Shown here piece by piece: positions 1 through 64,000 of a stretch of DNA of 64,000 nucleotides. This DNA comes from Gemmatimonadales bacterium. Its GTDB lineage: Bacteria; Gemmatimonadota; Gemmatimonadetes; Gemmatimonadales; GWC2-71-9. Both the position numbers and the translations under genes were made by a program. Numbering within the stretch: position 1 is the first letter of the stretch; every line of letters starts with the position of its first letter. The stretch lies in contig JBAUHI010000076.1 of NCBI GenBank assembly GCA_049680185.1, forward strand, positions 4,339 through 68,338, given 5' to 3'. The notes below the pieces were generated by a model. The model had not been told where the DNA came from. It saw nothing but the letters and a program-made list of their open reading frames with translations, and ran no database searches.

Positions 1-771
1 CTCATCCACATTGAGCCGCGCCAGTGCATCGATCGCGACGGCAGCGGTGATCTTGCCGCTGGCCCGCACCTCGGCAAAATCGCGCACCCGACGCAGCAAG
101 CGGTTGGCGACGCGCGGCGTGCCCCGGCTCCGGCGGGCGATCTCGAGCGCTCCCGCGGGTTCGATCGGCACCTTGAGCGTGGCAGCGGAGCGGGTCACGA
201 TGACGTGGAGGTCGGCCTCGGGATAGAAGCTCAGCCGTTCGACGATGCCGAACCGGGCGCGCATCGGAGGGGTCAGCAGGCCGAACCGGGTAGTGGCGCC
301 GATCAGCGTGAAGCGCTCCACGGTCATCGGGATGGTCTGGGCGTTGGGGCCGTCGGCGATCCGGACGTCCACCCGCCAGTCCTCCATCGCCGGGTAGAGG
401 AACTCCTCCAGCTGCGGGCGGAGCCGGTGGATCTCGTCGATGAACAGGATGTCGCCGCGGCCGAGCGTGGTGAGCAGTCCCACGAGGTCACCCGGTTTTT
501 CGAGCACCGGTCCGGACGTGGTGCGGAGCTGCACGCCCATCTCCCGGGCCAGCAACATCGCGAGCGTCGTTTTGCCGAGTCCGGGAGGGCCGAAGAAGAG
601 CAGGTGGTCGAGCGGCTCGTTCCTTTTCTGCGCCGCCTCGATGGCGATCTGCAACGACTGGCGCACTGCCTCCTGGCCCACGAACTCCGTCAGCCGCGAC
701 GGGCGCAGCGCGTGATCGACGACGGCCTCCTCGGGGAGGGCTTCGGGAGTAGTGATCTGGAGACGGGTCAT
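1..771 (-). CDS. ruvB: Holliday junction branch-migration ATPase RuvB (C-terminal end runs off the window start)
   Basis: Own minus-strand translation from ATG at 771-769: [71 protein letters not shown]... with Walker A GPPGLGKT. Absent from the ORF track because there is no stop inside the window. Confidence 0.95.
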
Positions 772-784
772 GGTCGCGGAACGT

Positions 785-856
785 GTGAAGGGTGAAGGGT
801 GAACAGTAAGCGGGTGGGCATCAGCGTGTGCCCGTTGACTGTTTGCCGTTCACCGG
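785..856. repeat. Heptamer-array inverted repeat element, copy A
   Basis: Left arm 785-814 GTGAAGGGTGAAGGGTGAACAGTAAGCGGG, 16-nt loop, right arm 831-856 CCCGTTGACTGTTTGCCGTTCACCGG. Arms are imperfectly complementary. It fills the gap between the ruvB start and the upstream mini-ORF stop. Confidence 0.75.
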
Positions 857-859
857 TCG

Positions 860-1033
860 TCACGCCAACTTCGCATCCCACCGCACCGGGCGCTCGCCGA
901 TGGTCACGACATGGCGGGCGCGACAGGTGACACAGCGATCAGTGGTCTCTTCGGCGTCCTCCGCAATGAGACGCCGATTGGTGGTCCCGCACCGCGTGCA
1001 GATCCACTCGGCCGTGACGGCGACGATGGGCAT
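860..1033 (-). CDS. 57-aa zinc-ribbon mini-protein (CxxC...CxxC), hypothetical
   Basis: Own translation: MPIVAVTAEWICTRCGTTNRRLIAEDAEETTDRCVTCRARHVVTIGERPVRWDAKLA. GGAG lies 7 nt upstream of the ATG. Third codon positions are GC-rich like the neighbours. It falls below the length cutoff of the ORF track. Confidence 0.55.
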   Translation of the reverse strand: MPIVAVTAEWICTRCGTTNRRLIAEDAEETTDRCVTCRARHVVTIGERPVRWDAKLA

Positions 1034-1068
1034 GGGGGCTCCGGGTGCGTGAACTATGAGGTGCAGGT

Positions 1069-1110
1069 TATCAGCTTTCGGCTATCGGCTATCGGCTATC
1101 AGCTATCAGC
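1069..1110. repeat. Tandem heptamer array TATCRGC x6
   Basis: Read directly: TATCAGC TTTCGGC TATCGGC TATCGGC TATCAGC TATCAGC. It lies between the ruvA stop (1138) and the mini-ORF start (1033). Confidence 0.85.
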
Positions 1111-1137
1111 GCGCGGTGGAGGATCGCGGTGCGTCAT

Positions 1138-1728
1138 TCACTTCCCCGCCAGCCGTTGGAGTGCCCGCCGCACCAACTGGCTGGTCTCCTCGGGTGTCCC
1201 TGAATCGAGCTCGGCGCGGACCGCAATTTCGGAGTGCGAGGCGGAGTAGCCGAGGGCGGTGAGCGCCGCCACGGCGGCGGACCCCGCCGCGGGCGATCCG
1301 GGGAGCGGCGCCGCATCGGCCAGTTCCTTGAATCGATCCTGAAGTTCCAACACGATCCGCTCCGCCTTCTTCTTGCCGATCCCAGTGACGCTGGCAAGTG
1401 CTGCGAGGTCGCGATCCCGGATGCTGCGTGCCGCGCGTGCAGGGCCGAGTGCCGAAAGGACGGCCAGCGCGAGCTTGGGGCCGACGCCACTGGCGCTGAG
1501 GAGTCGCTGGAACACCGTGCGCTCGAACGGGTCGTCGAATCCGTAGAGCGACCAACCGTCCTCGCGCACCACCAGCTCGGTGTGGAGGCTCACACGCTCG
1601 CCCACCGCTGGCAGGCGTTCGTGGACGCCGAGCGGCACCGACACCGCGTAGCCCACGCCACCCTGGGTCTGGATGATGACGGTGCCGCCGTCGATCGCTG
1701 CGATGAGCCCCGCGACCGATGCGATCAC
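1138..1728 (-). CDS. ruvA: Holliday junction DNA helicase subunit RuvA
   Basis: ORF 1138..1728: MIASVAGLIAAIDGGTVIIQTQGGVGYAVSVP..., helix-hairpin-helix stretches LLSASGVGPKLALAVLSAL and GIGKKKAERIVLEL. The GTG start overlaps the ruvC stop (GTGA). Confidence 0.93.
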   Translation of the reverse strand: MIASVAGLIAAIDGGTVIIQTQGGVGYAVSVPLGVHERLPAVGERVSLHTELVVREDGWSLYGFDDPFERTVFQRLLSASGVGPKLALAVLSALGPARAARSIRDRDLAALASVTGIGKKKAERIVLELQDRFKELADAAPLPGSPAAGSAAVAALTALGYSASHSEIAVRAELDSGTPEETSQLVRRALQRLAGK

Positions 1729-2231
1729 CGGGTGACCAGCCGTGCCGCCGCCGGGCCGCGCTTGAGCAGGTGGGTCAGCGCGATGGCCACCGCGTCAGCT
1801 GCGTCCGCCGGACTCGGCGCGCGGGTGAGCCGGAGCAGCTGGGCCACCATGTAGGCGACCTGTGGCTTGGCCGCGCCGCCGCGACCGACCACCGTCTGCT
1901 TCACCACTGCAGGCGAGTATTCCACGACCGGGAGGCCCGCCTCGGCCGCGGCGAGGAGGATGACGCCGCGGGCGTGGCCGAGCACGATGGTCGTTCGGAC
2001 GTTGCGGGCGTAAAAGATCCCTTCGACCGAGAGGATATCGGGGCGGTGGCGCTGGATCAGCTCGGCGACGCCGTCGTGCACCACCCGAAGGCGTTCGGGC
2101 AGGGTCTCGCGTGCGGTGGTGCGAATGACACCGCATTCGATGAGTGAGGGGCGGACGCCCCGGCCCGCCCCTCCATCCACCACCCCGAATCCGGCGATCG
2201 CCGTACCCGGATCGATGCCCAGGACCCTCAG
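1725..2231 (-). CDS. ruvC: Crossover junction endodeoxyribonuclease RuvC, probable CTG start
   Basis: The track ORF 1725..2183 lacks the catalytic N-terminus. Reading the same frame upstream gives (L)RVLGIDPGTAIAGFGVVDGG. There is no ATG/GTG/TTG between the upstream stop (2294-2292) and 2183. CTG at 2231-2229 gives the canonical MRVLGIDPG N-terminus and overlaps the yebC stop. Confidence 0.8.
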   Translation of the reverse strand: MRVLGIDPGTAIAGFGVVDGGAGRGVRPSLIECGVIRTTARETLPERLRVVHDGVAELIQRHRPDILSVEGIFYARNVRTTIVLGHARGVILLAAAEAGLPVVEYSPAVVKQTVVGRGGAAKPQVAYMVAQLLRLTRAPSPADAADAVAIALTHLLKRGPAAARLVTR

Positions 2232-2980
2232 GCGTCGGCCTCGGCCATCGTGGAGGCGTCGATGTCGAAGTTGGAGAAGACCTTGGCCACATCATCGAGC
2301 TCTTCCAGTGCATCGAGGAGCTTGAGCAGTGTGTCGGCGTCCTTGCCCTCGACCTTGACCGTGTTCTTCGGCACCATGGCGATCTCGGCAGAGTCGGGGA
2401 CCAACTTGCGAGAGCGGAGCATTGCGTCGACCGCGTGGAACTCAGCCGGAGTGGTGGAGATGACGTACTGATCGCCATCGCGGGCAAAGTCCTCTGCACC
2501 GCACTCGAGCGCGATGGTGAGCGCTGCGTCCTCATCCGCATACCTGGTCGCATCGAGCGTGACCTGCCCCCGACGGTCGAACATCCAGGAGACCGAGTTG
2601 GCGGCGCCCAGATTGCCGCCATTGCGGCTGAAGGCGTGCCGGATGTCGGCCACGGTGCGGGTCGGGTTGTCGCTGGTGGCCTCGATGAAGATGGCGACGC
2701 CGCCCGGGCCGTATCCCTCGTAGCTCAACTCCTGGATCGTCTCGCCTTCGAGTTCACCGGTCCCCTTCTTGACGGCGCGCTCGATGTTCTCCTTGGGCAT
2801 GTTGACGGCCTGGGCCGCGTCGATCGCGGTCCGCAGGCGCGGATTGCCACCGGGGTCGCCGCCGCCGGCCTTGGCCGCGATCGTGATCTCGCGGATCACC
2901 TTGGTCCACGACGAGGCCCGCCGCGAATCGGTGACGGCCTTCTTGCGCTTGATCTGTTTCCACTTGCTGTGACCGGCCAT
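2228..2980 (-). CDS. yebC: YebC/PmpR family DNA-binding transcriptional regulator
   Basis: Internal ATG at 2980 gives MAGHSKWKQIKRKKAVTDSRRASSWTKVIREITIAAKAGGGDPGGNPRLRTAIDAA..., the hallmark YebC N-terminus. The longer track ORF (to 3097) adds 39 non-homologous residues. Confidence 0.92.
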   Translation of the reverse strand: MAGHSKWKQIKRKKAVTDSRRASSWTKVIREITIAAKAGGGDPGGNPRLRTAIDAAQAVNMPKENIERAVKKGTGELEGETIQELSYEGYGPGGVAIFIEATSDNPTRTVADIRHAFSRNGGNLGAANSVSWMFDRRGQVTLDATRYADEDAALTIALECGAEDFARDGDQYVISTTPAEFHAVDAMLRSRKLVPDSAEIAMVPKNTVKVEGKDADTLLKLLDALEELDDVAKVFSNFDIDASTMAEADA

Positions 2981-3102
2981 CGTCCGCTCCGGGAGTCCCA
3001 CCGACAGGTGCCGTCCAGAATGTCGAAAATTAGGCCGCGGCGAGGGTCGATGCAATGTGGCGGGTTGACCGGATCGAGCGTCGCTCTTAGTCTCCACCGC
3101 CT

Positions 3103-3519
3103 ATGAAGCGATCATTCTTGGCATTGGCGGCGCTGGTGGTGGTGCTCCCATCCTGTCGCCCTGACCGTCCGAAGCTTCCCGACCTCCCGGCCGCGTTCAA
3201 CACGTTGCCGTTGCCGCCGGACGCGGAGTTCATCGCGCGCACCGGCAGCGCCGATGCACTGATGCTCACCTTCCGGACGCCGCTCGTCGCCGACTCCGCC
3301 ACGGCCTACTATCGTCGCCTGTTCCACGCCGACACGAGCTACCACATGTTCGGCGACACCCAGGGCGACTCGGGTGAGCACGCGTACTATGTGGAAAAGG
3401 CCACGCGGCCGCTCTGGGTACGGATCCGTCCGGATGCGGGGTCGGGCGGCTCGGTGGTGGAGCTCACCGGGGCGGTGGTGACTCCGCACGATTCGACCGC
3501 ACCGTCCGCCAAGAAGTGA
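3103..3519 (+). CDS. Hypothetical lipoprotein
   Basis: MKRSFLALAALVVVLPSCRPD: signal peptide with a lipobox-like LPSC. 138 aa, no recognisable domain. Confidence 0.6.
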   Translation: MKRSFLALAALVVVLPSCRPDRPKLPDLPAAFNTLPLPPDAEFIARTGSADALMLTFRTPLVADSATAYYRRLFHADTSYHMFGDTQGDSGEHAYYVEKATRPLWVRIRPDAGSGGSVVELTGAVVTPHDSTAPSAKK

Positions 3520-3520
3520 T

Positions 3521-4393
3521 TCAGCGCGCCGGGTCGAGCATGTCCTCGAACCGGAGCCACCGTTGATAAAAGTACAGGTCGATGAACCCGGTGGGTCCGT
3601 TCCGGTTCTTGGCCACGAGTAGTTCCGTCGCACCTTCCATCCCCCCGCCCGGCCGGTACATCTCCTCCCGATAGAGCGCCAGCACCACGTCGGCGTGTTG
3701 CTTCACCTGTCCCTTCCCGCCCAGATCGTCCAGGGTGGGCCGCGGGTCATCCCGGGTCGGGACGTGGTCGGGCAGTTGGGCCACTGCGAGCACGGCAGTG
3801 TCGAACTCCAACGCCAACGCCTTGAGTCCTCGCACTGCCAACGCCGCGGCGTCCTCCGCCGACCCGGCCGCCACCGGTGGTGCCACGAGCTGGAGGTAGT
3901 CCACCACCAGGAGCGCCGGGCGAGGCACCACGCGCAAGGCCTCTCCGATCTCGGAAAAGGTCCTCCCGGCCAGGGGCTGGATGATGAGTGGCAGGTCGCG
4001 CAACCGGAGCGCGGCGGCCCCCACTTGTGCACGACGTAGGTCATCGAGCTTGCCACCCCTCAGTTCATCGATGGTGGCCCGGCCCTCGATGGCGAGCGCT
4101 CGTTCCAGCACCCGGTCATCCGACATCTCGCCGGTGAGGAACACTACCGGCGCGCCGGACGCCGCCGCGCGCAGCGCCATCCCGAGCGCCAGCGCCGACT
4201 TCCCGCTCCCGATGTCGCCGCCCAGCACCACCAGGTCGCGGCGTCGAAGTCCACCGCCCAAGAGCCGGTCGACGCTGGCAAATCCGGTCGCCACGGTGTC
4301 CTGGGGCGGGGCTCCATCGGCCACGGCGTCGCTTCTGGCGACGAGCGATTCGGCAGATGCGCGGGGCGGGCGTTTGCGGGACGGGGCGGGCAT
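3521..4393 (-). CDS. DnaB-helicase C-terminal (RecA-fold) domain protein lacking the DnaB N-terminal domain
   Basis: GFASVDRLLGGGLRRRDLVVLGGDIGSGKSALALGMAL (Walker A), LLVVDYLQLV (Walker B-like), and the C-terminal NRNGPTGFIDLYFYQRWLRFED typical of DnaB. Only 290 aa. Confidence 0.7.
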   Translation of the reverse strand: MPAPSRKRPPRASAESLVARSDAVADGAPPQDTVATGFASVDRLLGGGLRRRDLVVLGGDIGSGKSALALGMALRAAASGAPVVFLTGEMSDDRVLERALAIEGRATIDELRGGKLDDLRRAQVGAAALRLRDLPLIIQPLAGRTFSEIGEALRVVPRPALLVVDYLQLVAPPVAAGSAEDAAALAVRGLKALALEFDTAVLAVAQLPDHVPTRDDPRPTLDDLGGKGQVKQHADVVLALYREEMYRPGGGMEGATELLVAKNRNGPTGFIDLYFYQRWLRFEDMLDPAR

Positions 4394-4425
4394 GTCGAGA
4401 AGATACTGCGCGTGGCGCCCGGTGG

Positions 4426-4806
4426 TCAGGCGCGGGCGGTGGCGCGGGCAGCGCGTGCGGCCTGGGCCACCGCCTCAGCGGCGTCGATCCCGATCCCTTC
4501 GCGCACCGGCGCCACGAGGTGACTCAGTGCCACTGCGGCCGCGGTCCCGGTCCCGTCCTCGAGAGTCGCCAGTGCGCCCGCCAGCGCCCGGCGAAGCGGT
4601 GGGGTGACGGTGAGACTCGACAGTCGGTGTGCCAGTGCGTCGAGCCGGCGATGGCGGGCGCGGTCGCCGAGGGGCGGCGTGAGCGTCAGGTCGTGGGCGA
4701 TGCGGACCACGAGCCACACCGCGTAGATCCCCTCACGCTTCGGCCCGCGCACCGCGGCGCCGAGGAGCGAGGCGAGCGTGGCGGTCGCGCTGGTCCAGCC
4801 GCTCAC
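4426..4806 (-). CDS. Hypothetical protein (126 aa)
   Basis: The lower part of track ORF 4426..5322 is open. GTG at 4806-4804 overlaps the TGA of the upstream GT9 gene (GTGA coupling). Ala/Leu-rich helical sequence with no recognised domain. Confidence 0.4.
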   Translation of the reverse strand: MSGWTSATATLASLLGAAVRGPKREGIYAVWLVVRIAHDLTLTPPLGDRARHRRLDALAHRLSSLTVTPPLRRALAGALATLEDGTGTAAAVALSHLVAPVREGIGIDAAEAVAQAARAARATARA

Positions 4807-5816
4807 CGGACCCACGTCAGCAGTGCAGCTTCCACCCTCGCGACCTCCATCAGTCGCAAGCAATCGTGGTGGCCCAGCGGGCAGCGGGCGCTCCCGTGCG
4901 CAGAACAGGGACGGCAGTCGAGGTCGCGTTGGACGATCGTTGCGGCCGCAGTGTATGGTGCGAACCCGAACTGGGGTACGGTCGGGCCGAAGAGCGCCAC
5001 GACCGGTGTGGCCACCGCGGTCGCGAGGTGCATCACGCCGGTGTCGCCCGCGACCGTTGCGGCCGCGCGCTGGAGCAGTGCCGCCGTCTCGATCAACGAT
5101 ATGGCACCGGCGGCGTTGGCGCCCGCCGCTCCCGCGGCCGCGGCCACTTCGGCCGCGACCACGCGGTCTTCCGGCCCGCCCACGGTGACGATGCCGATCC
5201 CGCGCTTGGCCAGGGAGGTGGCGAGCGCCACCCACGACTCGGCCGGCCAGCGCTTGGTCGCGTGCGCCGCGCCAGGGGCGAGGGCCACGAATCGGCGCGG
5301 GATCTGCCGCTCCGCGAGCCATGCATCGGCGGTGCGGGCCGCGGTGGCAGGCACGAAGACCTCGGGTGGGCCGCCATCCGGATGCACGTCAAGGTCGCGC
5401 GCGGCCTCGAAATATCGTTCCGGGGTGGGCACCTGGTCCCGGTACCAGTCACGATGGAGGTGGATCAGGGCCCAGCGCGCCACGGCGCGCTTCCCGTAGC
5501 CGCGCCACCGCCCCGGCACCAGCAGCCGGAGTGCCCGGCTCCGGAGCGAGCCGTGCAGGTCGAGGCAATGGGTGAACCGTTCGCGGCGCAGGCGGCGGGC
5601 GATCGACCCGAGCGACTCCCCCGGCTCGAGCGCCAGGACCTCGTTGACGCGCGGATCGTCCTGAAGCAGGGGGACCAAAGCGCGCTTGGTCAACACCGCG
5701 AGATGGGCGTCGGGGTGACGGGCCCGGATGGCGCGAAGCAGCGGGGTGACGAGGATGACATCGCCGATCGAGCTCAGGCGGACGGCGAGGATGCGCGGGG
5801 CGGTGGCGAGGGGCAC
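4803..5816 (-). CDS. Glycosyltransferase family 9 (LPS heptosyltransferase-like)
   Basis: RILAVRLSSIGDVILVTPLLRAIRARHP at the N-terminus, ...AGDTGVMHLATAVATPVVALFGPT near the C-terminus. This is the typical WaaC/WaaF-type pattern. Confidence 0.85.
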   Translation of the reverse strand: MPLATAPRILAVRLSSIGDVILVTPLLRAIRARHPDAHLAVLTKRALVPLLQDDPRVNEVLALEPGESLGSIARRLRRERFTHCLDLHGSLRSRALRLLVPGRWRGYGKRAVARWALIHLHRDWYRDQVPTPERYFEAARDLDVHPDGGPPEVFVPATAARTADAWLAERQIPRRFVALAPGAAHATKRWPAESWVALATSLAKRGIGIVTVGGPEDRVVAAEVAAAAGAAGANAAGAISLIETAALLQRAAATVAGDTGVMHLATAVATPVVALFGPTVPQFGFAPYTAAATIVQRDLDCRPCSAHGSARCPLGHHDCLRLMEVARVEAALLTWVR

Positions 5817-5839
5817 CGGGAGAATGTACGTCGGGATCC

Positions 5840-5928
5840 GGTGAACGGTAAACGGGCCACGGTGAACGGGGTCACCGGGTCGACCCGTTCACCGTTCACC
5901 TTTCACTGTTCTCCGTTCCCTGTTCACG
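5840..5928. repeat. Heptamer-array inverted repeat element, copy B
   Basis: GGTGAACGGTAAACGGGCCACGGTGAACGGGGTC-ACCGG-GTCGACCCGTTCACCGTTCACCTTTCACTGTTCTCCGTTCCCTGTTCACGG. It lies in the divergent gap between the GT9 start (5816) and the PorX-like start (5942). Confidence 0.8.
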
Positions 5929-5941
5929 GTAGCTTTCCATC

Positions 5942-7513
5942 ATGTCCCGTCCCAAGAGCATTCTGTGGGTCGACGATGAGATCGACAGCCTCACGTCGCA
6001 CGTGCTGTTCCTCGAACAGCAGGGGTTTGCGGTGGAGCGCGCCGCCCACGGCGACGATGCGCTGGTGCTGCTGCAGCGTCAGCCGTATGGCGTGGTGCTC
6101 CTGGACGAACAGATGCCGGGTCGGCGCGGGCTCGAGCTCTTCCGCGACATCCGCGCCATCGACCAGGCGATGCCGGTGGTCATGGTCACCAAGAGCGAAG
6201 AGCCCGACACCCTGCGTGATGCCATCGGGGCGGAGGTCTCCGACTACCTGATCAAGCCGGTCAACCCGCGCCAGGTGCTCTCGGTGGTGACCCGACTGCT
6301 GGAAGGCGATCGCATCCGGCAACAGCGCTTGGCGCGGGACTTCGCCACCCGTTTCCGCGAGCTGGAAGCGCGTCGGGGTGACCACCTCGGTTGGCGCGAA
6401 TGGATGGAGTTGACCGCGGAGCTGGCGCAATGGGAGGTGCGGTTGGGCGAGGCCGAGGAGCGTGGCCTGCAGGATGCGCTCCGCACCTTGCAGGAGAGCC
6501 TGCGCCCCGATTTCGCCCGCTTCGTGGCCGGAAACTATCCGAGCTGGCTGCGGGAGGATTCCGATCGACCGCCCTTGTCGGTGGACATCGGGGCGGAGTT
6601 CCTCCAGCCGGTGCTGGAGGCGCACGGGAAGGCCTTGTTCATCGTGCTCGATTGCCTGCGGTTGGATCAGTGGGAGGTCCTCCACCCGCTGATGGCGCGC
6701 TGGTTCGACATCGAGACCGCGCACTACTTCTCCATCGTGCCGACGGCCACGCCGTTCGCCCGGAACGCCATCTTCAGCGGGCTCCTGCCGAAGGATCTCG
6801 CGACACGCCATCCCGAGTGGGTCCGGTCGCCCGATGACGATTCGAGCCTGAACGCGCACGAGGCGCAGCTCCTCGCCGAGCAGCTGCAGGAACTCACCGG
6901 CCGCGCGGTCCCGGTCCGGTACGAGAAGCTCTTCACCGCCCAGGACGGCGATTCGCTCCTTCGGCGTCTGCCGTCGCACCTGGCGCAGGACGGGGTCACC
7001 GCCCTGGTCTTCAACTTCATCGACCAGCTCACCCACGGGCGCACCGAGCACACGATGCTCTTCGAGGTGGCACGCGATGCGGCGGCGATGCGGAGCCTTA
7101 CCCGCAGCTGGTTCGAGCGCTCGGCACTGCTGGAGGCACTCAAGGAGGCCGAACGCCGCAACGTACCGGTGCTCCTGACGAGCGACCACGGGTCCATCCA
7201 TTGCCACACGCCGGCCACCGTGTTCGCCAAGCGGGACGTGACGTCCAACTTGCGGTACAAGTTCGGCGATGACTTGAAGGCCGAAGATCCCGAGGCCGCC
7301 GTCACCGTGACCGACCTGGCCGCGTGGGGACTCCCATCGCGGGGGCCGCACGAGCGCCTGCTGCTGGCCACCGGCGACCGCTTCTTCGTCTATCCCACGA
7401 AGCTGCGGGAGTACCAGGCGCGCTATCGGGGGGCGTTCCTCCATGGCGGTGTGGCCCCGGAAGAGGTGATCCTGCCCATCGCACTCCTCACACCCCGCCG
7501 CGCGCGTCCGTGA
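5942..7513 (+). CDS. PorX-like response regulator: CheY receiver fused to a PglZ/alkaline-phosphatase-superfamily domain
   Basis: Receiver: ILWVDDEIDSL...VVLLDEQMPGRRGLE...VVMVTKS...YLIKP. C-terminal part: FIVLDCLRLDQWE, PTATPFARNAIFSGL, LLTSDHGSIH, as in PglZ domains. Confidence 0.8.
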   Translation: MSRPKSILWVDDEIDSLTSHVLFLEQQGFAVERAAHGDDALVLLQRQPYGVVLLDEQMPGRRGLELFRDIRAIDQAMPVVMVTKSEEPDTLRDAIGAEVSDYLIKPVNPRQVLSVVTRLLEGDRIRQQRLARDFATRFRELEARRGDHLGWREWMELTAELAQWEVRLGEAEERGLQDALRTLQESLRPDFARFVAGNYPSWLREDSDRPPLSVDIGAEFLQPVLEAHGKALFIVLDCLRLDQWEVLHPLMARWFDIETAHYFSIVPTATPFARNAIFSGLLPKDLATRHPEWVRSPDDDSSLNAHEAQLLAEQLQELTGRAVPVRYEKLFTAQDGDSLLRRLPSHLAQDGVTALVFNFIDQLTHGRTEHTMLFEVARDAAAMRSLTRSWFERSALLEALKEAERRNVPVLLTSDHGSIHCHTPATVFAKRDVTSNLRYKFGDDLKAEDPEAAVTVTDLAAWGLPSRGPHERLLLATGDRFFVYPTKLREYQARYRGAFLHGGVAPEEVILPIALLTPRRARP

Positions 7514-9348
7514 GCACGGCGCGGCGGCTGTTCAACGAGCTGGGCGCGTATCGCTGGGGATTCATCGCGGCGGCGGGCTGCATGCTGGTGTCGTCGGTGC
7601 TCGACGGCGCCACCGTTGTGATGCTCATCCCGCTGCTCAAGCACCTGTTCGGGAGCGCTGGCGCCCTGAGCGCCGGGAGCAGCTGGTTGGAGCGGTTCTC
7701 CGATGCGGCGCTCGCGCCGGTCCTGGTCGGCACCACCCAGGATCAGGCGATCGCCCGGATCGTGGCACTGATGGTCCTCATCCTCCTGCTGAAGAACGTC
7801 GCCGGGTACGGCGCCAACCAGATCGGCGTCGCAGTGCAGGAGGGCGTCGTCCGCGATCTCCGCACCCGGATGTTCCGGCACATGCTGACCCTCGATCTCG
7901 GGGTCTTCCAGCGCACCCGTGCCGGCCAGCTGATCCAGCGGATCATCACCGACGTCGACCAGATCAAGAGCGTCATCAATACCTCGCTGGCGCGCTTCTT
8001 CCAGAACTTCAGCGTCATCCTCGTGACGCTCGCGGCCCTCACGGCCACCTCGTGGCGCCTGACGCTCATGGCGGTCGCCTCGGCACCGGTGCTGGTCTTC
8101 GGCCTCAGGGGCGTGCTGCAGCGGCTGCGGCGCCATTCCCGCGACCGTGCCGAGGAGTGGGGCGAGATCACCAGTTACATCACCGAGCGCCTCGGCGCCA
8201 TCAAGCTCATCCGAGGCTACGGGGTGGCGGAGCAGGAAGCGGTCCGGTTCGATGCCCAGGCCGCGGACTACCGGCGGAAGGTCATTCGCACCAACCGCTA
8301 CTCCTCGCTCACGAGCCCCATCAGCGAGATGTTCGGCGGCCTGGTGCTCATCGTCCTGCTGGTGGGCGGCACGAGGTCGTGGGTCACCGGCGGTGTGGCG
8401 CCGCTCTCGCCGGCCACGCTGATCACGTTCCTGGTGCTGGCGCTCCGGATGATGTCGCCGATCAAGCAGATCTCGCAGTTCCCGGCGGACCTGGCCATGG
8501 CGCTGGCCAGCGCCGACCGGGTCTTCCAGCTCCTCGACCAGCCGGGCGGGGAGGTCGACGCCGCCAACGCGGGGCCGGCACACTTTTCCCGCGACATCAC
8601 TTTCGATCACGTCTCCTTTTCCTATGATGGCGAACGCCAGGTGCTCCACGACGTGTCGTTCAACGTCGCGCGTGGCCAGGCGGTGGCGCTCGTGGGACCG
8701 TCCGGGGCGGGGAAGACCACGCTGGTGGAACTCATTCCCCGCCTCCATGACCCGACCGAGGGTGTGGTGCGTTTCGACGGGATCCCGCTCGATCGCTTCA
8801 CCCGCGCATCCCTCCGTGGCCTGATCGGGATGGTGAGCCAGGAGACGGTACTGCTCAACGACTCGGTCCGGAACAACATCGCCTTCGGCCGCCGCGATGC
8901 GACCGACGCCGAGGTCGTGGCCGCCGCGCGTGCCGCCAACGCACACGCCTTCATCGCCGACCTTCCCCTTGGCTACGAGACGGTCCTCGGCGAGCGCGGC
9001 ACCCGGCTCTCCGGCGGTCAGCGCCAGCGCATCGCGATCGCGCGGGCCCTCCTGCGCGACCCGCCGATCCTCCTCCTCGACGAGGCAACGAGCGCCCTCG
9101 ACACCGAGTCCGAGCGCCTGGTGCAGGAAGCGATCGAGCGCCTGATGCAGGACCGCACGGTGCTGGTCATCGCCCATCGGCTGGCGACGGTGCGCAATGC
9201 GGATCGGATCCTCGTGATCGAGAACGGGCGCGTCGTGGAGCAGGGAACGCACGACGACCTGTACCGGAGCGGCGGGATGTACCGCCGACTCTACGACATG
9301 CAGTTCCGCGAGGAGCCGAGCGCGGATCCTGATCCCGCCACCGCATGA
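7510..9348 (+). CDS. ABC transporter, fused permease/ATPase, MsbA-like lipid exporter
   Basis: GTG at 7510 overlaps the upstream TGA (GTGA). Six-TM N-terminal half, then GPSGAGKTT (Walker A), LSGGQRQRIAIARAL (signature), ILLLDEATSALD (Walker B). Confidence 0.88.
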   Translation: MSTARRLFNELGAYRWGFIAAAGCMLVSSVLDGATVVMLIPLLKHLFGSAGALSAGSSWLERFSDAALAPVLVGTTQDQAIARIVALMVLILLLKNVAGYGANQIGVAVQEGVVRDLRTRMFRHMLTLDLGVFQRTRAGQLIQRIITDVDQIKSVINTSLARFFQNFSVILVTLAALTATSWRLTLMAVASAPVLVFGLRGVLQRLRRHSRDRAEEWGEITSYITERLGAIKLIRGYGVAEQEAVRFDAQAADYRRKVIRTNRYSSLTSPISEMFGGLVLIVLLVGGTRSWVTGGVAPLSPATLITFLVLALRMMSPIKQISQFPADLAMALASADRVFQLLDQPGGEVDAANAGPAHFSRDITFDHVSFSYDGERQVLHDVSFNVARGQAVALVGPSGAGKTTLVELIPRLHDPTEGVVRFDGIPLDRFTRASLRGLIGMVSQETVLLNDSVRNNIAFGRRDATDAEVVAAARAANAHAFIADLPLGYETVLGERGTRLSGGQRQRIAIARALLRDPPILLLDEATSALDTESERLVQEAIERLMQDRTVLVIAHRLATVRNADRILVIENGRVVEQGTHDDLYRSGGMYRRLYDMQFREEPSADPDPATA

Positions 9349-10322
9349 CCGGAACCCACCCGGTCTTCGGCGGGCGGAACGTCCTGCTCATCTCCCGCTT
9401 CGAAGGCGAACGGCACGCGCACGCGTCGCTCCGGCGCCGGGCCCTGGAGCGGCTGGGGTGCGGGGTCGTGGTGGTGGACCTCCAGCCGGGAGGCTGGCTT
9501 TCGCGCCTGACCGGCGGTGACACCGCGACACGGATCGCCAAGGCGGTGGCCGAACACCGGCCCGAGCTCGTGCTCGCGCTGGGACCGGTGCTGCCCGATG
9601 CCGACGTGGTCCGGCGTCTCCGGGCGGACGATCCGGTGCCGTGGGTGCTCTGGTGGGGTGGGGATGACGGTGCTGAACCAGACGCGGCCGTCTGGGACGC
9701 CTACACCCAGGTCTGGGTGGCCGATTCCGACCTCGCCGCCCGCGTCCCCGGGGCGCGCTTCCTGCCCCACGGCTGCGACCCGTCGATCCACCGTCCCATG
9801 AGTTCACGGGATGAATTCCGCGCCAATGTCGTGTTCGTCGGTGAAGCTACGCCCGACCGGGAGCGCCTCCTGAGCGAGGTGGTGGAATTCGGACTGGCGG
9901 TCTGGGGTCCCGGGTGGCGGAGGACCCGGCTCCGGGACTATTGTCGCGGCGATGCGCTCGCCGTCGAGGATTACGTCCGCGCCTCGGCCGGTGCGTCGAT
10001 CGCCCTCAACCTCCATCGCGAAGGCCCCGATGGCCGGGTACCGTCGGCCGCGGGGTGCAACGCGCGCACCTTCGAGCTCGCGGCAATGGGGGTGCCCCAG
10101 GTGGTGGACGATCGTATCGACCTGCCGTCGCAGTTCGTGGACGGCGAGGAGCTGGCGGTCTTCCGCGATCCCGCGGAACTCAAGCCGCTGGTGCGCGACC
10201 TGCTCCACGACCGCCCGACGGCCGATCGGCTCGCGGCGGCGGGCCGACAGCGTGCGTTGAGCGAGCACACCTACGTCCACCGGCTGCGGCGCCTGCTTGA
10301 TGAGGCCGAGGACGCGGCGTGA
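9345..10322 (+). CDS. CgeB-family / GT1-like glycosyltransferase
   Basis: FVGEATPDRERLL...ALNLHRE...CNARTFELAAMGVPQVVDD...FRDPAELKPLVRDLL resembles CgeB/DUF3880-type glycosyltransferases. 4-nt overlap with the upstream gene. Confidence 0.6.
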   Translation: MTGTHPVFGGRNVLLISRFEGERHAHASLRRRALERLGCGVVVVDLQPGGWLSRLTGGDTATRIAKAVAEHRPELVLALGPVLPDADVVRRLRADDPVPWVLWWGGDDGAEPDAAVWDAYTQVWVADSDLAARVPGARFLPHGCDPSIHRPMSSRDEFRANVVFVGEATPDRERLLSEVVEFGLAVWGPGWRRTRLRDYCRGDALAVEDYVRASAGASIALNLHREGPDGRVPSAAGCNARTFELAAMGVPQVVDDRIDLPSQFVDGEELAVFRDPAELKPLVRDLLHDRPTADRLAAAGRQRALSEHTYVHRLRRLLDEAEDAA

Positions 10323-11206
10323 CCGTCCCGGTGTCGGGGTTCACGTTCGTGCGGAACGCGGTGCTGCTCGACTTTCCGCTGGAAGCGAGCATCCGCTCGC
10401 TCCTGCCGGTCTGCGATGAGGTGGTCGTCAACGTCGGGCGGTCGGAGGATGCTACGCTCGGCCTGGTGCGTTCCCTGGCCCATCCGAAGCTCCGCATCAT
10501 CGAGAGCACCTGGGATCTTTCGCGCGGTCGGCGCGTGCTCGCCGAACAGACGGATATCGCACTCAACGCCTGCCGGCATCCATGGGCAGTGTACATCCAG
10601 GCCGATGAGGTCCTGCACGAGGCAGGTGCTGGCCGGGTGCGTCAGGCCATCGACGAGCACGATGCCGATCCCCGCGTCGAGGCGCTGGTGGTGCGATACC
10701 GCCACTTCTATGGTGGTTTCGAGACCGAGCTCGTGGCGCGGAGCGCGTACCGCCGTGAGGTGCGAGTCGTCCGCCGGGATCCGGCCATCGGGATCCATTC
10801 CTACGGCGATGCGCAGGGATTCCGCGCCGGCCCCGATGATCGGCGGGTCCGTGCCCGACTGGTGGATGCGGAGATGTTCCACTACGGATGGGCCCGCCCC
10901 TCCTCCGCACTGGACCGGAAGAAGCGCGAGGACGAGCAGATCTACGCCTGGAGCGAGGCGGAGAAGCGATCCTGGGAGTCGCGCGGTGAGCTCCTGCCGT
11001 GGAAGCGGGGGCTTCGTCCATTCACCGGGGCGCACCCTGCGGGCGCCGCCGTGTGGATCGCGGAACGGCGGGCGGCCGCCGACGGACGGATCGGGCCGCG
11101 ACGACCGCTCCGCGGCGCCAGGGAATTGCGGCACGCCGCGCTCGACCTCGTCGAGCGGATGACCGGCGCCCGTCCCCTCGAATTCCGGAACTACACCCTG
11201 GTATGA
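10319..11206 (+). CDS. GT-A fold (GT2-like) glycosyltransferase, putative
   Basis: VSGFTFVRNAVLLDFPLEASIRSLLPVCDEVVVNVGRSEDATL...YIQADEVLHE. The DxD-like ADE and the N-terminal beta-alpha pattern suggest a GT-A fold. Translationally coupled on both sides. Confidence 0.5.
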   Translation: MTVPVSGFTFVRNAVLLDFPLEASIRSLLPVCDEVVVNVGRSEDATLGLVRSLAHPKLRIIESTWDLSRGRRVLAEQTDIALNACRHPWAVYIQADEVLHEAGAGRVRQAIDEHDADPRVEALVVRYRHFYGGFETELVARSAYRREVRVVRRDPAIGIHSYGDAQGFRAGPDDRRVRARLVDAEMFHYGWARPSSALDRKKREDEQIYAWSEAEKRSWESRGELLPWKRGLRPFTGAHPAGAAVWIAERRAAADGRIGPRRPLRGARELRHAALDLVERMTGARPLEFRNYTLV

Positions 11207-11985
11207 GCGCCGTTCCCGTCACGATCGTCATCCCGACCCTCGAGGAGGCCGCGCAGATCGCCGAATGCGTGCGGTCGTGCGCCTGGGCCGATGAGGTGAT
11301 CGTTGCCGATGGTGGCTCGACCGACGCGACGGTGTCGCTGGCGCGCGCCGCCGGGGCCACGGTGCTCGAGGGCACCGGGCCGACCATCGCGGCCCAGCGC
11401 AACGCGGCGATCGCCGTGGCCCGGAATGCGTGGGTCTTTGCCCTCGACGCCGATGAACGCTGCACCGACCCGCTGATCGCGTCGATCGCCCGCGAGGTCC
11501 TGTCGCCCCGGCACCAGGCCTATCGCGTCTGGCGTCGCAACTTCTATCTCGGCGTGGAACGCGCCCACGGCGCGTGGGGTCGCGATCGGGTGGTCCGGCT
11601 CTTCCCCCGTGAACGGCGCTACGAAGAGCGCCGGGTCCATGAAGGGCTCGAACCGATGGCCGACATTGGCGACCTCACGGGTCGCCTCCTGCACACGCCC
11701 TACCGCGACCTGGGCCACCAGGTCGAGAAACTGCGCAAGTACGCCCGCTGGTCGGCGCTCGACATGCACGACCGGGGTCGCCGAGCGTCGTGGAGCGACC
11801 TGACGCTGCGGCCTGCATTTCGCTTCCTGCGTGACGTGGTCGTGTGGGGGCAGTGGCGGGACGGGCGCGCCGGGATCGTCGGCGCGGGGCTCGACGCGTG
11901 GGGAGGGTTCATGAAGTACGCCGAGTTGTGGGCGCTGGAGCGGGCGCAGCTTGCTCCGCCGGCGGCTCCGGGAGTTGGGCCCTGA
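11203..11985 (+). CDS. Glycosyltransferase family 2
   Basis: ATG at 11203 overlaps the upstream TGA (ATGA). VTIVIPTLEEAAQIAECVRS...VIVADGGSTDATV...FALDADE (DxD)...LLHTPYRDLGHQVEKLRKYARW, as in KdtX/WaaE-type GT2. Confidence 0.8.
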   Translation: MSAVPVTIVIPTLEEAAQIAECVRSCAWADEVIVADGGSTDATVSLARAAGATVLEGTGPTIAAQRNAAIAVARNAWVFALDADERCTDPLIASIAREVLSPRHQAYRVWRRNFYLGVERAHGAWGRDRVVRLFPRERRYEERRVHEGLEPMADIGDLTGRLLHTPYRDLGHQVEKLRKYARWSALDMHDRGRRASWSDLTLRPAFRFLRDVVVWGQWRDGRAGIVGAGLDAWGGFMKYAELWALERAQLAPPAAPGVGP

Positions 11986-13084
11986 TCGCGAACGTCGGGC
12001 AGGCGCGTACATACCCGCCATCGACCGGCGACCATTCCTGCCGCGGCACCAGCACCTTGGCCTTTCGGTCCGGTCCCAGGGCAAAGACCGACGGCGCCGC
12101 CATCGCACAGATCCCGCAGCCCACACAGCGGGGCGCGTCGACCGAGACCTCGACCGTGTGCCGCGGGTAGATCCCCGATGCGTGCGCCGGGAATCCCTCC
12201 GGCAACTGCTCCAGCGCTTCCATCGTGGCCCGGTACCCTTCGTCGATCAGCTCCCGGGTGTGGTTGAACGTGAACATCCCCACATGCTCGACCCGCGGAT
12301 GCACCAGCAGGAGGGGCGGCAACTCCCAGCCGCGCAGACGCTCGGCCAGGATCGTCTGCATCACCAGCTCCAGGGCGCGGGCGTAGGTCGCGGCGAACCC
12401 GCCCGGGTCGGCCGCCTCCGTGAGTCCGCTGGTGGCGCCAACGTGCACGGCCAGCACCGGCCCAGGACACTCGCTCGCCGCGATGCGGACCGGAAGGCTC
12501 TCCGCCACTGCGCCATCGACACAGAGCCTGCCATCCACCTCGCGGGGCGGAAAGAGCCCCGGCAGGGCACACGAGCCGAAGATCGCCTCCCGGACCTTGA
12601 CGTGATCAAGCCCCGGAAGGCCCCACAGCACCTGCGACCCGCTCCTCAAGTCGACCGTCGCCACCACCAGGCGCCGTTCCAGCTGGCGGAACGTCACGTC
12701 CTTCACCAAACGGCCGATCAGTGCGTCGAGTGGTTCGTGGCGGTACACGGCAGGGGAGCGCATCCGCTTGAACGCCATGTCGGCGTGAGCGACCTGGAAA
12801 ATGTCCCGGCGGTGGACGGTCAGTGCTATGCTGCGCATCTCCGCCACCGGGAGCCCAGCGGCCCAGGCGCCCGCGATGAGGGAGCCCATCGAACAGCCCA
12901 CGACGAGGTCCGGGACCATCCCGACCTCTTCCAGCGCCTGGAAGACGCCGATGTGGGCCATCCCCTTCAGGCCACCGCCGCCGAGTACCAACGAGAAATG
13001 GCCGTCGATCCGCACCGCTTGTCCCAGGGGAGAGGTCGGGAGTAACGTACCGCACCATGTACCGTATCCGCCAGCAGCTCGCAC
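11909..13084 (-). CDS. Patatin-like phospholipase fused to a C-terminal single-cluster ferredoxin domain
   Basis: LGGGGLKGMAH (oxyanion GGGxxG), GCSMGS (GxSxG), VDGAV (catalytic DGA). C-terminus: PRCVGCGICAMAAPSVF...YVRACPTFAI (CxxCxxC...CP). The exact start is uncertain. The 3' end overlaps the convergent GT2 gene by 77 nt. Confidence 0.75.
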   Translation of the reverse strand: MRAAGGYGTWCGTLLPTSPLGQAVRIDGHFSLVLGGGGLKGMAHIGVFQALEEVGMVPDLVVGCSMGSLIAGAWAAGLPVAEMRSIALTVHRRDIFQVAHADMAFKRMRSPAVYRHEPLDALIGRLVKDVTFRQLERRLVVATVDLRSGSQVLWGLPGLDHVKVREAIFGSCALPGLFPPREVDGRLCVDGAVAESLPVRIAASECPGPVLAVHVGATSGLTEAADPGGFAATYARALELVMQTILAERLRGWELPPLLLVHPRVEHVGMFTFNHTRELIDEGYRATMEALEQLPEGFPAHASGIYPRHTVEVSVDAPRCVGCGICAMAAPSVFALGPDRKAKVLVPRQEWSPVDGGYVRACPTFAIRAQLPEPPAEQAAPAPAPTTRRTS

Positions 13085-13893
13085 GCGATCCGCTCTTCGC
13101 CATCGGGGTCACGTTGGCACTCGTGGTCATCATCGCGGGCCTCGCCGCTCCGCTGCTGGCGCCGGCGGATCCGATCACCGGCGATCTCCGGGCGGCGTAC
13201 CTGCTCTCGCCATCGCTCCACCACCTGTTCGGCACCGACAGTCAAGGACGCGATGTGCTGAGCCGGGTCCTCTACGGTGCTCGGATCTCCCTCGCGGTCG
13301 GCCTCATTGCACAATCGGTGTCGCTGGCCATCGGCGTCACGCTTGGCCTCGTGTCCGGCTACTACGGGCGCTGGGTCGACGCGGTGGTGATGCGTCTGGC
13401 CGACATCACGCTCGCATTCCCCACGCTCCTGCTGCTCATCGCGGTGGCGGCCGCAGTGCGACCGTCGCTCGGGCTCATCTTCGTGGTCATCGGCGCGGTC
13501 GGCTGGGCCGGTCTGGCGCGGCTGGTCCGCGGACAGGTGCTGGTGCTGCGGAGTGCCGAGTATGTGCTGGCCGCGCGCGCCCTCGGCGCCAGCGACCGCC
13601 GGGTGCTCTGGCGCCACCTGCTCCCCAACGTGCAGGCGCCGGTCATCGTCGCTGCGACGCTCGGCATCGCTGGTGCGATGATGGCGGAAGCGGCGCTGTC
13701 CTTTCTCGGACTTGGCGCCCAGCCACCAACGCCGAGCTGGGGCGCGATGGTGGCGGACGGACGCGACCTGCTCCGCGTGGCGCCGTGGGTGTCGGTGGCG
13801 CCCGGCGCCGCGATCGGCATTGCGGTGCTTGCCTTCAACCTCGTGGGTGACGGGCTGCGCGAGGTGTTCGGTGAACGGCCCGGACGAGGATGA
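13057..13893 (+). CDS. ABC transporter permease, OppC/DppC type (no partner subunits nearby)
   Basis: LFGTDSQGRDVLSRVLYGARISL and the EAA-loop-like region AARALGASDRRVLWRHLLPN are typical of OppC/DppC permeases. Confidence 0.8.
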   Translation: MYRIRQQLARDPLFAIGVTLALVVIIAGLAAPLLAPADPITGDLRAAYLLSPSLHHLFGTDSQGRDVLSRVLYGARISLAVGLIAQSVSLAIGVTLGLVSGYYGRWVDAVVMRLADITLAFPTLLLLIAVAAAVRPSLGLIFVVIGAVGWAGLARLVRGQVLVLRSAEYVLAARALGASDRRVLWRHLLPNVQAPVIVAATLGIAGAMMAEAALSFLGLGAQPPTPSWGAMVADGRDLLRVAPWVSVAPGAAIGIAVLAFNLVGDGLREVFGERPGRG

Positions 13894-15050
13894 CCATGGA
13901 CAAGGATCTGCGGGACCTCAGACGGGTCGAGTTCCCCTGGGCGGACCAGACCACTTACCTGAATCACGCGAGCACCGGGCCACTACCGGAGCGGACGCGG
14001 CTCGTGCTCGAGAGCTGGAACCGGCGCCGCACCATGCCGTTCACCTTGCCCGACCCGGAGCTCTTCTCGGTGTTCACCACCGCGCGGGGGCTCGCGGCCC
14101 GGCTGGTGAACGCCCATCCCGACGAGATCGCCCTCGCCACCAACACCACGTGGGGGTTGGCGCTGGCGGCGGCGGCGCTCCCGCTCGGAGCCGGCGATGT
14201 CGTGGTCGTGAGCGACAAGGAGTTCCCGGCCAATGTCTATCCGTGGCTCCTCCTCAAGGAGCGTGGCGTGCGGCTCGACCTGGTGCCGACCACGCCCGAG
14301 GGATGGCCCGACGAGGCGGCGATGCTGGGACGGCTGGAGCGGCCGGAGGTGAAGGCCGTCGCCGTGTCGCTGGTACAGTTCAGCAACGGCTATCAGGTGG
14401 ACCTGGCGGCGTTCTCCGCTGCCACCCGCCGGCTGGGGAAGTTCCTGGTGGTGGACGGCATCCAGGCCGTCGGTCAGGTGCTGGTCGACCTGACGAGAAC
14501 GCCGGTGGACATCCTCTCGTGCGGCGGCCAGAAGTGGCTGCTCTCGGGGTGGGGATCGGGATTCACGTATGTGCGGCGAGAACTGATCGGCCAGCTTCGA
14601 CCGGCGATGACCGGATGGATGGCGTTCGAAGGGACCGATGACTTCTCCCGGCTCACGGCGTACGACCCGACGCTCCGTCCCGACGCGCGACGGTTCGAGA
14701 TGATCACGCTGCCGTTCCACGACCTGGCCGGATTCAACACGTCGGTCGAGATGCTGCTGTCGGTGGGGATCGACCGGGTCGCAGCGCACCTGGCAGCGGT
14801 CCACGCGCCGGTCATCTCGGCGGCGGAGAGGTCGGGGGCGCGGATCACTTCACCACGTGGCGCACGCGGCTCGGGGATCCTCTGTGTGGCGCCCCAGGAC
14901 CTGGCCGGGAGCTTCGCACGACTCAAGGCGGCGGGCGTCCATGCGTCGCTCCGTGAGGGTGCCATCCGGCTTTCGCCGCACTTCTACACGACACCCGAGG
15001 AGATGGAGCGGGTGGCGGCGGTGCTGGAAAGTGGGAGCGGGGGAAAGTGA
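13890..15050 (+). CDS. Class V aminotransferase-fold PLP enzyme (cysteine desulfurase / selenocysteine lyase-like)
   Basis: ATGA overlap with the permease. TYLNHASTGPLP, LVQFSNGYQVDL, SCGGQKWLLSGWGSGF (candidate PLP lysine). Confidence 0.75.
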   Translation: MTMDKDLRDLRRVEFPWADQTTYLNHASTGPLPERTRLVLESWNRRRTMPFTLPDPELFSVFTTARGLAARLVNAHPDEIALATNTTWGLALAAAALPLGAGDVVVVSDKEFPANVYPWLLLKERGVRLDLVPTTPEGWPDEAAMLGRLERPEVKAVAVSLVQFSNGYQVDLAAFSAATRRLGKFLVVDGIQAVGQVLVDLTRTPVDILSCGGQKWLLSGWGSGFTYVRRELIGQLRPAMTGWMAFEGTDDFSRLTAYDPTLRPDARRFEMITLPFHDLAGFNTSVEMLLSVGIDRVAAHLAAVHAPVISAAERSGARITSPRGARGSGILCVAPQDLAGSFARLKAAGVHASLREGAIRLSPHFYTTPEEMERVAAVLESGSGGK

Positions 15051-15090
15051 GGGGGGTGAAACGTGACGAGCGAAGAGTGAACAGGAAGTG
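15047..15090. repeat. Degenerate GTGAA-rich stretch related to the heptamer elements (no clear inverted arm)
   Basis: GTGAGGGGGGTGAAACGTGACGAGCGAAGAGTGAACAGGAAGTG in the convergent gap between the aminotransferase gene and tyrS. Confidence 0.3.
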
Positions 15091-15114
15091 CGCGGGGAAC
15101 GCGGCGGCCCGCGG

Positions 15115-16377
15115 TCAGTCGGCGATCAGCAACGCGTAGTTCTTCTTGCCCTTCTGCAGGATGATGTACCGGCCGACGAGGAGGTCTGCCGGGGCGATCG
15201 TGCGCGCGCCATCGGCCTTGTCCCCGTTCACGGAGAACCCGCCCTGTTCGAGTCCCCGCCGAGCTTCGGCCTTGGACGTGGCCAGTCCGGAACTCACCAG
15301 CAGGTCCGCCAGTGCTACGCCCCCGGCCAGCGCGCTCCGTACGATGTGGTGGGTCGGCACCTCGTCCGCCAGCACAGAGAACACGTCCGTCGACGATGAG
15401 CGCAGGTCGCCACCGCCGAAGAGGAGCCGGCTCGCGGCGATGACGCGGTCAGCGGTCTCCCGTCCGTGGACGATCGCCGTCACCTCCGCCGCCAACCGCC
15501 GCTGGCCCTCCCGCTTTCCGGGCTCAACGCGGTGCGCCTGGGTGATCGCGGTGACCTCGTCGAGTGGCAGGAAGGTGAAGAGCTTGAGGAACCGCTCGAC
15601 GTCGGCATCCTCCTGGTTGAGCCAGAACTGGTAGAACTTGTACGGACTGGTCCGTTGGGGATCGAGCCAGACGTTCCCGTCCTCGCTCTTGCCGAACTTG
15701 GCCCCCGATCCCGTCGTCAGGAGCGGGAACACCAGACCGTGGACCTGCTGTCCATCGCGGCGGGACACCAGTTCGCACCCGGCGGTGATGTTGCCCCACT
15801 GGTCGGTGCCACCCACCTGCAGCTCGCAGCCGTCGTGGTGATACAGGTGCCAGAAGTCGTGTGCCTGCGCCAGCATGTACGCGAACTCGGCGAAGGAGAT
15901 CCCGGTCTCCATCCGGCTCTTGACCGATTCCTTTTGCAGCATGTAGCTGACCGTGAAGTGCTTGCCCACGTCCCGCAGGAAATCGACCAGGCGAAGCTCT
16001 CCGAGCCAGTCGGCATTGTTCCGCATCCGCGCCGCCTGCTTGCCCTCGAAGGTCACGAATCGCCGGAGCTGCGCCTCGATCCCTCGGGCGTTCGCCAGCA
16101 CCTGGGTCGCATCGAGCATCGGACGCTCCGAGCGCTTCCCGCTCGGGTCGCCGATGAGGCCGGTCCCGCCACCGATGAGGATGATCGGGGTCCCGCCGGT
16201 CCGCTGCAGCCACGCGAGCCCCATCACCGGCACCAGATTCCCGACGTGGAGCGAATCGGCCGTCGGGTCGAAGCCGGCATAGCCGACGATCGCTCCGCGT
16301 GCGAGGCGTTCCTCAAGACCGGGCGTCAGGTCGGCGACGAAGCCGCGGGCGGTGAGGGTGGTGAGCAGCGAGTCCAT
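15115..16377 (-). CDS. tyrS: Tyrosine--tRNA ligase
   Basis: [15 protein letters not shown] (HIGH-type), [10 protein letters not shown] (KMSKS-type), C-terminal S4-like domain ending [16 protein letters not shown]. Confidence 0.93.
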
Positions 16378-16465
16378 GCCGGAAATGTACGAGCCTCCCC
16401 GGAGCAGGGGGAAGGGAGGCGCGCTTTCTCTTTTCCCGCCCTGCGCGCTCCGCTAGTATTCGACC

Positions 16466-18634
16466 ATGCCTTCCCGCGTCATCCGCCAGCTGGGCCGCTG
16501 GTGGCACACTCCCGTTATCCGCCGCTGGACCCTCACCGTGGCGTTCTCGGCCCTGGGGTTCGGCACGGCGCTGCTGTGGGGGTCGTGGGCCCGGGCCTGC
16601 CTCAATAATGCCTGTCCCTCCGTCGCGAGCGTCGGCGGCTACGACGCCGACCAGGCCTCCAAGGTCTACGCCGCCGACGGGCGCCTGGTCACCGATTTCG
16701 GGCTGCAGCGCCGGACGGTGATCTCGCTCAACCAGATGTCCCCCGCCGTGATCGCCGCCTTCCTTGCCACCGAGGACAAGCGCTTCTACCGCCACCACGG
16801 GATCGACTGGATCCGTGTCCTGGGTGCGATGAAGGACATGGTGATCGAACGGCGGATCGCCGGCGGGGCATCGACGATCACGATGCAGTTGGCGGGCAAC
16901 CTCTGGCCCGAGGAGATCGACCGCAACGACCGATCCTTCCGGCGCAAGCTGCGCGAGGCCCAGGTGGCGCTCGAGCTCGAGCGCACCTACCCGAAGGACA
17001 AGATCCTCGAGCTCTACCTCAACCAGATCGACCTCGGCAACCGCGCATTCGGGGTCGAGGCTGCGGCGCAGCGCTACTTCGGCAAGTCGGCCCGGGACTT
17101 GAATGTGGCCGAGGCAGCGACGCTTGCGGCGCTGCCGAAGAGCCCGGCCTACTACAACCCTCGCCGCCACCGGCTGCACTCCATCGAGCGCCGCAACACC
17201 ATCATCAACCTCCTGCGTGATAACGGGTACCTGACCGCCGCGGAGGCAGAGCGGTGGAAGGCCTATCCGCTGATCCTGTCCAATCGCTCCGACTTCAGCG
17301 AGGTGGCGCCGTATTTCACCGAGTATGTGCGTCAGCTGATGGAGGCGCGCTTCGGTTCCGACCTCTACACCTCGGGGTACCGGATCCACACGACCCTGGA
17401 CCTGGACATCCAGCTCACGGCGGAGCGTTCCCTCGAAGCACAGCTCGAGGACATCGAGAACGGCCAATACGGTCCGTATCACCACGAGACCTACGCCCAG
17501 TACATCCAGGAGAAGGCCGACAAGGGGGACGCGTCGCAGGAGGGGCCGACCTATTCGCCCTATCTCCAGGGGATCTCTGTGGTGCTCGAGGCCAAGACGG
17601 GGAACATCCTGGCGATGGTGGGTGGCCGTGACTTCGATGACAGCAAGTTCAATCGCACGGTCAACGCCCGCCGCCAGCCGGGCTCGACCTTCAAGCCGTT
17701 CGTGTACTCGGCCGCGCTCCGCGCCGGACATCCGCTCTCCGAGATCCTGGTCGATGAGCCCATCAGCGTGCCGATGGGCCCGACCGAGCCGCCGTGGGAG
17801 CCGCAGAACTACGACCAGACGTTCCGGGGTCCGATGTCCCTCCGCCAGGCGCTCACGATGTCCGACAACATCGTGACGATCCGTCTGGGGATGGAGGAAC
17901 TGGGGGAACAGGCGGTGATCGCCGAGGCCACCAAGTTCGGGATCACCACCAAGATCCCGAGCGTGCCATCGATCCACATCGGTTCCGCAGACGTGCAGCC
18001 GTTGGAGATGATCTCGGCATACACCGCGTTCGCCAATCTCGGCCCGCGGAGCGTGCCGAACCCGATCCTCTGGGTCGAGGACAAGGACGGCAACATCGTC
18101 TGGCGCCCCCAGGTACAGCTCAAGCCGGTGATGGATTCGGACCAGGCCTGGCTCCTGGTCGACGTGATGCGCGACGTCCTTCGGAGTCCAATGGGGAGCG
18201 CCCATCAGGCGTGGGTCAATGCCAACTTGGACCTCCCGGCTGCCGGCAAGACCGGCACCACGGATGACGGCGCCGACGTCTGGTTCATCGGCTACACCCC
18301 GGATCTCGTGGCAGGCATCTGGATGGGTCTCGACAAGCCGGAGCGGATCAAGAACGGCGCGGTGGGCGGCGTGCTCGCCGCACCGGCCTGGATGGCGATG
18401 ATGAAGGACATCTACCAGCGGCGGGCGGTCCCCAAGGACCCCTGGCCGCGTCCGGCGGATCTCACCTTCGCCGAGATCGATCGCCAATCGGGCGAACGGG
18501 CGTTGCCGTTCTGCCCCACCGAGAATCGGTTCATCGAGTCCTACATCCCCGGGACCGAACCGAAGACGTACTGCCACCTGCACGCATTCAATCCAGTCGG
18601 TGGTACCGCCCCGCAATATCCCGGACAGCACTGA
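16466..18634 (+). CDS. Penicillin-binding protein 1A (bifunctional transglycosylase/transpeptidase)
   Basis: EDKRFYRHHGID and ITMQLAGNL (GT51 motifs). GSTFKP (SxxK), MSDN (SxN), AGKTGTT (KTG). Confidence 0.92.
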   Translation: MPSRVIRQLGRWWHTPVIRRWTLTVAFSALGFGTALLWGSWARACLNNACPSVASVGGYDADQASKVYAADGRLVTDFGLQRRTVISLNQMSPAVIAAFLATEDKRFYRHHGIDWIRVLGAMKDMVIERRIAGGASTITMQLAGNLWPEEIDRNDRSFRRKLREAQVALELERTYPKDKILELYLNQIDLGNRAFGVEAAAQRYFGKSARDLNVAEAATLAALPKSPAYYNPRRHRLHSIERRNTIINLLRDNGYLTAAEAERWKAYPLILSNRSDFSEVAPYFTEYVRQLMEARFGSDLYTSGYRIHTTLDLDIQLTAERSLEAQLEDIENGQYGPYHHETYAQYIQEKADKGDASQEGPTYSPYLQGISVVLEAKTGNILAMVGGRDFDDSKFNRTVNARRQPGSTFKPFVYSAALRAGHPLSEILVDEPISVPMGPTEPPWEPQNYDQTFRGPMSLRQALTMSDNIVTIRLGMEELGEQAVIAEATKFGITTKIPSVPSIHIGSADVQPLEMISAYTAFANLGPRSVPNPILWVEDKDGNIVWRPQVQLKPVMDSDQAWLLVDVMRDVLRSPMGSAHQAWVNANLDLPAAGKTGTTDDGADVWFIGYTPDLVAGIWMGLDKPERIKNGAVGGVLAAPAWMAMMKDIYQRRAVPKDPWPRPADLTFAEIDRQSGERALPFCPTENRFIESYIPGTEPKTYCHLHAFNPVGGTAPQYPGQH

Positions 18635-18638
18635 ACGC

Positions 18639-19883
18639 GTGAGCCACCCCGTCATCGGTGCCGACTGGGTGGTCCCGATGGCGGGGCCGCCAGTGGCACA
18701 GGGGGAGCTTGTCCTCGCCGATGACGGACGCATTGCCGCGGTCCGATCCCCCGAGCTCCAGCCCTCCCGACACTCCGGCCCCACGGCGCTCCTTCCGGGG
18801 CTCGTCAACGCCCACACCCATCTCGAGCTCACCGGATTCGACGGTCTGGTCGATGACGCCGACTTCTCTGCGTGGATCCCGCACATCATCCGGCTCAAGG
18901 CGGCCCGCACGGCCGACCAGTTCCTCGCTGCGGCCCGCCAGGGGGTCCGCGATTGCTGGGCGATAGGCGTCACCTCCGTCGCCGACTGCGGTGATTCCGG
19001 CGCAGTGATCGAGGCGCTCCACGAACTCGGCGCCAGCGGCATCGCCTACCATGAGGTGTTCGGCCCCGATCCCGCCGACGCCCAAGTCCAGTTCTCGAAG
19101 TGGACGGCACGGATGCTCGAGCTGCGGCGGTTCGCGTCGGCCCGGGTGACCCTCGGCGCCTCGCCGCACGCCCCGTACACGGTGAGCGGCGAGCTGTACC
19201 GGCTCGCCGCACAGTGGGCCCGTGGGCAGGGCATGCCGATCGCGGTCCATGTCGCGGAGGCGCCGGACGAAGTGGCGCTGCTGCGTGACGGGAGCGGCGG
19301 GTTCGCCGAGGGGTGGCGGCGTCGGGGCGTTCCGCTCCCCAAGGCGGGATGCTCGCCGGTCCAGTGGCTCGATCGCCACGGCGTGTTCGGTCCCGACACC
19401 ATTGCGATCCACACCATCCACGTCGACGGAGCCGACGTCGAGACCCTCGCGCGCCGGGGGTGTGGGGTGGCACATTGCCCCCGGTCCAATCGGCGCCATC
19501 GTCACGGTGACGCCCCGCTTCCGCTCCTCCTCAGCAGGATCGACCGAGTGGGCGTGGGCACAGATTCCGTCGCCAGTGTGGCACCCCTCGACCTCCTGGC
19601 CGAGGTCCGTGCGGCCCGGGCGCTCGCCGGGTGCTCGGCCGAACGGGCGCTGGAGTGGGCGACCATCGGTGCCGCCCGAGCGATCGGGCTCGACCGGGAC
19701 GTCGGCACGCTCGAGTCCGGCAAGTGGGGTGATGCCGTCGCGATCCGGCTTCCCGGCGGGACCACCGCCGACCGGCTCCACGAGGCCATCCTCGCGAGCT
19801 CGCCGTCGGACGTGATCTGCACCTGGGTGTCCGGGCGGGTGGTGTACGGGTCGTGGGATGCCATCGCAGGAAGGGAATCGTGA
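18639..19883 (+). CDS. Amidohydrolase-superfamily metal-dependent hydrolase (chlorohydrolase/deaminase-like)
   Basis: LLPGLVNAHTHLELT (HxH metal site), AVHVAE, IHTIHVD, GTDSVAS. The in-frame GTG at 18639 avoids the overlap with PBP1A; the track start at 18600 remains possible. Confidence 0.7.
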   Translation: MSHPVIGADWVVPMAGPPVAQGELVLADDGRIAAVRSPELQPSRHSGPTALLPGLVNAHTHLELTGFDGLVDDADFSAWIPHIIRLKAARTADQFLAAARQGVRDCWAIGVTSVADCGDSGAVIEALHELGASGIAYHEVFGPDPADAQVQFSKWTARMLELRRFASARVTLGASPHAPYTVSGELYRLAAQWARGQGMPIAVHVAEAPDEVALLRDGSGGFAEGWRRRGVPLPKAGCSPVQWLDRHGVFGPDTIAIHTIHVDGADVETLARRGCGVAHCPRSNRRHRHGDAPLPLLLSRIDRVGVGTDSVASVAPLDLLAEVRAARALAGCSAERALEWATIGAARAIGLDRDVGTLESGKWGDAVAIRLPGGTTADRLHEAILASSPSDVICTWVSGRVVYGSWDAIAGRES

Positions 19884-19890
19884 ACTTCGA

Positions 19891-20334
19891 ATGAAATCCC
19901 GTCGCCACGCGCTCATCCTCCGCGCGATCAGCGAGGAACGCATCGAGAACCAGGACCGCCTCCGCGCGGCGCTGGCCCGCCACGGCGTCGAGGTCACCCA
20001 AGCCACGTTGTCGAGGGACCTGCGGGAGCTCGGGCTCGTCAAACTATCGGATCCTGCTGGCGGGGGGTTCTACGCCCGTCCCGAAGAGGCGTCCCTCCGT
20101 CCTGCGCTCGAGAAGCTGCTGCCCGCGCTCCTGCTGTCGGTGGATGGGGTGGGTCCGATGATCGTGCTCAAGACCGCCGAAGGGGCGGCCGGAGCGGTGA
20201 CTGCCGCGCTGGATCAGGCCGGGTGGGAGGATGTCATCGGGACCATCGCGGGCGATGACACGATCCTGATGATCACCAGGAGTGAACGCGCCCGCATCCT
20301 CGTGGCCGATCGCATCAAGGCGATCATCGGCTAG
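19891..20334 (+). CDS. argR: Arginine repressor
   Basis: ATG at 19891: MKSRRHALILRAISEERIENQDRLRAALARHGVEVTQATLSRDLRELGLVK (winged-helix domain), C-terminal GTIAGDDTILMI oligomerisation motif. Confidence 0.88.
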   Translation: MKSRRHALILRAISEERIENQDRLRAALARHGVEVTQATLSRDLRELGLVKLSDPAGGGFYARPEEASLRPALEKLLPALLLSVDGVGPMIVLKTAEGAAGAVTAALDQAGWEDVIGTIAGDDTILMITRSERARILVADRIKAIIG

Positions 20335-20450
20335 CTGTCACGTTTTCCGGTGCACCACAGGCGAATCCCCTTGCCCGCCAGAAGTATCGCCGTTACGCTA
20401 CAAGGCAAGTGATTACCGCCCTTGCAGTTGGGTCGAACAGGAGGACCGGG

Positions 20451-21002
20451 GTGCGTTGCCTCGCATTGAACGCGTCGTTCGAACCGTTGACGATGGTGCC
20501 GGTCCGCCGGGCGCTTCGGCTTGTCATTGAGGGCAAGGCCGAGGTCGTCGAGGCGGACCGGAACGAGGTCATTCGGAGCGAGCGCCTCACGTTGCCGAGG
20601 CCGTCGATCATCCGATTGGTCAAGTTCGTGCACGTGCCCCGCCGATTCCGCCGCCAGGTCACCAACACGTTCCTCTTCGCGCGCGACAACTACAGTTGCC
20701 AGTACTGCCAGCGGAACCAGGCGCAGTTGCGCCCGCGCGAGTGCCTGACGCGTGATCACCTCGTGCCGATCTCCCGGGGCGGCGGCAACGAATGGACCAA
20801 TGTCGTGACCGCCTGCAGCAGCTGCAACACGCGCAAGGGGAATCAATTGCCGGACGAGTGCGGCATGCATCCGCATTCCGTGCCGCACGAGCCTCACTTC
20901 GTGCACCTCGCCTGGGCGGTCCGGAGCCTCACGCCGATCCAATCCAAGTACATCCGGCTCTTCTACGGGCCGGAGGCGCTCCGGGCGCTCGGCGGACGCT
21001 GA
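20451..21002 (+). CDS. HNH endonuclease-family protein
   Basis: GTG at 20451 preceded by AGGAGG (7-nt spacing). RCLALNASFEPL..., CQYCQ...DHLVPISRGGGNEWTNVVTACSSCNTRKGN (HNH with Zn-binding Cys pairs). Confidence 0.8.
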   Translation: MRCLALNASFEPLTMVPVRRALRLVIEGKAEVVEADRNEVIRSERLTLPRPSIIRLVKFVHVPRRFRRQVTNTFLFARDNYSCQYCQRNQAQLRPRECLTRDHLVPISRGGGNEWTNVVTACSSCNTRKGNQLPDECGMHPHSVPHEPHFVHLAWAVRSLTPIQSKYIRLFYGPEALRALGGR

Positions 21003-21004
21003 GG

Positions 21005-21991
21005 GTGGCGGCACGGCCCGTGCCGCCCACCGGGCCCGCCGTCGGTGTCATGCCGTCAAGTCGCGCCGGCGATTTCATCCTTGCCACCGGCCTCTTCAAC
21101 GCCATCAAGCAATGGTCTCCGACGGCGGAACTCACCGTCGTGGTCGGCCGTCGCGCCGCGGAGCTCGCCCGCTGGCATCCTGCGATCGACCGGGTGCTGG
21201 TGTTCGATTGGGGTCCGCTCTGCGTGTTCCCGTTCCTCCGCGAACTCCGCCGCCGTCGGTTCGACGCGTGGCTCGATCCCAAGGACCACTTCAGCCGGAA
21301 CCAGTCGTTCGTGGCCCGGGCAGCACGCGCGCAGGTCAAGGTCGGGTTCAACCGACCTGCCGGTGGGCCATTCCATCGGCAACTTCCGCCGCCCGCAGAT
21401 CCGCCTCGACACATGAGCGAGATGTTGCTGGCTCCCCTGGCCCTGCTCGGTGTTCGACCCGATCTGCCTCCGACGCTCTCCCTCGGCCTTCCGCCGGCGT
21501 CGGTGGCGCGCGCCGAGGCGCTGCTGGCCGATGGCCGGGGTCGTCAGGTGCTGATGAACATCTCGGCCGGCCGGGCGGACCGTTACTGGGAGGAGTCGAA
21601 GTGGGTCGAATGGGCGGTGGCCGCCTCCCGGATGGACCCGGCTCGGTTCTGGCTCACGTCCTCGCCGGACGATGGCGACCTCGCCGAACGGATCGTGGAG
21701 GCCGTGCGACGGCGGGGCGGAGCGCTGCGGCGGTTACCGCCGGGTTCGTTGCTGGACGTGGCGGCGGTCGTGGCCCGGATGGACGCCGTCGTGACGATGG
21801 ACACGTCCATCGTCCACCTGGCGAGCGTCTTCGAACGCCCCATCGTCGCCCTCTTCTCCAACTATGAGGCCAATTTCCAGTGGTTCGGGCCCCTGAGCCC
21901 GGCCCGGGTCGTGGTGCGCGGTGATCGCATCGCCGACATCCCGGTAGCAGATGTGGTGTCCGCCTACGAGCGACTGCTGGCGGGTCGATGA
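21005..21991 (+). CDS. Glycosyltransferase family 9-like, tandem paralog 1
   Basis: Alignable along its length with the next gene (SRAGDFILATGLFNAIK / ARAGDFILTTGLFNAIK; WLDPKDHFSRNQSFVAR / WLDPKEHFSRNQTLVAR; MDTSIVHLASVF / VDTSIVHIAAVF). The start (GTG 21005 or ATG 21050) is uncertain. Confidence 0.7.
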   Translation: MAARPVPPTGPAVGVMPSSRAGDFILATGLFNAIKQWSPTAELTVVVGRRAAELARWHPAIDRVLVFDWGPLCVFPFLRELRRRRFDAWLDPKDHFSRNQSFVARAARAQVKVGFNRPAGGPFHRQLPPPADPPRHMSEMLLAPLALLGVRPDLPPTLSLGLPPASVARAEALLADGRGRQVLMNISAGRADRYWEESKWVEWAVAASRMDPARFWLTSSPDDGDLAERIVEAVRRRGGALRRLPPGSLLDVAAVVARMDAVVTMDTSIVHLASVFERPIVALFSNYEANFQWFGPLSPARVVVRGDRIADIPVADVVSAYERLLAGR

Positions 21992-22962
21992 GCGGGCGCC
22001 GGATCGCGGTCATCCCATATGCGCGTGCCGGTGATTTCATCCTCACCACCGGCCTGTTCAACGCGATCAAGGCCGCCGATCCAGGAATCGAGCTCACGGT
22101 GATCGCCGGCCCGCGCACGGCGGACCTGGCCCGCCATCACCCCGCGATCGATCGCGTGCTCACGTTCGACCGGAATCCTGTCCGCCTCGTGCCGTTCCTG
22201 GTCCGGCTTCGGGTCCGGGAGTTCGAGGTCTGGCTCGACCCCAAGGAACATTTCAGCCGCAACCAGACCCTGGTGGCAAGAATGGCCCGCGCCCGCCTCA
22301 AGGTCGGATTCAATCGGCCATCCGGCGGGCCGTTCGACCGACAGGTGGGGCCGCCAGCCGACCCCACGCGTCACTTTGCGGAGATGATGTTGTCGCCGCT
22401 CACCTTGGCAGACTTCCCGCACGAGCCCAAGCCGCATCTCAGCCTCGGCATCCCACCGGCCTCGGCCCAGTGGGCGGACGCGTTGCTCGGCCCCCGCACG
22501 CCATTCGAGGTGCTTGTCAACGTGTCGGCCGGAAGGCCCGAGCGGTATTGGGAGGGATCGAAGTGGATCGCACTGCTGCCGGCAGCGATGCGTTCGCGGC
22601 CTGCGCGGTTCTGGTTGAGTGCCGCACCGGAAGACCACGCGATGGCGGAGGGGATCGTCGATGCGGTGCGGCGGGACGGTGTCGATATCCACCGCCTCCC
22701 GCCCGGGTCGTTGCTCGACGTGGCCGCGATGGTGGAACGGGTGGATGCGGTACTGACGGTGGACACGTCGATCGTGCACATCGCAGCGGTGTTCGGGCGC
22801 CCGATCGTGGCATTGTATCGGGACCACCTCCCCGACCGCGACCGGTTCCGCCCCTTGAGTCCGCGTCAGGAGGTCCTGTTGAGCTCCCCCGATGGTCGGG
22901 TGGCCGAGATCGCCGTGGAGGACGTCCGGCGCGCCTGGGAGAGGCTCGTCAGCGGATCCTGA
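21988..22962 (+). CDS. Glycosyltransferase family 9-like, tandem paralog 2
   Basis: ATGA overlap with paralog 1. Same motif order, with the C-terminal GT9-like VDTSIVHIAAVFGRPIVALY. Confidence 0.7.
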   Translation: MSGRRIAVIPYARAGDFILTTGLFNAIKAADPGIELTVIAGPRTADLARHHPAIDRVLTFDRNPVRLVPFLVRLRVREFEVWLDPKEHFSRNQTLVARMARARLKVGFNRPSGGPFDRQVGPPADPTRHFAEMMLSPLTLADFPHEPKPHLSLGIPPASAQWADALLGPRTPFEVLVNVSAGRPERYWEGSKWIALLPAAMRSRPARFWLSAAPEDHAMAEGIVDAVRRDGVDIHRLPPGSLLDVAAMVERVDAVLTVDTSIVHIAAVFGRPIVALYRDHLPDRDRFRPLSPRQEVLLSSPDGRVAEIAVEDVRRAWERLVSGS

Positions 22963-23596
22963 ACTTGGCCGATTGCTTCTCCAGCCGGAGACTTGGCAGT
23001 CCGGCGACCTGCAGGAGGATCCGTCGTACCCCCCGACCCAGTGCGCTGCCGACATCTTCGGTCCCGGTCGCCGCGGGGCCTACATCCCCCTGCAGGAACT
23101 GCTCCAGTTCCTTGATGTCGGTGTCGGAGAGCGTCGAGATGTCGAGCGCGACAGCGTAGTAGTACTGGCCGGATGCGGTCGGCTGGATCGCGATCCGCGT
23201 GAGTCGCCCGAGCCCGGCGGCCAGCGCGGCGCGGTCGACGTAATGGTCGATGCGGGTGTGACGCACGTCGACCGTGGCCACGGTGTACTGGTCGAGGAGC
23301 GGCTCGTGTCGGATCACCACGTCCCATTCGACCGACCGCTCGAAAGCGTCGAACCATGCGCGGGACCGCCAAAGTTCCAGGCGGTAGTGCAGCCGGATCG
23401 GGAATGCCGAGCTCAGCATCGTCTCGACCCGGGGATCGTCCAGCAGGTCGTCGGTGTGCAGGACCGCCTGACGAGCGCCGTTCGACGCCGTGTCGGGTGT
23501 GAGCGCGACGTCCAGTGCGACGCGGGCGTCCTGCGCCCACGCGCCGGGCGCCAGCAGCGCAGCGAACAGGCCGACCATCCACGCGATCCGCCGCAT
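22949..23596 (-). CDS. Secreted DUF4390-like protein
   Basis: Signal peptide MRRIAWMVGLFAALLAPGAWAQD. PIRLHYRLELWRSRAWFD...WDVVIRHEPLLDQYTV...YYYAVALDISTL resembles the DUF4390 pattern, a family known to sit beside NtrY/NtrX-type systems. Not verified by search. Confidence 0.5.
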   Translation of the reverse strand: MRRIAWMVGLFAALLAPGAWAQDARVALDVALTPDTASNGARQAVLHTDDLLDDPRVETMLSSAFPIRLHYRLELWRSRAWFDAFERSVEWDVVIRHEPLLDQYTVATVDVRHTRIDHYVDRAALAAGLGRLTRIAIQPTASGQYYYAVALDISTLSDTDIKELEQFLQGDVGPAATGTEDVGSALGRGVRRILLQVAGLPSLRLEKQSAKFRIR

Positions 23597-25351
23597 CTAG
23601 AACCGCTGCTGCAGGCGCACGATGAACTGCACTGGCTGACCGCTGGTGAATCCCTTGGCCAGGTATGCGCCGATCGACCCGGCATCGATGCCGACACCGA
23701 CGTCGGCCTTCCACTCGCGGAATGCCGGGATCCGGTCGTTGGGGACCCGCCCCGGCCCCGTGCCGGAGAGCCACGCATCCCCGGCGTCGGTGAAGACGAC
23801 CAGATCCGCCTCGCTCAGACCGAAGGCGCGGTCGAGGTCGGGGTGGTCCTTGTCCCGATAATGCCAGAGCAGTCCGAGACGGATGCGGCTGCGGAGCTCG
23901 ATCTGCGCGGCCAGCATCCGGTCACAGAGTGCCGGCGTCGCCGGGTCGGTGTAGCCCCCGGCGGCGCAATTCACCGCTCGAAAGTCATATCCCGGCAGCA
24001 CGTCGGGGCCGCCGAGAGCCACACGCTCTTGGACCGGCAAGGGGTCTCCGCCAAGCCAGCCGTCCCCCAGGACCCGGACATTGAGCCGCATGTCGGGGGT
24101 GAGCCGGTCGTACATCCGGGCGTCGAACCAGAGGCGGCTGAAGGCGTAAGAGCCATCGGTCGGGATCGCGCCGCGGATCGCGGTCGGCAGCAACAGTGGC
24201 GCCACGTTGCGGCTGCTGCTGTGTTCCACCCGCCCGCGCACCCACCACCCCGCGCTGGGCCGTTGATCCTGGTTGCGGTCATCGAATTCGAATCCCAGCC
24301 CGACCGTGGTGTACCGTCCGTCATCGATCAGCGGGTTGGGCCGCCAGGGTTGATCGCTGCGGAACAACGACCATGCGGTCGCCGAATGCACGGATCGTTG
24401 CCGCTCCGATCGCGCGCCGAGCTCGAGCCGAAAGTCGGGCCCGAAGTGGCTGAAGAAGTATCCACCGATGCCCTCGTTGATGTAGTAGTCCCGATAGTCC
24501 CGGCGCAGGAGCAAGGCGGCCCAGCCATCCTCGGCACGGGAGAGCGGCTGGTCCTCGATCGACGCCACGGTCTGCGATGCGCGAAGCCCGAACCCGATCG
24601 CGTGGCGCTTTCGGGCGCCGAGATTCCACTCCGTGCTCGCGAGGTAGCCCACGTCCTCGCGCAGGTCGGTCGGATCCCCGGCGGTCCGGATGATCGCCTG
24701 GAGATCGAGCCGCGCCGTGGTATGCGGGCCCGCCTGCCAGTCGAAACGGGGTCCCAGCGTCACCGGCAGCCCTTCGACCCGGTTGTAGGTCCCACCGGAG
24801 CTCAGGAAGAGCGTGGTCCGGACCTGTCCGGTCTGGAAGGAGCGTTGAGCTCCGCCGAAATCCAGGATCCCCTGGCGGCGGGCGTGGTACTCGAGCGAGC
24901 CTTCGCTGTTGCGGATGACCGGGGCCGCTTGCGCCACCTGGTCGGTCGACCCGTCCCGCACACTTCCGGAGTCGGCAAGGAACGATCCGCCGACCACCAG
25001 GATGTCTCCGCGGACCACCGCGGTCGACCGGAGCCGGAGGTCTCCGTTGATGACCACCAGCGGCCCCTCCACTTCACCCGCGATCGAGACCGGTCCGCGG
25101 AGCACTGCCACCGGTCCGGTCATCCGGGCACCACGGGGCAGCACTACTTCACCCTCCAGGCGGGTGGTCGCGCCGTCATTGTAGAAGGCCAGCAGACGCT
25201 GCACGAGTCCCGGAGGAAGGCCCGGGCGTTCGGAGGCCTGGTCCACTGGCGCGTCCGGGTTGATCACGATGACGCTGTCCTGGGCCGTGACCCGTGTTGC
25301 CGGGATCGACGCACCGAGGACCAGCCATCCGATCATCAGGTATCTTCGCAT
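23597..25351 (-). CDS. Outer-membrane protein: N-terminal bactofilin-like beta-helix repeats plus Omp85/surface-antigen-type beta-barrel
   Basis: ATG at 25351: MRRYLMIGWLVLGASIPATRVTAQD (signal peptide). GPVAVLRGPVSIAGEVEGPLVVINGDLRLRSTAVVRGDILVVGG. LGGPDVLPGYDF (Omp85 loop-6-like), C-terminal ...FIVRLQQRF. Confidence 0.6.
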   Translation of the reverse strand: MRRYLMIGWLVLGASIPATRVTAQDSVIVINPDAPVDQASERPGLPPGLVQRLLAFYNDGATTRLEGEVVLPRGARMTGPVAVLRGPVSIAGEVEGPLVVINGDLRLRSTAVVRGDILVVGGSFLADSGSVRDGSTDQVAQAAPVIRNSEGSLEYHARRQGILDFGGAQRSFQTGQVRTTLFLSSGGTYNRVEGLPVTLGPRFDWQAGPHTTARLDLQAIIRTAGDPTDLREDVGYLASTEWNLGARKRHAIGFGLRASQTVASIEDQPLSRAEDGWAALLLRRDYRDYYINEGIGGYFFSHFGPDFRLELGARSERQRSVHSATAWSLFRSDQPWRPNPLIDDGRYTTVGLGFEFDDRNQDQRPSAGWWVRGRVEHSSSRNVAPLLLPTAIRGAIPTDGSYAFSRLWFDARMYDRLTPDMRLNVRVLGDGWLGGDPLPVQERVALGGPDVLPGYDFRAVNCAAGGYTDPATPALCDRMLAAQIELRSRIRLGLLWHYRDKDHPDLDRAFGLSEADLVVFTDAGDAWLSGTGPGRVPNDRIPAFREWKADVGVGIDAGSIGAYLAKGFTSGQPVQFIVRLQQRF

Positions 25352-25433
25352 GCGCCTCCCCACTGGTGACGATCCCACACCCTGCAGTCGAGTGTCCGCT
25401 CCACCATCTGCCGCCCGGTTCCCCGCACGATCG

Positions 25434-26786
25434 CTACAATCCCAGCCGTCGCATCCGTCGGTACAGGTTGGCGCGGTCGGTGCGCAGCTGCCGCGCCGCT
25501 TCGGCAACGTTCCCGTCGGCACGCGCGATCGCGTTCCCGATCAGCTCCCGCTCGTAGGCATCGAGCGATTCGACCAACGGCAGGCCCTGGGCGCCGTCCG
25601 AGGACGGTGCCGGATCACCGGGTACCCGACCCGCCGGGATGACCTGCATGACCGCCTCGAGGCCGATCTCGGTGCCGCCACCACCCAGGATGAGCAGCCG
25701 CTCGACCACGTTGGCGAGTTCCCGCACGTTGCCGGGCCACGCGTACTGCCGCAGCGCCTCGAGCGCCTCGGCACTGAACCGGGGTGGTTGCCGCGGACGA
25801 AGCTTCCGGGTGAAGTGGACCACCAGTTCCGCGACATCCCCCGCGCGGGCCCGCAGCGGTGGCAGCTCGATGGGGAACACATTCAGCCGGAAGAAGAGAT
25901 CTTCGCGGAATCCGCCGCCTGCGACCGCCTGGTCCAGGCGTTTGTTCGTGGCGGCCAGCATCCGCACATCGACCCGTTCGCTCCGCTCCGCGCCGAGTCG
26001 TTGCAACTCGCCGGTCTCCAAGACGCGTAACAATTTGGCCTGTGCTTCGGGGTGGAGGTCGCCCACTTCGTCGAGGAAGATCGTGCCCCGGTCGGCCAGG
26101 GAGAAGCGGCCCAGTCGGCGGTCGGTCGCCCCGGTGAACGCCCCTTTCTCGTGCCCGAAGAGTTCCGATTCCACGAGGTCACGCGGGATGGCCGCGCAGT
26201 TGACCGGGATGAAGGCGCGGCGGGACCGTCGACTGGCGCGATGGATGGCGAGCGCCACCAGTTCCTTGCCGGTGCCGGATTCACCGGTGATGAGCACCCG
26301 TGCATCGGTCGGTGCCACCTGCGCCACCAACGACCGGACGGCGCCGAGCGCCTGGCTGGATCCGACCAGCTCGCCATCGACCGTGAGCGCCGCCCGCAGG
26401 GTGCGGTTCTCTATTTGGGTGCGTCGCAGCTCGAGCGCCGCGCGCAGGGTCACCAGCGCGGACTCGGGGGAGAGCGGCTTCTCCAGGAACTGGAAGGCCC
26501 CCAGCTGGGTGGCGCGCACCGCATCCGAGAGCTGGGCCTTGCCGCTCATCATGATGACGGGCGCATCCACGCCCCGTTCGCGGAGTGTTGCCAGGGTGGT
26601 GAGGCCGTCGGGTCCCGGCGGCATCATCAGGTCTAGGAACACCGCATCGGGGTCTACCGCGTCGACGGCCAGCAGCGCGGCATTGCCGTTGGCGGCCTCG
26701 GTCACGTCGAACCCCTCGGAGCGGAGCAGGGCCCCGAGCATCCGACGGATGTTCGCCTCATCGTCGATCAGAAGTATCGTTGGCAT
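25434..26786 (-). CDS. Sigma-54-dependent response regulator (NtrC/NtrX family)
   Basis: ATG at 26786: MPTILLIDDEANIRR...FLDLMMP (receiver). ITGESGTGKELVA (Walker A), ESELFGHEKGAFTGA (GAFTGA), C-terminal HTH NVAEAARQLRTDRANLYRRMRRLGL. Confidence 0.9.
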   Translation of the reverse strand: MPTILLIDDEANIRRMLGALLRSEGFDVTEAANGNAALLAVDAVDPDAVFLDLMMPPGPDGLTTLATLRERGVDAPVIMMSGKAQLSDAVRATQLGAFQFLEKPLSPESALVTLRAALELRRTQIENRTLRAALTVDGELVGSSQALGAVRSLVAQVAPTDARVLITGESGTGKELVALAIHRASRRSRRAFIPVNCAAIPRDLVESELFGHEKGAFTGATDRRLGRFSLADRGTIFLDEVGDLHPEAQAKLLRVLETGELQRLGAERSERVDVRMLAATNKRLDQAVAGGGFREDLFFRLNVFPIELPPLRARAGDVAELVVHFTRKLRPRQPPRFSAEALEALRQYAWPGNVRELANVVERLLILGGGGTEIGLEAVMQVIPAGRVPGDPAPSSDGAQGLPLVESLDAYERELIGNAIARADGNVAEAARQLRTDRANLYRRMRRLGL

Positions 26787-26799
26787 CTGTGCTCGGTCG

Positions 26800-28020
26800 T
26801 CAGGATGACAGGTCCGGACCACGCATCACGTCGTGCGGCTTCCTTGGCAGTTCGACCACGAACGTGGCGCCGCCACCGGGAGTGTCCTCCACCCACACGC
26901 GGCCCCCATGCGCCTCCACGGTCTGGCGCACCATCGCGAGTCCGAGCCCGGTGCCCTCGGCCTTGGTGGTGACGTAGGGTTGGAACACCCGCAGGCGGTC
27001 GGAAGGCCGGACACCAGGTCCGCGATCGGAGATCCGCACCGCCGCGCCGTCGCTGATCGGCGCGACTGACACCCGGACCGGACCCCGCCCACCGGTGGCC
27101 TCGACCGAATTCCGCAGGATGTTGCTGAATGCCCGGCGGAGCGGGTCGTAGTGGCCGGTGACGTGCGGGGTCGCAGGATCGGCCTTGATCCGGGCATCGG
27201 CGCCCGGAGGCACGCTGGTGCGCACCAGTTCCGCCAGCAGCTCGTTGAGGTCAACGTCGGCGGGTGGTCCCTCCGGCAGACGGCCGAACTCCGAGAACTC
27301 CTTCGCGAGCTGTTCCAGGCGCGCCGATTCCGCGTGCAGGACCTCGAGCGCCTCGCGCTGTCCGTCGGTCGCTGACCCCTGCAACTGCGCCACGGCGAAC
27401 CGCATCGGCATCAGGGGGTTCTTCATCTCGTGCGCCACCCGTCGGGCCACTTCGCGGAAGCTGCGCAAGCGCTCCGCCTCCAACTCGCGCACCCGCGCAT
27501 CACCGATCTGGTCGGACAGCTCGCGCAGGGCCGTGCGCAGGGCCGTGAACTCCGGCGCCCCCTTCCGGGCCTGGTCCGGGGGAAGTGACTCGCGTCGCAG
27601 GATGTGCCCGGTCCAGCCGACCAACTCATCGATGGGTCGACTCAGTTGCCGGGACAGGTGGCCCGCCAGGCGGGCGCCACCATACAGGATGAGTCCGCCC
27701 GTCACCAGGATGACCACCGTCAACGCGCCACTCATCAGCGCGCGGTAGGACTGGTATTGCTGCACCCGACTCAACGCCGTGTTGAGCGCGCGCGCGTGCG
27801 CGGCCAGCGCGGCTCGTTCCGGCCGGTTGAGCTTGGTCGAATCGATGGTCTCCACGAGCGTGCGCCCGGTGCGCCCGATCTCGGCCACCGCCGCCCGGTT
27901 GAGTTGGCCCGCGTCGTTGCTCCGCAGCGTGAGCCCCCAGCCCACCAATACCAGCGTCGTCGGAACGGCGCCGAGCACCAGCAGAACTGCGAAGATCCGC
28001 TGCCGGAACGTGAGGGTCAT
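26800..28020 (-). CDS. Sensor histidine kinase, NtrY-like
   Basis: ATG at 28020: two TM segments plus a HAMP-like linker. H-box ARRVAHEMKNPLMPM (NtrY-type), N box NILRNSVEAT, DRGPGV, GTGLGLAMV. Confidence 0.85.
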   Translation of the reverse strand: MTLTFRQRIFAVLLVLGAVPTTLVLVGWGLTLRSNDAGQLNRAAVAEIGRTGRTLVETIDSTKLNRPERAALAAHARALNTALSRVQQYQSYRALMSGALTVVILVTGGLILYGGARLAGHLSRQLSRPIDELVGWTGHILRRESLPPDQARKGAPEFTALRTALRELSDQIGDARVRELEAERLRSFREVARRVAHEMKNPLMPMRFAVAQLQGSATDGQREALEVLHAESARLEQLAKEFSEFGRLPEGPPADVDLNELLAELVRTSVPPGADARIKADPATPHVTGHYDPLRRAFSNILRNSVEATGGRGPVRVSVAPISDGAAVRISDRGPGVRPSDRLRVFQPYVTTKAEGTGLGLAMVRQTVEAHGGRVWVEDTPGGGATFVVELPRKPHDVMRGPDLSS

Positions 28021-28616
28021 GCCGCGCTCCAAGTGACCGTGGCTCAAGGACTTCGGAATGTACCGGTGGGCGTCAGGATAAGCGAGTCCGAATGACACGG
28101 AAGCTTGCTGCCATAGGGGGTGGAACACCATCGGACCCATGGCCACGATGGTTCGGTCCCATGATCGCGGTCCAGTCGTTGGCCTTTCCGTATCCCCAAC
28201 ATCCACATACATTTACCGCGCTTCGTACCGTTTGGGCCCCGGCGTGCGCCGGCGCAGTCACGGTCCCGAAGCGTTGGCAACTCTCGGCGGGTGGACCACG
28301 CCGTGAACGACGGGAACGGCCGCAACGGGCCCGTTGCTCGCCGAGAGATGCCGAATGAGAAGGATCCACCGGTGTGGATCACGGGGTGCCGTCGGGATGT
28401 CGGGCAGATCGCCTGGCGGGCCGACCTGCGATCCCGCGATCCCGCCCGAGGACAGCACGATGACCGGCGACGGACCGCATGGGTCCGCCCGCGAACATCT
28501 GGCAGACCACAACGTGCCCTACCTGGTCCGCTCCGTCACCACTTTCGTCCCGACCCGTCGGGGATGGCAAAGCGGTGCGAGCGGACGAAGGTCGAGGCCT
28601 CGGAGCCCAACGCAAC

Positions 28617-30131
28617 GTGAACGCAGCCTCGCGCCGCCCGGCGCGCGGGACCGACACTCCGGTCCACGCGCCCAATGCGGCCCTCCTCATCGATTTCGAC
28701 AACGTCACCCTCGGCATCCGCTCGGACCTCGCCAAGGAACTTCGGACCCTTCTCAACAGCGACATCATCAAGGGTAAGGTCTCGATCCAGCGCGCCTATG
28801 CCGACTGGCGCCGCTATCCGCAGTACATCGTCCCCCTGACCGAATCGTCGGTCGAGCTGGTCTGGGCCCCTGCCGTCGGTACGGCCAAAAAGAACGCGAC
28901 CGACATCCGGTTGGCCGTGGACGCGATGGAGCTCGCCTTCACCCGTCCCGAGATCGGCACGTTCATCCTCCTCTCGGGCGACAGCGATTTTTCTTCGCTC
29001 GTCATCAAACTCAAGGAGTGGGGCAAGTACGTCGTCGGCGTCGGGATGCGGGAGAGCTCCAGCGACCTCCTGATCCAGAACTGTGACGAGTACTACTCCT
29101 ATTCCGACCTCGGTGGCCTGAAGAATCAGCAGGACGTCGTGGCGGCCCCCGGTGTGCCGACCGATCCGTGGCAGCTGGCGGCGGTCGCGGTGGCGCAGAT
29201 GGTCAAGGACCGCGATGTGCTGCGGGCCGACCGCCTGAAGCAGGTCATGCAGCAGCTCGATCCCAAATTCGACGAGCGGGATGCCGGCTTCAATCGGTTC
29301 AGCAAGTTCGTCACCGAGGCAGGTACCCGCGGCGTCCTGCGCATCACCAAGCTCGAAAGTGGCCAGCTGGAAGTCGCGCCAGCGACCCCGGCCGCCGGCG
29401 CCGTGGCGACCGAGCCTGCGGCCGAGAAGCGTGATGGTCGGCGCCGGGGCGGGCGAGGACGAGGGCGTGGCCCGCGCGTTGCGGAAGGCCCGGAGGTCCC
29501 CGCGGGCAGCTCGCCCGCACCCGCGGCGGCACCGGTCGTGACCCACCTGACGTTGGCCCGCGGGTTCGATCTCCTGAAAGACGCCCTGTCCGGGCTTCCG
29601 ACACCCTCGGCCCACGAGACCGTGCGCCAGCGGATGCTCGCGCTGGCCGGCAAGGAGGATCCGCTATTCGAGCTTCCCCGCTTCGTGCGATTCCTGCGGC
29701 AGGCCCACGATGCGGAGGTCGCCGAGGTACGGAAGGTGGGCGAGGACGCCTTCGACGTGGCCCCGTTCGGGTCGGTCGGCGGGCCGCCGGCGCGTCTGGA
29801 GCAGCCGCCCCATCAGCAGTCCCGTGTCGTGGCGCCAGTGGCGCACGAGCCCCCACCCGTCGTGGAGGCTCCGGCCGCCACTCGCGGGCCGCTGCGCTTC
29901 CGTCGCGGGTCCAAGTCGGGAGTGCGTTCGGCGGACGTGCCGCTGGTCGGAGTAGTCGCGATGGAGGCCGATGAGGCGCCAGCGCCGAAGTCGCACAGTC
30001 GGCGTGGACGTGCGGCGCCCAAGGTCGCTGAGCCCGCACCAGATGCCGCCGCAGGGTCCAGTGCACCGGCCACGCCTGCGCCGTCCGGCGCTCGCCGCCG
30101 CGGCGGGCGCGCCAAAAAGACCGGGTCATAG
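28617..30131 (+). CDS. NYN (LabA-like) nuclease-domain protein with OST-HTH/LOTUS-like domains and RGG-rich tails
   Basis: LLIDFDNV...KNATDIRLAVDAMELAF...FILLSGDSDFSSLVIKLKEWGKYVVGVG (NYN). VAQMVKDRDVLRADRLKQVMQQLDPKFDERDAGFNRFSKFVTEA (OST-HTH-like). RRRGGRGRGRGPR and C-terminal RRRGGRAKK. The start (GTG 28617 or track 28479) is uncertain. Confidence 0.7.
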   Translation: MNAASRRPARGTDTPVHAPNAALLIDFDNVTLGIRSDLAKELRTLLNSDIIKGKVSIQRAYADWRRYPQYIVPLTESSVELVWAPAVGTAKKNATDIRLAVDAMELAFTRPEIGTFILLSGDSDFSSLVIKLKEWGKYVVGVGMRESSSDLLIQNCDEYYSYSDLGGLKNQQDVVAAPGVPTDPWQLAAVAVAQMVKDRDVLRADRLKQVMQQLDPKFDERDAGFNRFSKFVTEAGTRGVLRITKLESGQLEVAPATPAAGAVATEPAAEKRDGRRRGGRGRGRGPRVAEGPEVPAGSSPAPAAAPVVTHLTLARGFDLLKDALSGLPTPSAHETVRQRMLALAGKEDPLFELPRFVRFLRQAHDAEVAEVRKVGEDAFDVAPFGSVGGPPARLEQPPHQQSRVVAPVAHEPPPVVEAPAATRGPLRFRRGSKSGVRSADVPLVGVVAMEADEAPAPKSHSRRGRAAPKVAEPAPDAAAGSSAPATPAPSGARRRGGRAKKTGS

Positions 30132-30139
30132 GTTCGGCG

Positions 30140-30769
30140 GTGGCCCGGGGCAGCATCCGATCGACGGAACGGGCGGGGAGACCCCTGCCCGTTCCGTTCT
30201 TTCAGCGCCCCTCGGACATCGTTGCCCGGGAACTCATCGGCGCGATCCTCGAGGTGTGCACCGGCCGGACCATCGTCCGCGGGCGGATCGTCGAGACCGA
30301 GGCCTATCTGGGCGTCGACGATCCGGCGTCGCACGCGTACGCCCATCGCCGCAACGCCGGCAACCTGTCGCTCTATGCCGCGCCGGGAACCTGGTATGTC
30401 TACCGGTCGTATGGCATCCACTGGTGCGCCAATCTGATCGCTGGCGGTCGACCGATCGCCGCGGCAGTGCTGCTCCGCGCCCTCGAGCCATTGGATGGAC
30501 TCGGCCTGATGCGGCGGCGGCGCGGGAGCGGCGTGCCGGACCGCGTCCTCGCGAACGGCCCCGGCAAGCTCTGCCAGGCGTTGGCGATCGATCGGCGGCT
30601 CGACGGTGTGCCGATGGGACGGTCGTGGGCACGGGTCATCGGCGGGGCAGGAGCGGACGAGGTCGTGGTCACCCCGCGGATCGGTATCACCAAGGCCGTC
30701 GACTGGCCGCTGCGATTCGTGGCCGCAGGGACCGTCTGGGCCTCACGGCCGACCGCCCGCCGGTCGTGA
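30140..30769 (+). CDS. DNA-3-methyladenine glycosylase (MPG/AAG family)
   Basis: FFQRPSDIVARELIG...GRIVETEAYLGVDDPASHAY...WYVYRSYGIHWCANL...NGPGKLCQAL. Confidence 0.88.
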   Translation: MARGSIRSTERAGRPLPVPFFQRPSDIVARELIGAILEVCTGRTIVRGRIVETEAYLGVDDPASHAYAHRRNAGNLSLYAAPGTWYVYRSYGIHWCANLIAGGRPIAAAVLLRALEPLDGLGLMRRRRGSGVPDRVLANGPGKLCQALAIDRRLDGVPMGRSWARVIGGAGADEVVVTPRIGITKAVDWPLRFVAAGTVWASRPTARRS

Positions 30770-30809
30770 AGACCGGCGGGCGGTGGATGAAATCGATGGA
30801 GCGGCTGGG

Positions 30810-31511
30810 TCAGTAGCTGGCAGGTCCACCACTGCTGCGGGCCGACCCGAGGCTCAGCCGGATCCCGGCCATCACGCTGTACGACGGATCCTGGAACAGC
30901 GAACCGGTGTCGTACTCGGTGCTCTTGTTGGTCAGATTGGTGGTGATGGTATGCGCGGACGGCGCGGAGGTCACCTGCGCCTGCCCGAATGCCGATATGC
31001 CGGCGACCCGGAACTCGAGGCCGCCGATGGCGGTCAGGAATCCCTGCGTCCCAAGGCTCGCGATGACGTGGCCTCCAGGGGTATTGCCCGTGCTGTGCAG
31101 GATGCCGCCGCCCAGCCCGACGTACGGCTGGAGGATCGAATGGCGAACGGGGAAGAGCAGCACCGCGAACGTGTAGCGCCGGACCCCGGTGTAGACCACG
31201 TTGGTCGTGGACGATGTCGCGTTGTTGGCCGTGTCGACCACCACCGACCCGACGGTCCCGTTCTTGTTGGTCCCGAAGCTCTGGTCCACCGAGATCAGGA
31301 ATCCGCTGCGCGCGCCGGTGACAAGGAAGTGCGCGCCAGCGGTTGCCATCAGGTCACGCTTGCCGGCAGCGGTACCGTCCTTGACGCTGATCAGGCCGCC
31401 CTGAGCGCCAAAGTACAGGGTGTACTCTTGAGACCCCTGGGCCCACGCGGGTGTCCCCACCACGGCGATGGCCAGAACCCCAAGCACGATCGAACGGCTC
31501 AGCATCCTCAT
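30810..31511 (-). CDS. Small outer-membrane beta-barrel protein (OmpA-barrel/OmpW-like)
   Basis: ATG at 31511: MRMLSRSIVLGVLAIAVVGTPAWAQG (signal peptide). Alternating hydrophobic beta-strand pattern, glycine-rich turns, aromatic C-terminus (..GGPASY). Confidence 0.65.
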   Translation of the reverse strand: MRMLSRSIVLGVLAIAVVGTPAWAQGSQEYTLYFGAQGGLISVKDGTAAGKRDLMATAGAHFLVTGARSGFLISVDQSFGTNKNGTVGSVVVDTANNATSSTTNVVYTGVRRYTFAVLLFPVRHSILQPYVGLGGGILHSTGNTPGGHVIASLGTQGFLTAIGGLEFRVAGISAFGQAQVTSAPSAHTITTNLTNKSTEYDTGSLFQDPSYSVMAGIRLSLGSARSSGGPASY

Positions 31512-31739
31512 CGGTCTTCCTCCGTGATGGTCCGGTCTCGGCGCCACCTGACGGTGCGTAAGTAGTTATGGGAGTGGCATTTCCGTGGCCGAATCCCCTT
31601 CGGCGACCCCGGGGGGATACCCCCTACAATAGGAAGATACCTGGAAAAAAGCTAGCCCCAAAGCGCCAGGGGAGAGGTACCCTAGGCCGTTCGGGGATAA
31701 GCAGTTATCCGGCTGAACTACCAAACTACTTGAGGTGCC

Positions 31740-32939
31740 TCAGATCAGCCCCAGTTTGCGGCCTGCCTTCCGGAAGGCCTCCAGGGCGCGGTCAAGATGC
31801 TCTCGGGTGTGCGCTGCCGAGACTTGGCAACGCACCCGGGCCTGTCCTTGCGGCACGACCGGGAATCCGAATCCGGTCACGAACACGCCGGCATCGAGCA
31901 GGGCCTCGCTCATCTGGATCGCCTTGGCCGTTTCACCGAGGATCACGGGGATGATCGGCGTCTCGCCGGCGAGCGGCTTGAACCCGAGGGCCAGGAGTTG
32001 ATCGCGGAAGTAGGTCGCGTTGGCGCGGAGCGTCTCGACCCGGGCCGGTTCGCGCTCCAGGACCTCGATGCTCCTGAGCGCACTCGCCGCGACCGTCGGC
32101 GGCAGCGCGTTGGAGAAGAGCTGCGGCCGGGCCCGTTGGGTGAGAAAGTCGCAGGCGGCCTCGCTCGCGGCGACGAACCCGCCGGCGGCCCCGCCCAGTG
32201 CCTTGCCGAGCGTGGACGTGATGATCGGCACCTCGCCCAACAGTCCGAAATGCTCGGCGGTCCCGCGGCCGGTCCGCCCGAGGACGCCGGTCGCGTGCGA
32301 GTCGTCGAGCATCAGTACCGCACCCCGCTTGCGGCACACCTCCAGGAGGTCGGGAAGCTTGCAGATGGCCCCTTCCATCGAAAAGACGCCGTCGCTGATC
32401 ACCAGCTTGACCCGGCGGTCCGTGGCGGCGGCGAGCTTCTGATCGAGGTCGGAGAGGTCTCCGTGGGCGTAGACGCCGGTCTGGCACTTGGTGATCGCCT
32501 TGGCCAGCCGGATGCCGTCGATGATCGACGCGTGGTTGAGCTGGTCGGAGAGCACCAGGTCCTGCTCCGTGAGCAGCGTGCCGGGCACTGCTTCATTCGC
32601 ATTCCAGCAGCTGACGAAGCTGAGCGATGCCGGCGTGTCGACCAACCGGGCGCAGGCGCGCTCGAGATCACGGTGGACGGTGAATGTCCCGCAGATGAAT
32701 CGCACGGAGGCAGTGCCGGCCCCGAATCGGTCCAGTGCCTCGTGGCCCGCCCGGATCACCTCGGGATGATCGGAGAGCCCGAGATAGTTGTTGGACGACA
32801 GCACCACCACCTCGCCATGCCCTTCCATCCGGACCACCGGTCCCTGGCGGCCCTCGAGGTAGTTGAGCCGCTTGTACACCCCATCCCGCTTGAACCCCTC
32901 GAGGTCGGAGTTGATGCGGTCGTCGAGGGTGCTGTTCAT
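31740..32939 (-). CDS. kbl: 2-amino-3-ketobutyrate CoA ligase (glycine C-acetyltransferase)
   Basis: ATG at 32939 overlaps the tdh stop (ATGA). MNSTLDDRINSDLEGFKRDGVYKRLNYLEG..., NNYLGLS, DDSHATGVLG, TSTLGKALGG (PLP lysine). Confidence 0.92.
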   Translation of the reverse strand: MNSTLDDRINSDLEGFKRDGVYKRLNYLEGRQGPVVRMEGHGEVVVLSSNNYLGLSDHPEVIRAGHEALDRFGAGTASVRFICGTFTVHRDLERACARLVDTPASLSFVSCWNANEAVPGTLLTEQDLVLSDQLNHASIIDGIRLAKAITKCQTGVYAHGDLSDLDQKLAAATDRRVKLVISDGVFSMEGAICKLPDLLEVCRKRGAVLMLDDSHATGVLGRTGRGTAEHFGLLGEVPIITSTLGKALGGAAGGFVAASEAACDFLTQRARPQLFSNALPPTVAASALRSIEVLEREPARVETLRANATYFRDQLLALGFKPLAGETPIIPVILGETAKAIQMSEALLDAGVFVTGFGFPVVPQGQARVRCQVSAAHTREHLDRALEAFRKAGRKLGLI

Positions 32940-33976
32940 CGCGCGATCTCCAGGATGACCTTGCCCGCTTGTCCGTTCTTGATGAGCCCGATGGCCTCGG
33001 CGATACCCTCCATCGGGAAGCGGTGGGTCACAACGGGTCGAGGGTCGAACTTGCCGCTCTGGAGCAGCGTGAACATCTGCTGCCACGTCTGGTACATCTT
33101 CCGTCCGGTGACGCCATAGAGCGTCAGTCCCTTGAAGATGATGTCGCGGGCAAAGTCGACTTCGGTGGTCTTCGCTGGCGTGCCCAGGAAGTTGATCCGG
33201 CCGCCGGGACGGATCGATGCGAACGCCTGTTGGTGGCCGGCCGGGTGCCCGCTCATCTCGCAGACGAGGTCGGCGCCACCAGTGCCGGAGAGCTCGCGCA
33301 CCCGTGCCGGGACGTCGTCCGTGGCAGGGTCAAGGGTCACGTCCGCTCCCATGGTCTTGGCCAGCGCGCGCCGCACCGGATTGAAGTCGCTCGCAATGAC
33401 GACCGACGCGCCGGCGGCCCTGGCGACCCCGACCGCGAAGCAGCCGATCGGTCCGCAGCCGAGCACGAAGACCGAGCTTCCCGCGACCATCCCCTCGAGT
33501 GCGGTGTGGACGGCGTTGCCGATGGGGTCCATGATGGCGCCGATCTCGGTGGGGATCCCGTCGAGCTTCATCACGTTCGACGCCGGCATCGCGATGTACT
33601 CGGCGAACGCGCCGTCCCGATCGACGCCGATGATCTGGGTGCGCTCGCAGACGTGATACTGGTTGAAGCGGCAGGGCCGGCAATGTCCGCACACGATGTG
33701 GCCCTCGGCAGTGACCAGGTCACCCACCGCCAGGAGGCCGGCCGCGCGGGCCTCGCTGCCCATCTCCGTCACCGTGCCGGCGAACTCGTGGCCGATCACC
33801 ACCGGGGGCTTGAGCCGACGCGATGCCCACGAATCCCATTCCCATATATGCAGGTCGGTGCCGCACACACCGGCATGCGCGACCTTGATCAGGACGTCCG
33901 CGGTACCGATCCGGGGGACCGGCACGTCCTTCACGACCATCCCGGGCCCGGCGGACTCCTTGACGAGCGCTCGCAT
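32936..33976 (-). CDS. tdh: L-threonine 3-dehydrogenase
   Basis: Zn-ADH motifs GHEFAGTV, GHIVCGHCRPCR, VLGCGPIGCFAVG. Classic tdh-kbl pairing. Confidence 0.92.
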   Translation of the reverse strand: MRALVKESAGPGMVVKDVPVPRIGTADVLIKVAHAGVCGTDLHIWEWDSWASRRLKPPVVIGHEFAGTVTEMGSEARAAGLLAVGDLVTAEGHIVCGHCRPCRFNQYHVCERTQIIGVDRDGAFAEYIAMPASNVMKLDGIPTEIGAIMDPIGNAVHTALEGMVAGSSVFVLGCGPIGCFAVGVARAAGASVVIASDFNPVRRALAKTMGADVTLDPATDDVPARVRELSGTGGADLVCEMSGHPAGHQQAFASIRPGGRINFLGTPAKTTEVDFARDIIFKGLTLYGVTGRKMYQTWQQMFTLLQSGKFDPRPVVTHRFPMEGIAEAIGLIKNGQAGKVILEIAR

Positions 33977-34018
33977 CGCGATTCCAGTGAAGTGGACCGG
34001 CGGGAATATAGAACGAAA

Positions 34019-34045
34019 GACCCCCGAGCGGACTGCTCGGGGGTC
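34019..34045 (-). terminator. Perfect 11-bp GC-rich hairpin downstream of the 55-aa mini-ORF
   Basis: GACCCCCGAGC-GGACT-GCTCGGGGGTC. On the minus strand it is followed by TCTTTCGTTCTATATT, 21 nt after the mini-ORF stop. Confidence 0.6.
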
Positions 34046-34066
34046 GCGATACGTCAGGTCGTCAGA

Positions 34067-34234
34067 TCAGGCGGCGTGATCGACCGGCATCTGCTCGTGC
34101 CAGTGTTCGGTCGTCTCATCTTCGTCGGCAGCCCACATGTAGGCCCAGATCGCGGCCGGCTTGCGGCGCTCTCCACCGTCGTGGATGATGATCCCGATCG
34201 GTTCCTGCTCGGCGGCGATGGCAGCGGCGTTCAC
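34067..34234 (-). CDS. 55-aa hypothetical acidic mini-protein
   Basis: Own translation from GTG 34234: VNAAAIAAEQEPIGIIIHDGGERRKPAAIWAYMWAADEDETTEHWHEQMPVDHAA. GAGGG 8 nt upstream, strong hairpin downstream. Below the track length cutoff. Confidence 0.45.
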   Translation of the reverse strand: MNAAAIAAEQEPIGIIIHDGGERRKPAAIWAYMWAADEDETTEHWHEQMPVDHAA

Positions 34235-34327
34235 GATGATACCCTCGATGGATGATGGACCTCGCCCTTCCTACTGCAGGGCCCATGCCATTAAGGATAC
34301 CGTGCTAAGCTATTGCAGCTATTGCAC

Positions 34328-35182
34328 TTAATCGCGCGCATCGAGCATGGTGTGTTGGAGTGACTCAGACACATCAGAGTCGTTCTGACACAGAGGAGGG
34401 AGGAGGATGGCGCTTCCTTCCACACTTGGAGAATGCCGCCACCCCGGGTACCAGGACCGGAGTTCCGAGATCCGTCCGCTCGGACCGAGGAGCACGTGCG
34501 CCCCGATCTCGGCGATGCGATCCTGCAGCGCCACGACGAATGACCGCAGGTCGGTCTCGCCCAGCGCACCCACTTCGCCGGCATCGAGCACCACGATCTG
34601 GGTGGGACGTTCCGCCGGCGGGAGCCACGGCCGCCCCACCTGGACCACGAACGCCTCGAGTGCTCCCGCGAGCGACTCGTCGACGGCCAGGCGCTCCACC
34701 CGTTCCACCACTGGCAGCGAGCCGGCGAGAAAGGTGACCTCGACGTCGTGGGCGGCGAGCAGGGGCGCCAGCGCCTCGGTGCCGGACCCGATCAGGAGCG
34801 CGTGGTCCGCCGGCTCGCAGCGGGAAAGGAGCGTCGCCACCGGGTGGGTATCCGCGACGCCCCAGTACGCCGGCTCACGCTGCGCGGCCGCGCGTTTCCC
34901 GTAGCGTTGCTTCCACGTCTTGAAGGTCGGCAGCTTCAGACGCTTACTGATGAGCCGGTCGACACAGTCGAGCATCATCACTTCGGTGAGGAAGAGCTGG
35001 CCCTCGGTGCTGGCACCCTGGACCGCGAGCGCCTCCTCCGCGAGCCGCATCAGGTCCTGGCGGGAGCGGGAGTTCTTGTATGCCTCGATCCGGTGCACCA
35101 GGAATTCCTGGTAGCGCTGCTGTGGGGACGCCGTGGCCCGGCGCCGTCCCCGTCGGCGCACCAACTGGGCCTCGGTCAGCAT
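34328..35182 (-). CDS. Hypothetical protein (284 aa)
   Basis: ATG at 35182 (MLTEAQLVRRRGRRR...) overlaps the stop of the upstream CDF gene by 7 nt. The upstream part of track ORF 34328..35506 overlaps the CDF gene and is not credible. No recognised domain. Confidence 0.6.
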   Translation of the reverse strand: MLTEAQLVRRRGRRRATASPQQRYQEFLVHRIEAYKNSRSRQDLMRLAEEALAVQGASTEGQLFLTEVMMLDCVDRLISKRLKLPTFKTWKQRYGKRAAAQREPAYWGVADTHPVATLLSRCEPADHALLIGSGTEALAPLLAAHDVEVTFLAGSLPVVERVERLAVDESLAGALEAFVVQVGRPWLPPAERPTQIVVLDAGEVGALGETDLRSFVVALQDRIAEIGAHVLLGPSGRISELRSWYPGWRHSPSVEGSAILLPPLCQNDSDVSESLQHTMLDARD

Positions 35183-36051
35183 GGTTCGACGTGCACGAGG
35201 ACGTGCTGCAAGGGGAATTCCGCGCCGAGCGCCGCCTCGACCGCGTCGGCGATGCGGTGGCCGGCGTCGACCGACGCGGCGCCTTCGACGGCGATGGTCA
35301 CCTCGGCAAAGTGCAGCTCGGACGCCGTGCGCGAGCGGATCCCGTAGGCGCGCTGAACACCGGGCACGGCCTCGGCGACACGGCGGAGGTCGCCCTCGGG
35401 GAACGCCGCCTGATCGAGGAGGGTGGGCATCGAACGCTTCACGATCTCGTAGCCGACGTGCGCGACCAGTCCGGCCACGACCACGGCCAGGAGCGGGTCG
35501 GCCCACATGTATCCGGCGCGCGCGAGCAGCAGGCCGCCGATGACCGCCAGGGTGATCCAGACGTCAGAACGGGTGTGCTCCGCATCCGCCAGGAGGATCT
35601 CGCTGCCGAGCCGCACGGCCGCACGCCGCTCGTACCATGCGACCCAGATGTTCACGCCCAGCGTCATCGTCAGGAGACCACCCTCCAGGGGGCCGAATGC
35701 GATCGGGTGACCACCCTGTGCCAGATGGACCGCGGCCCCTCGGAGCAGCTCGAAGATGGTCACGGAGAGGAACACCACGATGCTCAAGGCCCCGAGCGTC
35801 TCGAACTTGGCGTGGCCGTAGGGATGGTCGGCGTCGGGCCCGCGGGACGCAAAGTGTGTGATGGCAAGTCCGAAGACGTTGTTCATCACATCGACCGACG
35901 AGTGGAGCACATCCCCGAAGACGGCGAGGGACCCGGTGGCGATCCCGACCCCGATCTTGATGGCGACGACCAGCAGGTTGGCCCAGAGCAGGGCGCCAAG
36001 GACCTGGCGCACCTGCCGGTCGCGGTCCACGGCCGGGCTGTTCGGGGGCAT
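35176..36051 (-). CDS. Cation diffusion facilitator family transporter
   Basis: Six-TM pattern with HSSVDVMNNV and LLADAEHTRSDVW metal-site motifs, C-terminal cytoplasmic domain ...AEVTIAVEG. Confidence 0.88.
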   Translation of the reverse strand: MPPNSPAVDRDRQVRQVLGALLWANLLVVAIKIGVGIATGSLAVFGDVLHSSVDVMNNVFGLAITHFASRGPDADHPYGHAKFETLGALSIVVFLSVTIFELLRGAAVHLAQGGHPIAFGPLEGGLLTMTLGVNIWVAWYERRAAVRLGSEILLADAEHTRSDVWITLAVIGGLLLARAGYMWADPLLAVVVAGLVAHVGYEIVKRSMPTLLDQAAFPEGDLRRVAEAVPGVQRAYGIRSRTASELHFAEVTIAVEGAASVDAGHRIADAVEAALGAEFPLQHVLVHVEPC

Positions 36052-36096
36052 CCTGTAAGCTCGTTACGAATGGTGGGCACGGTCAATAGAGGCGGG

Positions 36097-37275
36097 TCAA
36101 TCGGCGCGCAGCGCCACCCCCTTGAGGTACCCCGTTTCCGGGATGGTCACGACCTCGGGGTGGTCGATATCCTGGCCCAGGTGCCGCAGCAGCGTGAGCC
36201 GGCGTCCGCTATCCGCCGCTGCCGCGCCGATCATCTCGACGAAGTCGGCTCGGCGGAGGTGGAACGAACACGATGCCGTCACCAGCACTCCGCCGGGGGC
36301 CAGTATCCGCATAGCCCGGAGGTTGATCTCGTGGTACCCGCGGAGGGCTCCGGGGAGCGCGGCCTTCGACTTGGCAAAGGCGGGAGGATCGACCACCACG
36401 AGGTCGAAACGGCGCCGGGTCCGTTCGTAGCCACGCAGCAGCTCGAAGGCGTCCCCCTCGGTCCACTCGATGTTCTGGTACCCGTTGAGTGTGGCGTTCT
36501 CCGCGCCCCGCGCGAGGGCCTCGCCGCTCGAGTCGATCGCCGTGACCCGCGCGGCCCGGCGGGCCAGGTGCAAGGCGAACGACCCGTGATAGCTGAAGCA
36601 GTCCAGCGCTTCGCCACCGGTCCGGAGGAGCTCCTTCGCAATGACGCGATTGGCGCGCTGGTCGAGGAAGGCGCCGGTCTTCTGGCCGGTCCACGGCGCC
36701 GCCAGGAAGCGGACCCCCGCCTCCACGACTTCGATCGGATCCGGCACTGCACCGTGCACCAGCTCGACCTGTTCCTTGAGACCCTCGTGCCGGCGCACCC
36801 CGGCGTCGTTACGAAGGAGGACCCCTTCCGCGCCGGTCACCTCGACGATCGCCGCGATCACGTCGTCCCGCATCGTCTCCAGCCCGGCCGAGAGGAGCTG
36901 GGCCACCACCCAGCGGTCGTAGCGGTCGACGATGAGGCTCGGCAGGCCGTCGCCCTCGCCGTGGACCACCCGGTATGCGGTGGAGTCGATGCCGGCGCGC
37001 CGCACGAACGCGGCTCCGATCCGGGCCGCCCACCAAGCGCGGTCGAGCGGCCGTTCGGTCGCTTCGATCAATCGAAGGCGGATCTCGGAACGGGGCGAAT
37101 AGAGCGCCTGCCCCAGGAACTTGCCGCGCCGGTCGCGGACCGAGACGACCCCGGCCCCGGCACTTGGCTCGCCCAGCACATCGCTGCGATAGATCCACGG
37201 ATGGCCGCCGGCCCAGCGGGCCGCCCCCTTGGCGCTCACCACCGCGGCCGGTCGGTCACTCCGCCGGACGGTCAT
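36097..37275 (-). CDS. Class I SAM-dependent rRNA methyltransferase, RlmI-like (PUA + MTase)
   Basis: HPWIYRSDV (PUA-type N-terminus), TGAFLDQR, LDCFSYHGSFALH, DLVVVDPPAFAKSK. Confidence 0.85.
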   Translation of the reverse strand: MTVRRSDRPAAVVSAKGAARWAGGHPWIYRSDVLGEPSAGAGVVSVRDRRGKFLGQALYSPRSEIRLRLIEATERPLDRAWWAARIGAAFVRRAGIDSTAYRVVHGEGDGLPSLIVDRYDRWVVAQLLSAGLETMRDDVIAAIVEVTGAEGVLLRNDAGVRRHEGLKEQVELVHGAVPDPIEVVEAGVRFLAAPWTGQKTGAFLDQRANRVIAKELLRTGGEALDCFSYHGSFALHLARRAARVTAIDSSGEALARGAENATLNGYQNIEWTEGDAFELLRGYERTRRRFDLVVVDPPAFAKSKAALPGALRGYHEINLRAMRILAPGGVLVTASCSFHLRRADFVEMIGAAAADSGRRLTLLRHLGQDIDHPEVVTIPETGYLKGVALRAD

Positions 37276-37290
37276 TGCATAGCTTTCAGC

Positions 37291-37920
37291 ATGGACAGCA
37301 ATCTAGCCCGGCCGCTTCGGCTCCTCCTCATTGCCGACCACGAATTGTTCCGAGGGCGTGATCCGTTGCTGCTCTGCCGCGAGGCGGTCGAGGGCGGGGT
37401 CACGGCGGTACAACTTCGCTGGAAGGGCGGGACACCGCGGGAACAGGTGGAGCTGGCGCGCCGGCTGGTGGCGGGGCTGGTGGTACCGGTCTTCGTCAAC
37501 GACCGGCCCGACGTGGCGCTCGCGGCGGGGTGTGCCGGAGTCCACCTTGGCGCGGACGACCTGCCGCTCACCCTCGCGCGCCGGATCGCACCATCGGGGT
37601 TCGTGCTCGGGGTGAGCGTGGGGAGCGACACCGAGGCCGATGGCGCGAACGGTGCCTCGTACGCGGGTGTCGGGCCATGGCGGACGACCCGGACCAAGCT
37701 CGATGCCGGTGCGGCGCTGGGCGCCACTGCGGCCGCACGGCTGATCGCGCGGATCCGACCGGTCCCGGCCCTCGTGATCGGCGGCGTTCGTCCGGAGGAT
37801 GTTCCGGGCATCGTCGCCGCAGGTGGGGTCGGTGCGGCGGTCGGTGCAGGGATCCTGGGTCAGCCGGATGTCCGCCGAGCGGCAGCGGCGTATCGGGAAG
37901 CGGAGCGCGGGATCGTCTAG
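37291..37920 (+). CDS. thiE: Thiamine-phosphate synthase
   Basis: In-frame ATG at 37291 within the spurious 946-aa track ORF. LLLIADHE..., VTAVQLRWK, VFVNDRPDVALAAGCAGVHLG, GVGPW..TRTK, VIGGV. Confidence 0.85.
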   Translation: MDSNLARPLRLLLIADHELFRGRDPLLLCREAVEGGVTAVQLRWKGGTPREQVELARRLVAGLVVPVFVNDRPDVALAAGCAGVHLGADDLPLTLARRIAPSGFVLGVSVGSDTEADGANGASYAGVGPWRTTRTKLDAGAALGATAAARLIARIRPVPALVIGGVRPEDVPGIVAAGGVGAAVGAGILGQPDVRRAAAAYREAERGIV

Positions 37921-38891
37921 CGGTGACGGCCGCGGATGCGGCGGATGGTGCGGACGTGTTCCGCGTAGGTCGTGCTGAACTGGTGCCCGCCGGTCGAATC
38001 GGCCACGAAATAGAGATACGGCACGGTGGCGGGGTGGACGGCGGCCCAGAGACTCTGGATGCCGGGGGAGGAGATCGGTCCCGGCGGCAGGCCCGGGTGG
38101 AGATAGGTGTTGTACGGCGAGGGGAATCCGTAGTCCTTGTTGAACAGCCGTTTCTTCCGGGTGCCACGCTTGAGTTCGATGGCGTATTGCACCGTCGGGT
38201 CGGCCTGCAAGTTCATCCCCTGCAGCAGGCGGTTGGTGTACACTCCCGCGATGATGGCGCGCTCCTCGGGCTTGCGTGCTTCCCCTTCCACGATGCTGGC
38301 GAGCGTCACCGCTTGGCGCCGGGTCATCCCCCGGCGGGCCAGGACCTGGTCCCATCCAGGCTGCCACTCGGCGAGGAATTGACGGCCCATCATCCGCACC
38401 AGGCCGCGCGCCGTGGTGCCCACCGGAACGGAGTAGGTCTCGGGGAGGAGATAGCCTTCGAAGGTCGGTCCATCGAGGTCGAGGGCGCGCAGTTCGGTGG
38501 TGTCGCGGGCGGCGGCGAGGAACGAGTCGGCGGCGATGTGGAGCTGGTCGGCGGCAAGGGCAGCCACTTCCCCGAGCGTGAGTCCTTCCGGCACCGTGAG
38601 GCGATCCGCGGCGATGCGGCCCTGGCTCAGGAGGTCGAGCACCGTCCATGCGGACCGTCCGCGGGGGAGGTCGTAGGTCCCGGCCTGGACGTGATGGTCA
38701 ACGCCGCGGAGGCGGCCGAGGATGCGGAACCAGGTCGGGTGGGTGACGACGCCATGTGCGGCGAGCGAGTCCGTGACGCGGGCGAACGCGATGCCGGCGG
38801 GGATCGTCACGCGTTCGCGCGGCGCCTGGGCGGGGCCGCCGCCACAGGCCGCCACGAGGAGGGCGGTGGCGATCCACCCCTGGGCCTTCAT
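37917..38891 (-). CDS. mltG: Endolytic murein transglycosylase MltG (YceG family)
   Basis: Lipoprotein-like N-terminus ALLVAACGG. LASIVEGEA, YNTYLHPGLPPGPISSPG (YceG signature). Confidence 0.88.
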   Translation of the reverse strand: MKAQGWIATALLVAACGGGPAQAPRERVTIPAGIAFARVTDSLAAHGVVTHPTWFRILGRLRGVDHHVQAGTYDLPRGRSAWTVLDLLSQGRIAADRLTVPEGLTLGEVAALAADQLHIAADSFLAAARDTTELRALDLDGPTFEGYLLPETYSVPVGTTARGLVRMMGRQFLAEWQPGWDQVLARRGMTRRQAVTLASIVEGEARKPEERAIIAGVYTNRLLQGMNLQADPTVQYAIELKRGTRKKRLFNKDYGFPSPYNTYLHPGLPPGPISSPGIQSLWAAVHPATVPYLYFVADSTGGHQFSTTYAEHVRTIRRIRGRHR

Positions 38892-39334
38892 CGCGTGCTC
38901 CGGCGGCTTTCGAGGAAGTGTTGGAGGAGGATGGCAGCGGCGAGCGCGTCGACATCTTCCTTGCGTCCGCGGGTGGAACCGCCCTGTTCCCGGATGGCAC
39001 CGAGGGCGCGCGCCGTGCTCATCCGCTCATCCCACCACGCCACCGGAAGCCCGGTGCGTCGGGCCACCGTCGCGCCCATCTCGCGGGCGGCCGCAGCACT
39101 GGGCCCTTCGTCGCCGTTGGGGGTGAGGGGGAGGCCGATCACGATGCCGACCGGCGCGTGAAGGGCCACGAGTTCGAGGAAACGCGGCATCGGGAAGCGC
39201 TTGCCGACCCGGCGGACGAGGGTCTCCAGCGGCGAGGCCAGGATCTGGGTCTCGTCGGAGAGGGCGAGTCCCAGGCGCACTTCGCCCCAGTCGATGGCGA
39301 TGAGGCGACCGGGGCGGGGGAGGTCGGAGTTCAT
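38888..39334 (-). CDS. ruvX: Putative pre-16S rRNA nuclease / Holliday junction resolvase-like YqgF
   Basis: RLIAIDWGEVRLGLALSDE...VIGLPLTPNG...DERMST. ATGA overlap with mltG. Confidence 0.88.
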   Translation of the reverse strand: MNSDLPRPGRLIAIDWGEVRLGLALSDETQILASPLETLVRRVGKRFPMPRFLELVALHAPVGIVIGLPLTPNGDEGPSAAAAREMGATVARRTGLPVAWWDERMSTARALGAIREQGGSTRGRKEDVDALAAAILLQHFLESRRSTR

Positions 39335-39346
39335 CGAGGGGTCGAT

Positions 39347-39433
39347 GGTGAACGGTCAACAGTGAACGGTGAAAGGGAACTGGGCTCCACGGGTGGCGAG
39401 TCCCAGTTCACCGTTGACCCTTCACCGTTCACC
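39347..39433. repeat. Heptamer-array inverted repeat element, copy D
   Basis: GGTGAACGG TCAACAG TGAACGG TGAAAGG GAACTGGG -16 nt- CCCAGTTCA CCGTTGA CCCTTCA CCGTTCA CC. It occupies the whole rho-ruvX intergenic gap. Confidence 0.85.
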
Positions 39434-39435
39434 TT

Positions 39436-40683
39436 TCATTGCGCCATCGTGGCGAAGAACTCCTTGTTGTTCTTCGTCCGCTTCATCCGCTCGAGGAGGA
39501 ACTCCAGGGCCTCGACCGGCGGCATGTCGGCCAGGAAGTTCCGCAGCAGGTACACCCGGTTGAGCTCGTCCTTGTCCATCAGGAGCTCTTCCTTGCGGGT
39601 GCTGGTGCGCTGGATGTCGATGGCGGGGTAGATGCGGCGGTCGGCCAGGCGCCGGTCGAGGACCAGTTCCATGTTGCCGGTGCCCTTGAACTCCTCGAAG
39701 ATCACCTCGTCCATCCGGCTGCCGGTGTCGATGAGCGCCGTCGCGATGATCGTGAGCGAGCCGCCCTTGTCGATGTTGCGCGCGGCGCCGAAGAATCGCT
39801 TGGGCTTCTGCAACGCGTTGGCGTCCACGCCGCCCGAGAGGATCTTGCCGGAATGCGGTACCACCACATTGTGCGCCCGTGCCAGCCGGGTGATCGAGTC
39901 GAGGAGGATGACGACGTCCCGACCGTGCTCGACCAGCCGCTTCGACTTCTCGATGACCATGTCGGCCACCTGCACGTGGCGGTCGGCGGGCTCGTCGAAG
40001 GTCGAGGAGATGACCTCGGCCTTCACATTCTCCTGCATGTCGGTCACTTCCTCGGGCCGCTCGTCGATGAGCAGGACGATGAGCGTGATCTCGGGGTGAT
40101 TCTCGCTGATGGCATTGGCGAGCTTCTGCATCAGGATCGTCTTGCCGGCCTTCGGCGGCGCTACGATCAGGCCGCGCTGCCCCTTGCCGATGGGCGAGAG
40201 AAGATCCACCACCCGCATCGACAGGTCCTGGGTCTTCCGCTCCAGGCTGATCCGTTCATCCGGATAGCGCGGCTTCAGGTTGTCGAACGCGATCCGATGC
40301 TTGGTCTTCTCGGGCTCCTCGTAGTTGACGCTCTCGACCTTGAGGAGTGCCAGGTACCGCTCGCCTTCCTTCGGCGGCCGGACCTGTCCCATGACGGTAT
40401 CGCCGGTGCGAAGGTCGAAGCGCTTGATCTGGCTCGGGCTGACGTAGATGTCGTCGGGCCCGTAGAGGTAGTTCCAGTCCTGGCTGCGAAGGAAGCCGTA
40501 GCCCTCGGGGAGGATCTCGAGCACCCCCTCGCCGCGAATGACCGTGTCCGAGTCGAGCAGGGTCTGCTCGATGCGGAAGATCAGGTCCTGCTTCCTGAGC
40601 CCCGAGTAATTGAGGATGTTGAGCTGCTCGGCCAACGCGTGCAGCTCGGCGACGGACTTTTGCTTGAGTTCTGCGATATCCAC
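39436..40683 (-). CDS. rho: Transcription termination factor Rho
   Basis: EGYGFLRS (RNA-binding domain), [16 protein letters not shown] (Walker A), [10 protein letters not shown], classic C-terminus. GTG start at 40683. Confidence 0.95.
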
Positions 40684-40996
40684 TGGGCGGATGCTCCGCT
40701 GGGCGGGGGCCGGCGCGGGGGCACCGGTGCCACTGGCTTCAGGTGTGGGGGAACGGCAGGTCGGAAACAGTGTCGGTCCGCAACGGGCGCGGCGCCGGGA
40801 TCAGGCTCTATGGGATTGGGAAGGATGGTGAGTCACTGGATGCGGCCCTAAGGTAGGATGCCGCCCCGCCTCCGTCAAGCGACCGGCGGTTGGTCCGGTG
40901 TCCCACCCTATTGCCTAAGTCCAAGGGTCTCCCTAGCTTAGGGCTGTACCCCATGTCCGGCCGGTGTCCGGTCCTGCCCCAGGTCAAGGACGGTCG

Positions 40997-41287
40997 ATGC
41001 CCGCGCAACCAGCCCGACAACCCCTCCGCGAACCCCGCGCACCGTCCGTCCACGAACTCCCGCCGTTCCGGTTTGATGGCCTGACCATCGATGTCCGCGC
41101 CACCGTCCTGCGGGGCGAGGATGGCGTGTGGCGCGGTCGGCTCCACTTCCTGGGTGGCGTGGATGGGCCCGACGCCGAACGGCAGACCGCCGAGATCTTT
41201 TGCGCGGCGACGGAGAACGAGTTCTGGGATTCGGTCCGCGGACTCGGCCCCCACCACGTGCGCGACCTCTACCGCTCCCTTCTTTAG
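40997..41287 (+). CDS. Hypothetical protein (96 aa)
   Basis: ATG at 40997 with AAGGA 7 nt upstream. ...FRFDGLTIDVRATVLRGEDGVWRGRLHFLGG...FWDSVRGLGPHHVRDLYRSLL. Globular-looking composition, no recognised domain. Confidence 0.55.
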   Translation: MPAQPARQPLREPRAPSVHELPPFRFDGLTIDVRATVLRGEDGVWRGRLHFLGGVDGPDAERQTAEIFCAATENEFWDSVRGLGPHHVRDLYRSLL

Positions 41288-41302
41288 CCGGGCGGAACCG
41301 GA

Positions 41303-41485
41303 ATGACCGACGCCGAACGCCTCCACACTCTCCGCCACGACATCGCCAACCCCCTGTCCGCACTCCTCGCCGAAGCGCAACTGCTCTTGCTCAACGACAG
41401 CAAGCTCGATCCTGAAGTGGCGGGAAGCGTGCGGGAGATCGAGAAGCTTGCCCTGCGGATGCGCGCATTGCTTCGGGATATCTGA
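41303..41485 (+). CDS. Stand-alone HisKA/DHp-like domain protein (60 aa)
   Basis: MTDAERLHTLRHDIANPLSALLAEAQLLLLNDSKLDPEVAGSVREIEKLALRMRALLRDI. H-box-like LRHDIANPLSAL followed by a second helix. No sensor or ATPase domain. 15 nt downstream of the 96-aa ORF. Confidence 0.6.
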   Translation: MTDAERLHTLRHDIANPLSALLAEAQLLLLNDSKLDPEVAGSVREIEKLALRMRALLRDI

Positions 41486-41594
41486 GCGTTGAGCCGCCCG
41501 AGTCCGGCGCGGAGGGATCCAGTGCGCTGGCCCGCTCCCGGTATCCGCGGCCGGCCCCGAACACCGGGATGGATCTGGCCGGGCCGCCGGACCC

Positions 41595-43334
41595 TCAGGC
41601 GTCAGGGACGTCCCGGCGGTGGCGCCAACCGTTCGTGAGGTAGAGCACCAGGAAGACGGCACTGAGCCCGCTGATCAGGAGTCGCTCGGTCATCCCCGCA
41701 TCACTCGCCGACGCCAATCCCTCGATCGTTCCCGCTACCACCAACAGGACCACGGTCGCACCGACCATCGGGATCGCACCCCGGCCGGCCAGCCTCACCG
41801 CCTCGCCGCGCGAGTGATCGCCCGGCGCCACGAGTGCGAACCCGAGCTGGAAGCCCGCTGCGCCCGCGACCGCGATGGCGAAGAGTTCCAGTATGCCGTG
41901 GCCGATGATGAACGCCATCAGGTAGCCGAGCACACCAAGGTTCGCGAAATGGGCCGCCGAGATCCCCAGCGTGGCGCCGTTGGTGGCAAGCAGAAAGAGC
42001 GACCCCACTCCCAGGAAGATGCCGCCGGCAAAACAGGCGAACGCGACCCGGACGTTGTTGCCGATGATGGCCGCGGCGGTCGCGGGGCGGTCCTCCGGGG
42101 CGGCCTCGTAGTACGTGAGCCCGCGATCGATCCGCGTCTTGGCGCTCGCTGCGCGTTCAAGCATCAGGTCAGGGAGCAGTTCGTACGCCAGCCCGGGGCG
42201 CTCCCGGACGATGGTCCACCCAACGGCCGCCGGCACGAAGAGGAACACCAGCGCCAGGAGCACGGTGCGCCAGGCGTTCACCACCGCCGCCGGACAGCGC
42301 CGCCACGCGAGTTCCGTGAGTCGGGTGAGCGAGCGGGGTGGCTCGCGGTAGAGCGCATTGTGGCCGGCCGCGACCAGCCGTTCCAGTCGGTCAAGAGTCG
42401 CTTCCGGCGCATTGTAGGTCCGCGCGCGGGCCAGGTCGGAGGAGACCTCGCGATAGCGGGCGGCAAAGTCGATGAGGTCGGGTGCGCTGAACGTGTCCAG
42501 TCCGCGGGAGTTCGCCGCCCGCGCCAGCACCTCGAACGCATCCCAGCGGTCCCCTTGTCGCTCGGCGAGCTGGAATGCCGTCCGCTCCTCGGCATCGCCG
42601 CCGCCGCTCGCCCGGGCGGCCCGCTCCGCATCATACAGTCCGCTCAGGAACGTGGCGTCATCGGAGGGACGCTCGGGCCAGCGCGCCGCGAACCGGGCGG
42701 CGAGCGCCACACGTATCCGTGCGCCTGCCGCCGGATCGAGATCCTTGACGCGTTCTTGAAATGACTCGAGCCACGCGTACTCGGCGGGTTCGAGCCGGGC
42801 CAGCGCGGTGGTGGTCGTGGCGGGAACGTGGGGACGATGGCGTGCATCGAAGGGGCGGTCACGGACCACCAGCGTGCCGGCGGCCAGGTCGCCGAGGCGC
42901 CGGGCGCGCGGATGGAAGAAGAGGAAAAGGAATCCGGTCACGTAGGGTGGTGGGAAGAAATCCGCCAGCCGCACGATGTTCCGGACCACGACGGGGCCAA
43001 ATCCGGCGGGATGTCCGGTGATGCGCACGACCCGGATCCCCACCAGTCGCTTGCCGGGAGTCTGCCCCTGCCACCACGATTCGAACCCGATGAAATAGCC
43101 GAGGGCCACCACCGCCGACAGCGCGATGACTCCGGCGCTGGCCAGGGACCCGAGCGGGAACACGCGCAGCGCCGAGAGGCCGATCAACGCCGCGATGAGG
43201 ATGCCGTGGTCGATCGCGGATGCCAGGCTGCGGGAGCCGATCCGGGCCGCCTCGTACCCGAGGGTCACCGATTCCGGCGTTTCGACCTGATGCCGGGAGC
43301 CTAAGTCCACGCGGGAGATGGGGGCGCGCGCCAT
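41595..43334 (-). CDS. Membrane protein: N-terminal RDD domain fused to SpoIIM-like (DUF95) domain
   Basis: ATG at 43334. RDD part: SAIDHGILIA...GQTPGKRLVGIRVV...RNIVRLADFF...GDLAAGTLVV. C-terminal part: multi-TM with IGHGILELFAIAVAGAAG, typical of SpoIIM/DUF95. Confidence 0.7.
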   Translation of the reverse strand: MARAPISRVDLGSRHQVETPESVTLGYEAARIGSRSLASAIDHGILIAALIGLSALRVFPLGSLASAGVIALSAVVALGYFIGFESWWQGQTPGKRLVGIRVVRITGHPAGFGPVVVRNIVRLADFFPPPYVTGFLFLFFHPRARRLGDLAAGTLVVRDRPFDARHRPHVPATTTTALARLEPAEYAWLESFQERVKDLDPAAGARIRVALAARFAARWPERPSDDATFLSGLYDAERAARASGGGDAEERTAFQLAERQGDRWDAFEVLARAANSRGLDTFSAPDLIDFAARYREVSSDLARARTYNAPEATLDRLERLVAAGHNALYREPPRSLTRLTELAWRRCPAAVVNAWRTVLLALVFLFVPAAVGWTIVRERPGLAYELLPDLMLERAASAKTRIDRGLTYYEAAPEDRPATAAAIIGNNVRVAFACFAGGIFLGVGSLFLLATNGATLGISAAHFANLGVLGYLMAFIIGHGILELFAIAVAGAAGFQLGFALVAPGDHSRGEAVRLAGRGAIPMVGATVVLLVVAGTIEGLASASDAGMTERLLISGLSAVFLVLYLTNGWRHRRDVPDA

Positions 43335-43439
43335 CGGGGAATGATAGCGTTCGCGGGGCTTGCGGGTGGGCGCTGGTGGCAGCAACGTCCCCCAGTGGTG
43401 CGCCCGTCCTTGGACCATGCCCCCGAACCACTACTGGAG

Positions 43440-44357
43440 ATGCCGATGGCCGACCTTGCGATGCGTCCATTGTCGGTAGGTGAGATCCTGGATCGGTCAT
43501 TCGCGTTGCTCCGTGCCAGGTTCGGTGCGCTCTTCCTGGTGGGGCTCGCGTGTTTCGTGATCCCGATCTTCCTCGCCGTCGGCAGCCTGGCGGACTTTTC
43601 CCAGCTCTCCCAGCAGGCGACCGTCGCGCAACCGGCGCAGATGGACCTCGCACTCGGGATGCTCGGGAGACTCTTCTGGGTCGCGTTGGTGGCGTTCTTT
43701 GGATTCATCGTTGCCCGTGGGGCGTGGGTCCATCTCGTATCCGAGACCATTCTGGGACGCGACGCCGGCGCGGGGGTCGCGCTCCGCCGCGGGCTGTCCA
43801 CGGCGCTGCCGATGGCCGGCCTCAGCTTCCTCGAGGGTGCGATCTTCTTCGGCATCTACCTCGGGCTCGCACTGCCGACCTTGCTGGTCGTCTCCACGGT
43901 GTTCCACGGCACGCCGCTGGCCGCGGTCGCGCTGGTCACCGTCGTCGTGCTCGGCGGGATCGTTCTGGCCGCGTGGGTCTACGCCGGGCTCTATGTCGCG
44001 GCGCCGGCGCTGGTCCTGGACCGACCCACCGGTGTGATGCACGCGCTCTCGCACTCGTGGGCGCTCAGCCTTGGCCGCCGCGGCGCCATTCTCTCGATCA
44101 TCTCCCTGCTCGCGGTCCTCGCGCTGCTCGTCCAGCTTGCGGTGGCCCTTGGATTGGGCACATTCGGGAGCACCATCGGTGCGGGTCCCCAGGTGCTGGG
44201 CCCGATGGCACTCTTGAGCTTCGGCTTCACGGCACTCTTCCAGATCGTGCTGGCCGTCCTCGGCTACGTCATCCAAACGGTGATGTACTACGACCTGCGC
44301 GTCCGGAAGGAGGGCCTGGATCTGGAACTGATGGCTGGCGCACTGGGGCACGACTGA
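43440..44357 (+). CDS. Polytopic membrane protein (GlpQ-membrane-domain/DUF-type), hypothetical
   Basis: LSVGEILDRSFALLRARFGALF..., six or more hydrophobic segments, ends YYDLRVRKEGLDLE. The start (ATG 43440 or 43446) is uncertain. Confidence 0.6.
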   Translation: MPMADLAMRPLSVGEILDRSFALLRARFGALFLVGLACFVIPIFLAVGSLADFSQLSQQATVAQPAQMDLALGMLGRLFWVALVAFFGFIVARGAWVHLVSETILGRDAGAGVALRRGLSTALPMAGLSFLEGAIFFGIYLGLALPTLLVVSTVFHGTPLAAVALVTVVVLGGIVLAAWVYAGLYVAAPALVLDRPTGVMHALSHSWALSLGRRGAILSIISLLAVLALLVQLAVALGLGTFGSTIGAGPQVLGPMALLSFGFTALFQIVLAVLGYVIQTVMYYDLRVRKEGLDLELMAGALGHD

Positions 44358-44987
44358 TTGGGACCGCACCCCGTCACCGCGGACTCGCTCCGCACGGTGC
44401 TTGATTCGGTCTTTGCCAACGCGGCGTACGCGTGGCACGCCGTGCCCGCCAGCGTCGAACCCGTCTGGATCCGATGGCTTCGCGACGTGATCAAGTGGGT
44501 GGCAGGGCTGTGGCAACGCCTGACGGGACACGGCGGCGTCGGGTCGTCGGCGATCCCGTGGGTGTTGATGGGCATCGGCATCCTCCTGCTGGTGCACGGA
44601 CTATTCCGGATCGCATCGTCGGCGCGGGTGGCGCACGAAGCGGCGCTCGCCCATGGCGCCCTGCCCGGTACGCGCCACGATGACTCGTGGTTCCGGCAGC
44701 GTGCCGATGCGCTCGCCGCGGAGGGTCGCTTTGCCGAGGCGATGGTGGCGGCCTTTCACGGCATGATGTGGCGGCTGGACCAGCGCGGAATGGTGGCCCA
44801 CCACCCGAGCCGCACGCCGCGCGAGCTGGCCTGCGACGCCAAGGTCGGCGCGTCCGACGGCCGCACATTGGCGGTCCTGGTGGGACAGCTGTATGCTGGC
44901 GCCTTCGGTGGCCTGCCGATCGATCCGGCCCAGTACACTGCCTGGCTGATAACCCTCGACCAGCTGCGCGATGCGCCCGCGCGCTGA
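44358..44987 (+). CDS. DUF4129-like membrane-anchored protein
   Basis: TTG start abutting the upstream stop. One TM (WVLMGIGILLLVHGLF), then ...HHPSRTPRELACDA...GQLYAGAFGG, resembling the DUF4129 C-terminal pattern. Confidence 0.55.
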   Translation: MGPHPVTADSLRTVLDSVFANAAYAWHAVPASVEPVWIRWLRDVIKWVAGLWQRLTGHGGVGSSAIPWVLMGIGILLLVHGLFRIASSARVAHEAALAHGALPGTRHDDSWFRQRADALAAEGRFAEAMVAAFHGMMWRLDQRGMVAHHPSRTPRELACDAKVGASDGRTLAVLVGQLYAGAFGGLPIDPAQYTAWLITLDQLRDAPAR

Positions 44988-46197
44988 GCTGGGCCTGGCC
45001 CTGGCGCTCGGCGCGGTCGCGGCGGCGGGGCTCGCCGTCCACGCGTTCACTACCCCCGGTGCCCGTGCACTCGATCGCCGGCGCAGCACCTACCTGACCG
45101 GACCCACGGGGGCCCGGGCGTGGGTCGATGCCCTCGACCGTCTTGGCGTGACCACCGAGCGCTGGCGCCGACCCGTGGAGGTGCTGCCGACCCGTTACCC
45201 TCCGCACCAGATCCCGCTCTACGCCGTGCTCGAACCGGCGGTGCCGCTCTCATTCTTCGAGGCGCTGCAACTGGAACGATGGAGCCAGCGGACCGGCGAC
45301 CTGCTGCTGGCCGGCGCGGGGACCGACGCGGCGATGCGCTGCTTCGGGTGGGAGGTGACACCGGTCGAGCTTCGAGGGACCGCCGCCGACCTCAAGGCCG
45401 CAGGTCGGGTGGGCCAAGTGGCGGTGTCCCTCACCCAGGTCCACGCGGTGCTTACTCCTACCCGCACCGACACCGCTGATCGTCCGTCCAGTGCGGCCGA
45501 CCTTGGCGTGCTGCGCTGCCGGTCGCCGAAGCCGCTCGGGGTCGATACGTTGCTGAGGACGCCGAGCGGCGAGCCGGTGGCGGTCCGAGTGCGGGTCGAT
45601 CCCGCGACGCGGATCACCTTGGTGGCCGATGGACTGCTCTTCGCGAATGACGCCATGCGACGGTCCGACGCCGGGGAATTCTCGCTGGCGCTGGTGGTGC
45701 CGAGGTATCGTACGGTATTGGTGGATGAGTACCATCAAGGGTACAGCAGCGGGGGAACGCTCACCGGAGCGGTGCTGGCTTGGAGCGCGGAGTCGCCGTG
45801 GGGATGGGCGGCCTGGCAACTGGTGGTCGTCGGGCTCCTGGCGCTCCTGGTCGCGGCAGTGCGATTTGGCCCGGTGCTGCAAGACAGTGACCAGGAACGC
45901 CGCTCGCCGATGGAGCACGTCCACGCACTGGCCACGGCACTCGGCTCAGCGCGCGGACACGATGTCGCCGCGAGGCTGATGGTGCAGGGCCTGCAGCGAC
46001 GGCTGTCGGGTGAGCACCAGCCCCAGCGGCGATCGGTCGAGGGATGGCTGGCGCAGTTGGCGGAGCGAGTGCGCTCGCCTCGGGCCCGCGCCGCCGTCAA
46101 GGAATTGCAGTCGCTCATCGACCCGCCCCAGCCAGCCGATGCCGTGCTGCGTGCGGCCTACGCCGTGGAGGATGTGTGGCAGGAATTGAAGCGCTGA
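44971..46197 (+). CDS. DUF4350-like protein
   Basis: N-terminal TM, ...LVADGLLFANDAMRRSDAGEFSLALV...VLVDEYHQGY, late TM WQLVVVGLLALLVAAV. Its position between DUF4129 and MoxR matches the known conserved cluster. Confidence 0.55.
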   Translation: MRPRAELGLALALGAVAAAGLAVHAFTTPGARALDRRRSTYLTGPTGARAWVDALDRLGVTTERWRRPVEVLPTRYPPHQIPLYAVLEPAVPLSFFEALQLERWSQRTGDLLLAGAGTDAAMRCFGWEVTPVELRGTAADLKAAGRVGQVAVSLTQVHAVLTPTRTDTADRPSSAADLGVLRCRSPKPLGVDTLLRTPSGEPVAVRVRVDPATRITLVADGLLFANDAMRRSDAGEFSLALVVPRYRTVLVDEYHQGYSSGGTLTGAVLAWSAESPWGWAAWQLVVVGLLALLVAAVRFGPVLQDSDQERRSPMEHVHALATALGSARGHDVAARLMVQGLQRRLSGEHQPQRRSVEGWLAQLAERVRSPRARAAVKELQSLIDPPQPADAVLRAAYAVEDVWQELKR

Positions 46198-47156
46198 CGC
46201 CGGACGCTGCCCGCGGCCTGTCGGAGGTGGCGCGCCGGATCGAGCGAGAGGTGGCGACGGTCGTCCTCGGACAGCCGGAGGCCGGGCGCGACATCGTGGT
46301 GACGCTGATGGCTCGCGGGCACGTGTTGCTCGAAGGCGTGCCAGGCACCGCCAAGACCCTCCTGGTCCGGGCGCTGGCCCGCGCGGTCGGGGTCGGCTTC
46401 CGCCGGATCCAGTTCACTCCGGACCTGATGCCGTCGGACATCACGGGCGTCAGTCTCCTCACCGGGCAGGGGCAGTTCACCTTCCGGGCCGGCCCGATCT
46501 TCTCCGACTTTGTCCTTGCCGACGAGATCAACCGCGCGCCTGCGAAGACGCAGGCGGCACTGCTGGAGGCGATGCAGGAACGCAGTGTCACCATCGACGG
46601 CGAGTCCCATCCGCTGCCGGTGCCATTCACGGTGTTCGCGACGCAGAACCCGGTGGAATTCGAGGGGACCTATCCGCTGCCCGAAGCGGAGCTCGATCGG
46701 TTCCTGGTCAAGGTGCTGGTGGGTTATCCCGATGCCACCGCCGAACAGGGGATCCTGGCCCGGGTGCTCGGCGGATTCGAGTCCGACGATCCGTCCAGCT
46801 TCGGCACCAAGGCGGTGCTCGATGCCAAAGGGCTGGCCGAATTGCGGGCCGCGACCCGTGCGGTCCGGGCCGAACCGGCTGTGACGCAGTATGTGACCGC
46901 ACTCGTGCGTGCCACTCGCGGGGCGCCCTCGCTCTCGATGGGCGCCTCACCCCGGGCCACGGTATCACTCCTCAAGGCGAGCCAGGCCGCCGCACTCCTC
47001 GAGGGACGCGAATACGTGACGCCCGATGACGTGAAGGCGATGGCCCCGGCGGTGCTCCGGCATCGAGTGGTGGTGGCACCGGAGCTCGACCTCGAGGGGC
47101 TTTCGCCCGATAGCGCGCTGGAGGGGATCCTGCGGTCCGTTGAGGTACCGCGCTGA
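46176..47156 (+). CDS. MoxR-family AAA+ ATPase
   Basis: VLLEGVPGTAKTLLVRALA (Walker A), LADEINRAPAKTQAALLEAMQE (Walker B/sensor), ATQNPVEFEGTYPLPEAELDRF. The start is inferred at the in-frame GTG 46176. Confidence 0.88.
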   Translation: MAGIEALTPDAARGLSEVARRIEREVATVVLGQPEAGRDIVVTLMARGHVLLEGVPGTAKTLLVRALARAVGVGFRRIQFTPDLMPSDITGVSLLTGQGQFTFRAGPIFSDFVLADEINRAPAKTQAALLEAMQERSVTIDGESHPLPVPFTVFATQNPVEFEGTYPLPEAELDRFLVKVLVGYPDATAEQGILARVLGGFESDDPSSFGTKAVLDAKGLAELRAATRAVRAEPAVTQYVTALVRATRGAPSLSMGASPRATVSLLKASQAAALLEGREYVTPDDVKAMAPAVLRHRVVVAPELDLEGLSPDSALEGILRSVEVPR

Positions 47157-47198
47157 GACGCGACGAATAACGATCATTCACCATTGCCTGGAGTCCAT

Positions 47199-49148
47199 AT
47201 GCGCGTCCGCTCGTCCGTCCTCTTCGTCCTGATCGGCCTCATGCCGGTGCCGATCGTGGCGCAGCAGCCGCCGCGTGCGGTGCGCCGCACCATTCCGATC
47301 ACCCGCGCCTTCGCCGCCGGGCTCGCCTCGGGCGCCCGGGATTCCCTCGGCACGCCAGGGGCCAAGTACTGGCAGCTGAGCACCGACTACGTGATCGATG
47401 CTAAGCTCGATGTCACCACCGGGCTCCTCACCGGCCACGAGACCGTGACCATCACCAATCCGAGCGACTCGACGCTCGGCGTGGTGTACATCCGGCTGCT
47501 CCAGAACCTCTTTGCCCCCGATGTCGAGCGAGCCGAGACCGTCCCCGAACTTACCGATGGGATCAAAGTCACCCGGCTCGTCGCCAACGGCACTGCGGTG
47601 AATGTCGACAGCGTGGCGGCACAATGGAGTCACACGACCATCGTCCGGGTGCGGCTCAAGCAGCCGATCCCTGCGCACGGGAACGGGACCCTTGAGGCCG
47701 ATTGGTCGTTCACTGTTCCCAATGTGCCGCTCGATGAGCGGGGGGAGCGGATGGGCGACTGGGGCCACCGTTTGTACCAGGTGGCGCAGTGGTATCCGCA
47801 ACTGGCGATGTACGACGACCTCCGCGGCTGGAACACTGATCCGCATCTCGGCACAGCGGAGTTCTTCAACAACTTCGGTTCGTTCGACGTGCACCTCGAC
47901 CTGCCCGCCGGATGGCTCGTCGGCGCCACCGGTGTGCTCCAGGACCCTGATTCGGTCCTCACGCCGATGGTGCGGCAGCGGCTGTCCCACGCCACTGACA
48001 GCGACAGCCAGATCAGCATCGTGACGGCCGATGAACGCGGGGCGGGGAAGGCCACCCTGGCCGGCGATCGGTTGATGTGGCACTTCAAGGCCGACAGCGT
48101 CGCCGATTTCGCGTGGGCCACCTCCAACGAGTACGTCTGGGACGCCACCCGTGCCACGATCCCCGGGAAGGGCGTCATCCCGATCAACCTCTTCTACTGG
48201 CCGGAGCACACGGAATACAAGAAGACGGGCGTCTACGCCCGGCACGCGCTCGAGTTCTACTCGAAGCTCTGGATGCCATACGCATTCCCGCAGCTGACCC
48301 AGGTGGATGGTCCCGAGGGCGGGATGGAGTATCCGATGTTCATCATGAGCGGCGCCGGACGCGGGGTGACTGACCATGAGACGGGGCACGAGTGGTGGCC
48401 GATGATGGTGGGCGTCAACGAGACCTGGTACGGCTGGATGGATGAAGGATTCAACCAGTACATGAATCGGCTCTCGGATTTCGACTTCCACCGCCAACCC
48501 GCCAACAACGATTCGCTGGGGCAGGCGTACGGCCGAGTGTCGGGTCGTGAGACCGAGCCGATCATGATGTGGGATGGGAACTACGCCGGTCCGATGTACA
48601 GCTTCACCACCTACGGCAAGGCGCCGCTCATGCTCTCCGCGCTCGGTGGCATCGTGGGAGACACCGCCGTCTGGCATGCGATGAGTGTGTACGCCCACGC
48701 CTGGCGCTTCAAGCATCCCTCGCCGTGGGACTTCATGTTCGCGATGGACCATCAGCTGCATCGCGACCTGGGGTGGTTCTGGTATTACTGGCTCTTCACC
48801 ACTGAATCGGTGGACGGGTCGATCAGCAAGGTGGCCGTCAAGAACGGGCGGACGCTCGTCACCGTGCACCAGGCGGGAGAGATGCCTTCGCCGGTGGTGC
48901 TGCGGGTCGAGTTTTCCGTGGATGGTCCCGCCATCCGGCCGATGAAGAACGCGGTGATCTCGGGGAATGCCGCGACCGTGACCTGGCCGGTGGATGTCTG
49001 GTTCGGCGGCGCGCGCGACTTCACGGCGTCACTCGACTTCGGGGGCCGCAAGATCGAACGCATCACCCTCGATCCGGGGATGCGCTTCCCGGACCGCGAT
49101 CCAGGTGACAACAGCTGGCCCCGCACCCCGGTGCCGCCGGCGAAGTGA
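47199..49148 (+). CDS. Secreted M1-family zinc metallopeptidase
   Basis: ATG 47199 with GGAG upstream. Signal peptide MRVRSSVLFVLIGLMPVPIVAQQ. HETGHEWW-x-E: HExxH plus a Glu 19 residues after the second His (HExxH-X18-E). Confidence 0.85.
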   Translation: MRVRSSVLFVLIGLMPVPIVAQQPPRAVRRTIPITRAFAAGLASGARDSLGTPGAKYWQLSTDYVIDAKLDVTTGLLTGHETVTITNPSDSTLGVVYIRLLQNLFAPDVERAETVPELTDGIKVTRLVANGTAVNVDSVAAQWSHTTIVRVRLKQPIPAHGNGTLEADWSFTVPNVPLDERGERMGDWGHRLYQVAQWYPQLAMYDDLRGWNTDPHLGTAEFFNNFGSFDVHLDLPAGWLVGATGVLQDPDSVLTPMVRQRLSHATDSDSQISIVTADERGAGKATLAGDRLMWHFKADSVADFAWATSNEYVWDATRATIPGKGVIPINLFYWPEHTEYKKTGVYARHALEFYSKLWMPYAFPQLTQVDGPEGGMEYPMFIMSGAGRGVTDHETGHEWWPMMVGVNETWYGWMDEGFNQYMNRLSDFDFHRQPANNDSLGQAYGRVSGRETEPIMMWDGNYAGPMYSFTTYGKAPLMLSALGGIVGDTAVWHAMSVYAHAWRFKHPSPWDFMFAMDHQLHRDLGWFWYYWLFTTESVDGSISKVAVKNGRTLVTVHQAGEMPSPVVLRVEFSVDGPAIRPMKNAVISGNAATVTWPVDVWFGGARDFTASLDFGGRKIERITLDPGMRFPDRDPGDNSWPRTPVPPAK

Positions 49149-50461
49149 TCCCGCTCCCGACCCGTCGGTGGCTCCGGATCGCCGCCGGGCTCGCCATCGT
49201 CGCACCCCTGGCGCTGGTCTGGCCGGGGGCCGCGGCGGCAGTGCTCGTGGTGGATCTCCTCTGGGTCGGCGCCTTCTGGCTTGATTGGTCGCTCTCGCCC
49301 GATGCGGAGGATATCTCGGTCATTCGCGAGGCACCGACGGCATTCAGCGTCGGGCGCTCCTTCCCGGTGCGATATCGATGGTCTCGCAACAGCGCGGCCC
49401 CGTTCTTCGCGTTGGTGCGCGAGGAATGTCCGGCGCCACTCGTCGAGGGCCCGAGCCCAGTGCGGCGCCTCCGAGTCCCTCCGGAAGGCGCCATCGAGAT
49501 CATCACCATCCATCCGATTCGACGGGGTCGCGGAAGCGCCGGTGCATTCTCCCTTCGGCTCGGCGGTCCGCTCGGTCTCGCGTGGTCACAGGGAACGATC
49601 GAGCTTCCCTGGACCGCGACGGTCTTTCCCGACCTGAGTGCAGTGGCGCTGCACGCGCTGCCCACCCAATCAGCGCGGCGGCGAGAGGCGGGGCTCCGCA
49701 ACGTCCGACGGCTGGGCGAGGGGCGCGTCTTCGAGACCCTGCGCGACTGGGTCCCCGGCGATGACGTCCGCAGCATCGACTGGAAGGCCACCGCGCGTCG
49801 CGGCAAGACGATGGCGCGCCAGTACGAGGATGAGCGTCGGCAGCAGGTGCTCATCGTGATCGATGCCGGCCGGATGCTCACCGCGGAGGTGCGCGGACGC
49901 CCTCGGCTCGAGTCGGCGATCGATGCGGCGCTCCAGCTCGCCTGGACCGCCATCGAGGGCGACGACAACGTCGGACTGCTGGTCTTTGCTGACACCATCC
50001 AGCATTGGCTCCCGCCGCGCCGCGGGAAGCGGGCGTTGCAGGGGATCCTCGAAGCGCTCGCCACCGTCGAAGGGAAGCTGGTCGAACCCGACTATCCGGG
50101 TGCGTTCACACATTTGGCGCTCCGGAACCGGAAGCGCGCGCTGACCGTGCTCTTCACCGACGTGATCGACCGTACTGCCAGTGATGCGCTGCTGGCACAA
50201 GCGGGAACACTCCGTCCGCGTCACCTGCCGCTGGCCGTGACATTCCGGAACCCCGAGCTCGAGGCGCTGGCGCTTCGTCCACCGGAGAGCGTCGAGGAGG
50301 CGTACGAACGTGCCGCGGCGGAGGAGCTTCTGGTGTCGCGGGCCGAGGCGCTGGCGGTGGTTCGGAGGCGAGGGGTGCTGGTGCTTGACGTTCTGCCCGA
50401 AGGTGCCGCCCGTGCGGTGGTGGAGCGGTACCGGCAGCTCAAGCGGAGAGGGATGTTGTAG
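49145..50461 (+). CDS. DUF58 (vWA-like) protein, usual MoxR partner
   Basis: GTGA overlap with the peptidase gene. Two N-terminal TM segments. FETLRDWVPGDDVRSIDWKATARRGKTMARQYEDERRQQVLIVIDAGRMLT (DUF58 signature). Confidence 0.85.
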   Translation: MIPLPTRRWLRIAAGLAIVAPLALVWPGAAAAVLVVDLLWVGAFWLDWSLSPDAEDISVIREAPTAFSVGRSFPVRYRWSRNSAAPFFALVREECPAPLVEGPSPVRRLRVPPEGAIEIITIHPIRRGRGSAGAFSLRLGGPLGLAWSQGTIELPWTATVFPDLSAVALHALPTQSARRREAGLRNVRRLGEGRVFETLRDWVPGDDVRSIDWKATARRGKTMARQYEDERRQQVLIVIDAGRMLTAEVRGRPRLESAIDAALQLAWTAIEGDDNVGLLVFADTIQHWLPPRRGKRALQGILEALATVEGKLVEPDYPGAFTHLALRNRKRALTVLFTDVIDRTASDALLAQAGTLRPRHLPLAVTFRNPELEALALRPPESVEEAYERAAAEELLVSRAEALAVVRRRGVLVLDVLPEGAARAVVERYRQLKRRGML

Positions 50462-50464
50462 GGG

Positions 50465-50544
50465 GGTGAACGGTCAACGGTGAACGGGCCCTCGGTCGAG
50501 ATTCTGCCTGGGGACCCGTTCACCGTTCACCCTTTACCGTTCAC
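50465..50544. repeat. Heptamer-array inverted repeat element, copy E
   Basis: GGTGAACGG TCAACGG TGAACGG GCCC -26 nt- GGGA CCCGTTCA CCGTTCA CCCTTTA CCGTTCA C. It lies in the convergent gap, and its last unit contains the DUF4031 stop codon. Confidence 0.85.
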
Positions 50545-50798
50545 TTCCTCTGCGCCTGCAGGTGCTGGATAAGGTCGCGGGTCCGCTCGAACACGGTCAC
50601 CTCAGGATCCACCAAGGCGCGTTCTCGCGGCTCGAGCTTGAGGTCGAGGTGCACGCGGTGGCCGTCCCCGAACTGCAGCGCCCGCGGCGGGGCACCGACC
50701 CGCACGCGGAGCTCCTCGAGTTCGGTCAGGTCGTCGGTGTCGCTCACGACGTGAGACCATCCCCGCGCCAGCAGATTCTCCCGGTCCATCAGCAGCAT
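50541..50798 (-). CDS. DUF4031-like small protein (85 aa)
   Basis: ATG at 50798: MLLMDRENLLARGWSHVVSDTDDLTELEELRVRVGAPPRALQFGDGHRVHLDLKLEPRERAL... resembles the DUF4031 pattern (W-H-L/V-x-S/D ... HYDL). The rest of the 198-aa track ORF is not credible. Confidence 0.55.
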   Translation of the reverse strand: MLLMDRENLLARGWSHVVSDTDDLTELEELRVRVGAPPRALQFGDGHRVHLDLKLEPRERALVDPEVTVFERTRDLIQHLQAQRK

Positions 50799-50924
50799 CA
50801 GTGCGTGTTCATCATGTGATGATTGGTGGATGTGGCAACGCCTTCCACCGGGAACATCGCCGGCATGCACGCCGGATGGAAGCACCGCGCGCCCGACGAT
50901 CCGTGATGTGCTCGAGGCCCCTAC

Positions 50925-50953
50925 TTGACGCATCAAGAAATATTGGTATATAT
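50925..50953 (+). promoter_or_regulatory. Sigma-70-type promoter for arsR, probably giving a leaderless mRNA; contains small palindromes (candidate ArsR operator)
   Basis: TTGACG (50925-30), 16-17 nt spacer, TATATA/ATATAT (50947-53), then ATG at 50959, about 7 nt after the -10. TTGAcgcaTCAA and AATATT palindromes lie inside. Confidence 0.5.
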
Positions 50954-50958
50954 GGGCC

Positions 50959-51264
50959 ATGGCCACTGCTGCTGCGCCTTCGATCTCGGCACTCGCCCGC
51001 GTCTTCCACGCGCTTTCGGACGAGACCCGGCTTGGCATCCTGGCGCGTCTGACCCACGGCGAGCGATGCGTCTGCGAACTTACCGACGAGCTCGATGCCG
51101 CCCAGTCCCGCCTCTCTTTCCACCTCAGGGTGCTCAAGGAGGCGGGGCTCGTCAGCGATCGGCGGGAGGGACGCTGGATGTACTACACCCTCCAGCCGGA
51201 TGTCCTTGCCGAGGCGGGCGTGGCACTCGGAGAATGGCCGCAAGTGGGGAAGAAGTGCTGCTAG
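50959..51264 (+). CDS. arsR: ArsR/SmtB family metalloregulator
   Basis: LSDETRLGILARLTHGERCVCELTDELDAAQSRLSFHLRVLKEAGLV (wHTH with CVC metalloid site). Confidence 0.9.
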   Translation: MATAAAPSISALARVFHALSDETRLGILARLTHGERCVCELTDELDAAQSRLSFHLRVLKEAGLVSDRREGRWMYYTLQPDVLAEAGVALGEWPQVGKKCC

Positions 51265-51327
51265 GGTCCTGATCGGGGTGCCGCGACCACGCGGCGTGTT
51301 CAACATATCAACGAAAGTTGGTGTACG

Positions 51328-52179
51328 GTGGATCACAGCGAACTCAAGGAAACGGTGCGGGAGAAGTACGGGCAGGCGGCGCTCCGGGTGGTGGAAGGGC
51401 AGGCGAACAGCTGTTGCGGCGGGAGCGCCAGTTGCGGTCCGGATCCCATCACCAGCGATCTCTACTCCAAGCTCGATACCGAGGGCCTTCCCTCCGATGC
51501 GGTCCTTGCAAGTCTCGGATGTGGCAACCCGACCGCGCTGGCCGAACTCAAGGCGGGTGAGGTGGTGCTGGACCTGGGGTCGGGAGGCGGGCTCGATGTG
51601 CTCCTCTCCGCTCGACGGGTGGGCCCGACCGGCAAGGCGTACGGCCTCGACATGACCGACGAGATGCTCGCACTGGCTCGCGCCAACCAGGCCTCGGCGG
51701 GTGCCACCAACGTCGAGTTCCTGAAGGGCGAGATCGAACGCATCCCGCTCCCCGACGCGTCCGTCGACGTGATCATCTCCAATTGCGTCATCAATCTCTC
51801 CGGCGACAAGCGTACCGTGCTCGGGGAGGCGTTCCGGGTGCTCAAGCCCGGCGGGCGCCTGGCCGTTTCCGACGTGGTGGTGCGGGGCACCATTCCCACA
51901 CCGGTCCGGAAGAGCATGGAACTCTGGGTGGGGTGCGTGGCAGGCGCCCTGGAGGAACAGGAATTCCTCAGCCTTCTCTCCGACGTGGGGTTCACCGGCG
52001 GGTCGGTCGAGCCTACCCGGGTCTACGAGTTCGAGGACGCCAAGGCGTTCCTCACGCCGGCTGGGTTCGACTCCGAGGTGCTCGCACGCGAGGTCGGCGG
52101 GCGGGTGATGGGCGCCTTCGTGCGCGCGACGAAGCCCGCAACGGCCAAGAGCTGTTGCGGGCCGGACTGCTGTCATTGA
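51328..52179 (+). CDS. arsM: Arsenite S-adenosylmethionine methyltransferase
   Basis: KEKYG..., N-terminal Cys cluster [14 protein letters not shown] motif [19 protein letters not shown]-terminal Cys-rich SCCGPDCCH. Adjacent to arsR. Confidence 0.85.
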
Positions 52180-52201
52180 TGCACGGCCTGAGCTGCCGCG
52201 A

Positions 52202-53107
52202 TCAGGGCTTCGTGGCCGCTGGATGGCAGACCAGCACCGGCACCTCGGCCGACCGGATGACCTTGTCGGCCACGCTGCCCAGCACCAGACGTCCGAGCCC
52301 GGTGCGTCCATGGGTGCTGATCGCGATGAGGTCGGCCCCCTCGGTCCGTGCCCGATCGACCAGCCACGCCGCAGCGTTGGTCGACTCGCCGAGGGCGGTG
52401 CGCACCGGCACACCGGCGCTGGTCAGGCGTTTCGCGCTGGCCGTCAGGTAGTGCTCGGCGGCGGTGCGGAGCTCCTGGGTGGTGGTCATCGGTGGAACGA
52501 TCGGCATCTCGAAGGCGAGCGGTGTGATGACCGCGGGTGCCACGCATCGGGCCAAGACGAGCGTCCCCTGGGGGGCCAGGAGCGCCCGGGCCGCCGGGAT
52601 CGCGGTCTCCGAGAGAGGGCTCCCATCGACCGCCACCAGGGCCACGTGGAAGCGCGGCCCGATCTTCCGCCCACCGTCAGGCCGGAGCAGGAGCACCTGC
52701 CCATCGAGGGTACGAAGCAGGCGGTCGGCCACGCTGCCCAGCCACGCGCGCACCACAGGTCCTCGGCCGTGGGTGCACATCACCACCAAATCCACGTTCT
52801 GCTCGCGCGCGAATCGCTCCACTTCGGTTGCCGGATCGCCATCGACGACCGTGGCCATGGCGGTGATGCCGAAGGCCTTGGCGGTCTCCTCAGCGACATC
52901 GCCGGCATACGTCACCAAATTCGTCCGGATCGCGGTGTGGATCGTCTCGGCCTGCAGGAGCGGCTCGTCCGGCGCCATCGTGGGCAGGGGCGCGTTCACA
53001 GCAATAATGTCGAGGTGAGCACCATCCGCGCGGGCAATGGCCGCCGCGAGCTCGAGTGCCTGTTCGGCGAAAGGACCACCATCGAGTGGGACCAGGATCC
53101 GGCGCAT
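52202..53107 (-). CDS. Universal stress protein, tandem Usp domains
   Basis: Two repeats, each ending in a G-x2-G-x9-GS-like motif (THGRGPVVRAWLGSVADRLL; THGRTGLGRLVLGSVADKVI). Confidence 0.85.
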   Translation of the reverse strand: MRRILVPLDGGPFAEQALELAAAIARADGAHLDIIAVNAPLPTMAPDEPLLQAETIHTAIRTNLVTYAGDVAEETAKAFGITAMATVVDGDPATEVERFAREQNVDLVVMCTHGRGPVVRAWLGSVADRLLRTLDGQVLLLRPDGGRKIGPRFHVALVAVDGSPLSETAIPAARALLAPQGTLVLARCVAPAVITPLAFEMPIVPPMTTTQELRTAAEHYLTASAKRLTSAGVPVRTALGESTNAAAWLVDRARTEGADLIAISTHGRTGLGRLVLGSVADKVIRSAEVPVLVCHPAATKP

Positions 53108-53231
53108 GGGACCTTCCTATGGATGGGTCGCCGGCGGGGCTGGGCCACGTCGCGGTCGGCACGCGCCTAGTGTACCCATTTGACGATGAAGATTTTCTGA
53201 ACCTGGGGGGAGCTTCGTCTCAGCGAGGCGA

Positions 53232-53927
53232 TCAGCGTTCCACGAACAGCCGATAGCCGACCCCGGGCTCTGTAAGGAATAGCTCTGGTTGGGTGGGGTC
53301 CCGTTCGATCTTGTGCCGGAGCTGGGTCATGTACACGCGGAGGTAGTGGGTCTGGGTCGCGGCGTTGGGTCCCCAGACCTCACGCAGCAGCTGGCGATGC
53401 GTCAGCACCTTCCCGGAATGCCGGGCCAACTCGGCCAGCAGCTTGTACTCGGTGCGGGTGAGGTGCACTTCCTTCCCGTCCACCCGTACGATCCGCCCCG
53501 CCAGGTCCACTTCGAGCCGCCCCGCGCGCACGATGGGCTCGCCAGCGGCCGGCTCGGCCGCATGCCGCAGGGCCACCCGCATCCGGGCCAGCAGTTCGCC
53601 GACGCCGAAGGGTTTGGTGAGATAGTCGTCGGCGCCAGCGTCGAGCGCCGCGACCTTGTCGTCCTCCCGGCCGCGTGCGGAAAGGACGATGATCGGCATC
53701 CGGCTCCACTCGCGGATCTGGCGGGTCACGTCGATCCCATCGCCATCGGGAAGGCCGAGGTCGAGGAGGACGAGATCGGGGCGACGCGCCGCGGCCTGCG
53801 CCAGGGCTTCCCGCGCGGTCCCGACCTCGACGAGTTCATACTCCGAAGCGCCGAGCGCGTTGCGGAGGAAACGCCGCATCTGGGGTTCGTCTTCCGCCAG
53901 GAGGACGACAGGACTCGGGCCGCTCAC
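53232..53927 (-). CDS. kdpE: Response regulator KdpE (OmpR family)
   Basis: VLLAEDEPQMRRF...LLDLGLPDGDG...VLSAR (receiver). LTRTEYKLLAELARHSGKVLTHRQLLREVWG (winged helix). 4-nt overlap with kdpD. Confidence 0.9.
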   Translation of the reverse strand: MSGPSPVVLLAEDEPQMRRFLRNALGASEYELVEVGTAREALAQAAARRPDLVLLDLGLPDGDGIDVTRQIREWSRMPIIVLSARGREDDKVAALDAGADDYLTKPFGVGELLARMRVALRHAAEPAAGEPIVRAGRLEVDLAGRIVRVDGKEVHLTRTEYKLLAELARHSGKVLTHRQLLREVWGPNAATQTHYLRVYMTQLRHKIERDPTQPELFLTEPGVGYRLFVER

Positions 53928-56611
53928 GCGTCGATCTCCGGGGGTGGGGCCGGGGGCGTTCCAGTGACGGGGATCCGGACCCGGAATATGGCGCCTCCGC
54001 CCGACCGGGCCTCCGCCCAGATCCTCCCACCGTGGGCCGCGACGATGCCGCGGCAGATGGCCAGGCCGAGTCCGACTCCACCGCCCGGTGCCGTGCCGTG
54101 GGCCCGGTGGAACTTCTCGAAGATCCGCTCTTCTTCGCCGGCGGGGATCCCGGGGCCCCGGTCGGCCACGTCGAGGACCACGCCGTCCTGGTCGGACCGG
54201 GCCCGGATCTCGATCGGCGTGCCGGCGGGCGTGTATTTGGCCGCGTTCTCGAGGAGATTCACCAGCACCTGCTCGATCAGGAGTCCGTCGATCGGCACGA
54301 GCGGGAGGTCGTCGGGGAGGTCGGTGGTGACCGGGTGCGCCCCGAGCTTCTCGGTAAGCCGGATGAGCGCCACGCCCACCACCTCTTCAAGCGGCTGCCA
54401 CTCCTTCTCTGCCTGCAAGGACCCGGTCTCGACCCGGACCATGTTGAGCAGGTTGCCGACGAGCCGCGTCATGCGGCGCGACTCTTCAACCACGGTCTGC
54501 GCCAGGTCGCGACGCGAGTCGGCTGTGAGGGTGTGCTCACCGTCTAGGAGCGTGGAGGCCGCGCCCTCGATGGCGCCGAGGGGAGTGCGGAGATCATGGG
54601 AGAGCGAGCTGAGCAGCGACGTGCGCAAGCGTTCCGCCTCCACCTCGACCTGGGACCGACGCGAGTCCTCGGCCAGCTGGGCGCGTGCGATCGCGAGGCC
54701 GGCCTGCCCTGCGAATGCCTCCAGCAGGCGGCGTCGGTCGGGGTCCCGCCACCAACCGGGATCGGCGGCGATCGCCAGGACCGCCACCGGTCCGCTGGTA
54801 CCTGCAAGCGGCACAAAGAGATGCCGGGCCGCCGGGAGCGTGTCGGTCCCGGCGCCGGCGGTCTGTCCGTGGGTCAGCACCCAGTGGGCCACGCCAAGCT
54901 CCTTCGAGGCCTCGCCTTCGAGAGCGTCGGTCCACCGCAATTCCGACGCGGCATCGGCCACGAGGACCGACGCGGGGCCGCCGAAGACCTCGCCCGCACG
55001 CGCGGCGATCGTGGTGACCACGGCGGGGAGATCGGCCGCCCCGGCCAGCGCGCGGCTCAGTGTATAGAGGGCCGACGTGCGCTCCTCCCGGGCGCGGGCC
55101 GCGACCACCTGTGATCGGATCCGGCTGGTGAGGCGGCTCATCGCCAGCGCGATCAGGAGCATCACGACGAAGGTGAGGACGTAGCCCCCGTCCGAGACCG
55201 AGAAGTTGTAGAACGGAGGGACAAAGCAGAAGTCGAAGAGCGCGATGCTGACCAGGGACGCTGCCACCGCCGGGCCCCGGGCGTACCGTGCCGACACGAT
55301 GACGACGGCCAGGAGGTAGAGCATCGCGACGTCGATCGTCTTGAGGGAGCTACGGAGGAGGAGGCCCGCTGCCGTGGCGCCGGCGATCCAGCCAAGTGCC
55401 GCGAGGTATTCGCGCACAGGGACCACGCCCCGGGGTGCCAGATGTGGGCGAGGGCGCGGCGCGTCGGCATCGCCGGTGATCACGTAGACGTCGATGTCGC
55501 CGCTCCCGCGGACCAGATCGTCGAGGAGGGAACCGCGGAATCGATCCCGCCAGCGGGAGTGCGTCGGCTTTCCGACGATGATACGGGTCACGTTCTGACG
55601 GCGGGCATACGCCAGGACCTCCTCGCTCGGGTCCGCTCCGCTGAGGACCGCGGTCTCGGCGCCCAGCTCCGCGGCGAGGGCCAGATTGGCAGAGAGCGCC
55701 TCACGGTCCCCGATCGGAAGTCGGTCGTCCCCCGGCGTCTCGACGTGGACCGCGATCCAGGTGGCGCCGAAGCCGGTGGCCATCTGGCGCGCGGAGCGTA
55801 CGAGTCGCGCGGCGGCCGGGTTGGCGCCGACGCAGACGAGCAGCCGCTCGCCGGCCGGCCAGATCGCGTCGATCCCCTGCGCGTGGCGATATCCCCGCAT
55901 CTCCGCGTCCACCCGCTCTGCCGTGCGGCGGAGGGCCAGCTCGCGGAGCGCGATGAGATTCCCCTCGCGGAAGAACCGCTCGAGTGCCCGCCCGGCGGCG
56001 TCGCCCAGATACACTTTCCCTTGCCGCAAGCGCTCCCGCAGGACGTCAGGTGTGACATCGACAAGTGCCACTTCGTCGGCCCGCTCAAGGACGGCATCGG
56101 GGACGCGTTCGCGGACGGTGACCCCGGTGATCTGCGCCACCACGTCGTTGAGGCTCTCGAGATGCTGGACGTTGATGGCGGTGAGGACGTCGATCCCAGC
56201 GCCCAGGAGCTCTTCGATATCCTGCCAGCGCTTGGCGTGCCGTGATCCCGGCGCGTTGGTATGGGCGAGTTCGTCCACCAGGATCAAGGCAGGGTGGCGG
56301 GCCAGCGCACCATCGAGGTCGAACTCCGACAGGTGGGCGTCGCGGTACTCCACGTCACGGCGGGGTAGGACCTCCAGTCCCTCAAGGAGTTGCGCGGTCT
56401 CGACGCGCCCGTGCGTCTCCACCGCCCCGACGACCACATCCACCCCCGTCTCCTTCGCGGCGCGCGCCGCCTCGAGCATGGCATAGGTCTTGCCGACGCC
56501 GGGCGCGGCGCCGAGGAAGACCTTCAGGTTGCCGCGCGCGGCCCGTCGTTCCCCCTCGCGCAGCTGCGCGAGGAGAACGTCGGGGTCGGGGCGGTGGTCG
56601 GGTGCGGGCAT
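53924..56611 (-). CDS. kdpD: Sensor histidine kinase KdpD
   Basis: N-terminal KdpD domain LKVFLGAAPGVGKTYAML, Usp-like domain, 4 TM, GAF-like region, H-box LSSLSHDLRTPL, HATPase NLLENAAKY / DRGPGIP / GVGLGLAICRG. Confidence 0.93.
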   Translation of the reverse strand: MPAPDHRPDPDVLLAQLREGERRAARGNLKVFLGAAPGVGKTYAMLEAARAAKETGVDVVVGAVETHGRVETAQLLEGLEVLPRRDVEYRDAHLSEFDLDGALARHPALILVDELAHTNAPGSRHAKRWQDIEELLGAGIDVLTAINVQHLESLNDVVAQITGVTVRERVPDAVLERADEVALVDVTPDVLRERLRQGKVYLGDAAGRALERFFREGNLIALRELALRRTAERVDAEMRGYRHAQGIDAIWPAGERLLVCVGANPAAARLVRSARQMATGFGATWIAVHVETPGDDRLPIGDREALSANLALAAELGAETAVLSGADPSEEVLAYARRQNVTRIIVGKPTHSRWRDRFRGSLLDDLVRGSGDIDVYVITGDADAPRPRPHLAPRGVVPVREYLAALGWIAGATAAGLLLRSSLKTIDVAMLYLLAVVIVSARYARGPAVAASLVSIALFDFCFVPPFYNFSVSDGGYVLTFVVMLLIALAMSRLTSRIRSQVVAARAREERTSALYTLSRALAGAADLPAVVTTIAARAGEVFGGPASVLVADAASELRWTDALEGEASKELGVAHWVLTHGQTAGAGTDTLPAARHLFVPLAGTSGPVAVLAIAADPGWWRDPDRRRLLEAFAGQAGLAIARAQLAEDSRRSQVEVEAERLRTSLLSSLSHDLRTPLGAIEGAASTLLDGEHTLTADSRRDLAQTVVEESRRMTRLVGNLLNMVRVETGSLQAEKEWQPLEEVVGVALIRLTEKLGAHPVTTDLPDDLPLVPIDGLLIEQVLVNLLENAAKYTPAGTPIEIRARSDQDGVVLDVADRGPGIPAGEEERIFEKFHRAHGTAPGGGVGLGLAICRGIVAAHGGRIWAEARSGGGAIFRVRIPVTGTPPAPPPEIDA

Positions 56612-56660
56612 ATGATATGAAAGGAAAGGTATCGTCTGGCAGGCGAGCCGGCGGGAGCGG

Positions 56661-58004
56661 CTAGAACCGGACCAGCAGGGCGGCGTTGATCCGAGTCTCG
56701 GTCTTCCGGAGGTCAGGGGTGAACCCTGCCACCACCGATCCGGGAGCCCCCGAGTTCCCGTTCGGTGGGGTCACACCGCCGGGGCCGGCAAAGTATGGGA
56801 CATTGGCGGCCCGGTGGTCGAGCTCGAGGCGGAAGGTCGTGATCTGATCGGGCATGTAATCGATGGTGGCCGAGGCGTCCCAGGCAGAGAACTGATCTCC
56901 GGGGTTCTCCGTGAAGTAGGGCGTGCCCGAGAGCGCCGTGGCGCCGTTGATCGGGGGGAGGAGCACGAGGTACCGACCGGGATTGGTCACCGCACCACCA
57001 CCGAGCGTGAGCCCGTAGCGGTCGTCCGCGAACCACAGCCTGTTGTAGAGCATGGCGCCGAGGAAGTACTGGGCAGGGCCACCGGTCCCTCCGCTGCAGG
57101 AGACTCCGGCACCCGACTCGCACCCGGCATCCACCGTGAGGGAGAAGGCGGCGCGATGGAGGGCGCGCCCAGGGTGGTCGTAGTATTTCACCTGCAGACT
57201 GTTGTCCGAGTGGATGCGCGCCCGGCCCGGCAGTCCGAGCCAGTCGTGGCCCCAGTAGCTGTTCGAGAGGATCGAGACCCGCGCATCGGGGCGCCAGAGC
57301 ACTTGTGCGCCGATCCCCGGCGCTTCGTTGTACATCCCGTACGACTGCCATCCGTTCACGATCCACGGCCCGATCTTGAGCTTGTCGCTCGGGAAGAACT
57401 GGAGGCGGATCCCGTTGAAGAACCATGGGGTGTTGGACGAGACGTACGACGGCTGGTAGGTCCAGTTGTCGAAGTTGTAGTAGCTGAAGAGCCCGACATA
57501 GGACATGAAGATCCCGGCGTCGAGGTTGATCCCGTGCATCGCGTCCCAGTGATAGCCGCCGTACGCCTCCGACAGATAGCGGTAGGCGTCCGCGAGCTGC
57601 CATTGGCCGCGGCCGGTGCTGGCGTCGTTGCGCGGCGTCATCGTCGAGTACATCCCGAACTGTGTCATCAGCCGCCCGCGGGCGTGCTGGTAGTGGAAAT
57701 CGCCGCCGATGCCGAGTTGCTGGACCTGGACCTCGCTGGTGCGTCCGCTCTCGGAGGTGCCCACCAGGGTGTGGTCGCCAGGCTGGTTGAAGTCATAGAT
57801 GTACGACACATCCACCCGGAACTCGCCGGTGAAGTACTTGGAATCGAGCAGGGAACCCGTCTGCCGTCCGTTGCCGTTGAGCCACGTGAAGTCGCCAAAG
57901 GCGAATGGGGCGCTCCGGGGCAGTGCCGCCGCGGTGTCGGACTGGGCAATGGCCGGGGTAGGAACGATCCCGCCGAGCAGTGCCGCAAGGACAAGACGAC
58001 GCAT
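56661..58004 (-). CDS. Outer-membrane porin-like beta-barrel encoded inside the kdp operon
   Basis: ATG 58004: MRRLVLAALLGGIVPTPAIAQSD (signal peptide), alternating beta-strand pattern throughout, C-terminal ...INAALLVRF. Confidence 0.7.
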   Translation of the reverse strand: MRRLVLAALLGGIVPTPAIAQSDTAAALPRSAPFAFGDFTWLNGNGRQTGSLLDSKYFTGEFRVDVSYIYDFNQPGDHTLVGTSESGRTSEVQVQQLGIGGDFHYQHARGRLMTQFGMYSTMTPRNDASTGRGQWQLADAYRYLSEAYGGYHWDAMHGINLDAGIFMSYVGLFSYYNFDNWTYQPSYVSSNTPWFFNGIRLQFFPSDKLKIGPWIVNGWQSYGMYNEAPGIGAQVLWRPDARVSILSNSYWGHDWLGLPGRARIHSDNSLQVKYYDHPGRALHRAAFSLTVDAGCESGAGVSCSGGTGGPAQYFLGAMLYNRLWFADDRYGLTLGGGAVTNPGRYLVLLPPINGATALSGTPYFTENPGDQFSAWDASATIDYMPDQITTFRLELDHRAANVPYFAGPGGVTPPNGNSGAPGSVVAGFTPDLRKTETRINAALLVRF

Positions 58005-58017
58005 CGGGTCCTCCAGG

Positions 58018-58602
58018 TCAGCGCCGCTCGGCGGCGGCGCTGTCCAGGGCAAGGTTGAGGAACAGCACATTGACGCGGGGATCGCCGAAGAGGCCGAAGG
58101 TCCGTCCGGTGGTGGCGTGCACCACCAGCGTCCGCAGCTCGTTCGCCGCCATCCCGCGCACCCGCGCGACGCGCTCCACCTGAAATTCGGCCGCGGCGGG
58201 CGAGATGTCCGGATCGAGCCCGCTGGCCGATGCGGTCAGGAGGTCGGCGGGGATCGGTGCGACGTTGGCGGGGTCGGCGGCGCGCAGCCGCTGGGCGCGT
58301 GTCAGTATCGAGTCGCTCAGCGCGGGATTCGACGGCGCCAAGTTGCTCCCGCCCGATGCGTCTGCGTCGTAGGGCACCGGCGCCGTGGCGGAGGGGCGGC
58401 CCCAGAAGTGGCCGGGATCGTCGAACCACTGGCCGATCAGCTTCGAGCCGACGATCGTGTCGCCCCGGGACACCCAGCTCCCGGCGGCGCGTCCGGGGAA
58501 GAAGGCGTGGGCGCCGAGGGTGACCACTGCCGGATAGACCACACCGGTCAGCAGGGTCAGGCCGGCGAGGATCACCAGCGCGGGGCGGAGTTGACGGAGC
58601 AC
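58018..58602 (-). CDS. kdpC: Potassium-transporting ATPase subunit KdpC
   Basis: MLRQLRPALVILAGLTLLTGVVYP..., GSKLIGQ, SGGSNLAPSNPAL, ASASGLDPDISP. Confidence 0.92.
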   Translation of the reverse strand: MLRQLRPALVILAGLTLLTGVVYPAVVTLGAHAFFPGRAAGSWVSRGDTIVGSKLIGQWFDDPGHFWGRPSATAPVPYDADASGGSNLAPSNPALSDSILTRAQRLRAADPANVAPIPADLLTASASGLDPDISPAAAEFQVERVARVRGMAANELRTLVVHATTGRTFGLFGDPRVNVLFLNLALDSAAAERR

Positions 58603-58611
58603 CGGGCCTCC

Positions 58612-60681
58612 TCAGGCCAGTCCGAGCGTTGAGAGCACCAGGTCGATGAGCTTGATCCCGATGAAGGGGATCAGGAGACCACCGACGCCGTAGAGCAGGA
58701 GGTTCTGGCGCAGGACGGCGGCTGCGCCGAGGGGCCGATACTTGACGCCACGGAGGGCGAGCGGGATCAGCCCGACGATGACGAGGGCGTTGAAGATCAC
58801 AGCGGAGAGGATCGCGCTCGCGGGCGAGGCGAGATGCATCACGTTGAGTGCGCCCAGGGCAGGGTAGGTCACCGCGAACGCCGCGGGTATGATCGCGAAA
58901 TACTTGGCCACGTCGTTGGCGATGCTGAAGGTCGTGAGCGCGCCGCGGGTCATCAGGAGTTGCTTCCCGGTCTCCACCACGGCGATGAGCTTGGTCGGGT
59001 CGGAGTCGAGGTCCACCATGTTCCCGGCCTCCCTGGCGGCCTGGGTGCCGGAGTGCATCGCCACCGCCACGTCGGCCTGCGCCAGCGCGGGAGCGTCGTT
59101 AGTGCCATCGCCCGTCATCGCGACCAACCGGCCGCCCGCCTGATACTGGCGAATGAGCGCCAGTTTCGCTTCCGGCGTGGCCTGCGCCACGAAGTCGTCC
59201 ACCCCGGCCTCCGCCGCGATGGCCGCCGCAGTGATCGGATTGTCCCCGGTCACCATCACGGTACGGATCCCCATCCGGCGGAGGTCGGCAAATCGCTCGC
59301 GGATCCCTCCCTTCACCACGTCCTTGAGCTGGATCACTCCCAGCACCTCGGCACCATCGGCGACCAGGAGCGGGGTGCCGCCGCCGCGGGCCACGTCCTC
59401 GACGAGCGCCGTGACCGCGGCGGGGACGGTGCCGCCGGCCTTGCGGACCCAGCCGATCACCGCATCGGCGGCGCCCTTGCGGACCCGCCGTGGACCCAAG
59501 TCCACGCCGCTCATCCGGGTCTGGGCGGTGAACGGCACGAACACCGCGCCGAGGTCGTGCACATCGCGCTCGCGGAGGCCGAACATCTCCTTGGCCAGGA
59601 TCACGACGCTCCGGCCCTCCGGCGTCTCGTCGGCGAGCGAGGCGAGCTGGGCCGCGTCGGCCAGGCGTTCCGGCGCGACCCCGGGTGCGGTGAGGAAGCG
59701 CGTCGCGCGACGGTTGCCGAGCGTGATGGTCCCGGTCTTGTCGAGGAGGAGCACGTCCACGTCTCCGGCCGCTTCGACCGCCCGTCCACTGGTGGCGATC
59801 ACGTTGCGCTGCAGCATGCGGTCCATCCCGGCGATGCCGATCGCAGGGAGCAGACCGCCGATGGTCGTGGGAATGAGGCACACCAGGAGCGCCACCAGCA
59901 CGGTGACCGAGACCGGCGCCCCTGCACCGGCCGTGCGGACGGCAAAGGTGGAGAAGGGAAGCAGTGTCGCCGTGGCGAGGAGGAACACGATCGTGAGCCC
60001 GGCGAGCAGGATGTCGAGCGCGATCTCGTTCGGCGTCTTCTGTCGCCGAGCGGCCTCGATCAATCCGATCATCCGGTCGAGGAACGAATGTCCCGGCTCG
60101 GCCGCGACCCGCACGACGATCCAGTCCGAGAGCACGCGGGTCCCCCCGGTCACCGCACTCCGGTCGCCGCCGCTCTCGCGGATGACGGGCGCGCTCTCTC
60201 CCGTCACCGCGCTCTCGTCCACCGATGCGACACCTTCGACCACATCGCCATCGGCCGGGATGGTATCTCCCGCCTTCACGAAGATGAGGTCGTCGCGACG
60301 GAGCGCTTCCGCCGGCACCGACAGGAAGTCGAGATGATCACCGGCGCGCTTCATCCGCTTGGCCCGGAGTCCCTCCCGCGCGCTGCGCAATGCGGCGGCC
60401 TGCGCCTGGCCCCGTCCCTCCGCCACCGCCTCGGCGAAATTCGCAAAGAGCACGGTGAGCCAGAGCCAGACGGCGATGGCCCAGGTGAACCCCGCGGGCC
60501 CGTCGCCGGCGCCGCGCAGGGCAGCGATGCCGAGGAGGGTCGTGAGGACGCTGCCGACCTCGACTACGAACATCACGGGGTTCCGCACCATTCGCCGGGG
60601 ATGGAGCTTGCGCACCGATTCGGCGAGCGCGCGTCGGAGCATCGGGCCGTCGAAGAGCGGGGCGCGGTCGGTGGTGTTCAT
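58612..60681 (-). CDS. kdpB: Potassium-transporting P-type ATPase subunit KdpB
   Basis: ATG 60681 (TGATG overlap with the kdpA stop). [13 protein letters not shown] (phosphorylation site), [23 protein letters not shown]. The 1286-aa track ORF is a read-through artefact. Confidence 0.95.
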
Positions 60682-62390
60682 CACCGGGCCCCGAGGAGCA
60701 GGAGGTGCTCGACGATCGGTCCGAGGGCGAGCGCGGGCAGGAAGGTGAGCGCCCCGATCAGGAGGATCGTGGCGGCAAGCAGGGAGACAAAGAGTGGACC
60801 GTGGGTCGGCAGGGTGCCGGCGCTGGGCGCCACCGGCGTCTTCCGCGCCAGCGATCCAGCGATCGCGAGCACCGGGATGGCCACCCAGAAGCGGCCGACG
60901 AACATCGCCGCGGCCAGCAGGAGGTCGTAGAACCAGGAGTCTGCAGACAGCCCCGCGAATGCGCTGCCGTTGTTGTTCGCGGCCGAGGAGAACGCGTAGA
61001 GCACCTCCGAGAACCCGTGCGGGCCGGGATTGAGCACGCCGGCCCTTCCCGCGTCGGTCACGACCGCCACGGCGGTCCCGACGAGCACCGCGGCCGCGGG
61101 GACGAGGATCGCCACGGTGGCCATCTTGATCTCGAACGCCCCGATCTTCTTGCCGAGGTACTCCGGGGTGCGCCCCACCATCAGTCCGGCTATGAATACG
61201 GCGAGCAGGACGAAGAGCAGCATGCCGTAGAGGCCCGAACCCACACCGCCGAAGACCACCTCGCCGAGCTGGATGAGCCAGAGCGGGATCAGGCCGCCGA
61301 GGGGGGTGAGGGAGTCGTGCATCGTGTTGACGGCGCCGCAGGAGGTCGCTGTGGTGATGACGGTGAAGCGCGCGCTGGCGGGGATCCCGAAGCGGAGCTC
61401 CTTGCCCTCGAGGTTCCCTGCGTCCGGCGCGGCGCCCGCCGCGACCAGGGCAGGGGTCGATCCCGACTCGGCGAACGTCTCCCCCACCATGAGCGGCACG
61501 ATGAGCACGAGCATCGTGGCCAGGAGCGCCCATCCTTGGCGTCGATCGCCCACCATCCGGCCGAACGCCAGGCAGAGCGCTGTCGGGAGGAGGAGGATGG
61601 CGAGGGTCTCGAACAGGTCGCTCAGCGGAGTGGGGTTCTCGAACGGGTGGGCCGAATTGGCGTTGAAGAACCCGCCGCCGTTGGTCCCGAGCTCCTTGAT
61701 GGCCTCTTGTGACGCGACCGGGCCGAGCGCGATCGTCTGGGTCGGTGCGTCGGGCGTGGCCGCGACGCGCGGAACGATCCGCGGCCCCGACCAGCTCTGC
61801 ACCACCCCCTGCGACACCAGGAGGAGGGCGAGGAGGGTGGCGAGCGGCAGCAGGAGGTGGAGGGTGCCCCGGACCAGGTCGCGCCAGAAATTGCCGATCG
61901 TGGCGGCGCTCTTTCGCGACAGGCCGCGGATCAGCGCCATCAGGACCGCGAGCCCGCTCGCCGCGGAGACGAAGTTCTGCACCGTGAGCGCGCCGGCCTG
62001 GGTGAGGTGGGTCAGCGTCGTCTCGCCCCCGTAGGCCTGCCAGTTCGTGTTGGTCACGAATGACACCGCCGTGTTGAATGCGAGCGGTGGTGACACGCCT
62101 CCCAGGTGGGCGGGGTTGAAGGGCAGGACACCCTGGACCCGCTGCAGCAGGTACACCGTGACGATGCCCGCGGCGCTGAAGGCGAGGAGCGCGAGTCCGT
62201 ACTCGTGCCAGGGCATCTCGCGCGACGGGTCCACCCCCGCGGCGCGGTAGAGCGCACGCTCGATGGCGCCGAAGATCCGGTCCGACCAGAGGCGCTCCTC
62301 GCCGTACACCCGCACGATCCACCCGCCGACCGGCCAGGCGAGGACGAGCAGGAGGGTGAGGAACAGGGCCAGTTGGCCCCAGGCCAGCAT
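60681..62390 (-). CDS. kdpA: Potassium-transporting ATPase subunit KdpA
   Basis: [29 protein letters not shown]..., polytopic with selectivity-filter-like [30 protein letters not shown]. The start could also be GTG 62396 or 62405. Confidence 0.93.
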
Positions 62391-62392
62391 CG

Positions 62393-62485
62393 TCACGCGA
62401 ACCACTCCGGCTTGAGGAGTGCTGCGACGAGGTACCCGAGCAGGAGGATCGCGACGATGAGTGCCGCGGCATGGAGGAATGTCAC
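62393..62485 (-). CDS. kdpF: KdpF small subunit (30 aa)
   Basis: GTG 62485 with GAGGAG 5 nt upstream: (M)[29 protein letters not shown], the typical KdpF single TM ending in a P-E-x-F motif. Confidence 0.8.
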
Positions 62486-62619
62486 GGGGTCTCCTCGAGC
62501 CTCTGGCAGACCCACAGGAGCCCGGCGGTGGCGCCGACGAGGAGGCAGAGCATCAATAACGCGATCAGGTCCGGCATCGGCGGCCCGGGAAAGGGATGCT
62601 CCCAAGCTAGGGAGCGGGG

Positions 62620-62670
62620 CATCAAGGCGGGGTTCGGAACGGCGGGCCCGGCATCAAGGATTCATCAAGG
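62620..62670 (-). promoter_or_regulatory. Three direct repeats CCTTGATG upstream of kdpF (candidate KdpE operator)
   Basis: Plus-strand CATCAAGG at 62620-27, 62652-59 and 62663-70. Two copies are spaced 11 bp start-to-start and the third is 32 bp away. They lie 135-185 nt upstream of the kdpF start. Confidence 0.4.
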
Positions 62671-62699
62671 TGGGACTGGGGTGCAGGGGGAACGCAGCG

Positions 62700-62727
62700 C
62701 CCCACCGGTCAGCGAGTGACGGTGGGG
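62700..62727 (-). terminator. GC-rich hairpin (11 bp, one bulge) 17 nt downstream of the last tRNA gene; no U-tract
   Basis: CCCCACCGGTCA-GCGAG-TGACGGTGGGG read directly. It lies between tRNA-Arg(CCG) and the kdp promoter region. Confidence 0.45.
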
Positions 62728-62744
62728 CGATGGGATGCCGTACA

Positions 62745-62818
62745 TGGGCTCGGGCGGACTCGAACCGCCGACCTCTTGCTCCGGAGGCAAGCGCTCTATC
62801 CAGCTGAGCTACGAGCCC
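62745..62818 (-). tRNA. tRNA-Arg (anticodon CCG)
   Basis: GGGCTCGTAGCTCAGCTGGATAGAGCGCTTGCCTCCGGAGCAAGAGGTCGGCGGTTCGAGTCCGCCCGAGCCCA. Anticodon loop CT-CCG-GA. Acceptor GGGCTCG/CGAGCCC. No encoded CCA. Confidence 0.9.
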
Positions 62819-62857
62819 GCGTCCTGCGGATACTGACCGATGCGGGATCTGCGTCCA

Positions 62858-62932
62858 TCGGGGCGCCCGGATTTGAACCGGGGACCTCCTGCTCCCGAAG
62901 CAGGCGCGCTAACCGGGCTGCGCTACGCCCCG
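62858..62932 (-). tRNA. tRNA-Pro (anticodon CGG)
   Basis: CGGGGCGTAGCGCAGCCCGGTTAGCGCGCCTGCTTCGGGAGCAGGAGGTCCCCGGTTCAAATCCGGGCGCCCCGA. Anticodon loop TT-CGG-GA. Confidence 0.9.
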
Positions 62933-62967
62933 TGTGTTAGGTGCTACGTACCTCGTGCCTTCGTTCA

Positions 62968-63041
62968 TGCGCTCAGAGGGACTTGAACCCCCAACCTTCT
63001 GATCCGTAGTCAGATGCTCTATCCAATTGAGCTATGAGCGC
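62968..63041 (-). tRNA. tRNA-Arg (anticodon ACG)
   Basis: GCGCTCATAGCTCAATTGGATAGAGCATCTGACTACGGATCAGAAGGTTGGGGGTTCAAGTCCCTCTGAGCGCA. Anticodon loop CT-ACG-GA. Confidence 0.9.
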
Positions 63042-63053
63042 GTACAGAGCGTA

Positions 63054-63129
63054 AGAGTCTAGAGCTCAGAGCTGAGAGTCGAAAGCTCAGAGTCTAGAGC
63101 TCAGAGTCTAGAGCTCAGAGTCTAGAGCT
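63054..63129. repeat. Low-GC tandem heptamer array AGAGYYN x11 in the tRNA-Val / tRNA-Arg spacer
   Basis: AGAGTCT AGAGCTC AGAGCTG AGAGTCG AAAGCTC AGAGTCT AGAGCTC AGAGTCT AGAGCTC AGAGTCT AGAGCTT. A short inverted partner lies at 63169-63200 (reverse complement: ..AGAGTCG TAAGCTT GGAGCTT..). Confidence 0.85.
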
Positions 63130-63201
63130 TGCGGTCTGCTTCGGTGACCGACGGATCTCGGAACACGACCTTCAAGCTCCAAGCTTACGACTCTGGGCTC
63201 A

Positions 63202-63275
63202 TGGGCGGTACAAGATTCGAACTTGTGACCTCCACGATGTCAACGTGGCGCTCTAACCAACTGAGCTAACCGCCC
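63202..63275 (-). tRNA. tRNA-Val (anticodon GAC)
   Basis: GGGCGGTTAGCTCAGTTGGTTAGAGCGCCACGTTGACATCGTGGAGGTCACAAGTTCGAATCTTGTACCGCCCA. Anticodon loop TT-GAC-AT. Confidence 0.9.
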
Positions 63276-63370
63276 GGTGCCAGACACTCAAGCGGCCAGT
63301 CGGTCGAACGTTCGGCGCCGCGCTCCGGCGTACCCGACCGCCTCTCCGCCTGACCGCTTGTCCACCTGCA

Positions 63371-63444
63371 TAGCGGGGGTGGGATTTGAACCCACGACCT
63401 CCGGGTTATGAGCCCGGCGAGCTACCAGACTGCTCCACCCCGCG
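63371..63444 (-). tRNA. Initiator tRNA-fMet (anticodon CAT)
   Basis: CGCGGGGTGGAGCAGTCTGGTAGCTCGCCGGGCTCATAACCCGGAGGTCGTGGGTTCAAATCCCACCCCCGCTA. Three G-C pairs closing the anticodon stem, mismatched 1:72 pair (C:U). Near-identical to the E. coli initiator. Confidence 0.9.
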
Positions 63445-63497
63445 ACGTGTTTCCTGCTGTCGATCCCATTCACCCGGCGGCTTCAGCCCGGCTTCCA

Positions 63498-63570
63498 AGC
63501 GGGAAACGGGACTCGAACCCGCGACCCCAACCTTGGCAAGGTTGTGCTCTACCAACTGAGCTATTCCCGC
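63498..63570 (-). tRNA. tRNA-Gly (anticodon GCC)
   Basis: GCGGGAATAGCTCAGTTGGTAGAGCACAACCTTGCCAAGGTTGGGGTCGCGGGTTCGAGTCCCGTTTCCCGCT. Anticodon loop TT-GCC-AA. Discriminator U. Confidence 0.9.
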
Positions 63571-63656
63571 GACCGTCTGGGCTGCAATTCTAGCGCGGCG
63601 TCGGGACGCGCGCAACGGGCGGTGGGACCATCCGCGTGACCATCACCACCCGCAGA

Positions 63657-63729
63657 TGGAGGCGAGGGGGATCGAACCCCTGACCTCGTGAATGCCATTC
63701 ACGCGCTCTCCCAACTGAGCTACGCCCCC
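63657..63729 (-). tRNA. tRNA-Ala (anticodon GGC)
   Basis: GGGGGCGTAGCTCAGTTGGGAGAGCGCGTGAATGGCATTCACGAGGTCAGGGGTTCGATCCCCCTCGCCTCCA. G3:U70 identity pair present. Anticodon loop AT-GGC-AT. Confidence 0.9.
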
Positions 63730-63768
63730 GCTATCTTTCTTCCCCAAGACCCCTCTTGGGAGCGCGAA

Positions 63769-63797
63769 AAGCTACCCGGGCACTCCAGGAGAGTCAA
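63769..63797 (-). promoter_or_regulatory. Candidate sigma-70 promoter of the tRNA operon with a GC-rich discriminator
   Basis: Minus strand TTGACT (63797-92), 17 nt spacer, TAGCTT (63774-69), then TTCGCGC. About 40 nt upstream of the tRNA-Ala 5' end. Confidence 0.4.
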
Positions 63798-64000
63798 GCG
63801 AACCACGGCCCCCAGGCGATGTACACCACGAGCAGAAACCGGTGATGCGACAGAAGAAGAACCCCGCCACCAACCAGGGTGCCCGACCTTCGGGGACCAT
63901 CGAGCCCACTCTGGATCGGAGCCTCGGCCGCCCCCGCTCCGGACCCCGCCTCGACCCGGCGTCGAGTCCCGTGTCTCCGTCGGTCCGCACCAGCCGTCCC

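Follow-up and report, generated by a model that had tools for sequence, protein, structure and literature searches.

What could an Omp85-type outer-membrane barrel be doing next to a histidine kinase, a sigma-54 activator and a DUF4390 protein? The question is raised by a locus in a 64,000-nt stretch of DNA from a Gemmatimonadales bacterium (assembly GCA_049680185.1), hereafter called the window, where four co-oriented genes coding for these proteins occupy nt 22949-28020 of the minus strand (Table 1). The operon, originally predicted from the sequence, is real: all four genes were recovered where they had been placed. They are separated by 13 nt (kinase-regulator), 82 nt (regulator-barrel) and 0 nt (barrel-DUF4390); at the last junction the barrel gene stop TAG is directly adjoined by the ATG of the DUF4390 gene (…TTC TAG ATG…), which agrees with the initial reading. 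A ribosome-binding site, GGGAGG, lies 5 nt 5' of the barrel gene start.

Table 1. Coordinates of the genes, domains and motifs of the operon (nucleotide positions are those of the window)
Feature	Residues	Nucleotides	Strand	Length or basis
Sensor histidine kinase		26800-28020	-	406 aa
TM1	9-27		-	hydropathy and conservation
Periplasmic loop, about 65 aa	28-93	27742-27939	-	hydropathy and conservation
TM2	94-112		-	hydropathy and conservation
HAMP-like segment	113-165		-	sequence inspection only; no Pfam match
HisKA	190-250		-	Pfam, 39.5 bits
H-box AHEMKNPLMPM	196-206	27403-27435	-	sequence
HATPase_c	291-394		-	Pfam, 92.8 bits
Sigma-54-dependent response regulator		25434-26786	-	450 aa
Receiver, phospho-acceptor Asp in FLDLMMP	4-109		-	Pfam Response_reg, 91 bits
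AAA+	140-307		-	Pfam Sigma54_activat, 225.6 bits
Walker A GESGTGKE	168-175	26262-26285	-	sequence
GAFTGA	215-220	26127-26144	-	sequence
Fis-type HTH	409-447		-	Pfam HTH_8, 39.6 bits
Secreted outer-membrane barrel protein (beta-helix and POTRA-less Omp85-type barrel)		23597-25351	-	584 aa
Peptide QDSVIVINPDAP at predicted mature N-terminus, then Pro-rich linker	24-35	25247-25282	-	alignment
Beta-helix domain	61-160	24872-25171	-	model; preceded by a helix at aa 47-58
16-strand Omp85-type barrel ending in RF	168-584	23600-24850	-	model strand map
Loop 6	436-477	23921-24046	-	between strands 11 and 12 in model
LGGPDVLPGYDF, replacing the Omp85 (V/I)RG(Y/F) motif in loop 6		23981-24016	-	sequence
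Strand-13 motif FTDAG (Omp85 'lid-lock' partner motif, retained)	520-524	23780-23794	-	strand at aa 507-527
Secreted DUF4390 (PlrP-family) protein		22949-23596	-	215 aa
Signal peptide	1-21		-	sequence
Beta-sandwich	27-155		-	model
Helix	158-168		-	model
Conserved loop, predicted disordered	170-199		-	model and conservation
C-terminal hairpin with AGLPSLRLE	203-214		-	model

Conservation and expression of the operon

Persistence of the linkage in related genomes had been named in the original prediction as a test of a functional module. The search matched 293 stretches in species-representative genomes. In the 82 Gemmatimonadota loci scanned, which come from GTDB species representatives, the kinase-regulator-barrel-DUF4390 order and strand were kept wherever the contig was long enough; the linkage thus held, and its recurrence at all these loci indicates an association beyond chance. 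Among orthologues at 30-40% identity, 4 of 5 loci keep the same order (loci cited for it: L083-L086, L088 and L089), and the gene downstream of the barrel is again a DUF4390 gene (hhalign, 99.9% probability). On one short contig, L087, the barrel and DUF4390 genes are present with no regulator gene directly upstream. The flanks are constant throughout the phylum, with NYN/DNA glycosylase genes on one side and HNH/ArgR/amidohydrolase/PBP1 genes on the other, and the operon occupies a core-genome position across Gemmatimonadota. No match was obtained between the operon and defence-system models.

The commonest junctions in relatives are overlaps of 4 nt between kinase and regulator, 4 nt between regulator and barrel and 1 nt between barrel and DUF4390, the last two genes being the tightest pair of the operon. 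By their spacing, the four genes look like a single transcription unit with translational coupling. No sigma-54 promoter was found upstream of the barrel gene, and none upstream of the operon was conserved. The lack of such a promoter before the barrel gene makes the barrel and DUF4390 proteins look co-expressed with the regulators rather than induced by them, and the proposal that an envelope device has its expression coupled to the sigma-54 pair was not borne out. Genes that are co-transcribed in this way, their stop and start codons often overlapping, are more readily seen as signalling partners than as cargo under regulation.

The kinase and the sigma-54 regulator

The kinase start, MTLTFRQR, agrees with the M-A/T-L-S/P-F-R starts of its orthologues. 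The kinase had been called NtrY-like, with an H-box of the NtrY type. The NtrY architecture comprises a multi-pass N-terminal domain, HAMP, PAS, HisKA and HATPase. Two membrane helices and a 65-aa loop are found instead, without any PAS or NtrY N-terminal domain (Pfam finds HisKA and HATPase_c only), and the NtrY assignment was abandoned. The closest families are AtoS and ZraS (NCBIfam), with ZraS also matched in the PDB (9jfj, 2e-26); NCBIfam ZraS and ZraR scores are far below their cut-offs, and we describe the core, from its similarity, as ZraS/AtoS-like.

That the second gene codes for a sigma-54 activator with GAFTGA was confirmed, all domains scoring far above cut-offs and the motifs being in place. 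Its domain content (receiver, AAA+ and Fis-type HTH) identifies it as a genuine sigma-54 enhancer-binding response regulator of the NtrC family. The label NtrX-like is not supported: the NCBIfam scores for NtrC (385 bits), AtoC (378 bits) and NtrX (374.9 bits) are about equal and all under their own cut-offs, which for the NtrX equivalog is 600 bits.

An Omp85-type barrel behind a beta-helix

The 584-aa protein contains both sequence strings quoted in the original prediction and has F as its C-terminal residue. Its AlphaFold2 model has a mean pLDDT of 69. The top 50 Foldseek matches listed from the PDB were all BamA, TamA, Sam50 or Toc75 (E from 1e-8 to 1e-5), with low TM-scores (0.3-0.55). 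Against the Pfam Omp85 profile (PF01103) the window protein gives 22.9 bits for a cut-off of 24 (E = 7e-5), three orthologues (P0401, P0397 and P0384) give 30-32 bits, and 20 of 27 diverse family members are matched (best E = 7.4e-12). The C-terminal Omp85-type barrel of the original prediction is upheld by these fold and profile matches. There are at least 1829 barrel homologues of 560-620 aa and the named ones are all from Gemmatimonadota, except for two probably mis-binned contigs.

Two hallmarks of Omp85 proteins are missing. No POTRA domain was matched by Pfam, and in the model a helix and the beta-helix precede the barrel. The name BamA/TamA, given by NCBI to some homologues, is thus inappropriate, these proteins having five (BamA) or three (TamA) POTRA domains and BamD or TamB as partner; there was also no NCBIfam match, and neither tamB nor bamD was found in the conserved neighbourhood. 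The other missing hallmark is the conserved arginine of the loop-6 motif (V/I)RG(Y/F), as defined by Maier 2015 (PMC4490367): the motif is correctly placed but reads LPGY or LPGF, against VRGY in Omp85, and none of 166 recognisable motifs has the arginine (its place is taken by Pro in 148, by Ser in 10 and by another residue in 8). The nearly invariant R458, three residues past the motif, might be a substitute for it. Two cysteines of loop 6, C462 and C476, are invariant in both alignments (A1 and A2). Among the homologues, 125 have the strand-13 motif as FxDxG and 24 as LxDxG, and in the window protein it aligns with VVFADAGRAW of a Fusobacterium BamA; this motif and a long loop between strands 11 and 12 constitute the canonical Omp85 layout. 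On the strength of the model and the motif counts, we regard the barrel as an Omp85 superfamily scaffold that has neither POTRA domains nor the loop-6 arginine.

The beta-helix is made of about 15 short strands of 3-4 residues (aa 63-155, pLDDT about 90). It had been described as bactofilin-type. The recurrent beta-helix of short strands is indeed there, but its match to Pfam Bactofilin (PF04519) is below the cut-off (18.5 versus 27.9 bits); the profile is matched by 9 of 27 family members (best E = 7.4e-5), and the PDB bactofilin 6ria gives E = 0.1 over 34 residues. A cytoplasmic filament is impossible for this domain because of the N-terminal signal peptide and the fusion to an outer-membrane barrel. 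As originally stated, no bactofilin/Omp85 hybrid embedded in such an operon appears to have been described: no paper in the literature searched names both together.

The mature N-terminus is predicted to begin with a conserved peptide, seven residues of which (Q24, D25, S26, V27, V29, I30 and P32) are invariant in alignment A1. The motif core, searched as a regular expression, is present in 117 of the 119 close homologues, and more distant orthologues carry the variants DTVIVV, DTVVIT and DTAIVI. The peptide is predicted to be disordered (pLDDT about 29). Its resemblance to a TonB box or a TolA box, judged against the TolB N-terminus and TonB box of PMC7066135, is a lead.

The DUF4390 protein

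The DUF4390 assignment proved correct, with 31.2 bits against Pfam PF14334 for a cut-off of 27; of 921 homologues, 120 were listed and most of these carry PF14334. The Sec-type N-terminus reads MRRIAWMVGLFAALLAPGAWA|QD and there is no other hydrophobic segment, so that the protein is predicted to be secreted to the periplasm. Its model (pLDDT 77) has no PDB neighbour by fold or sequence, and no TPS domain or TamB-like fold was found in its 215 aa. At the 82 loci, as far as the contigs reach, its gene is always in the kinase operon, with a kinase devoid of NtrY architecture. The association of DUF4390 with such signalling pairs, previously called functionally unexplained, has since found an explanation: according to genetic work in Bordetella, the phosphatase activity of the kinase is kept in check by the DUF4390 protein PlrP, which acts from the periplasm as a third component (Wolber et al. 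2026, PMC13001219).

A possible envelope-spanning signalling chain

Our tentative interpretation, held with slightly less than even confidence, is that the operon codes for a four-component envelope-spanning sensor, by analogy with RcsF-OMP, ZraPSR and PlrPSR; such a four-gene chain is probably undescribed in the literature searched. The inner-membrane sensor kinase, with its small periplasmic loop, and the cytoplasmic sigma-54 activator would form the signalling core. The DUF4390 protein, acting like PlrP, would set the kinase/phosphatase balance from the periplasmic side. The barrel and beta-helix would be its outer-membrane partner, holding, presenting or releasing it depending on the condition of that membrane; the barrel would have been converted from an insertase or translocase into a sensor or anchor. 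A perturbation of the outer membrane would then alter activator phosphorylation and switch on a sigma-54 regulon elsewhere in the genome.

This reading is favoured by the strict four-gene linkage at the 82 loci and in the 30-40% identity orthologues, by the co-expression of the barrel and DUF4390 proteins with the regulators deduced above, by the core-genome position of the operon, by the precedent of PlrP, a periplasmic third component acting on a kinase (PMC13001219), and by the loss of working parts of the barrel (POTRA and the loop-6 arginine); that arginine is retained even in POTRA-less Leptospira Omp85 proteins (PMC11358297). Once the phylogenetic trend was removed, residual inter-protein co-variation was strongest between the DUF4390 core and the kinase input region, then between the DUF4390 core and the beta-helix. 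With corrected domain boundaries the top value fell on TM2 plus HAMP (r = 0.64) and the periplasmic loop was lower (r = 0.39), on a weakly calibrated scale where the known kinase-regulator pair reaches only about 0.34. This co-variation weakly supports the idea that the DUF4390 protein may restrain the phosphatase of this kinase. Against the signalling chain are the kinase periplasmic part, a 65-aa loop rather than a PDC domain, a gene order unlike that of Bordetella, and contig L087, with its barrel and DUF4390 genes and no regulator gene directly upstream.

Since the FxDxG motif and a beta-signal-like C-terminus are kept, the barrel could still have a transport or assembly activity. The corresponding explanation, which is that of the original prediction, casts the barrel and its DUF4390 neighbour as a small machine for assembly or translocation at the outer membrane, of the TamA/TamB or two-partner-secretion type, the two-component system only controlling or accompanying its expression and the DUF4390 protein being partner or substrate of the barrel. 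It accounts for the fold matches, which are to insertases (BamA, TamA and Sam50) and an import channel (Toc75), for the retained C-terminal aromatic residue, and for the tightness of the barrel/DUF4390 pair, which in L087 occurs without an adjacent regulator gene; moreover, envelope components are often under sigma-54 control (PMC3162934). We nevertheless judge it unlikely, given that the POTRA domain for substrate binding and, in all members examined, the loop-6 arginine are missing, that the barrel gene has no sigma-54 promoter before it, that neither a TPS domain nor a TamB-like fold is present in the DUF4390 protein, and that the sole DUF4390 protein studied is a kinase modulator and not a secreted substrate.

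The N-terminal peptide suggests another mechanism, where it would be the equivalent of a TonB box or TolA box, letting a PMF motor (TonB-ExbBD or TolA-TolQR) pull on the beta-helix and barrel; the signalling would then resemble the TonB-dependent cell-surface type, with a two-component system in the place of the anti-sigma factor. An invariant DSVIVI(N/D)P stands directly after the signal peptide, disordered by prediction and followed by a Pro-rich linker, and the distant variants resemble it. Strand augmentation from this same position is how the TolB N-terminus (hydrophobic triad I25-V26-I27) and the TonB box, of 7 residues, engage their partners (PMC7066135). But the resemblance is short, many distant orthologues keep the operon and lose the motif, no ton or tol genes were found in the window or the flanks examined, and the peptide could equally well dock on the DUF4390 protein or on its own barrel. 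We consider a motor-driven device improbable, and equally so its elaborated form, in which the barrel would be a dedicated outer-membrane receptor, coupled to the motor through the peptide, whose beta-helix would hand the PlrP-like protein to the sensor kinase. Least probable of all, with a very slight chance in our estimation, is display of the beta-helix on the cell surface as a type V autotransporter-like passenger: autotransporters in general are laid out in this way, with a beta-helix N-terminal to the barrel, and PlpD-type proteins have a passenger fused to an Omp85 barrel, but the passenger of PlpD has been located in the periplasm (PMC11116518), both termini of a 16-strand barrel are periplasmic, the beta-helix has only about 100 aa, no linker helix is predicted inside the barrel, and the invariable association with a kinase modulator of the periplasm speaks for a function in that compartment.

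Significance and comparison with known systems

Across Gemmatimonadota, a POTRA-less Omp85-type barrel lacking the loop-6 arginine is kept in fixed genetic linkage with a PlrP-like modulator and with a kinase and its sigma-54 activator. The Omp85 proteins studied before PlpD all insert or translocate proteins (PMC11116518); if the signalling chain is real, it extends the scaffold to signalling, provides the DUF4390/PlrP third-component idea with an outer-membrane partner and a second, distant phylum for tests, and suggests that this soil phylum, common yet little studied, has envelope sensing among its core pathways. If the motor-coupled receptor were the true one, the operon would be a sigma-54 two-component counterpart of TonB-dependent cell-surface signalling and would give the Omp85 scaffold its first role in signalling.

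The operon is a variation on already known systems, in a combination not found in the literature searched. PlrP-PlrS-PlrR of Bordetella, of the NtrYX family, likewise has one operon for a secreted DUF4390 protein, a sensor kinase and its response regulator, and DUF4390 genes co-localise near-absolutely with kinase genes across genomes (PMC13001219). Here, in another phylum, the kinase has neither the NtrY architecture nor the PDC domain proposed as the site of PlrP action; the regulator is a full sigma-54 activator with GAFTGA, whereas beta-proteobacterial NtrX has no AAA+ domain (PMC13001219); and the DUF4390 gene is downstream, coupled to the barrel gene, whereas plrP is upstream of plrS and overlaps it. 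The Bordetella system has no known outer-membrane component. The enterobacterial ZraP-ZraS-ZraR system, which serves in envelope stress, is likewise sigma-54-dependent and has a periplasmic accessory protein beside its two-component pair; its kinase is the closest to the catalytic core found here, but it has no outer-membrane partner. ZraP is unrelated to DUF4390, and zraP, transcribed in divergent orientation, has a sigma-54 promoter of its own.

In the RcsF-OMP/BamA-IgaA-RcsCDB system, an accessory protein held by outer-membrane barrels, including the Omp85 protein BamA (PDB 6t1w is among our fold matches), reports damage at the outer membrane to a kinase system of the inner membrane (PMC4942254, PMC9907809). 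RcsF differs in being a lipoprotein without homology to DUF4390, its barrels are general porins and BamA rather than a dedicated operon-encoded barrel, and the output is not sigma-54-dependent. For the barrel itself, the nearest relatives in architecture are the 'noNterm' Omp85 proteins (Heinz & Lithgow 2014, PMC4104836; Leptospira, PMC11358297) and PlpD (PMC11116518), 16-strand barrels whose periplasmic part is not a POTRA chain and which reuse the Omp85 scaffold for other functions. The former lack any N-terminal domain and retain the arginine of loop 6, PlpD has a patatin domain and a single remaining POTRA domain, and none has been described with a beta-helix or in a two-component operon. 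Finally, TonB-dependent transducers (FecA-FecR-FecI) have an outer-membrane barrel that, equipped with an N-terminal extension in the periplasm, passes a signal from the surface on to a transcription factor in the cytoplasm. Their fold, a 22-strand barrel with a plug, was rejected for our protein (16 strands in the model, the fold matches listed all Omp85), and its possible TonB dependence is a matter of peptide resemblance; the relay in FecA-FecR-FecI is an anti-sigma/ECF sigma pair, whereas here it would be a kinase and a sigma-54 activator.

Conservation and organization of the operon

The four genes (see table) are separated by gaps of 13, 82 and 0 nt in the window (G+C ~68%), the ATG of the DUF4390 gene directly following the TAG of the barrel gene; every sequence string quoted in the original prediction was found there. 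Among the operon loci the commonest junctions, from kinase to DUF4390, are overlaps of 4, 4 and 1 nt.

At least 1829 homologues of the barrel protein are 560-620 aa long, and full-length relatives down to ~30% identity turned up when 1.8 billion cluster representatives were searched exhaustively. The named ones, none of which is from a cultured species in the result tables, are all from Gemmatimonadota, save two contigs labelled Anaerolineae or Chloroflexota. The first, L086 (Anaerolineae bacterium, a monoderm-type phylum), carries the operon flanked by the HNH, aminotransferase, amidohydrolase and PBP1 genes of Gemmatimonadaceae; because of this synteny it is probably mis-binned, and we suspect the same of the second, the Chloroflexota homologue P0522.

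With A1, the alignment of close homologues, as query, 293 stretches encoding a barrel relative were located among the GTDB species-representative genomes. The order kinase-regulator-barrel-DUF4390, on a single strand, was kept in the 82 loci scanned (80 of the 293 plus two metagenome loci) wherever the contig was long enough. The distant loci L083-L086, L088 and L089 retain the operon and its wider synteny, the gene downstream of the barrel being DUF4390 at 99.9% probability in profile comparison. Gene calls P0305 (910 aa) and P0325 (954 aa) were rejected as new longer architectures: they fuse the sigma-54 regulator with the barrel protein, probably through frameshift or read-through at overlapping stop/start codons, and thereby further attest the adjacency of the two genes.

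Gemmatimonadaceae-type loci have, between kinase and regulator, one to three small membrane-protein genes that are absent from the window's clade. Each product has a single membrane helix at its N-terminus, shares the conserved motif RLERMEQAIDSIAVEVERISEGQRFTTKLL at its C-terminus and matches no Pfam family; these proteins may belong to the system as additional components. On the 3.5-kb contig L087 a barrel gene and then the beginning of a DUF4390-like gene (1551-3501) are preceded by two unrelated small ORFs, which take the place of the regulator gene. One MAG, DATLZT01, contains two complete four-gene operons (L010 and L042), which are genuine paralogues unless the bin is mixed. A mobile element was rejected, the chromosomal position of the operon being constant across the phylum, as was a defence system, PADLOC reporting generic AAA+ similarity for the regulator only.

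Coordinates of the operon genes, of modelled protein regions and of other features (nt of the window unless a locus or aa is given)
Feature	Position	Strand	Description
Histidine kinase	26800-28020	-	406 aa; H-box AHEMKNPLMPM
Response regulator	25434-26786	-	450 aa; GAFTGA, Walker A
Barrel protein	23597-25351	-	584 aa; beta-helix + Omp85-type barrel
DUF4390 protein	22949-23596	-	215 aa; secreted
Barrel protein, N-terminal part	aa 17-44; aa 47-58		disordered stretch, preceded by a signal peptide; helix (model)
Barrel protein, beta-helix	aa 63-155		~15 short strands, pLDDT about 90 (AlphaFold2)
Barrel protein, barrel	aa 168-584		16 strands as read from the AlphaFold2 model
DUF4390 protein, model	aa 27-155; aa 170-199		beta-sandwich, followed by a helix; loop, followed by a C-terminal hairpin
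Small tandem genes between kinase and regulator	L083:4960-5548, L084:4674-5407, L085:5326-5595, L086:189-1095		89-150 aa
Two tandem GT9 genes	20792-22962	+	heptosyltransferase-like
Third GT9, MsbA-like ABC transporter and GT1 genes	4803-10322		
Receiver-PglZ fusion protein	5933-7513	+	
Patatin-like phospholipase	11909-13108	-	fused to 4Fe-4S ferredoxin domain
Secreted beta-rich protein	30810-31547	-	245 aa; no Pfam family
kdp cluster	53924-62552	-	kdpA, kdpC, kdpD (kdpD, 53924-56770)
BBP2/OmpL-like porin gene	56661-58235		between kdpC and kdpD
Best sigma-54 match (rejected)	56479-56493	+	TGGCATAGGTCTTGC; near-perfect -24/-12
Sigma-54-promoter-like site	L074:10341, L078:10347, L080:10242	-	CTGGCACAGGTGCTGC; CTGGCACAGGTTCTGC in L078, CTGGCACAGGTGTTGC in L080

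Two tandem GT9 genes lie between the DUF4390 and HNH genes of the window, the second converging on the DUF4390 gene and overlapping its 3' end by 14 nt (22949-22962); the other Gemmatimonadota loci with gene tables inspected have no such pair. The 245-aa secreted protein is possibly a small outer-membrane protein.

The barrel protein

The reading of the 584-aa protein as a bactofilin-like beta-helix joined to an Omp85 barrel was borne out in part: both families were detected, each below its Pfam cut-off (Omp85, 22.9 bits against 24; Bactofilin, 18.5 against 27.9), together with DUF5686 at 16 bits. Of 27 diverse family members, 20 were matched by Omp85 (best E = 7.4e-12) and nine by Bactofilin (best E = 7.4e-5); the family profile shows no more than weak similarity to Fusobacterium BamA and to a solved bactofilin. 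The AlphaFold2 model (28 homologues as input, mean pLDDT 69) contains no POTRA domain, and its count of 16 strands takes aa 168-184 as a single kinked first strand. In Foldseek searches of the PDB all 50 top matches listed were BamA, TamA, Sam50 or Toc75 (E from 1e-8 to 1e-5), with modest TM-scores.

Omp85 signatures are (V/I)RG(Y/F) on loop 6 and (F/G)xDxG on strand 13, the arginine of the former and the aspartate of the latter making up the 'lid lock' (PMC4490367). The strand-13 motif is retained, as FTDAG in the window protein and FxDxG in 125 homologues. At the loop-6 motif the sequence is LPGY or LPGF, with arginine in none of 166 recognisable motifs; the POTRA-less Omp85 proteins of Leptospira retain this arginine (PMC11358297). 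Two loop-6 cysteines, C462 and C476, are invariant in the barrel-protein alignments, and the mature N-terminal peptide, QDSVIVI(N/D)PDAP, is invariant in the close clade and disordered according to AlphaFold2.

The kinase, the regulator and the DUF4390 protein

Pfam identifies HisKA and HATPase_c in the kinase, with no PAS or NtrY N-terminal domain, and Response_reg, Sigma54_activat, AAA_lid and HTH_8 in the regulator, which carries all the motifs of an active sigma-54 activator. In the kinase, hydrophobic helices (aa 9-27 and 94-112) flank a 65-aa loop and are followed by a HAMP-like stretch, assigned by inspection only, and the catalytic core. Its nearest families are AtoS and ZraS, its nearest solved structure is ZraS, and its H-box is of a type common to the whole NtrB/AtoS/ZraS group. 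NtrC, AtoC and NtrX give the regulator similar scores, each below its equivalog cut-off. The kinase architecture and the family scores of both proteins therefore do not support the 'NtrY/NtrX-like' label first given to the pair.

The DUF4390 assignment was upheld by Pfam (31.2 bits, cut-off 27). The model (pLDDT 77) had no PDB neighbour by fold or sequence search, and its loop at aa 170-199 is conserved yet predicted to be disordered. The one relevant DUF4390 study in the literature searched concerns Bordetella PlrP, a periplasmic protein that is essential in vitro and, by genetic evidence, keeps the phosphatase activity of the NtrY-family kinase PlrS in check, probably by way of the PDC domain of PlrS (Wolber et al. 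2026, PMC13001219). Homologues of plrP almost always adjoin genes for NtrY-family kinases; the distribution map is restricted to proteobacteria and an outer-membrane partner is not mentioned (PMC13001219).

Sigma-54 promoters

Since no sigma-54 promoter was found before the barrel gene, and none was positionally conserved before the operon (scanned over the 300 nt preceding the kinase gene, in the window and in 63 loci), the barrel and DUF4390 proteins are, as judged from sequence, predicted to be co-expressed with the regulators and not to be induced targets. Sigma-54 matches were at chance level in the window and on both strands of the 82 loci. The best window match was rejected as a promoter: it lies antisense inside kdpD, and such matches occur at chance rate in the window. 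In three related loci a conserved sigma-54-promoter-like site occurs ~0.9 kb past the DUF4390 gene, on the strand opposite to it.

A possible relay and its alternatives

We tentatively favour, with somewhat less than even confidence, a four-part relay in which the outer-membrane barrel and its beta-helix would signal to the DUF4390 protein, the latter to the kinase, and the kinase to the sigma-54 activator. Four considerations lead to it: PlrP as a precedent, a barrel that has lost both POTRA domains and the lid-lock arginine, the absolute linkage of the genes, and residual co-variation. In the mirror-tree analysis the DUF4390 core and the kinase input region ranked first among inter-protein pairs in 472-500 of 500 subsamples, the DUF4390 core and the beta-helix coming second. 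We take this as weak support, because the signal, initially on the kinase 'periplasmic' region, fell on TM2+HAMP once the boundaries were corrected. The barrel N-terminal motif and a DUF4390 tail motif, AGLP, are both found throughout the close clade, which leaves too few independent contrasts for a comparison of their co-occurrence.

It is possible, if unlikely, that the barrel and DUF4390 proteins form a device for transport or assembly that the operon carries as cargo. The resemblance of the barrel N-terminal peptide to the TolB N-terminus and to the TonB box would suit a TonB/TolA-coupled transducer, a reading that we consider improbable. That the beta-helix is a surface-displayed passenger seems very improbable; the passenger of PlpD, which is periplasmic, counts against it (PMC11116518).

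Comparison with known systems

Neither a description of the four-gene operon nor the combination of bactofilin and Omp85 was found in the literature searched, in line with the original view of the hybrid as undescribed. We rate the Omp85 architecture of the barrel protein as undescribed, and the operon as a DUF4390-assisted two-component system in a four-component form that is likewise undescribed and is conserved throughout the phylum. The nearest non-canonical Omp85 proteins are noNterm and PlpD. Among the nearest systems, ZraPSR is a sigma-54 envelope system whose accessory protein is periplasmic, and in RcsF-OMP/BamA a signalling protein is held by a barrel. PlrPSR of Bordetella follows the same DUF4390 logic as the Gemmatimonadota operon, but differs from it in kinase, regulator and gene order, and has no barrel.

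Follow-up and report, generated by a model that had tools for sequence, protein, structure and literature searches.

Results

The window, i.e., the whole 64-kb stretch of DNA analyzed here, carries four palindromes of 72 to 89 nt, at positions 785 to 856 (copy A), 5840 to 5928 (copy B), 39347 to 39433 (copy D, the element first reported), and 50465 to 50544 (copy E). All four are present where the initial annotation had located them, and all are intergenic. In each, two arms of 3 to 6 heptamers of the form GT[G/A/C]AAC[G/A] flank a unique, GC-rich center. Copy D begins 2 nt past the stop codon of rho (39436 to 39438, minus strand) and ends 12 nt ahead of the ATG of ruvX (39334, minus strand). 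Its five forward units (39348 to 39382) read GTGAACG (39348), GTCAACA (39355), GTGAACG (39362), GTGAAAG (39369), and GGAACTG (39376), and the center is followed by four inverted units (39405 to 39432), AGTTCAC (39405), CGTTGAC (39412), CCTTCAC (39419), and CGTTCAC (39426 to 39432). Copy A lies within a ruvC-ruvA-x-ruvB cluster, in the order ruvA-x-[A]-ruvB, between the stop of a 57-amino-acid zinc-ribbon-like open reading frame (ORF) (860 to 1033, minus strand) and the start of ruvB (771, minus strand). Four forward units (785 to 812; GTGAAGG at 785 to 791, GTGAAGG at 792 to 798, GTGAACA at 799 to 805, and GTAAGCG at 806 to 812) are separated by a unique center (813 to 832) from three inverted units (833 to 853; CGTTGAC at 833 to 839, TGTTTGC at 840 to 846, and CGTTCAC at 847 to 853).

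Copy B is located between divergent genes encoding a GT9 heptosyltransferase (4803 to 5816, minus strand) and a response regulator with a PglZ domain (5942 to 7513, plus strand), and consists of four forward units (5841 to 5868; GTGAACG at 5841, GTAAACG at 5848, GGCCACG at 5855, and GTGAACG at 5862), a center (5869 to 5885), and six inverted units (5886 to 5927). It is identical in a 4-kb Logan contig that was found via the PglZ regulator and that is itself identical to the window; the organism is also present in sequencing run SRR28011631. Copy E lies between convergent genes, a DUF58 gene whose stop ends at 50461 and a DUF4031-like gene. Here, three forward units (50466 to 50486; GTGAACG at 50466, GTCAACG at 50473, and GTGAACG at 50480) and a center (50487 to 50516) are followed by four inverted units (50517 to 50544; CGTTCAC at 50517, CGTTCAC at 50524, CCTTTAC at 50531, and CGTTCAC at 50538 to 50544), and the stop of the minus-strand gene beside the copy (50541 to 50543) is a TGA within the last unit. 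As the initial annotation had claimed, each copy nearly fills its gap (88 nt for A, 125 nt for B, 101 nt for D, and 79 nt for E), and gene orientation varies around the copies (tandem for A and D, divergent for B, convergent for E).

A decayed relic, noted in the initial annotation, is present at 28303 to 28341 in a 584-nt divergent spacer; it reads GTGAACG ACGGGAACGG CCGCAACGGGCCCGTTG and contains GTGAACGACGGGAACGGCCGCAACGGGCCCGTTG. The one-armed, GTGAA-rich stretch proposed at 15047 to 15090 does lie there, in a convergent spacer, but it is only weakly GTGA-rich and poorly periodic, and its membership is doubtful. Two arrays of other heptamers were also seen in the window. An array of about six TATCGGC/TATCAGC units, with one arm only, lies between ruvA and the small ORF (1062 to 1107), which indicates that the genome carries further heptamer families, and an AGAGCTC/AGAGTCT heptamer (14-mer) array lies between two tRNA genes (63050 to 63129).

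When GTGAACGGTGAACGG was searched for with up to 3 mismatches, the window gave 32 matches, compared to 2.77 ± 1.72 in shuffled sequences (maximum 8), and 26 of the 32 fall in the four copies. The four copies are the strongest inverted repeats of the window, and copies D, B, and E rank as its three longest (within 80 nt). Structure predictions, which the initial annotation had proposed for each copy, gave stable hairpins both as RNA and as DNA. On whichever strand folds better, the RNA folds of the four copies reached −43 to −54 kcal/mol, and on the other −25.7 to −50.5 kcal/mol (RNA fold z of −2.7 to −6.3), and the DNA folds −19 to −27 kcal/mol (z of −3.6 to −4.9). Together, these results confirm that the heptamer-array palindrome is a real, abundant intergenic repeat.

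The window, which comes from an uncultured bacterium, was placed among the Gemmatimonadales via Rho homologues; its Rho had no exact protein match on record, and tblastn of the window proteins against the pattern-selected loci found no orthologues. About 185,000 species genomes were scanned, and further copies, which the initial annotation had suggested looking for, do exist, at no fewer than 117 loci. Among the matches listed, about 59% were labeled Gemmatimonadota, and clear copies were also found in Bacteroidota, Chloroflexota, Betaproteobacteria, and Armatimonadota. The core GT[G/A]AAC[G/A]G, with one polarity and abutting stops, recurs in at least five phyla, at loci ranging from 36% to 70% GC, and its sequence persists also in arrays that have a period of 8, not 7. 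These data show that the GTGAACG family is expanded in some Gemmatimonadales lineages and sporadic in other phyla.

Tandem Repeats Finder reported period 7 at all four window copies, and across the wider set the distance between successive cores was 7 nt in 455 of 502 cases. The unit logo was GT[G>A>C]AAC[G>A], with a modal arm of four units in merged elements, and element length had a median of 76 bp (range, 45 to 151). In the pattern-selected loci plus the window, 129 palindromic array pairs had period 7, compared to 0 to 10 at periods 5, 6, and 8 to 11. Unselected, rho-anchored loci from many phyla (402 kb) gave eight pairs at period 7, two at period 5, three at period 6, and none at periods 8 to 11. 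The order (GTGAACG)n-center-(CGTTCAC)n was seen in 100 of 100 merged elements and the reverse order never, and a regular expression returned 93 forward-then-reverse arrangements versus 0; most of these loci were picked by a pattern that imposes unit and order, and the window copies, which lie outside that selection, have the same polarity. Variants were shared mostly at the level of the element or the genome. A strict mirror-image relationship of the arms was weakly supported (60 versus 52.5 ± 3.6; approximately P = 0.03).

We then have 93 GTGAACG-type elements in high-GC loci, for which genes were called with a home-made codon-usage caller. None was intragenic; 88 had called genes on both sides and 5 were at a locus edge. 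The intergenic bias anticipated in the initial annotation is thereby seen, and a bias toward gene 3′ ends comes with it. Among the 88, 60 were in co-directional, 20 in convergent, and 8, including window copy B, in divergent spacers, while 68.8, 9.1, and 10.0, respectively, were expected by the number of gene pairs (P = 7e−4) and 52.2, 5.6, and 30.1 by intergenic bases (P = 2e−12). Convergent spacers, in other words, held about 2-fold more elements than expected from gene pairs and 3.6-fold more than expected from bases, and divergent spacers held fewer than expected. The element itself contained 48 of 100 adjacent stops (peaks at −4, −11, and −18), and a further 39 were 0 to 11 nt from it (87% in total). 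The stop is often the TGA of the element's first, second, or third unit, and the 7-nt period has the consequence that TGA falls in all three frames. With starts that are approximate in these gene calls, the next start lay within 30 nt in 37 of the 60 co-directional cases, and the median distance from element edge to start was 23 nt. Operon-internal cases include rho-[D]-ruvX in the window and rplB-[palindrome]-rpsS at two other loci (L078 and L041).

Two further observations concern the stop codon. In raw ORFs around copies outside the Gemmatimonadales, a stop was adjacent in 16 of 19 cases versus 13% at random; this test is partly circular and was discounted, since any open frame entering a TGA-rich arm must stop there. 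A general rule by which the stop always lies in the 5′ arm, whatever the heptamer, did not hold. By eye, about half of the palindromes with other units carry the stop in the 5′ arm and the others carry it in the 3′ arm, and the rule is followed by GTGAACG only. In non-GTGAACG palindromes, the element starts 0 to 7 nt past the stop in 9 of 10 cases.

It was also considered whether the folding of the transcribed strand points to selection on RNA. In co-directional contexts, the sense strand folded better in 33 cases and the antisense strand in 27, a difference that is not significant (P = 0.12) and gives no sign of selection specifically on RNA. A strand-symmetric element of this kind, enriched between convergent genes, where positive supercoils collide, and predicted to form a stable DNA hairpin, could instead act at the DNA level. 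Duplex arrays or a cruciform would then bind an abundant protein (gyrase, a nucleoid protein, or a partition-like protein) and form a topological or organizational barrier between transcription units, as has been proposed for Escherichia coli BIMEs. The conservation of the GTRAACG core across phyla, at periods 7 and 8, suggests sequence recognition. However, with a 7-bp spacing, one site and the next point to different sides of the B-DNA helix, no candidate protein emerged, unrelated heptamers share both the architecture and the position at stops, and so precise a junction with stop codons fits more naturally with transcripts or translation. We consider this reading quite improbable.

Comparison with relatives showed how the elements change. 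In L201, which is syntenic with the window at 88% nucleotide identity, copy E has 2 + 4 units compared to 4 + 3 in the window, and the alignment contains indels of 7 and 14 nt. For copy D, an alignment showed that 4-unit arms are kept while the center diverges. Each arm gains and loses whole 7-nt units independently of the other, and the center turns over fast. Unit number and order vary between copies as well as between orthologues, and the arms are, as first described, arrays of a 7-nt unit, not one conserved hairpin. At a single site, elements can be present or absent among close relatives. Orthologous sites lacking the element were found in relatives with Rho proteins 87 to 97% identical, which speaks against a function that is essential at an individual site, and the orthologous site in L203 holds a plain hairpin, ACAACGGGCCGCC-AAGT-GGCGGCCCGTTGT.

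Such fast gain and loss, together with whole-unit indels, is what a neutral or selfish by-product of replication would show, with arrays grown by slippage, arms made alike by template switching in quasi-palindromes, and no cellular function. Mrazek (2007), as cited in PMC4679880 and PMC4692102, proposed that slippage is favored at 7 nt. Elements of this origin would persist only where harmless, past stops, and would grow until they reach coding sequence or a ribosome-binding region, in line with the way they fill the space from the preceding stop to the next start. The lack of asymmetry between sense and antisense folding fits as well, and so does the occurrence of many unrelated heptamers in one architecture, since GTGAACG-carrying genomes contain palindromes of the same design with other heptamer units. 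A TAACTGA palindrome was seen in an Arcicella locus (L005, 2405 to 2526). Against this, a single unit, GTGAACG, makes up about half of the palindromes (about 15 unselected copies versus 16 with other units, by our own count), and it always has one polarity, which independent slippage from random seeds does not predict. The recurrence of one core in distant phyla, even at period 8, and the enrichment of convergent spacers, which goes beyond mere tolerance, are likewise not expected. An origin purely as a by-product is possible, but we regard it as rather unlikely.

The patchy distribution among close relatives and across phyla, the high copy number, and the uniform polarity, which is consistent with common descent, could also suggest that the element is mobile but nonautonomous, like a MITE or REPIN, and is copied whole by a transposase such as a RAYT or an IS200/IS605-type enzyme. 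The absence of a target-site duplication noted at the window copies holds in the wider set, where duplications of 3 to 7 nt were found in 0 to 1 of 94 elements, equal to the shuffled expectation. The conserved body of a MITE was not found either, with a center that is unique at each locus. The unit counts of the two arms are variable and uncorrelated (Spearman, 0.05), and flank logos revealed no conserved termini beyond the units and no 5′ GTAG, the REP hallmark; A is enriched in the 5′ flank and T in the 3′ flank, the latter only modestly (at +3 to +6). No transposase gene was seen beside the copies examined. Carriage by phages was rejected, as the family is essentially absent from 2.9 million viral contigs, which gave two poor matches only. 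Whole-element mobility is thus very improbable.

Finally, the elements were compared to terminators and catalogued families. Reading of all four window copies bore out the claim that they lack a U-tract (T-run). In positions 1 to 20000 of the window, which cover copies A and B, no canonical hairpin-plus-T-run site lies at an element; the region has two such sites, both within coding sequence, versus 5.9 in shuffled sequences. Given that T-run sites are scarce and none is at an element, the ends of genes in this genome may be marked by hairpins that have no U-tract. The elements do resemble intrinsic terminators in having a GC-rich hairpin past stops, mildly A-rich and T-rich flanks, and an enrichment between convergent genes, but they differ in the missing U-tract and in stems several times longer than typical. 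In addition, many copies are followed after 0 to 30 nt by the next cistron of an operon, and efficient termination would silence that cistron, which sets these copies apart from intrinsic terminators. In Rfam searches of the window, tRNAs alone passed the gathering threshold, and at the element only generic matches to miRNA-precursor hairpins were obtained (15 to 26 bits versus thresholds of 67 to 168). CRISPR arrays, riboswitches, and small RNAs were rejected, the units being too short and spacers and Rfam matches being absent. In searchable paper texts, the repeat string had no match, the same was true for Gemmatimonas repeats, and a query for STRR hairpins led to unrelated papers on frameshifting. 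No REP or MITE catalogue entry was found, in agreement with the first impression that this is not a recognized family.

Discussion

Our results show that the GTGAACG elements belong, as palindromic members, to the heptamer simple-sequence repeats of bacteria, a class that is poorly understood. The architecture of inverted heptamer arrays is already known from the GGGAATC repeats of Xanthomonas, while the GTGAACG family is absent from the searchable portion of the literature (PMC4692102 for the former). The Xanthomonas repeats are the closest described case, with intergenic tandem heptamers (mode, four units) and 70 to 75 inverted pairs per genome that, as in GTGAACG elements, could fold into a stem-loop (Rehm et al. 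2015; PMC4692102). Of these repeats, 16% are convergent and 7 to 8% divergent, their nearest gene boundary is the 3′ end of the ORF upstream, their length and sequence vary between close relatives, and their function is unassigned (PMC4692102). The unit is different, being G-rich, with proposed G-quadruplexes, and it belongs to another phylum (PMC4692102). Palindromic copies are a minority there but make up nearly all of the GTGAACG elements, and the accessible part of PMC4692102 holds no report of stop overlap, strict polarity, or occurrence across phyla.

The likeness to the STRR heptamers of cyanobacteria, drawn in the initial annotation, lies in the period-7 tandem units, the dispersed intergenic location, and the whole-unit change between relatives. 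Mazel et al. are said to have described the STRR in 1990 as dispersed intergenic tandem heptanucleotides, mainly in direct arrays. STRR3, which we take to be CAACAGT (equal to GTCAACA), would be a one-mismatch variant of the GTGAACG unit and is found literally in copy D (39355 to 39361). The cyanobacterial repeats differ in phylum and in GC content from the Gemmatimonadales elements. Short intergenic arrays of TAACTGA occur in distant phyla, in Beggiatoaceae, Cyanobacteria, and Bacteroidetes, with transfer mechanism and function not known (MacGregor 2015; PMC4679880). This unit contains stop codons, as GTGAACG does, but in Beggiatoaceae the arrays are direct (one inverted set among 170) and are located just upstream of starts, not at stops (PMC4679880).

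The comparison with REP/BIME elements was also well founded, as the GTGAACG elements are intergenic, lie on the 3′ flank of genes, and occur inside operons. REP, BIME, and REPIN sequences, known from Enterobacteria and Pseudomonas, are abundant intergenic imperfect palindromes, found downstream of genes and inside operons and rarely between divergent genes. A REP is a single conserved palindrome of 20 to 40 nt with a GTAG-type 5′ end, is linked to RAYT transposases, and has near-identical copies within a genome. The GTGAACG elements differ in having variable unit arrays, unique centers, and no GTAG-like motif in their flanks. Liang, Rudd and Deutscher reportedly found in 2015 that a REP within 15 nt of a stop affects translation of the upstream gene, and REP sequences are said to protect mRNA 3′ ends.

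We infer a REP-like role for the elements as RNA hairpins on the 3′ flank of genes. The element would be transcribed within the mRNA and would fold, at the downstream boundary of the preceding cistron, into a very stable hairpin lacking a U-tract. In this position, it could act like an E. coli REP, as a barrier to 3′ exonucleases and, inside operons, as a processing point, while between convergent genes it might serve as a weak or partial two-way terminator. The stop-rich 5′ arm would allow arrays to expand as far as coding sequence without lengthening proteins. The arrays themselves probably grow through replication slippage of heptamers, with exchange or selection presumably keeping the two arms alike. 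We judge the chances to be about even that this account as a whole (heptamer palindromes past stops, turnover by whole units, a REP-like hairpin role in mRNA, and growth by slippage) is correct. The 8 of 88 elements in divergent spacers, including copy B, which has no adjacent gene 3′ end, count against a 3′-flank role, and the 3′-end bias could arise purely from selection against insertions in promoter regions.

It could also be hypothesized, although we think it unlikely, that the heptamer itself is recognized by a conserved cellular component, or that an undescribed activity lays arrays on both flanks of a hairpin. The 3′ tail of 16S rRNA could be the reader, as GGUGA can pair with UCACC and the 3′ arm resembles the tail. 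In lineages that rely little on Shine-Dalgarno sequences, a ribosome finishing one gene might in this way be retained and passed over the hairpin base to the following start codon. With an array-laying activity, the plain L203 hairpin may represent the seed state, to which arrays are added symmetrically.

It has been known since 2007 that, in many bacterial genomes, no other long simple-sequence repeats are as over-represented as heptamers, and we know of no accepted origin or function for them. The GTGAACG family is an unusually clean case, being abundant, of fixed polarity, with a sharp stop-codon rule and visible whole-unit change, and present in several phyla. In practical terms, the elements are likely points of assembly breaks or misjoins in metagenomes and could be used as typing markers, and the 3′ ends of gene calls are blurred because the stop codon lies within the repeat. 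In Gemmatimonadota, the family makes three questions testable: whether such hairpins replace U-tract terminators where genomes are GC-rich and rely little on Shine-Dalgarno sequences, whether there is REP-like tuning of expression inside operons, and where the 7-nt periodicity comes from.

Four heptamer palindromes in the window fold into stable hairpins between genes

The initial annotation had reported, from the sequence alone, palindromes built from heptamer arrays, and all four sites were borne out on reading. Copies A (785-856), B (5840-5928), D (39347-39433) and E (50465-50544) each consist of 3-6 GTGAACG-like tandem heptamers, a 17-30-nt unique spacer and the units inverted. The two-unit consensus GTGAACGGTGAACGG, with ≤3 mismatches, had 32 matches in the window compared to 2.77 ± 1.72 (maximum 8) in dinucleotide shuffles, and 26 of the 32 were inside the four elements. 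D, B, and E were the top three short-range inverted repeats by length in the 64 kb. RNA folding, one of the proposed checks, gave -43 to -54 kcal/mol for the more stable strand (z of -2.7 to -6.3 over both strands), and single-stranded DNA folding gave -19 to -27 kcal/mol; per nucleotide, the copies were among the most stable of all intergenic spacers in the window. The relic claimed earlier is real (28303-28341), and the "one-armed" stretch at 15047-15090 is present but weak. A T-run was absent at all four copies, in agreement with the claim that they have no U-tract; canonical hairpin-plus-T-run sites in window positions 1-20000 numbered 2 versus 5.9 in shuffles, both of them intragenic. The hairpin repeat matched no Rfam family: the search of the whole window returned seven tRNAs and nothing else, and at the element the sole matches, to generic miRNA-precursor hairpins, were below threshold.

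Window genes were called with a codon-usage caller trained on the window, and the flanking genes were compared with Pfam. Copy A lies within a ruvC-ruvA-(57-aa ORF)-ruvB string, 3 nt past the stop of the small ORF and 13 nt short of the ruvB ATG, and copy D is 2 nt past the rho stop and 12 nt short of the ruvX ATG. Copy B separates a divergent pair (GT9 heptosyltransferase and PglZ response-regulator genes) and copy E a convergent pair (DUF58 and DUF4031-like genes), the stop of the DUF4031-like gene being a TGA within the outermost unit of the copy. The 57-aa ORF between ruvA and ruvB (860-1033, minus strand) carries two CxxC pairs (MPIVAVTAEWICTRCGTT...CVTCRARH...) and had no Pfam match; between it and ruvA is a one-armed array of ~6 TATCGGC/TATCAGC units (1062-1107). 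Two other spacers, 40684-40996 (313 nt, GC-rich, upstream of rho) and 31506-31739 (234 nt), folded at -153 and -96 kcal/mol and had no Rfam match at gathering thresholds.

A family widespread in Gemmatimonadales, with copies in other phyla

The GTGAACG palindrome is a real, abundant hairpin repeat of heptamer arrays. The scan of relatives that the initial annotation had called for was performed once, on ~185,000 species-representative genomes with the pattern GTGAACGG-N(0-14)-GTGAACGG-N(5-35)-CCGTTCAC, and returned at least 117 further loci, where ~2 matches were expected by chance (our own estimate, assuming uniform composition). Among the 117 matches listed, 69 were labelled Gemmatimonadales, Gemmatimonadota or similar by their titles, and 9 more came from two unlabelled bins. 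Among the other 39 are clear-cut full copies from widely differing genomes, i.e., Arcicella and Cytophagales (36-41% GC), Bacteroidales, Chloroflexia (4+7 perfect units), Anaerolineae, several Betaproteobacteria MAGs (up to 9 units), Armatimonadetes, and a complete genome of Luteibacter. The same core was found with period 8 (GTAAACGG, GTGAACGR) in a Bacteroidetes MAG (locus L024) and in MAG CAMDRT01 (loci L053 and L114). These octamer palindromes, with GTAAACGG x8 and GTGAACGA/GTGAACGG versions, lie at L024 219-338, L053 5168-5261, and L114 5637-5718 and 7187-7275, their hosts being a Bacteroidetes MAG and a MAG labelled Bordetella parapertussis. A viral contig collection yielded two poor matches and no more.

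The window's own Rho was ~100% identical to that of MAGs named "Gemmatimonadales bacterium" at NCBI, a Logan contig from SRR28011631 was identical to positions 5373-9499, and contig DASSGV010000087.1 (GCA_035693225.1; hereafter L201) was syntenic with positions 30751-50683 at 87.9% nucleotide identity. GTGAACG palindromes were absent from the 21 kb examined in each of two Gemmatimonadales relatives with 96-97% identical Rho, L202 having a single two-unit reverse run and nothing further; the expansion is therefore lineage-specific.

Copies share one polarity and abut stop codons

After merging, the window and the collected loci, most of them chosen by a pattern fixing both unit and unit order, gave 100 GTGAACG-type palindromes with the unit logo (in percent) G99, T95, G80/A14/C5, A97, A94, C93, G80/A15; GTAAACG and GTGAACA were the most frequent variants. 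The arms had a mode of four units, with uncorrelated unit numbers in the two arms of an element (Spearman 0.05), and the elements had a median length of 76 bp (range, 45-151) and a median RNA folding energy of -51 kcal/mol. Polarity was strict. Every copy had the order (GTGAACG)n-centre-(CGTTCAC)n, and a lenient regular expression found 93 in this polarity and 0 reversed, a count that takes in the window copies and second copies within loci, neither of which were pattern-selected. Unit variants common to both arms of one element numbered 60, compared to 29.9 ± 4.3 between arms of different elements, and mirrored variant order fitted weakly better than permuted order (60 versus 52.5 ± 3.6; p of about 0.03). 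The flanks extend the stem by a few bases. On the 5' side they are enriched in A (41-53% at positions -6 to -3) and on the 3' side in T (39-52% at positions +3 to +6), a bias that may reflect outer units in decay or a rudimentary form of U-tract.

The copies are biased toward gene 3' ends and also occur inside operons. In high-GC loci, 88 copies had genes on both sides as called by a home-made codon-usage caller, whose starts are approximate: 60 were between co-directional, 20 between convergent and 8 between divergent genes. The expected numbers were 68.8, 9.1 and 10.0 by gene-pair number (p = 7e-4) and 52.2, 5.6 and 30.1 by intergenic bases (p = 2e-12). Adjacent stop codons were inside the element in 48/100 cases and 0-11 nt from its edge in 39/100. 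Negative stop-to-element distances peaked at -4, -11 and -18, i.e., genes ending at the TGA of unit 1, 2 or 3; G-TGA-ACG repeated at a 7-nt period makes a stop available in every frame. For co-directional pairs, the median distance was 1.5 nt from stop to element and 23 nt from element to next start, and with the next start ≤30 nt away in 37 of the 60, many copies must be transcribed through. RNA stability did not differ between sense and antisense strands (33 versus 27, p = 0.12). Shine-Dalgarno motifs were rare before called ATG starts in the high-GC loci (GGAGG in 6% and GGAG in 21% of -18 to -4 regions, the starts being approximate).

Elements turn over by whole units at orthologous sites

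Element D, between rho and ruvX, recurs in L201 and two metagenome contigs with 95-96% identical Rho. All carriers had four-unit arms, with differing unit variants and barely alignable centres (alignment A1). The element is absent from loci L121-L123 (Rho 87-92% identical) and from the relatives L202 and L203, in which rho and ruvX either overlap or are separated by 19-54 nt. On a JGI contig with 97% identical Rho, the two genes were called as one ORF, a 587-aa protein (P0004) with both Rho and RuvX Pfam domains. For element E, the unit counts are 4+3 in the window versus 2+4 in L201, with clean 14-nt and 7-nt indels (alignment A2) in conserved flanking sequence. At its site in L203 (about 1540-1585, downstream of the DUF58 gene) there is a plain hairpin, ACAACGGGCCGCC-AAGT-GGCGGCCCGTTGT, which may represent the seed of the element or what is left of it. 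Part of the window relic (28325-28338, CAACGGGCCCGTTG) resembles this hairpin.

Evolution is by whole-unit indels, and no target-site duplications were present across the collected copies, just as the initial annotation had stated for the window; such dynamics are characteristic of a simple-sequence repeat rather than a transposed unit. The main rival explanation is that of functionless, tolerated, slippage-prone DNA. Fast turnover at orthologous sites and the absent sense-strand folding advantage speak against an essential function. What speaks against pure neutrality is that one unit dominates, that only one polarity occurs, that copies are enriched between convergent genes, and that the same core is kept across phyla and periods.

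Other heptamers form the same architecture

Using TRF and a custom detector, we found the arrangement of array, short unique centre and inverted array with other heptamers, among them CGAGTCA, AGTCGCG, GCTATGG, GCTATCC, AGCTCCT, AGGACTG and GTAGGTC in the same genomes and TAACTGA, AGACATT and AGAAATT in other phyla. Nine of 10 such palindromes began 0-7 nt past the stop of the upstream gene. In two MAGs, palindromes of related but different units (CGAGTCA versus AGTCATC/GACTGAC) lie directly upstream of rpsS (protein start MARSVKKGPF; L078 3083-3163 and L041 3561-3645), in what appears to be the rplB-rpsS gap of the ribosomal S10 operon. Elements immediately past the rho stop were of the GTGATAG type in locus L151 (seen by eye) and of the GTCATTT and GTGAACG types in L195 and L120. 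Pairing of arrays into palindromes is specific to period 7: there were 129 pairs in the selected loci and the window, compared to 0-10 for periods 5, 6 and 8-11, and in rho-anchored loci (402 kb, many phyla) collected blind to repeats, period 7 had 8, period 5 had 2, period 6 had 3, and periods 8-11 had 0. Other arrays were also noted, namely a further heptamer array in the window (AGAGCTC/AGAGTCT as a 14-mer, ~4.4 copies, 63050-63129) between tRNA-Arg(ACG) and tRNA-Val(GAC) in a minus-strand cluster of seven tRNA genes (62745-63729), and two very long ones, GAGGTGC x20 with an inverted CACCTCG array downstream (L028 1297-1589) and TCTATAT x25 in a Chloroflexia MAG (L042 845-1017).

The repeat strings had no match in searchable papers. 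GTCAACA, a literal unit of copy D, equals the Calothrix STRR3 unit CAACAGT. The class of heptamer repeats is already known: PMC4679880 and PMC4692102 credit Mrazek et al. (2007) with finding that heptanucleotide repeats are the commonest long SSRs of most genomes and with suggesting polymerase slippage as their cause. TAACTGA arrays are common to Beggiatoaceae, Cyanobacteria and Bacteroidetes, with transfer route and function unknown (MacGregor, PMC4679880). According to Rehm et al. (PMC4692102), Xanthomonas GGGAATC forms about 185 arrays per genome with a mode of four units, including 70-75 inverted pairs capable of forming stem-loops; the arrays are 89-93% intergenic, sit closer to the ORF upstream of them, are convergent in 16% and divergent in 7-8% of cases, and vary among close species. 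This profile is almost the same as that of the GTGAACG palindromes.

We infer that the transcribed element would work like a REP element. A stable hairpin in the 3' flank may protect or punctuate mRNA, between convergent genes it could halt transcription from both sides without a U-tract, and the stop-rich 5' arm would permit the array to grow right up to the coding sequence.

Follow-up and report, generated by a model that had tools for sequence, protein, structure and literature searches.

Why does the gene of a predicted exported zinc peptidase lie between moxR and DUF58, two genes that abut or overlap in 57 of 73 related loci? We addressed this question at one locus of an uncultured Gemmatimonadales MAG, within a window that comprises the whole stretch of DNA analysed (64,000 nucleotides). 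A previous sequence-only reading of this stretch had proposed, from the coupling of the neighboring genes, that the peptidase is a client or effector of MoxR.

RESULTS

A conserved module with one distinctive gene

The locus opens with a divergent RDD-SpoIIM gene, followed on the other strand by the genes for a polytopic membrane protein, DUF4129, DUF4350, MoxR, the peptidase and DUF58 (Table 1). RDD, SpoIIM, DUF4129, DUF4350, AAA_3/AAA_lid_2 and DUF58 were all matched above the curated Pfam cut-offs in this one neighborhood, which bears out the domain assignments and gene positions proposed by the sequence-only reading. Its list of six families missed a conserved seventh gene, that of the polytopic protein, which is kept at the same position in nearly all related loci; the protein itself matched no Pfam family (E ≤ 5) and no NCBIfam family. 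Gene order and orientation are kept in 20 loci of relatives and in 80 Gemmatimonadales loci, usually beside rho.

The RDD part of the fusion protein has 2-3 transmembrane (TM) helices and is joined through a soluble linker of ~200 aa to a SpoIIM-like part with 5-6 TM helices (TM scan). This fusion had been singled out as a peculiarity of the locus. Its length and divergent orientation are as described, but it is standard in the lineage: the fused, divergent gene is found in all related loci, and both domains (PF01944+PF28475+PF06271) occur in each of the best 120 of at least 1539 homologues. The distinctive part of the locus is the peptidase only, whose occurrence is not limited to this genome. 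Since its 1950-nt gene separates moxR from DUF58, the window holds a variant of the module.

The remaining genes are tightly packed. The polytopic gene has a GGAG 6 nt upstream of its ATG at 43446, and its stop codon is directly abutted by the DUF4129 start (TGATTG); the DUF4350 and DUF4129 genes overlap by 17 nt. MoxR, which is 64-95% identical in relatives, likely starts at the GTG at 46176, overlapping the end of DUF4350, with alignable sequence from 46194. By the TM scan, DUF4350 begins with a TM helix or signal and ends in a cytoplasmic tail; between them lie an extracytoplasmic domain of ~260 aa and then another TM helix. Its alignment contains 35 invariant columns. The sigma-70 consensus scan of the divergent intergenic region (43335-43445) gave no match, so the promoters placed there are presumed from the gene arrangement only. 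The only strong hairpin lies downstream of DUF58 (-56.4 kcal/mol, z -8.0, 0/200 shuffles as stable), where it probably marks the 3' end of the operon transcript or stabilises it.

Table 1. Features of the peptidase-containing locus, in window coordinates
Feature	Position	Strand	Basis
RDD-SpoIIM fusion membrane protein, 579 aa, ATG giving MARAPIS	41595-43334	-	Pfam RDD E 2e-21, SpoIIM E 3e-31
Divergent intergenic region, 111 nt, presumed promoters for both transcription units	43335-43445	.	Gene arrangement
Polytopic membrane protein, 303 aa, ~6-7 TM helices, operon gene 1	43446-44357	+	TM scan
DUF4129 protein, 209 aa, one TM helix	44358-44987	+	Pfam 27.0 bits, cut-off 24.8; TM scan
DUF4350 protein, 408 aa	44971-46197	+	Pfam 39.3 bits, cut-off 30.4
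MoxR-type AAA+ ATPase, soluble	~46176-47156	+	Pfam AAA_3 E 1e-60, AAA_lid_2 E 5e-22
MoxR-peptidase spacer, 42 nt, AT-richer, GGAG at 47190-47193	47157-47198	+	Sequence
Exported M1-type zinc peptidase (predicted), 649 aa	47199-49148	+	Profile search and predicted fold
DUF58 protein, 438 aa, N-terminal TM hairpin and cytoplasmic vWA-like domain	49145-50461	+	Pfam DUF58 E 2e-30, VWA_2 1e-5; TM scan
Long hairpin of GTGAACG heptamers, from DUF58 stop codon	50459-50550	+	Sequence; RNA fold

The embedded protein is related to M1 aminopeptidases

A 649-aa, signal-bearing protein with an HETGH...E site does lie exactly between MoxR and DUF58, as the sequence-only reading had it, and its gene does overlap DUF58 by GTGA. 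Its assignment to family M1 needs more care. The single-sequence score against Pfam Peptidase_M1 (PF01433) is 26.2 bits, just under the gathering cut-off of 27.7, and NCBIfam and single-sequence PDB searches were both empty; the M1 kinship is therefore drawn from a profile search and the predicted fold. A 21-sequence profile matched glutamyl aminopeptidase, IRAP, APN and LTA4H in the PDB (E 2e-12), while Foldseek with the AF2 model (pLDDT 88) retrieved APN, ERAP1, IRAP and PSA (E 2e-24; TMq 0.55-0.60).

The zinc site HETGH-x18-E (HETGH393-397 and E416) is invariant in 21 aligned homologues, and HEXXH-x18-E is present in all 48 peptidase sequences checked. Y472, also invariant, aligns with the Tyr of YSKG in glutamyl aminopeptidase 4kx7. 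The exopeptidase motif is xGMEY375-378 (x-G-M-E-Y-P), not canonical GXMEN: the position of the first Gly varies (G/L/N/T), Tyr stands in place of Asn, and the Glu is invariant. The AF2 layout is consistent with M1 domains I-III, namely, an N-terminal beta domain, a thermolysin-like catalytic domain and a C-terminal beta-sandwich, after which the protein ends. The window's enzyme shares with M1 aminopeptidases (aminopeptidase N/PepN, ERAP1, IRAP and LTA4 hydrolase) the HEXXH-x18-E site, the exopeptidase-motif Glu and the catalytic Tyr in Y-x-K, and probably these three domains. It differs from them in having xGMEY for GXMEN and a signal peptide, in lacking the helical domain IV of the classical enzymes (AF2 model), and in being only 10-15% identical to solved structures. 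The peptidase family counts ~10 paralogues per genome in Gemmatimonadales.

The N-terminus is a hydrophobic signal, MRVRSSVLFVLIGLMPVPIVA followed by QQ. By sequence inspection only, the N-terminal stretch MRVRSSVLFVLIGLMPVPIVAQQ is devoid of a twin-arginine consensus, and the embedded orthologues have short Sec-like signals. The S/T-R-R-x-F-L-K motif was found neither in the window's peptidase nor in most embedded orthologues.

The peptidase gene appears integrated in the operon

In the GTGA overlap between the peptidase stop and the DUF58 start, the DUF58 start is the GTG at 49145. The DUF58 N-terminus (M/V-I-P-L-P-T-R-R-W) places the same GTG start in relatives, including those that lack the peptidase. 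Through this overlap, DUF58 would be translationally coupled to the peptidase. Upstream, a GGAG stands six bases before the peptidase ATG. A consensus scan of the MoxR-peptidase spacer was negative for promoter-like and terminator-like sites, and the spacer forms no stable hairpin, being less structured than its shuffles (RNA fold z +1.6). An own promoter or terminator for the peptidase was rejected on the basis of this empty scan and unstructured spacer, although the 42-nt spacer with its own ribosome-binding site may harbor a weak internal promoter. In one other lineage, the 42-nt spacer is replaced, and ATGA overlaps are found at both the MoxR-peptidase and the peptidase-DUF58 junctions. 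Three loci (L100, L105 and L128) carry two tandem peptidase copies inside the operon, and in the tree the two copy types split before the lineages of these loci diverge. The operon integration put forward by the sequence-only reading is thus supported by the junctions, and cotranscription and translational coupling are predicted from them.

The GC content dips at the peptidase gene because of codon positions 1 and 2, as in its paralogues. A recent foreign origin was considered on account of this dip and rejected, GC3 being equal to that of the neighbors (0.862 for the peptidase versus 0.80-0.855 for neighboring genes).

A probable single, old capture at the moxR-DUF58 junction

The moxR-peptidase-DUF58 arrangement was found in 16 of the 73 resolvable Gemmatimonadales loci that were fetched with DUF4350. 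In an even sample of the family (151 genomes, 78 genera), the module is present in 88 genomes, 6 of which have the arrangement. Examination of 40 relatives had detected it in 5 genomes, all of the window's own genus, as would fit a recent insertion limited to part of one genus; this was rejected when about 12 further Gemmatimonadales loci were found. The position of the peptidase is therefore not confined to this genome but recurs across several genera, and its carriers belong to one family of soil Gemmatimonadales. At the moxR-DUF58 junction of 80 loci, no kind of gene other than this peptidase family was found.

In the peptidase tree, the embedded sequences all fall in one 29-row clade (support 100/100), which is distinct from a second clade whose 13 rows are orthologues located elsewhere. 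They have stayed at the junction while diverging to ~58-66% identity. This single clade, the ATGA overlaps and the tandem copies point to one old capture, with full integration in the operon. The module tree requires at least 4-6 changes of peptidase state, and the deep branches of the peptidase clade form a polytomy, so that one capture with many losses is not cleanly separable from spread between modules by homologous recombination.

Peptidase and module occur without each other

Deletion scars of the peptidase 3' end are present in three loci without the gene (L133, L101 and L099), and the junction of three sister species (G003, G005 and G008) is a clean GTGA with no scar. Presence of the peptidase varies within genera g1, g13 and g35. 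Conversely, genera g17, g40 and g29 have the peptidase orthogroup without the module; in g17 and g40, the module is gone and the peptidase is kept at the rho-linked locus. No remnants of module genes were detected at E ≤ 10 in G024, where the peptidase stands alone beside rho.

Across the 151 genomes, the orthogroup occurs in 31 and the module in 88, with both in 16. Their co-occurrence is not enriched (16/31 peptidase genomes versus 88/151 overall), and in 10 of the 16 genomes with both, the peptidase is unlinked from the module. There is usually one orthogroup copy per genome, embedded or elsewhere. Among the matches listed, orthologues in other phyla have no MoxR/DUF58 neighbors. No M1 paralogue accompanies the other MoxR loci of the window's genome. 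Judging by gene content, the peptidase is dispensable, and each of the two can do without its counterpart. That the gene has long been kept at one position is by itself no proof of selection for linkage.

DISCUSSION

On balance, we favor the explanation that the peptidase is a coexpressed, optional accessory of a lineage-specific module variant, captured once at the MoxR-DUF58 junction, and hold it to be moderately probable. In an ancestor within one Gemmatimonadales family, the gene of a Sec-exported M1-type peptidase would have been captured once at this junction and would have become a regular cistron of the operon. Transcription from the divergent promoter region would most likely cover the polytopic protein, DUF4129, DUF4350, MoxR, the peptidase and DUF58 together. 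The peptidase would be translated from its own GGAG site, and termination of its translation would reinitiate that of DUF58 through the GTGA overlap. After its predicted export to the periplasm, MoxR and the DUF58 vWA domain would remain on the cytoplasmic face. Made whenever the module is made, the peptidase may take part in the same process from the periplasm, although any such cooperation is conjectural.

The same gene could also be a neutral passenger, lodged where a well-expressed operon tolerates an insert, sharing only its transcript and kept there because clean excision is rare. The repeated losses with scars, the persistence of the peptidase in g17 and g40 after module loss, the 10 unlinked cases among 16, the flat co-occurrence and the other-phyla orthologues (among the matches listed) without MoxR/DUF58 neighbors all agree with this explanation, and the single copy per genome, embedded or elsewhere, suggests that the enzyme does the same job regardless of position. 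We nevertheless regard it as somewhat unlikely, as one gene family only is found at the junction in 80 loci, the peptidase has persisted there despite its divergence, and the double ATGA overlaps and tandem in-operon copies look like maintained coupling. If the embedded peptidase were instead a true working partner, its activity or placement would be controlled through DUF4350/DUF4129/RDD-SpoIIM by a cytoplasmic MoxR-DUF58 motor; this seems unlikely to us.

More specific forms of partnership are harder to reconcile with the distribution of the gene. A dedicated periplasmic effector would dock on the DUF4350 extracytoplasmic domain (or on DUF4129 or RDD-SpoIIM), its activity on an envelope substrate being gated by ATP hydrolysis through the membrane proteins. 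Frequent loss of the peptidase and its survival without the module make such a role highly improbable, even though the topology fits, with the DUF4350 domain held between two TM helices and the peptidase predicted to be exported, the integration in the operon is long-standing, and the missing capping domain IV may leave space in which a partner could close off the active site. As for the client hypothesis, the MoxR-DUF58 pair would fold or metallate the peptidase or hand it to the translocon, before or during export. The Sec-like signal, lacking S/T-R-R-x-F-L-K, weighs against it: the peptidase should then be translocated in unfolded form and acquire its fold in the periplasm, to which a cytoplasmic AAA+ chaperone has no access. 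Moreover, close orthologues exist in module-free genomes (g17, g40 and g29) and where the module is unlinked, and in more than 90% of the family sample, the module occurs without the peptidase. Set against this are the exact placement of the gene between those of the ATPase and the partnering vWA protein, its predicted coupling to the latter, and, by analogy, the RipA-MoxR1 precedent in mycobacteria. We consider the client hypothesis very unlikely. Drawn from coupling, the client or effector proposal of the sequence-only reading is weakened by repeated deletion, module-free and unlinked retention, and a signal of Sec rather than Tat type. Being an optional component that persists in genomes devoid of the module, the peptidase should not be taken for a MoxR client on gene order alone.

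A reading of the locus as a MoxR-vWA defense system was likewise rejected: PADLOC gave only two weak generic AAA matches for MoxR (E 4e-5 and 2e-4) and no match for the other six proteins.

The module as known elsewhere shares with the window all six Pfam families, the one-strand packing from the polytopic protein to DUF58, and the combination of a cytoplasmic ATPase with five or six membrane proteins. The window differs in its fused and divergent RDD and SpoIIM, which is normal for Gemmatimonadales, and in the exported M1-type peptidase that splits MoxR and DUF58. The Rv3689-Rv3695 region with MoxR2 is presumably the mycobacterial example of this module. In Bat (Bacteroides aerotolerance) operons, MoxR is followed by DUF58, BatA/BatB-type vWA membrane proteins and TPR proteins. 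Bat and MRP-type operons thus resemble the window in the order of MoxR ATPase and DUF58 within an envelope-associated operon. In the window, however, no BatA/BatB-type vWA or TPR genes lie downstream of DUF58, the operon ends in a hairpin, and the partner set is RDD-SpoIIM, DUF4129 and DUF4350.

A precedent is that of RipA, which copurifies with MoxR1 and whose secretion in E. coli needed the RipA-MoxR interaction (PMC4810496); the ripAB genes adjoin the moxR1-DUF58 operon (PMC12067865). As in the window, an exported-peptidase gene stands beside a MoxR-DUF58 pair. The ripA gene is, however, upstream of moxR1 rather than between moxR and DUF58, and RipA is a Tat-dependent NlpC/P60 cysteine peptidase acting on peptidoglycan, whereas the window encodes a zinc peptidase of M1 type whose signal is Sec-like. 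Furthermore, the moxR1 operon, one of the MRP/vWA type, has none of RDD, SpoIIM, DUF4129 and DUF4350, all four of which occur in the window.

Literature searches on DUF4350/DUF4129/DUF58 and on MoxR with aminopeptidases returned incidental mentions only, and no experimentally assigned function of the module was found. The module is widespread across many bacterial phyla, and a peptidase of predictable chemistry that has long been inside its operon amounts to a natural experiment. Either a comparison of close relatives that have and lack the peptidase or an assay of its binding to the module's periplasmic portions could open a first biochemical route into this system. If the peptidase were indeed a working partner, it would, together with RipA-MoxR1, point to regulated envelope proteolysis as the function of the module.

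Gene content and junctions of the module

The ORF listing and Pfam scans bore out the gene set proposed in the sequence-only reading, which had overlooked only the 303-aa polytopic membrane protein encoded at the head of the operon (see the table). This gene keeps its position in nearly all related Gemmatimonadales loci, and its product matched no Pfam or NCBIfam family.

Features of the module and the embedded peptidase gene (coordinates in the window)
Feature	Position	Strand	Remarks
RDD-SpoIIM fusion, 579 aa	41595-43334	minus	ORF listing and Pfam
Polytopic membrane protein, 303 aa, about 6-7 TM helices	43446-44357	plus	First operon gene
DUF4129	44358-44987	plus	ORF listing and Pfam
DUF4350	44971-46197	plus	ORF listing and Pfam
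MoxR AAA+ ATPase	about 46176-47156	plus	ORF listing and Pfam
Peptidase, 649 aa	47199-49148	plus	ORF listing
DUF58	49145-50461	plus	ORF listing and Pfam
Hairpin of GTGAACG heptamer runs, from the DUF58 stop codon	50459-50550		-56.4 kcal/mol, z -8

The plus-strand genes (43446-50461) are tightly packed: the polytopic gene meets DUF4129 at TGATTG, DUF4129 shares its last 17 nt with DUF4350, a GTG overlapping the end of DUF4350 is the likely moxR start, and a 42-nt spacer carrying GGAG lies between moxR and the downstream peptidase gene. The GTGA overlap reported between the peptidase stop and the DUF58 start is present in the sequence. A sequence scan found no promoter-like or terminator-like sites within the operon, the moxR-peptidase spacer has less structure than shuffled sequence, and the MoxR operon ends at the GTGAACG hairpin in the window. 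A simple hydropathy scan marks MoxR as soluble, places a TM hairpin at the N-terminus of DUF58 and a TM helix on either side of a domain of about 260 aa in DUF4350, and finds nothing but an N-terminal signal in the peptidase. The module proteins gave no match to defence-system models.

The RDD-SpoIIM fusion, which had been singled out as a special feature, proved to be the ordinary form in this lineage: the top 120 of at least 1539 homologues all carry both domains plus PF28475, and the gene is fused and divergent in all related loci. Precomputed Pfam annotation places PF28475 between RDD and SpoIIM in all homologues; the linker, about 200 aa long, may therefore correspond to this existing Pfam family. 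The module regularly lies beside rho (415 aa, 93-97% identity across genera), after which come a 107-aa unknown gene and a stand-alone HisKA-like gene of 60 aa (39436-41485). Synteny of these three genes extends over many genera, where they are followed by the module, by the peptidase alone, or by both.

The peptidase, a predicted M1-type enzyme

Against the single peptidase sequence, the Pfam Peptidase_M1 model scored just under its cut-off, and NCBIfam and PDB sequence searches were empty. A profile of 21 homologues matched glutamyl aminopeptidase, IRAP, APN, ERAP1/2, tricorn factor F3, and LTA4 hydrolase (E about 1e-12), the matches falling on the catalytic domains of M1-type structures. 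Its AlphaFold2 model (pLDDT 88) retrieved M1 aminopeptidases with a Foldseek E value of 2e-24, and the secondary-structure layout of the model fits an M1 N-terminal beta domain, a thermolysin-like domain, and a beta-sandwich. Since the chain stops after the beta-sandwich, it has no helical domain IV. The homologues show no variation in HEXXH-x18-E, the motif Glu, or the catalytic Tyr; in the exopeptidase motif, xGMEY stands in place of the GXMEN of the M1 family. The family is strongly expanded, with about 10 matches in the 2.66-Mb MAG. We considered a recent foreign origin of the gene and saw no sign of it, as its GC3 is the same as in the neighbouring genes.

Distribution of the embedded arrangement

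All genomes compared are MAGs, and related genomes are not independent, so that the counts below are descriptive only. In a first sample of 40 relatives, the MoxR-peptidase-DUF58 order occurred in only five genomes, all of the window's genus; MoxR abuts DUF58 in three other genomes of that genus and in a dozen other genera, and peptidase orthologues with 55-68% identity are located elsewhere in the genomes. The idea that the position is unique to part of one genus was dropped after GTDB species genomes were scanned with a DUF4350 alignment, which yielded 80 Gemmatimonadales loci, 73 of them judgeable. The peptidase sits at the exact moxR-DUF58 junction in 16 of the 73, with DUF4350 proteins only 42-48% identical to that of the window; the embedded position is thus not limited to the window's genome. 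No gene type other than the peptidase was found at this junction in the 80 loci. Two tandem peptidase copies are present in three loci (L100, L105, and L128, the first copy of L128 being disrupted); in L096, the first copy is truncated and the second runs off the contig.

In an even family sample (151 genomes, 78 genera), with the module scored via its DUF58 orthologue, 88 genomes have the module, 31 the peptidase orthogroup, and 16 both. Among these 16, the peptidase is embedded in 6 (genera g1, g13, and g35) and unlinked in 10. A peptidase-centred scan listed orthologues 47-58% identical in Acidobacteriota, Planctomycetota, Bacteroidota, and Rhodothermales; neither MoxR nor DUF58 lay within 4 kb of any of the matches listed. 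In one relative's genome, G024, contigs C13 and C3 carry the same peptidase region, at a contig end (L051:10488-12407) and a contig start (L052:410-2351), the second copy being split by a frameshift; this doubling is probably assembly redundancy or strain variation.

Proposed single capture, and losses

All embedded copies group together in the peptidase tree (one clade of 29 rows, 100/100 support), apart from a 13-row clade of copies located elsewhere. Together with the lack of any other gene type at the junction, this argues for a single capture. The embedded clade also holds non-embedded copies: four from genera g17 and g40, forming one subclade (99/98), two from g29, a genus without the module, and those of G149 and G064, two genomes whose module is without peptidase. 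In g17 and g40, the peptidase lies directly 3' of rho, the small gene, and the 60-aa HisKA-like gene, which is the module's site in other genera; these genomes lack the module altogether, and no remnants of it were found.

In the module tree, peptidase-bearing loci form three groups among peptidase-free loci, requiring at least 4-6 state changes, with deep nodes poorly resolved in this tree as in the peptidase tree. Several peptidase-free loci within the largest peptidase-bearing group carry scars: in L133 the final bases of the peptidase ORF remain (GAGGCCGCAC..TGATG), in L101 an ATGA start with a 9-codon remnant, and in L099 a fragment that encodes WPR. These remnants document losses from an ancestor with the peptidase in place. 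G003, G005, and G008, sister species of the window's subclade, have a clean GTGA junction; in this lineage, loss and gain by recombination fit equally well.

Both junctions are overlaps in the largest group: ATGA joins the moxR stop to the start of the peptidase gene, and ATGA or GTGA joins the peptidase stop to the start of DUF58. Tandem copies also overlap each other, and the two copy types split before this group diversified. Another embedded lineage has moxR-peptidase spacers of about 100 nt, with an inverted array of GTCGCAG/CTGCGAC heptamers in L110 (5174-5272) and related GCGAC/CGACT-type repeats in L123 (12129-12239). These differ in family from the GTGAACG heptamers and occupy a like position after a stop codon; they could uncouple peptidase expression from moxR.

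The last codons are alike in moxR (..APR*) and in the peptidase orthogroup (..WPR*, e.g., L097:14060-14085): Pro-Arg-stop, encoded CCN-CGN-TGA. It is speculative that this microhomology at the insertion point helped the original capture. At another locus, L011 of genome G012, an orthologue of the clade located elsewhere separates two genes that adjoin each other in G000 (C71:25819-28229), indicating that movement or clean loss of the orthogroup extends to other loci.

Relation of the peptidase to the module

In the literature searched, we found no description of an embedded M1 peptidase, and the sole experimental precedent for a peptidase-MoxR link was RipA-MoxR1 of mycobacteria (PMC4810496; reviewed in PMC12067865), which differs from the window's case by its enzyme family, its export route, and the type of operon. 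The position between moxR and DUF58 and the overlap with the DUF58 start had been taken to suggest that the peptidase is a client or effector of MoxR. However, the peptidase has been lost often and also survives where the module is missing, and its presence does not track that of the module; moreover, its signal looks Sec-type rather than Tat-type, which would put its folding out of reach of a cytoplasmic AAA+ protein. These points leave the proposal weak, and we regard a MoxR client as improbable and a dedicated periplasmic effector as more improbable still. A neutral passenger would be a somewhat better candidate, although we consider it rather unlikely. Judged by sequence and synteny, the peptidase is a long-standing and fully integrated operon cistron in part of one Gemmatimonadales family, and the likeliest of these four readings is that it probably serves as an optional accessory, putatively co-expressed with the module.
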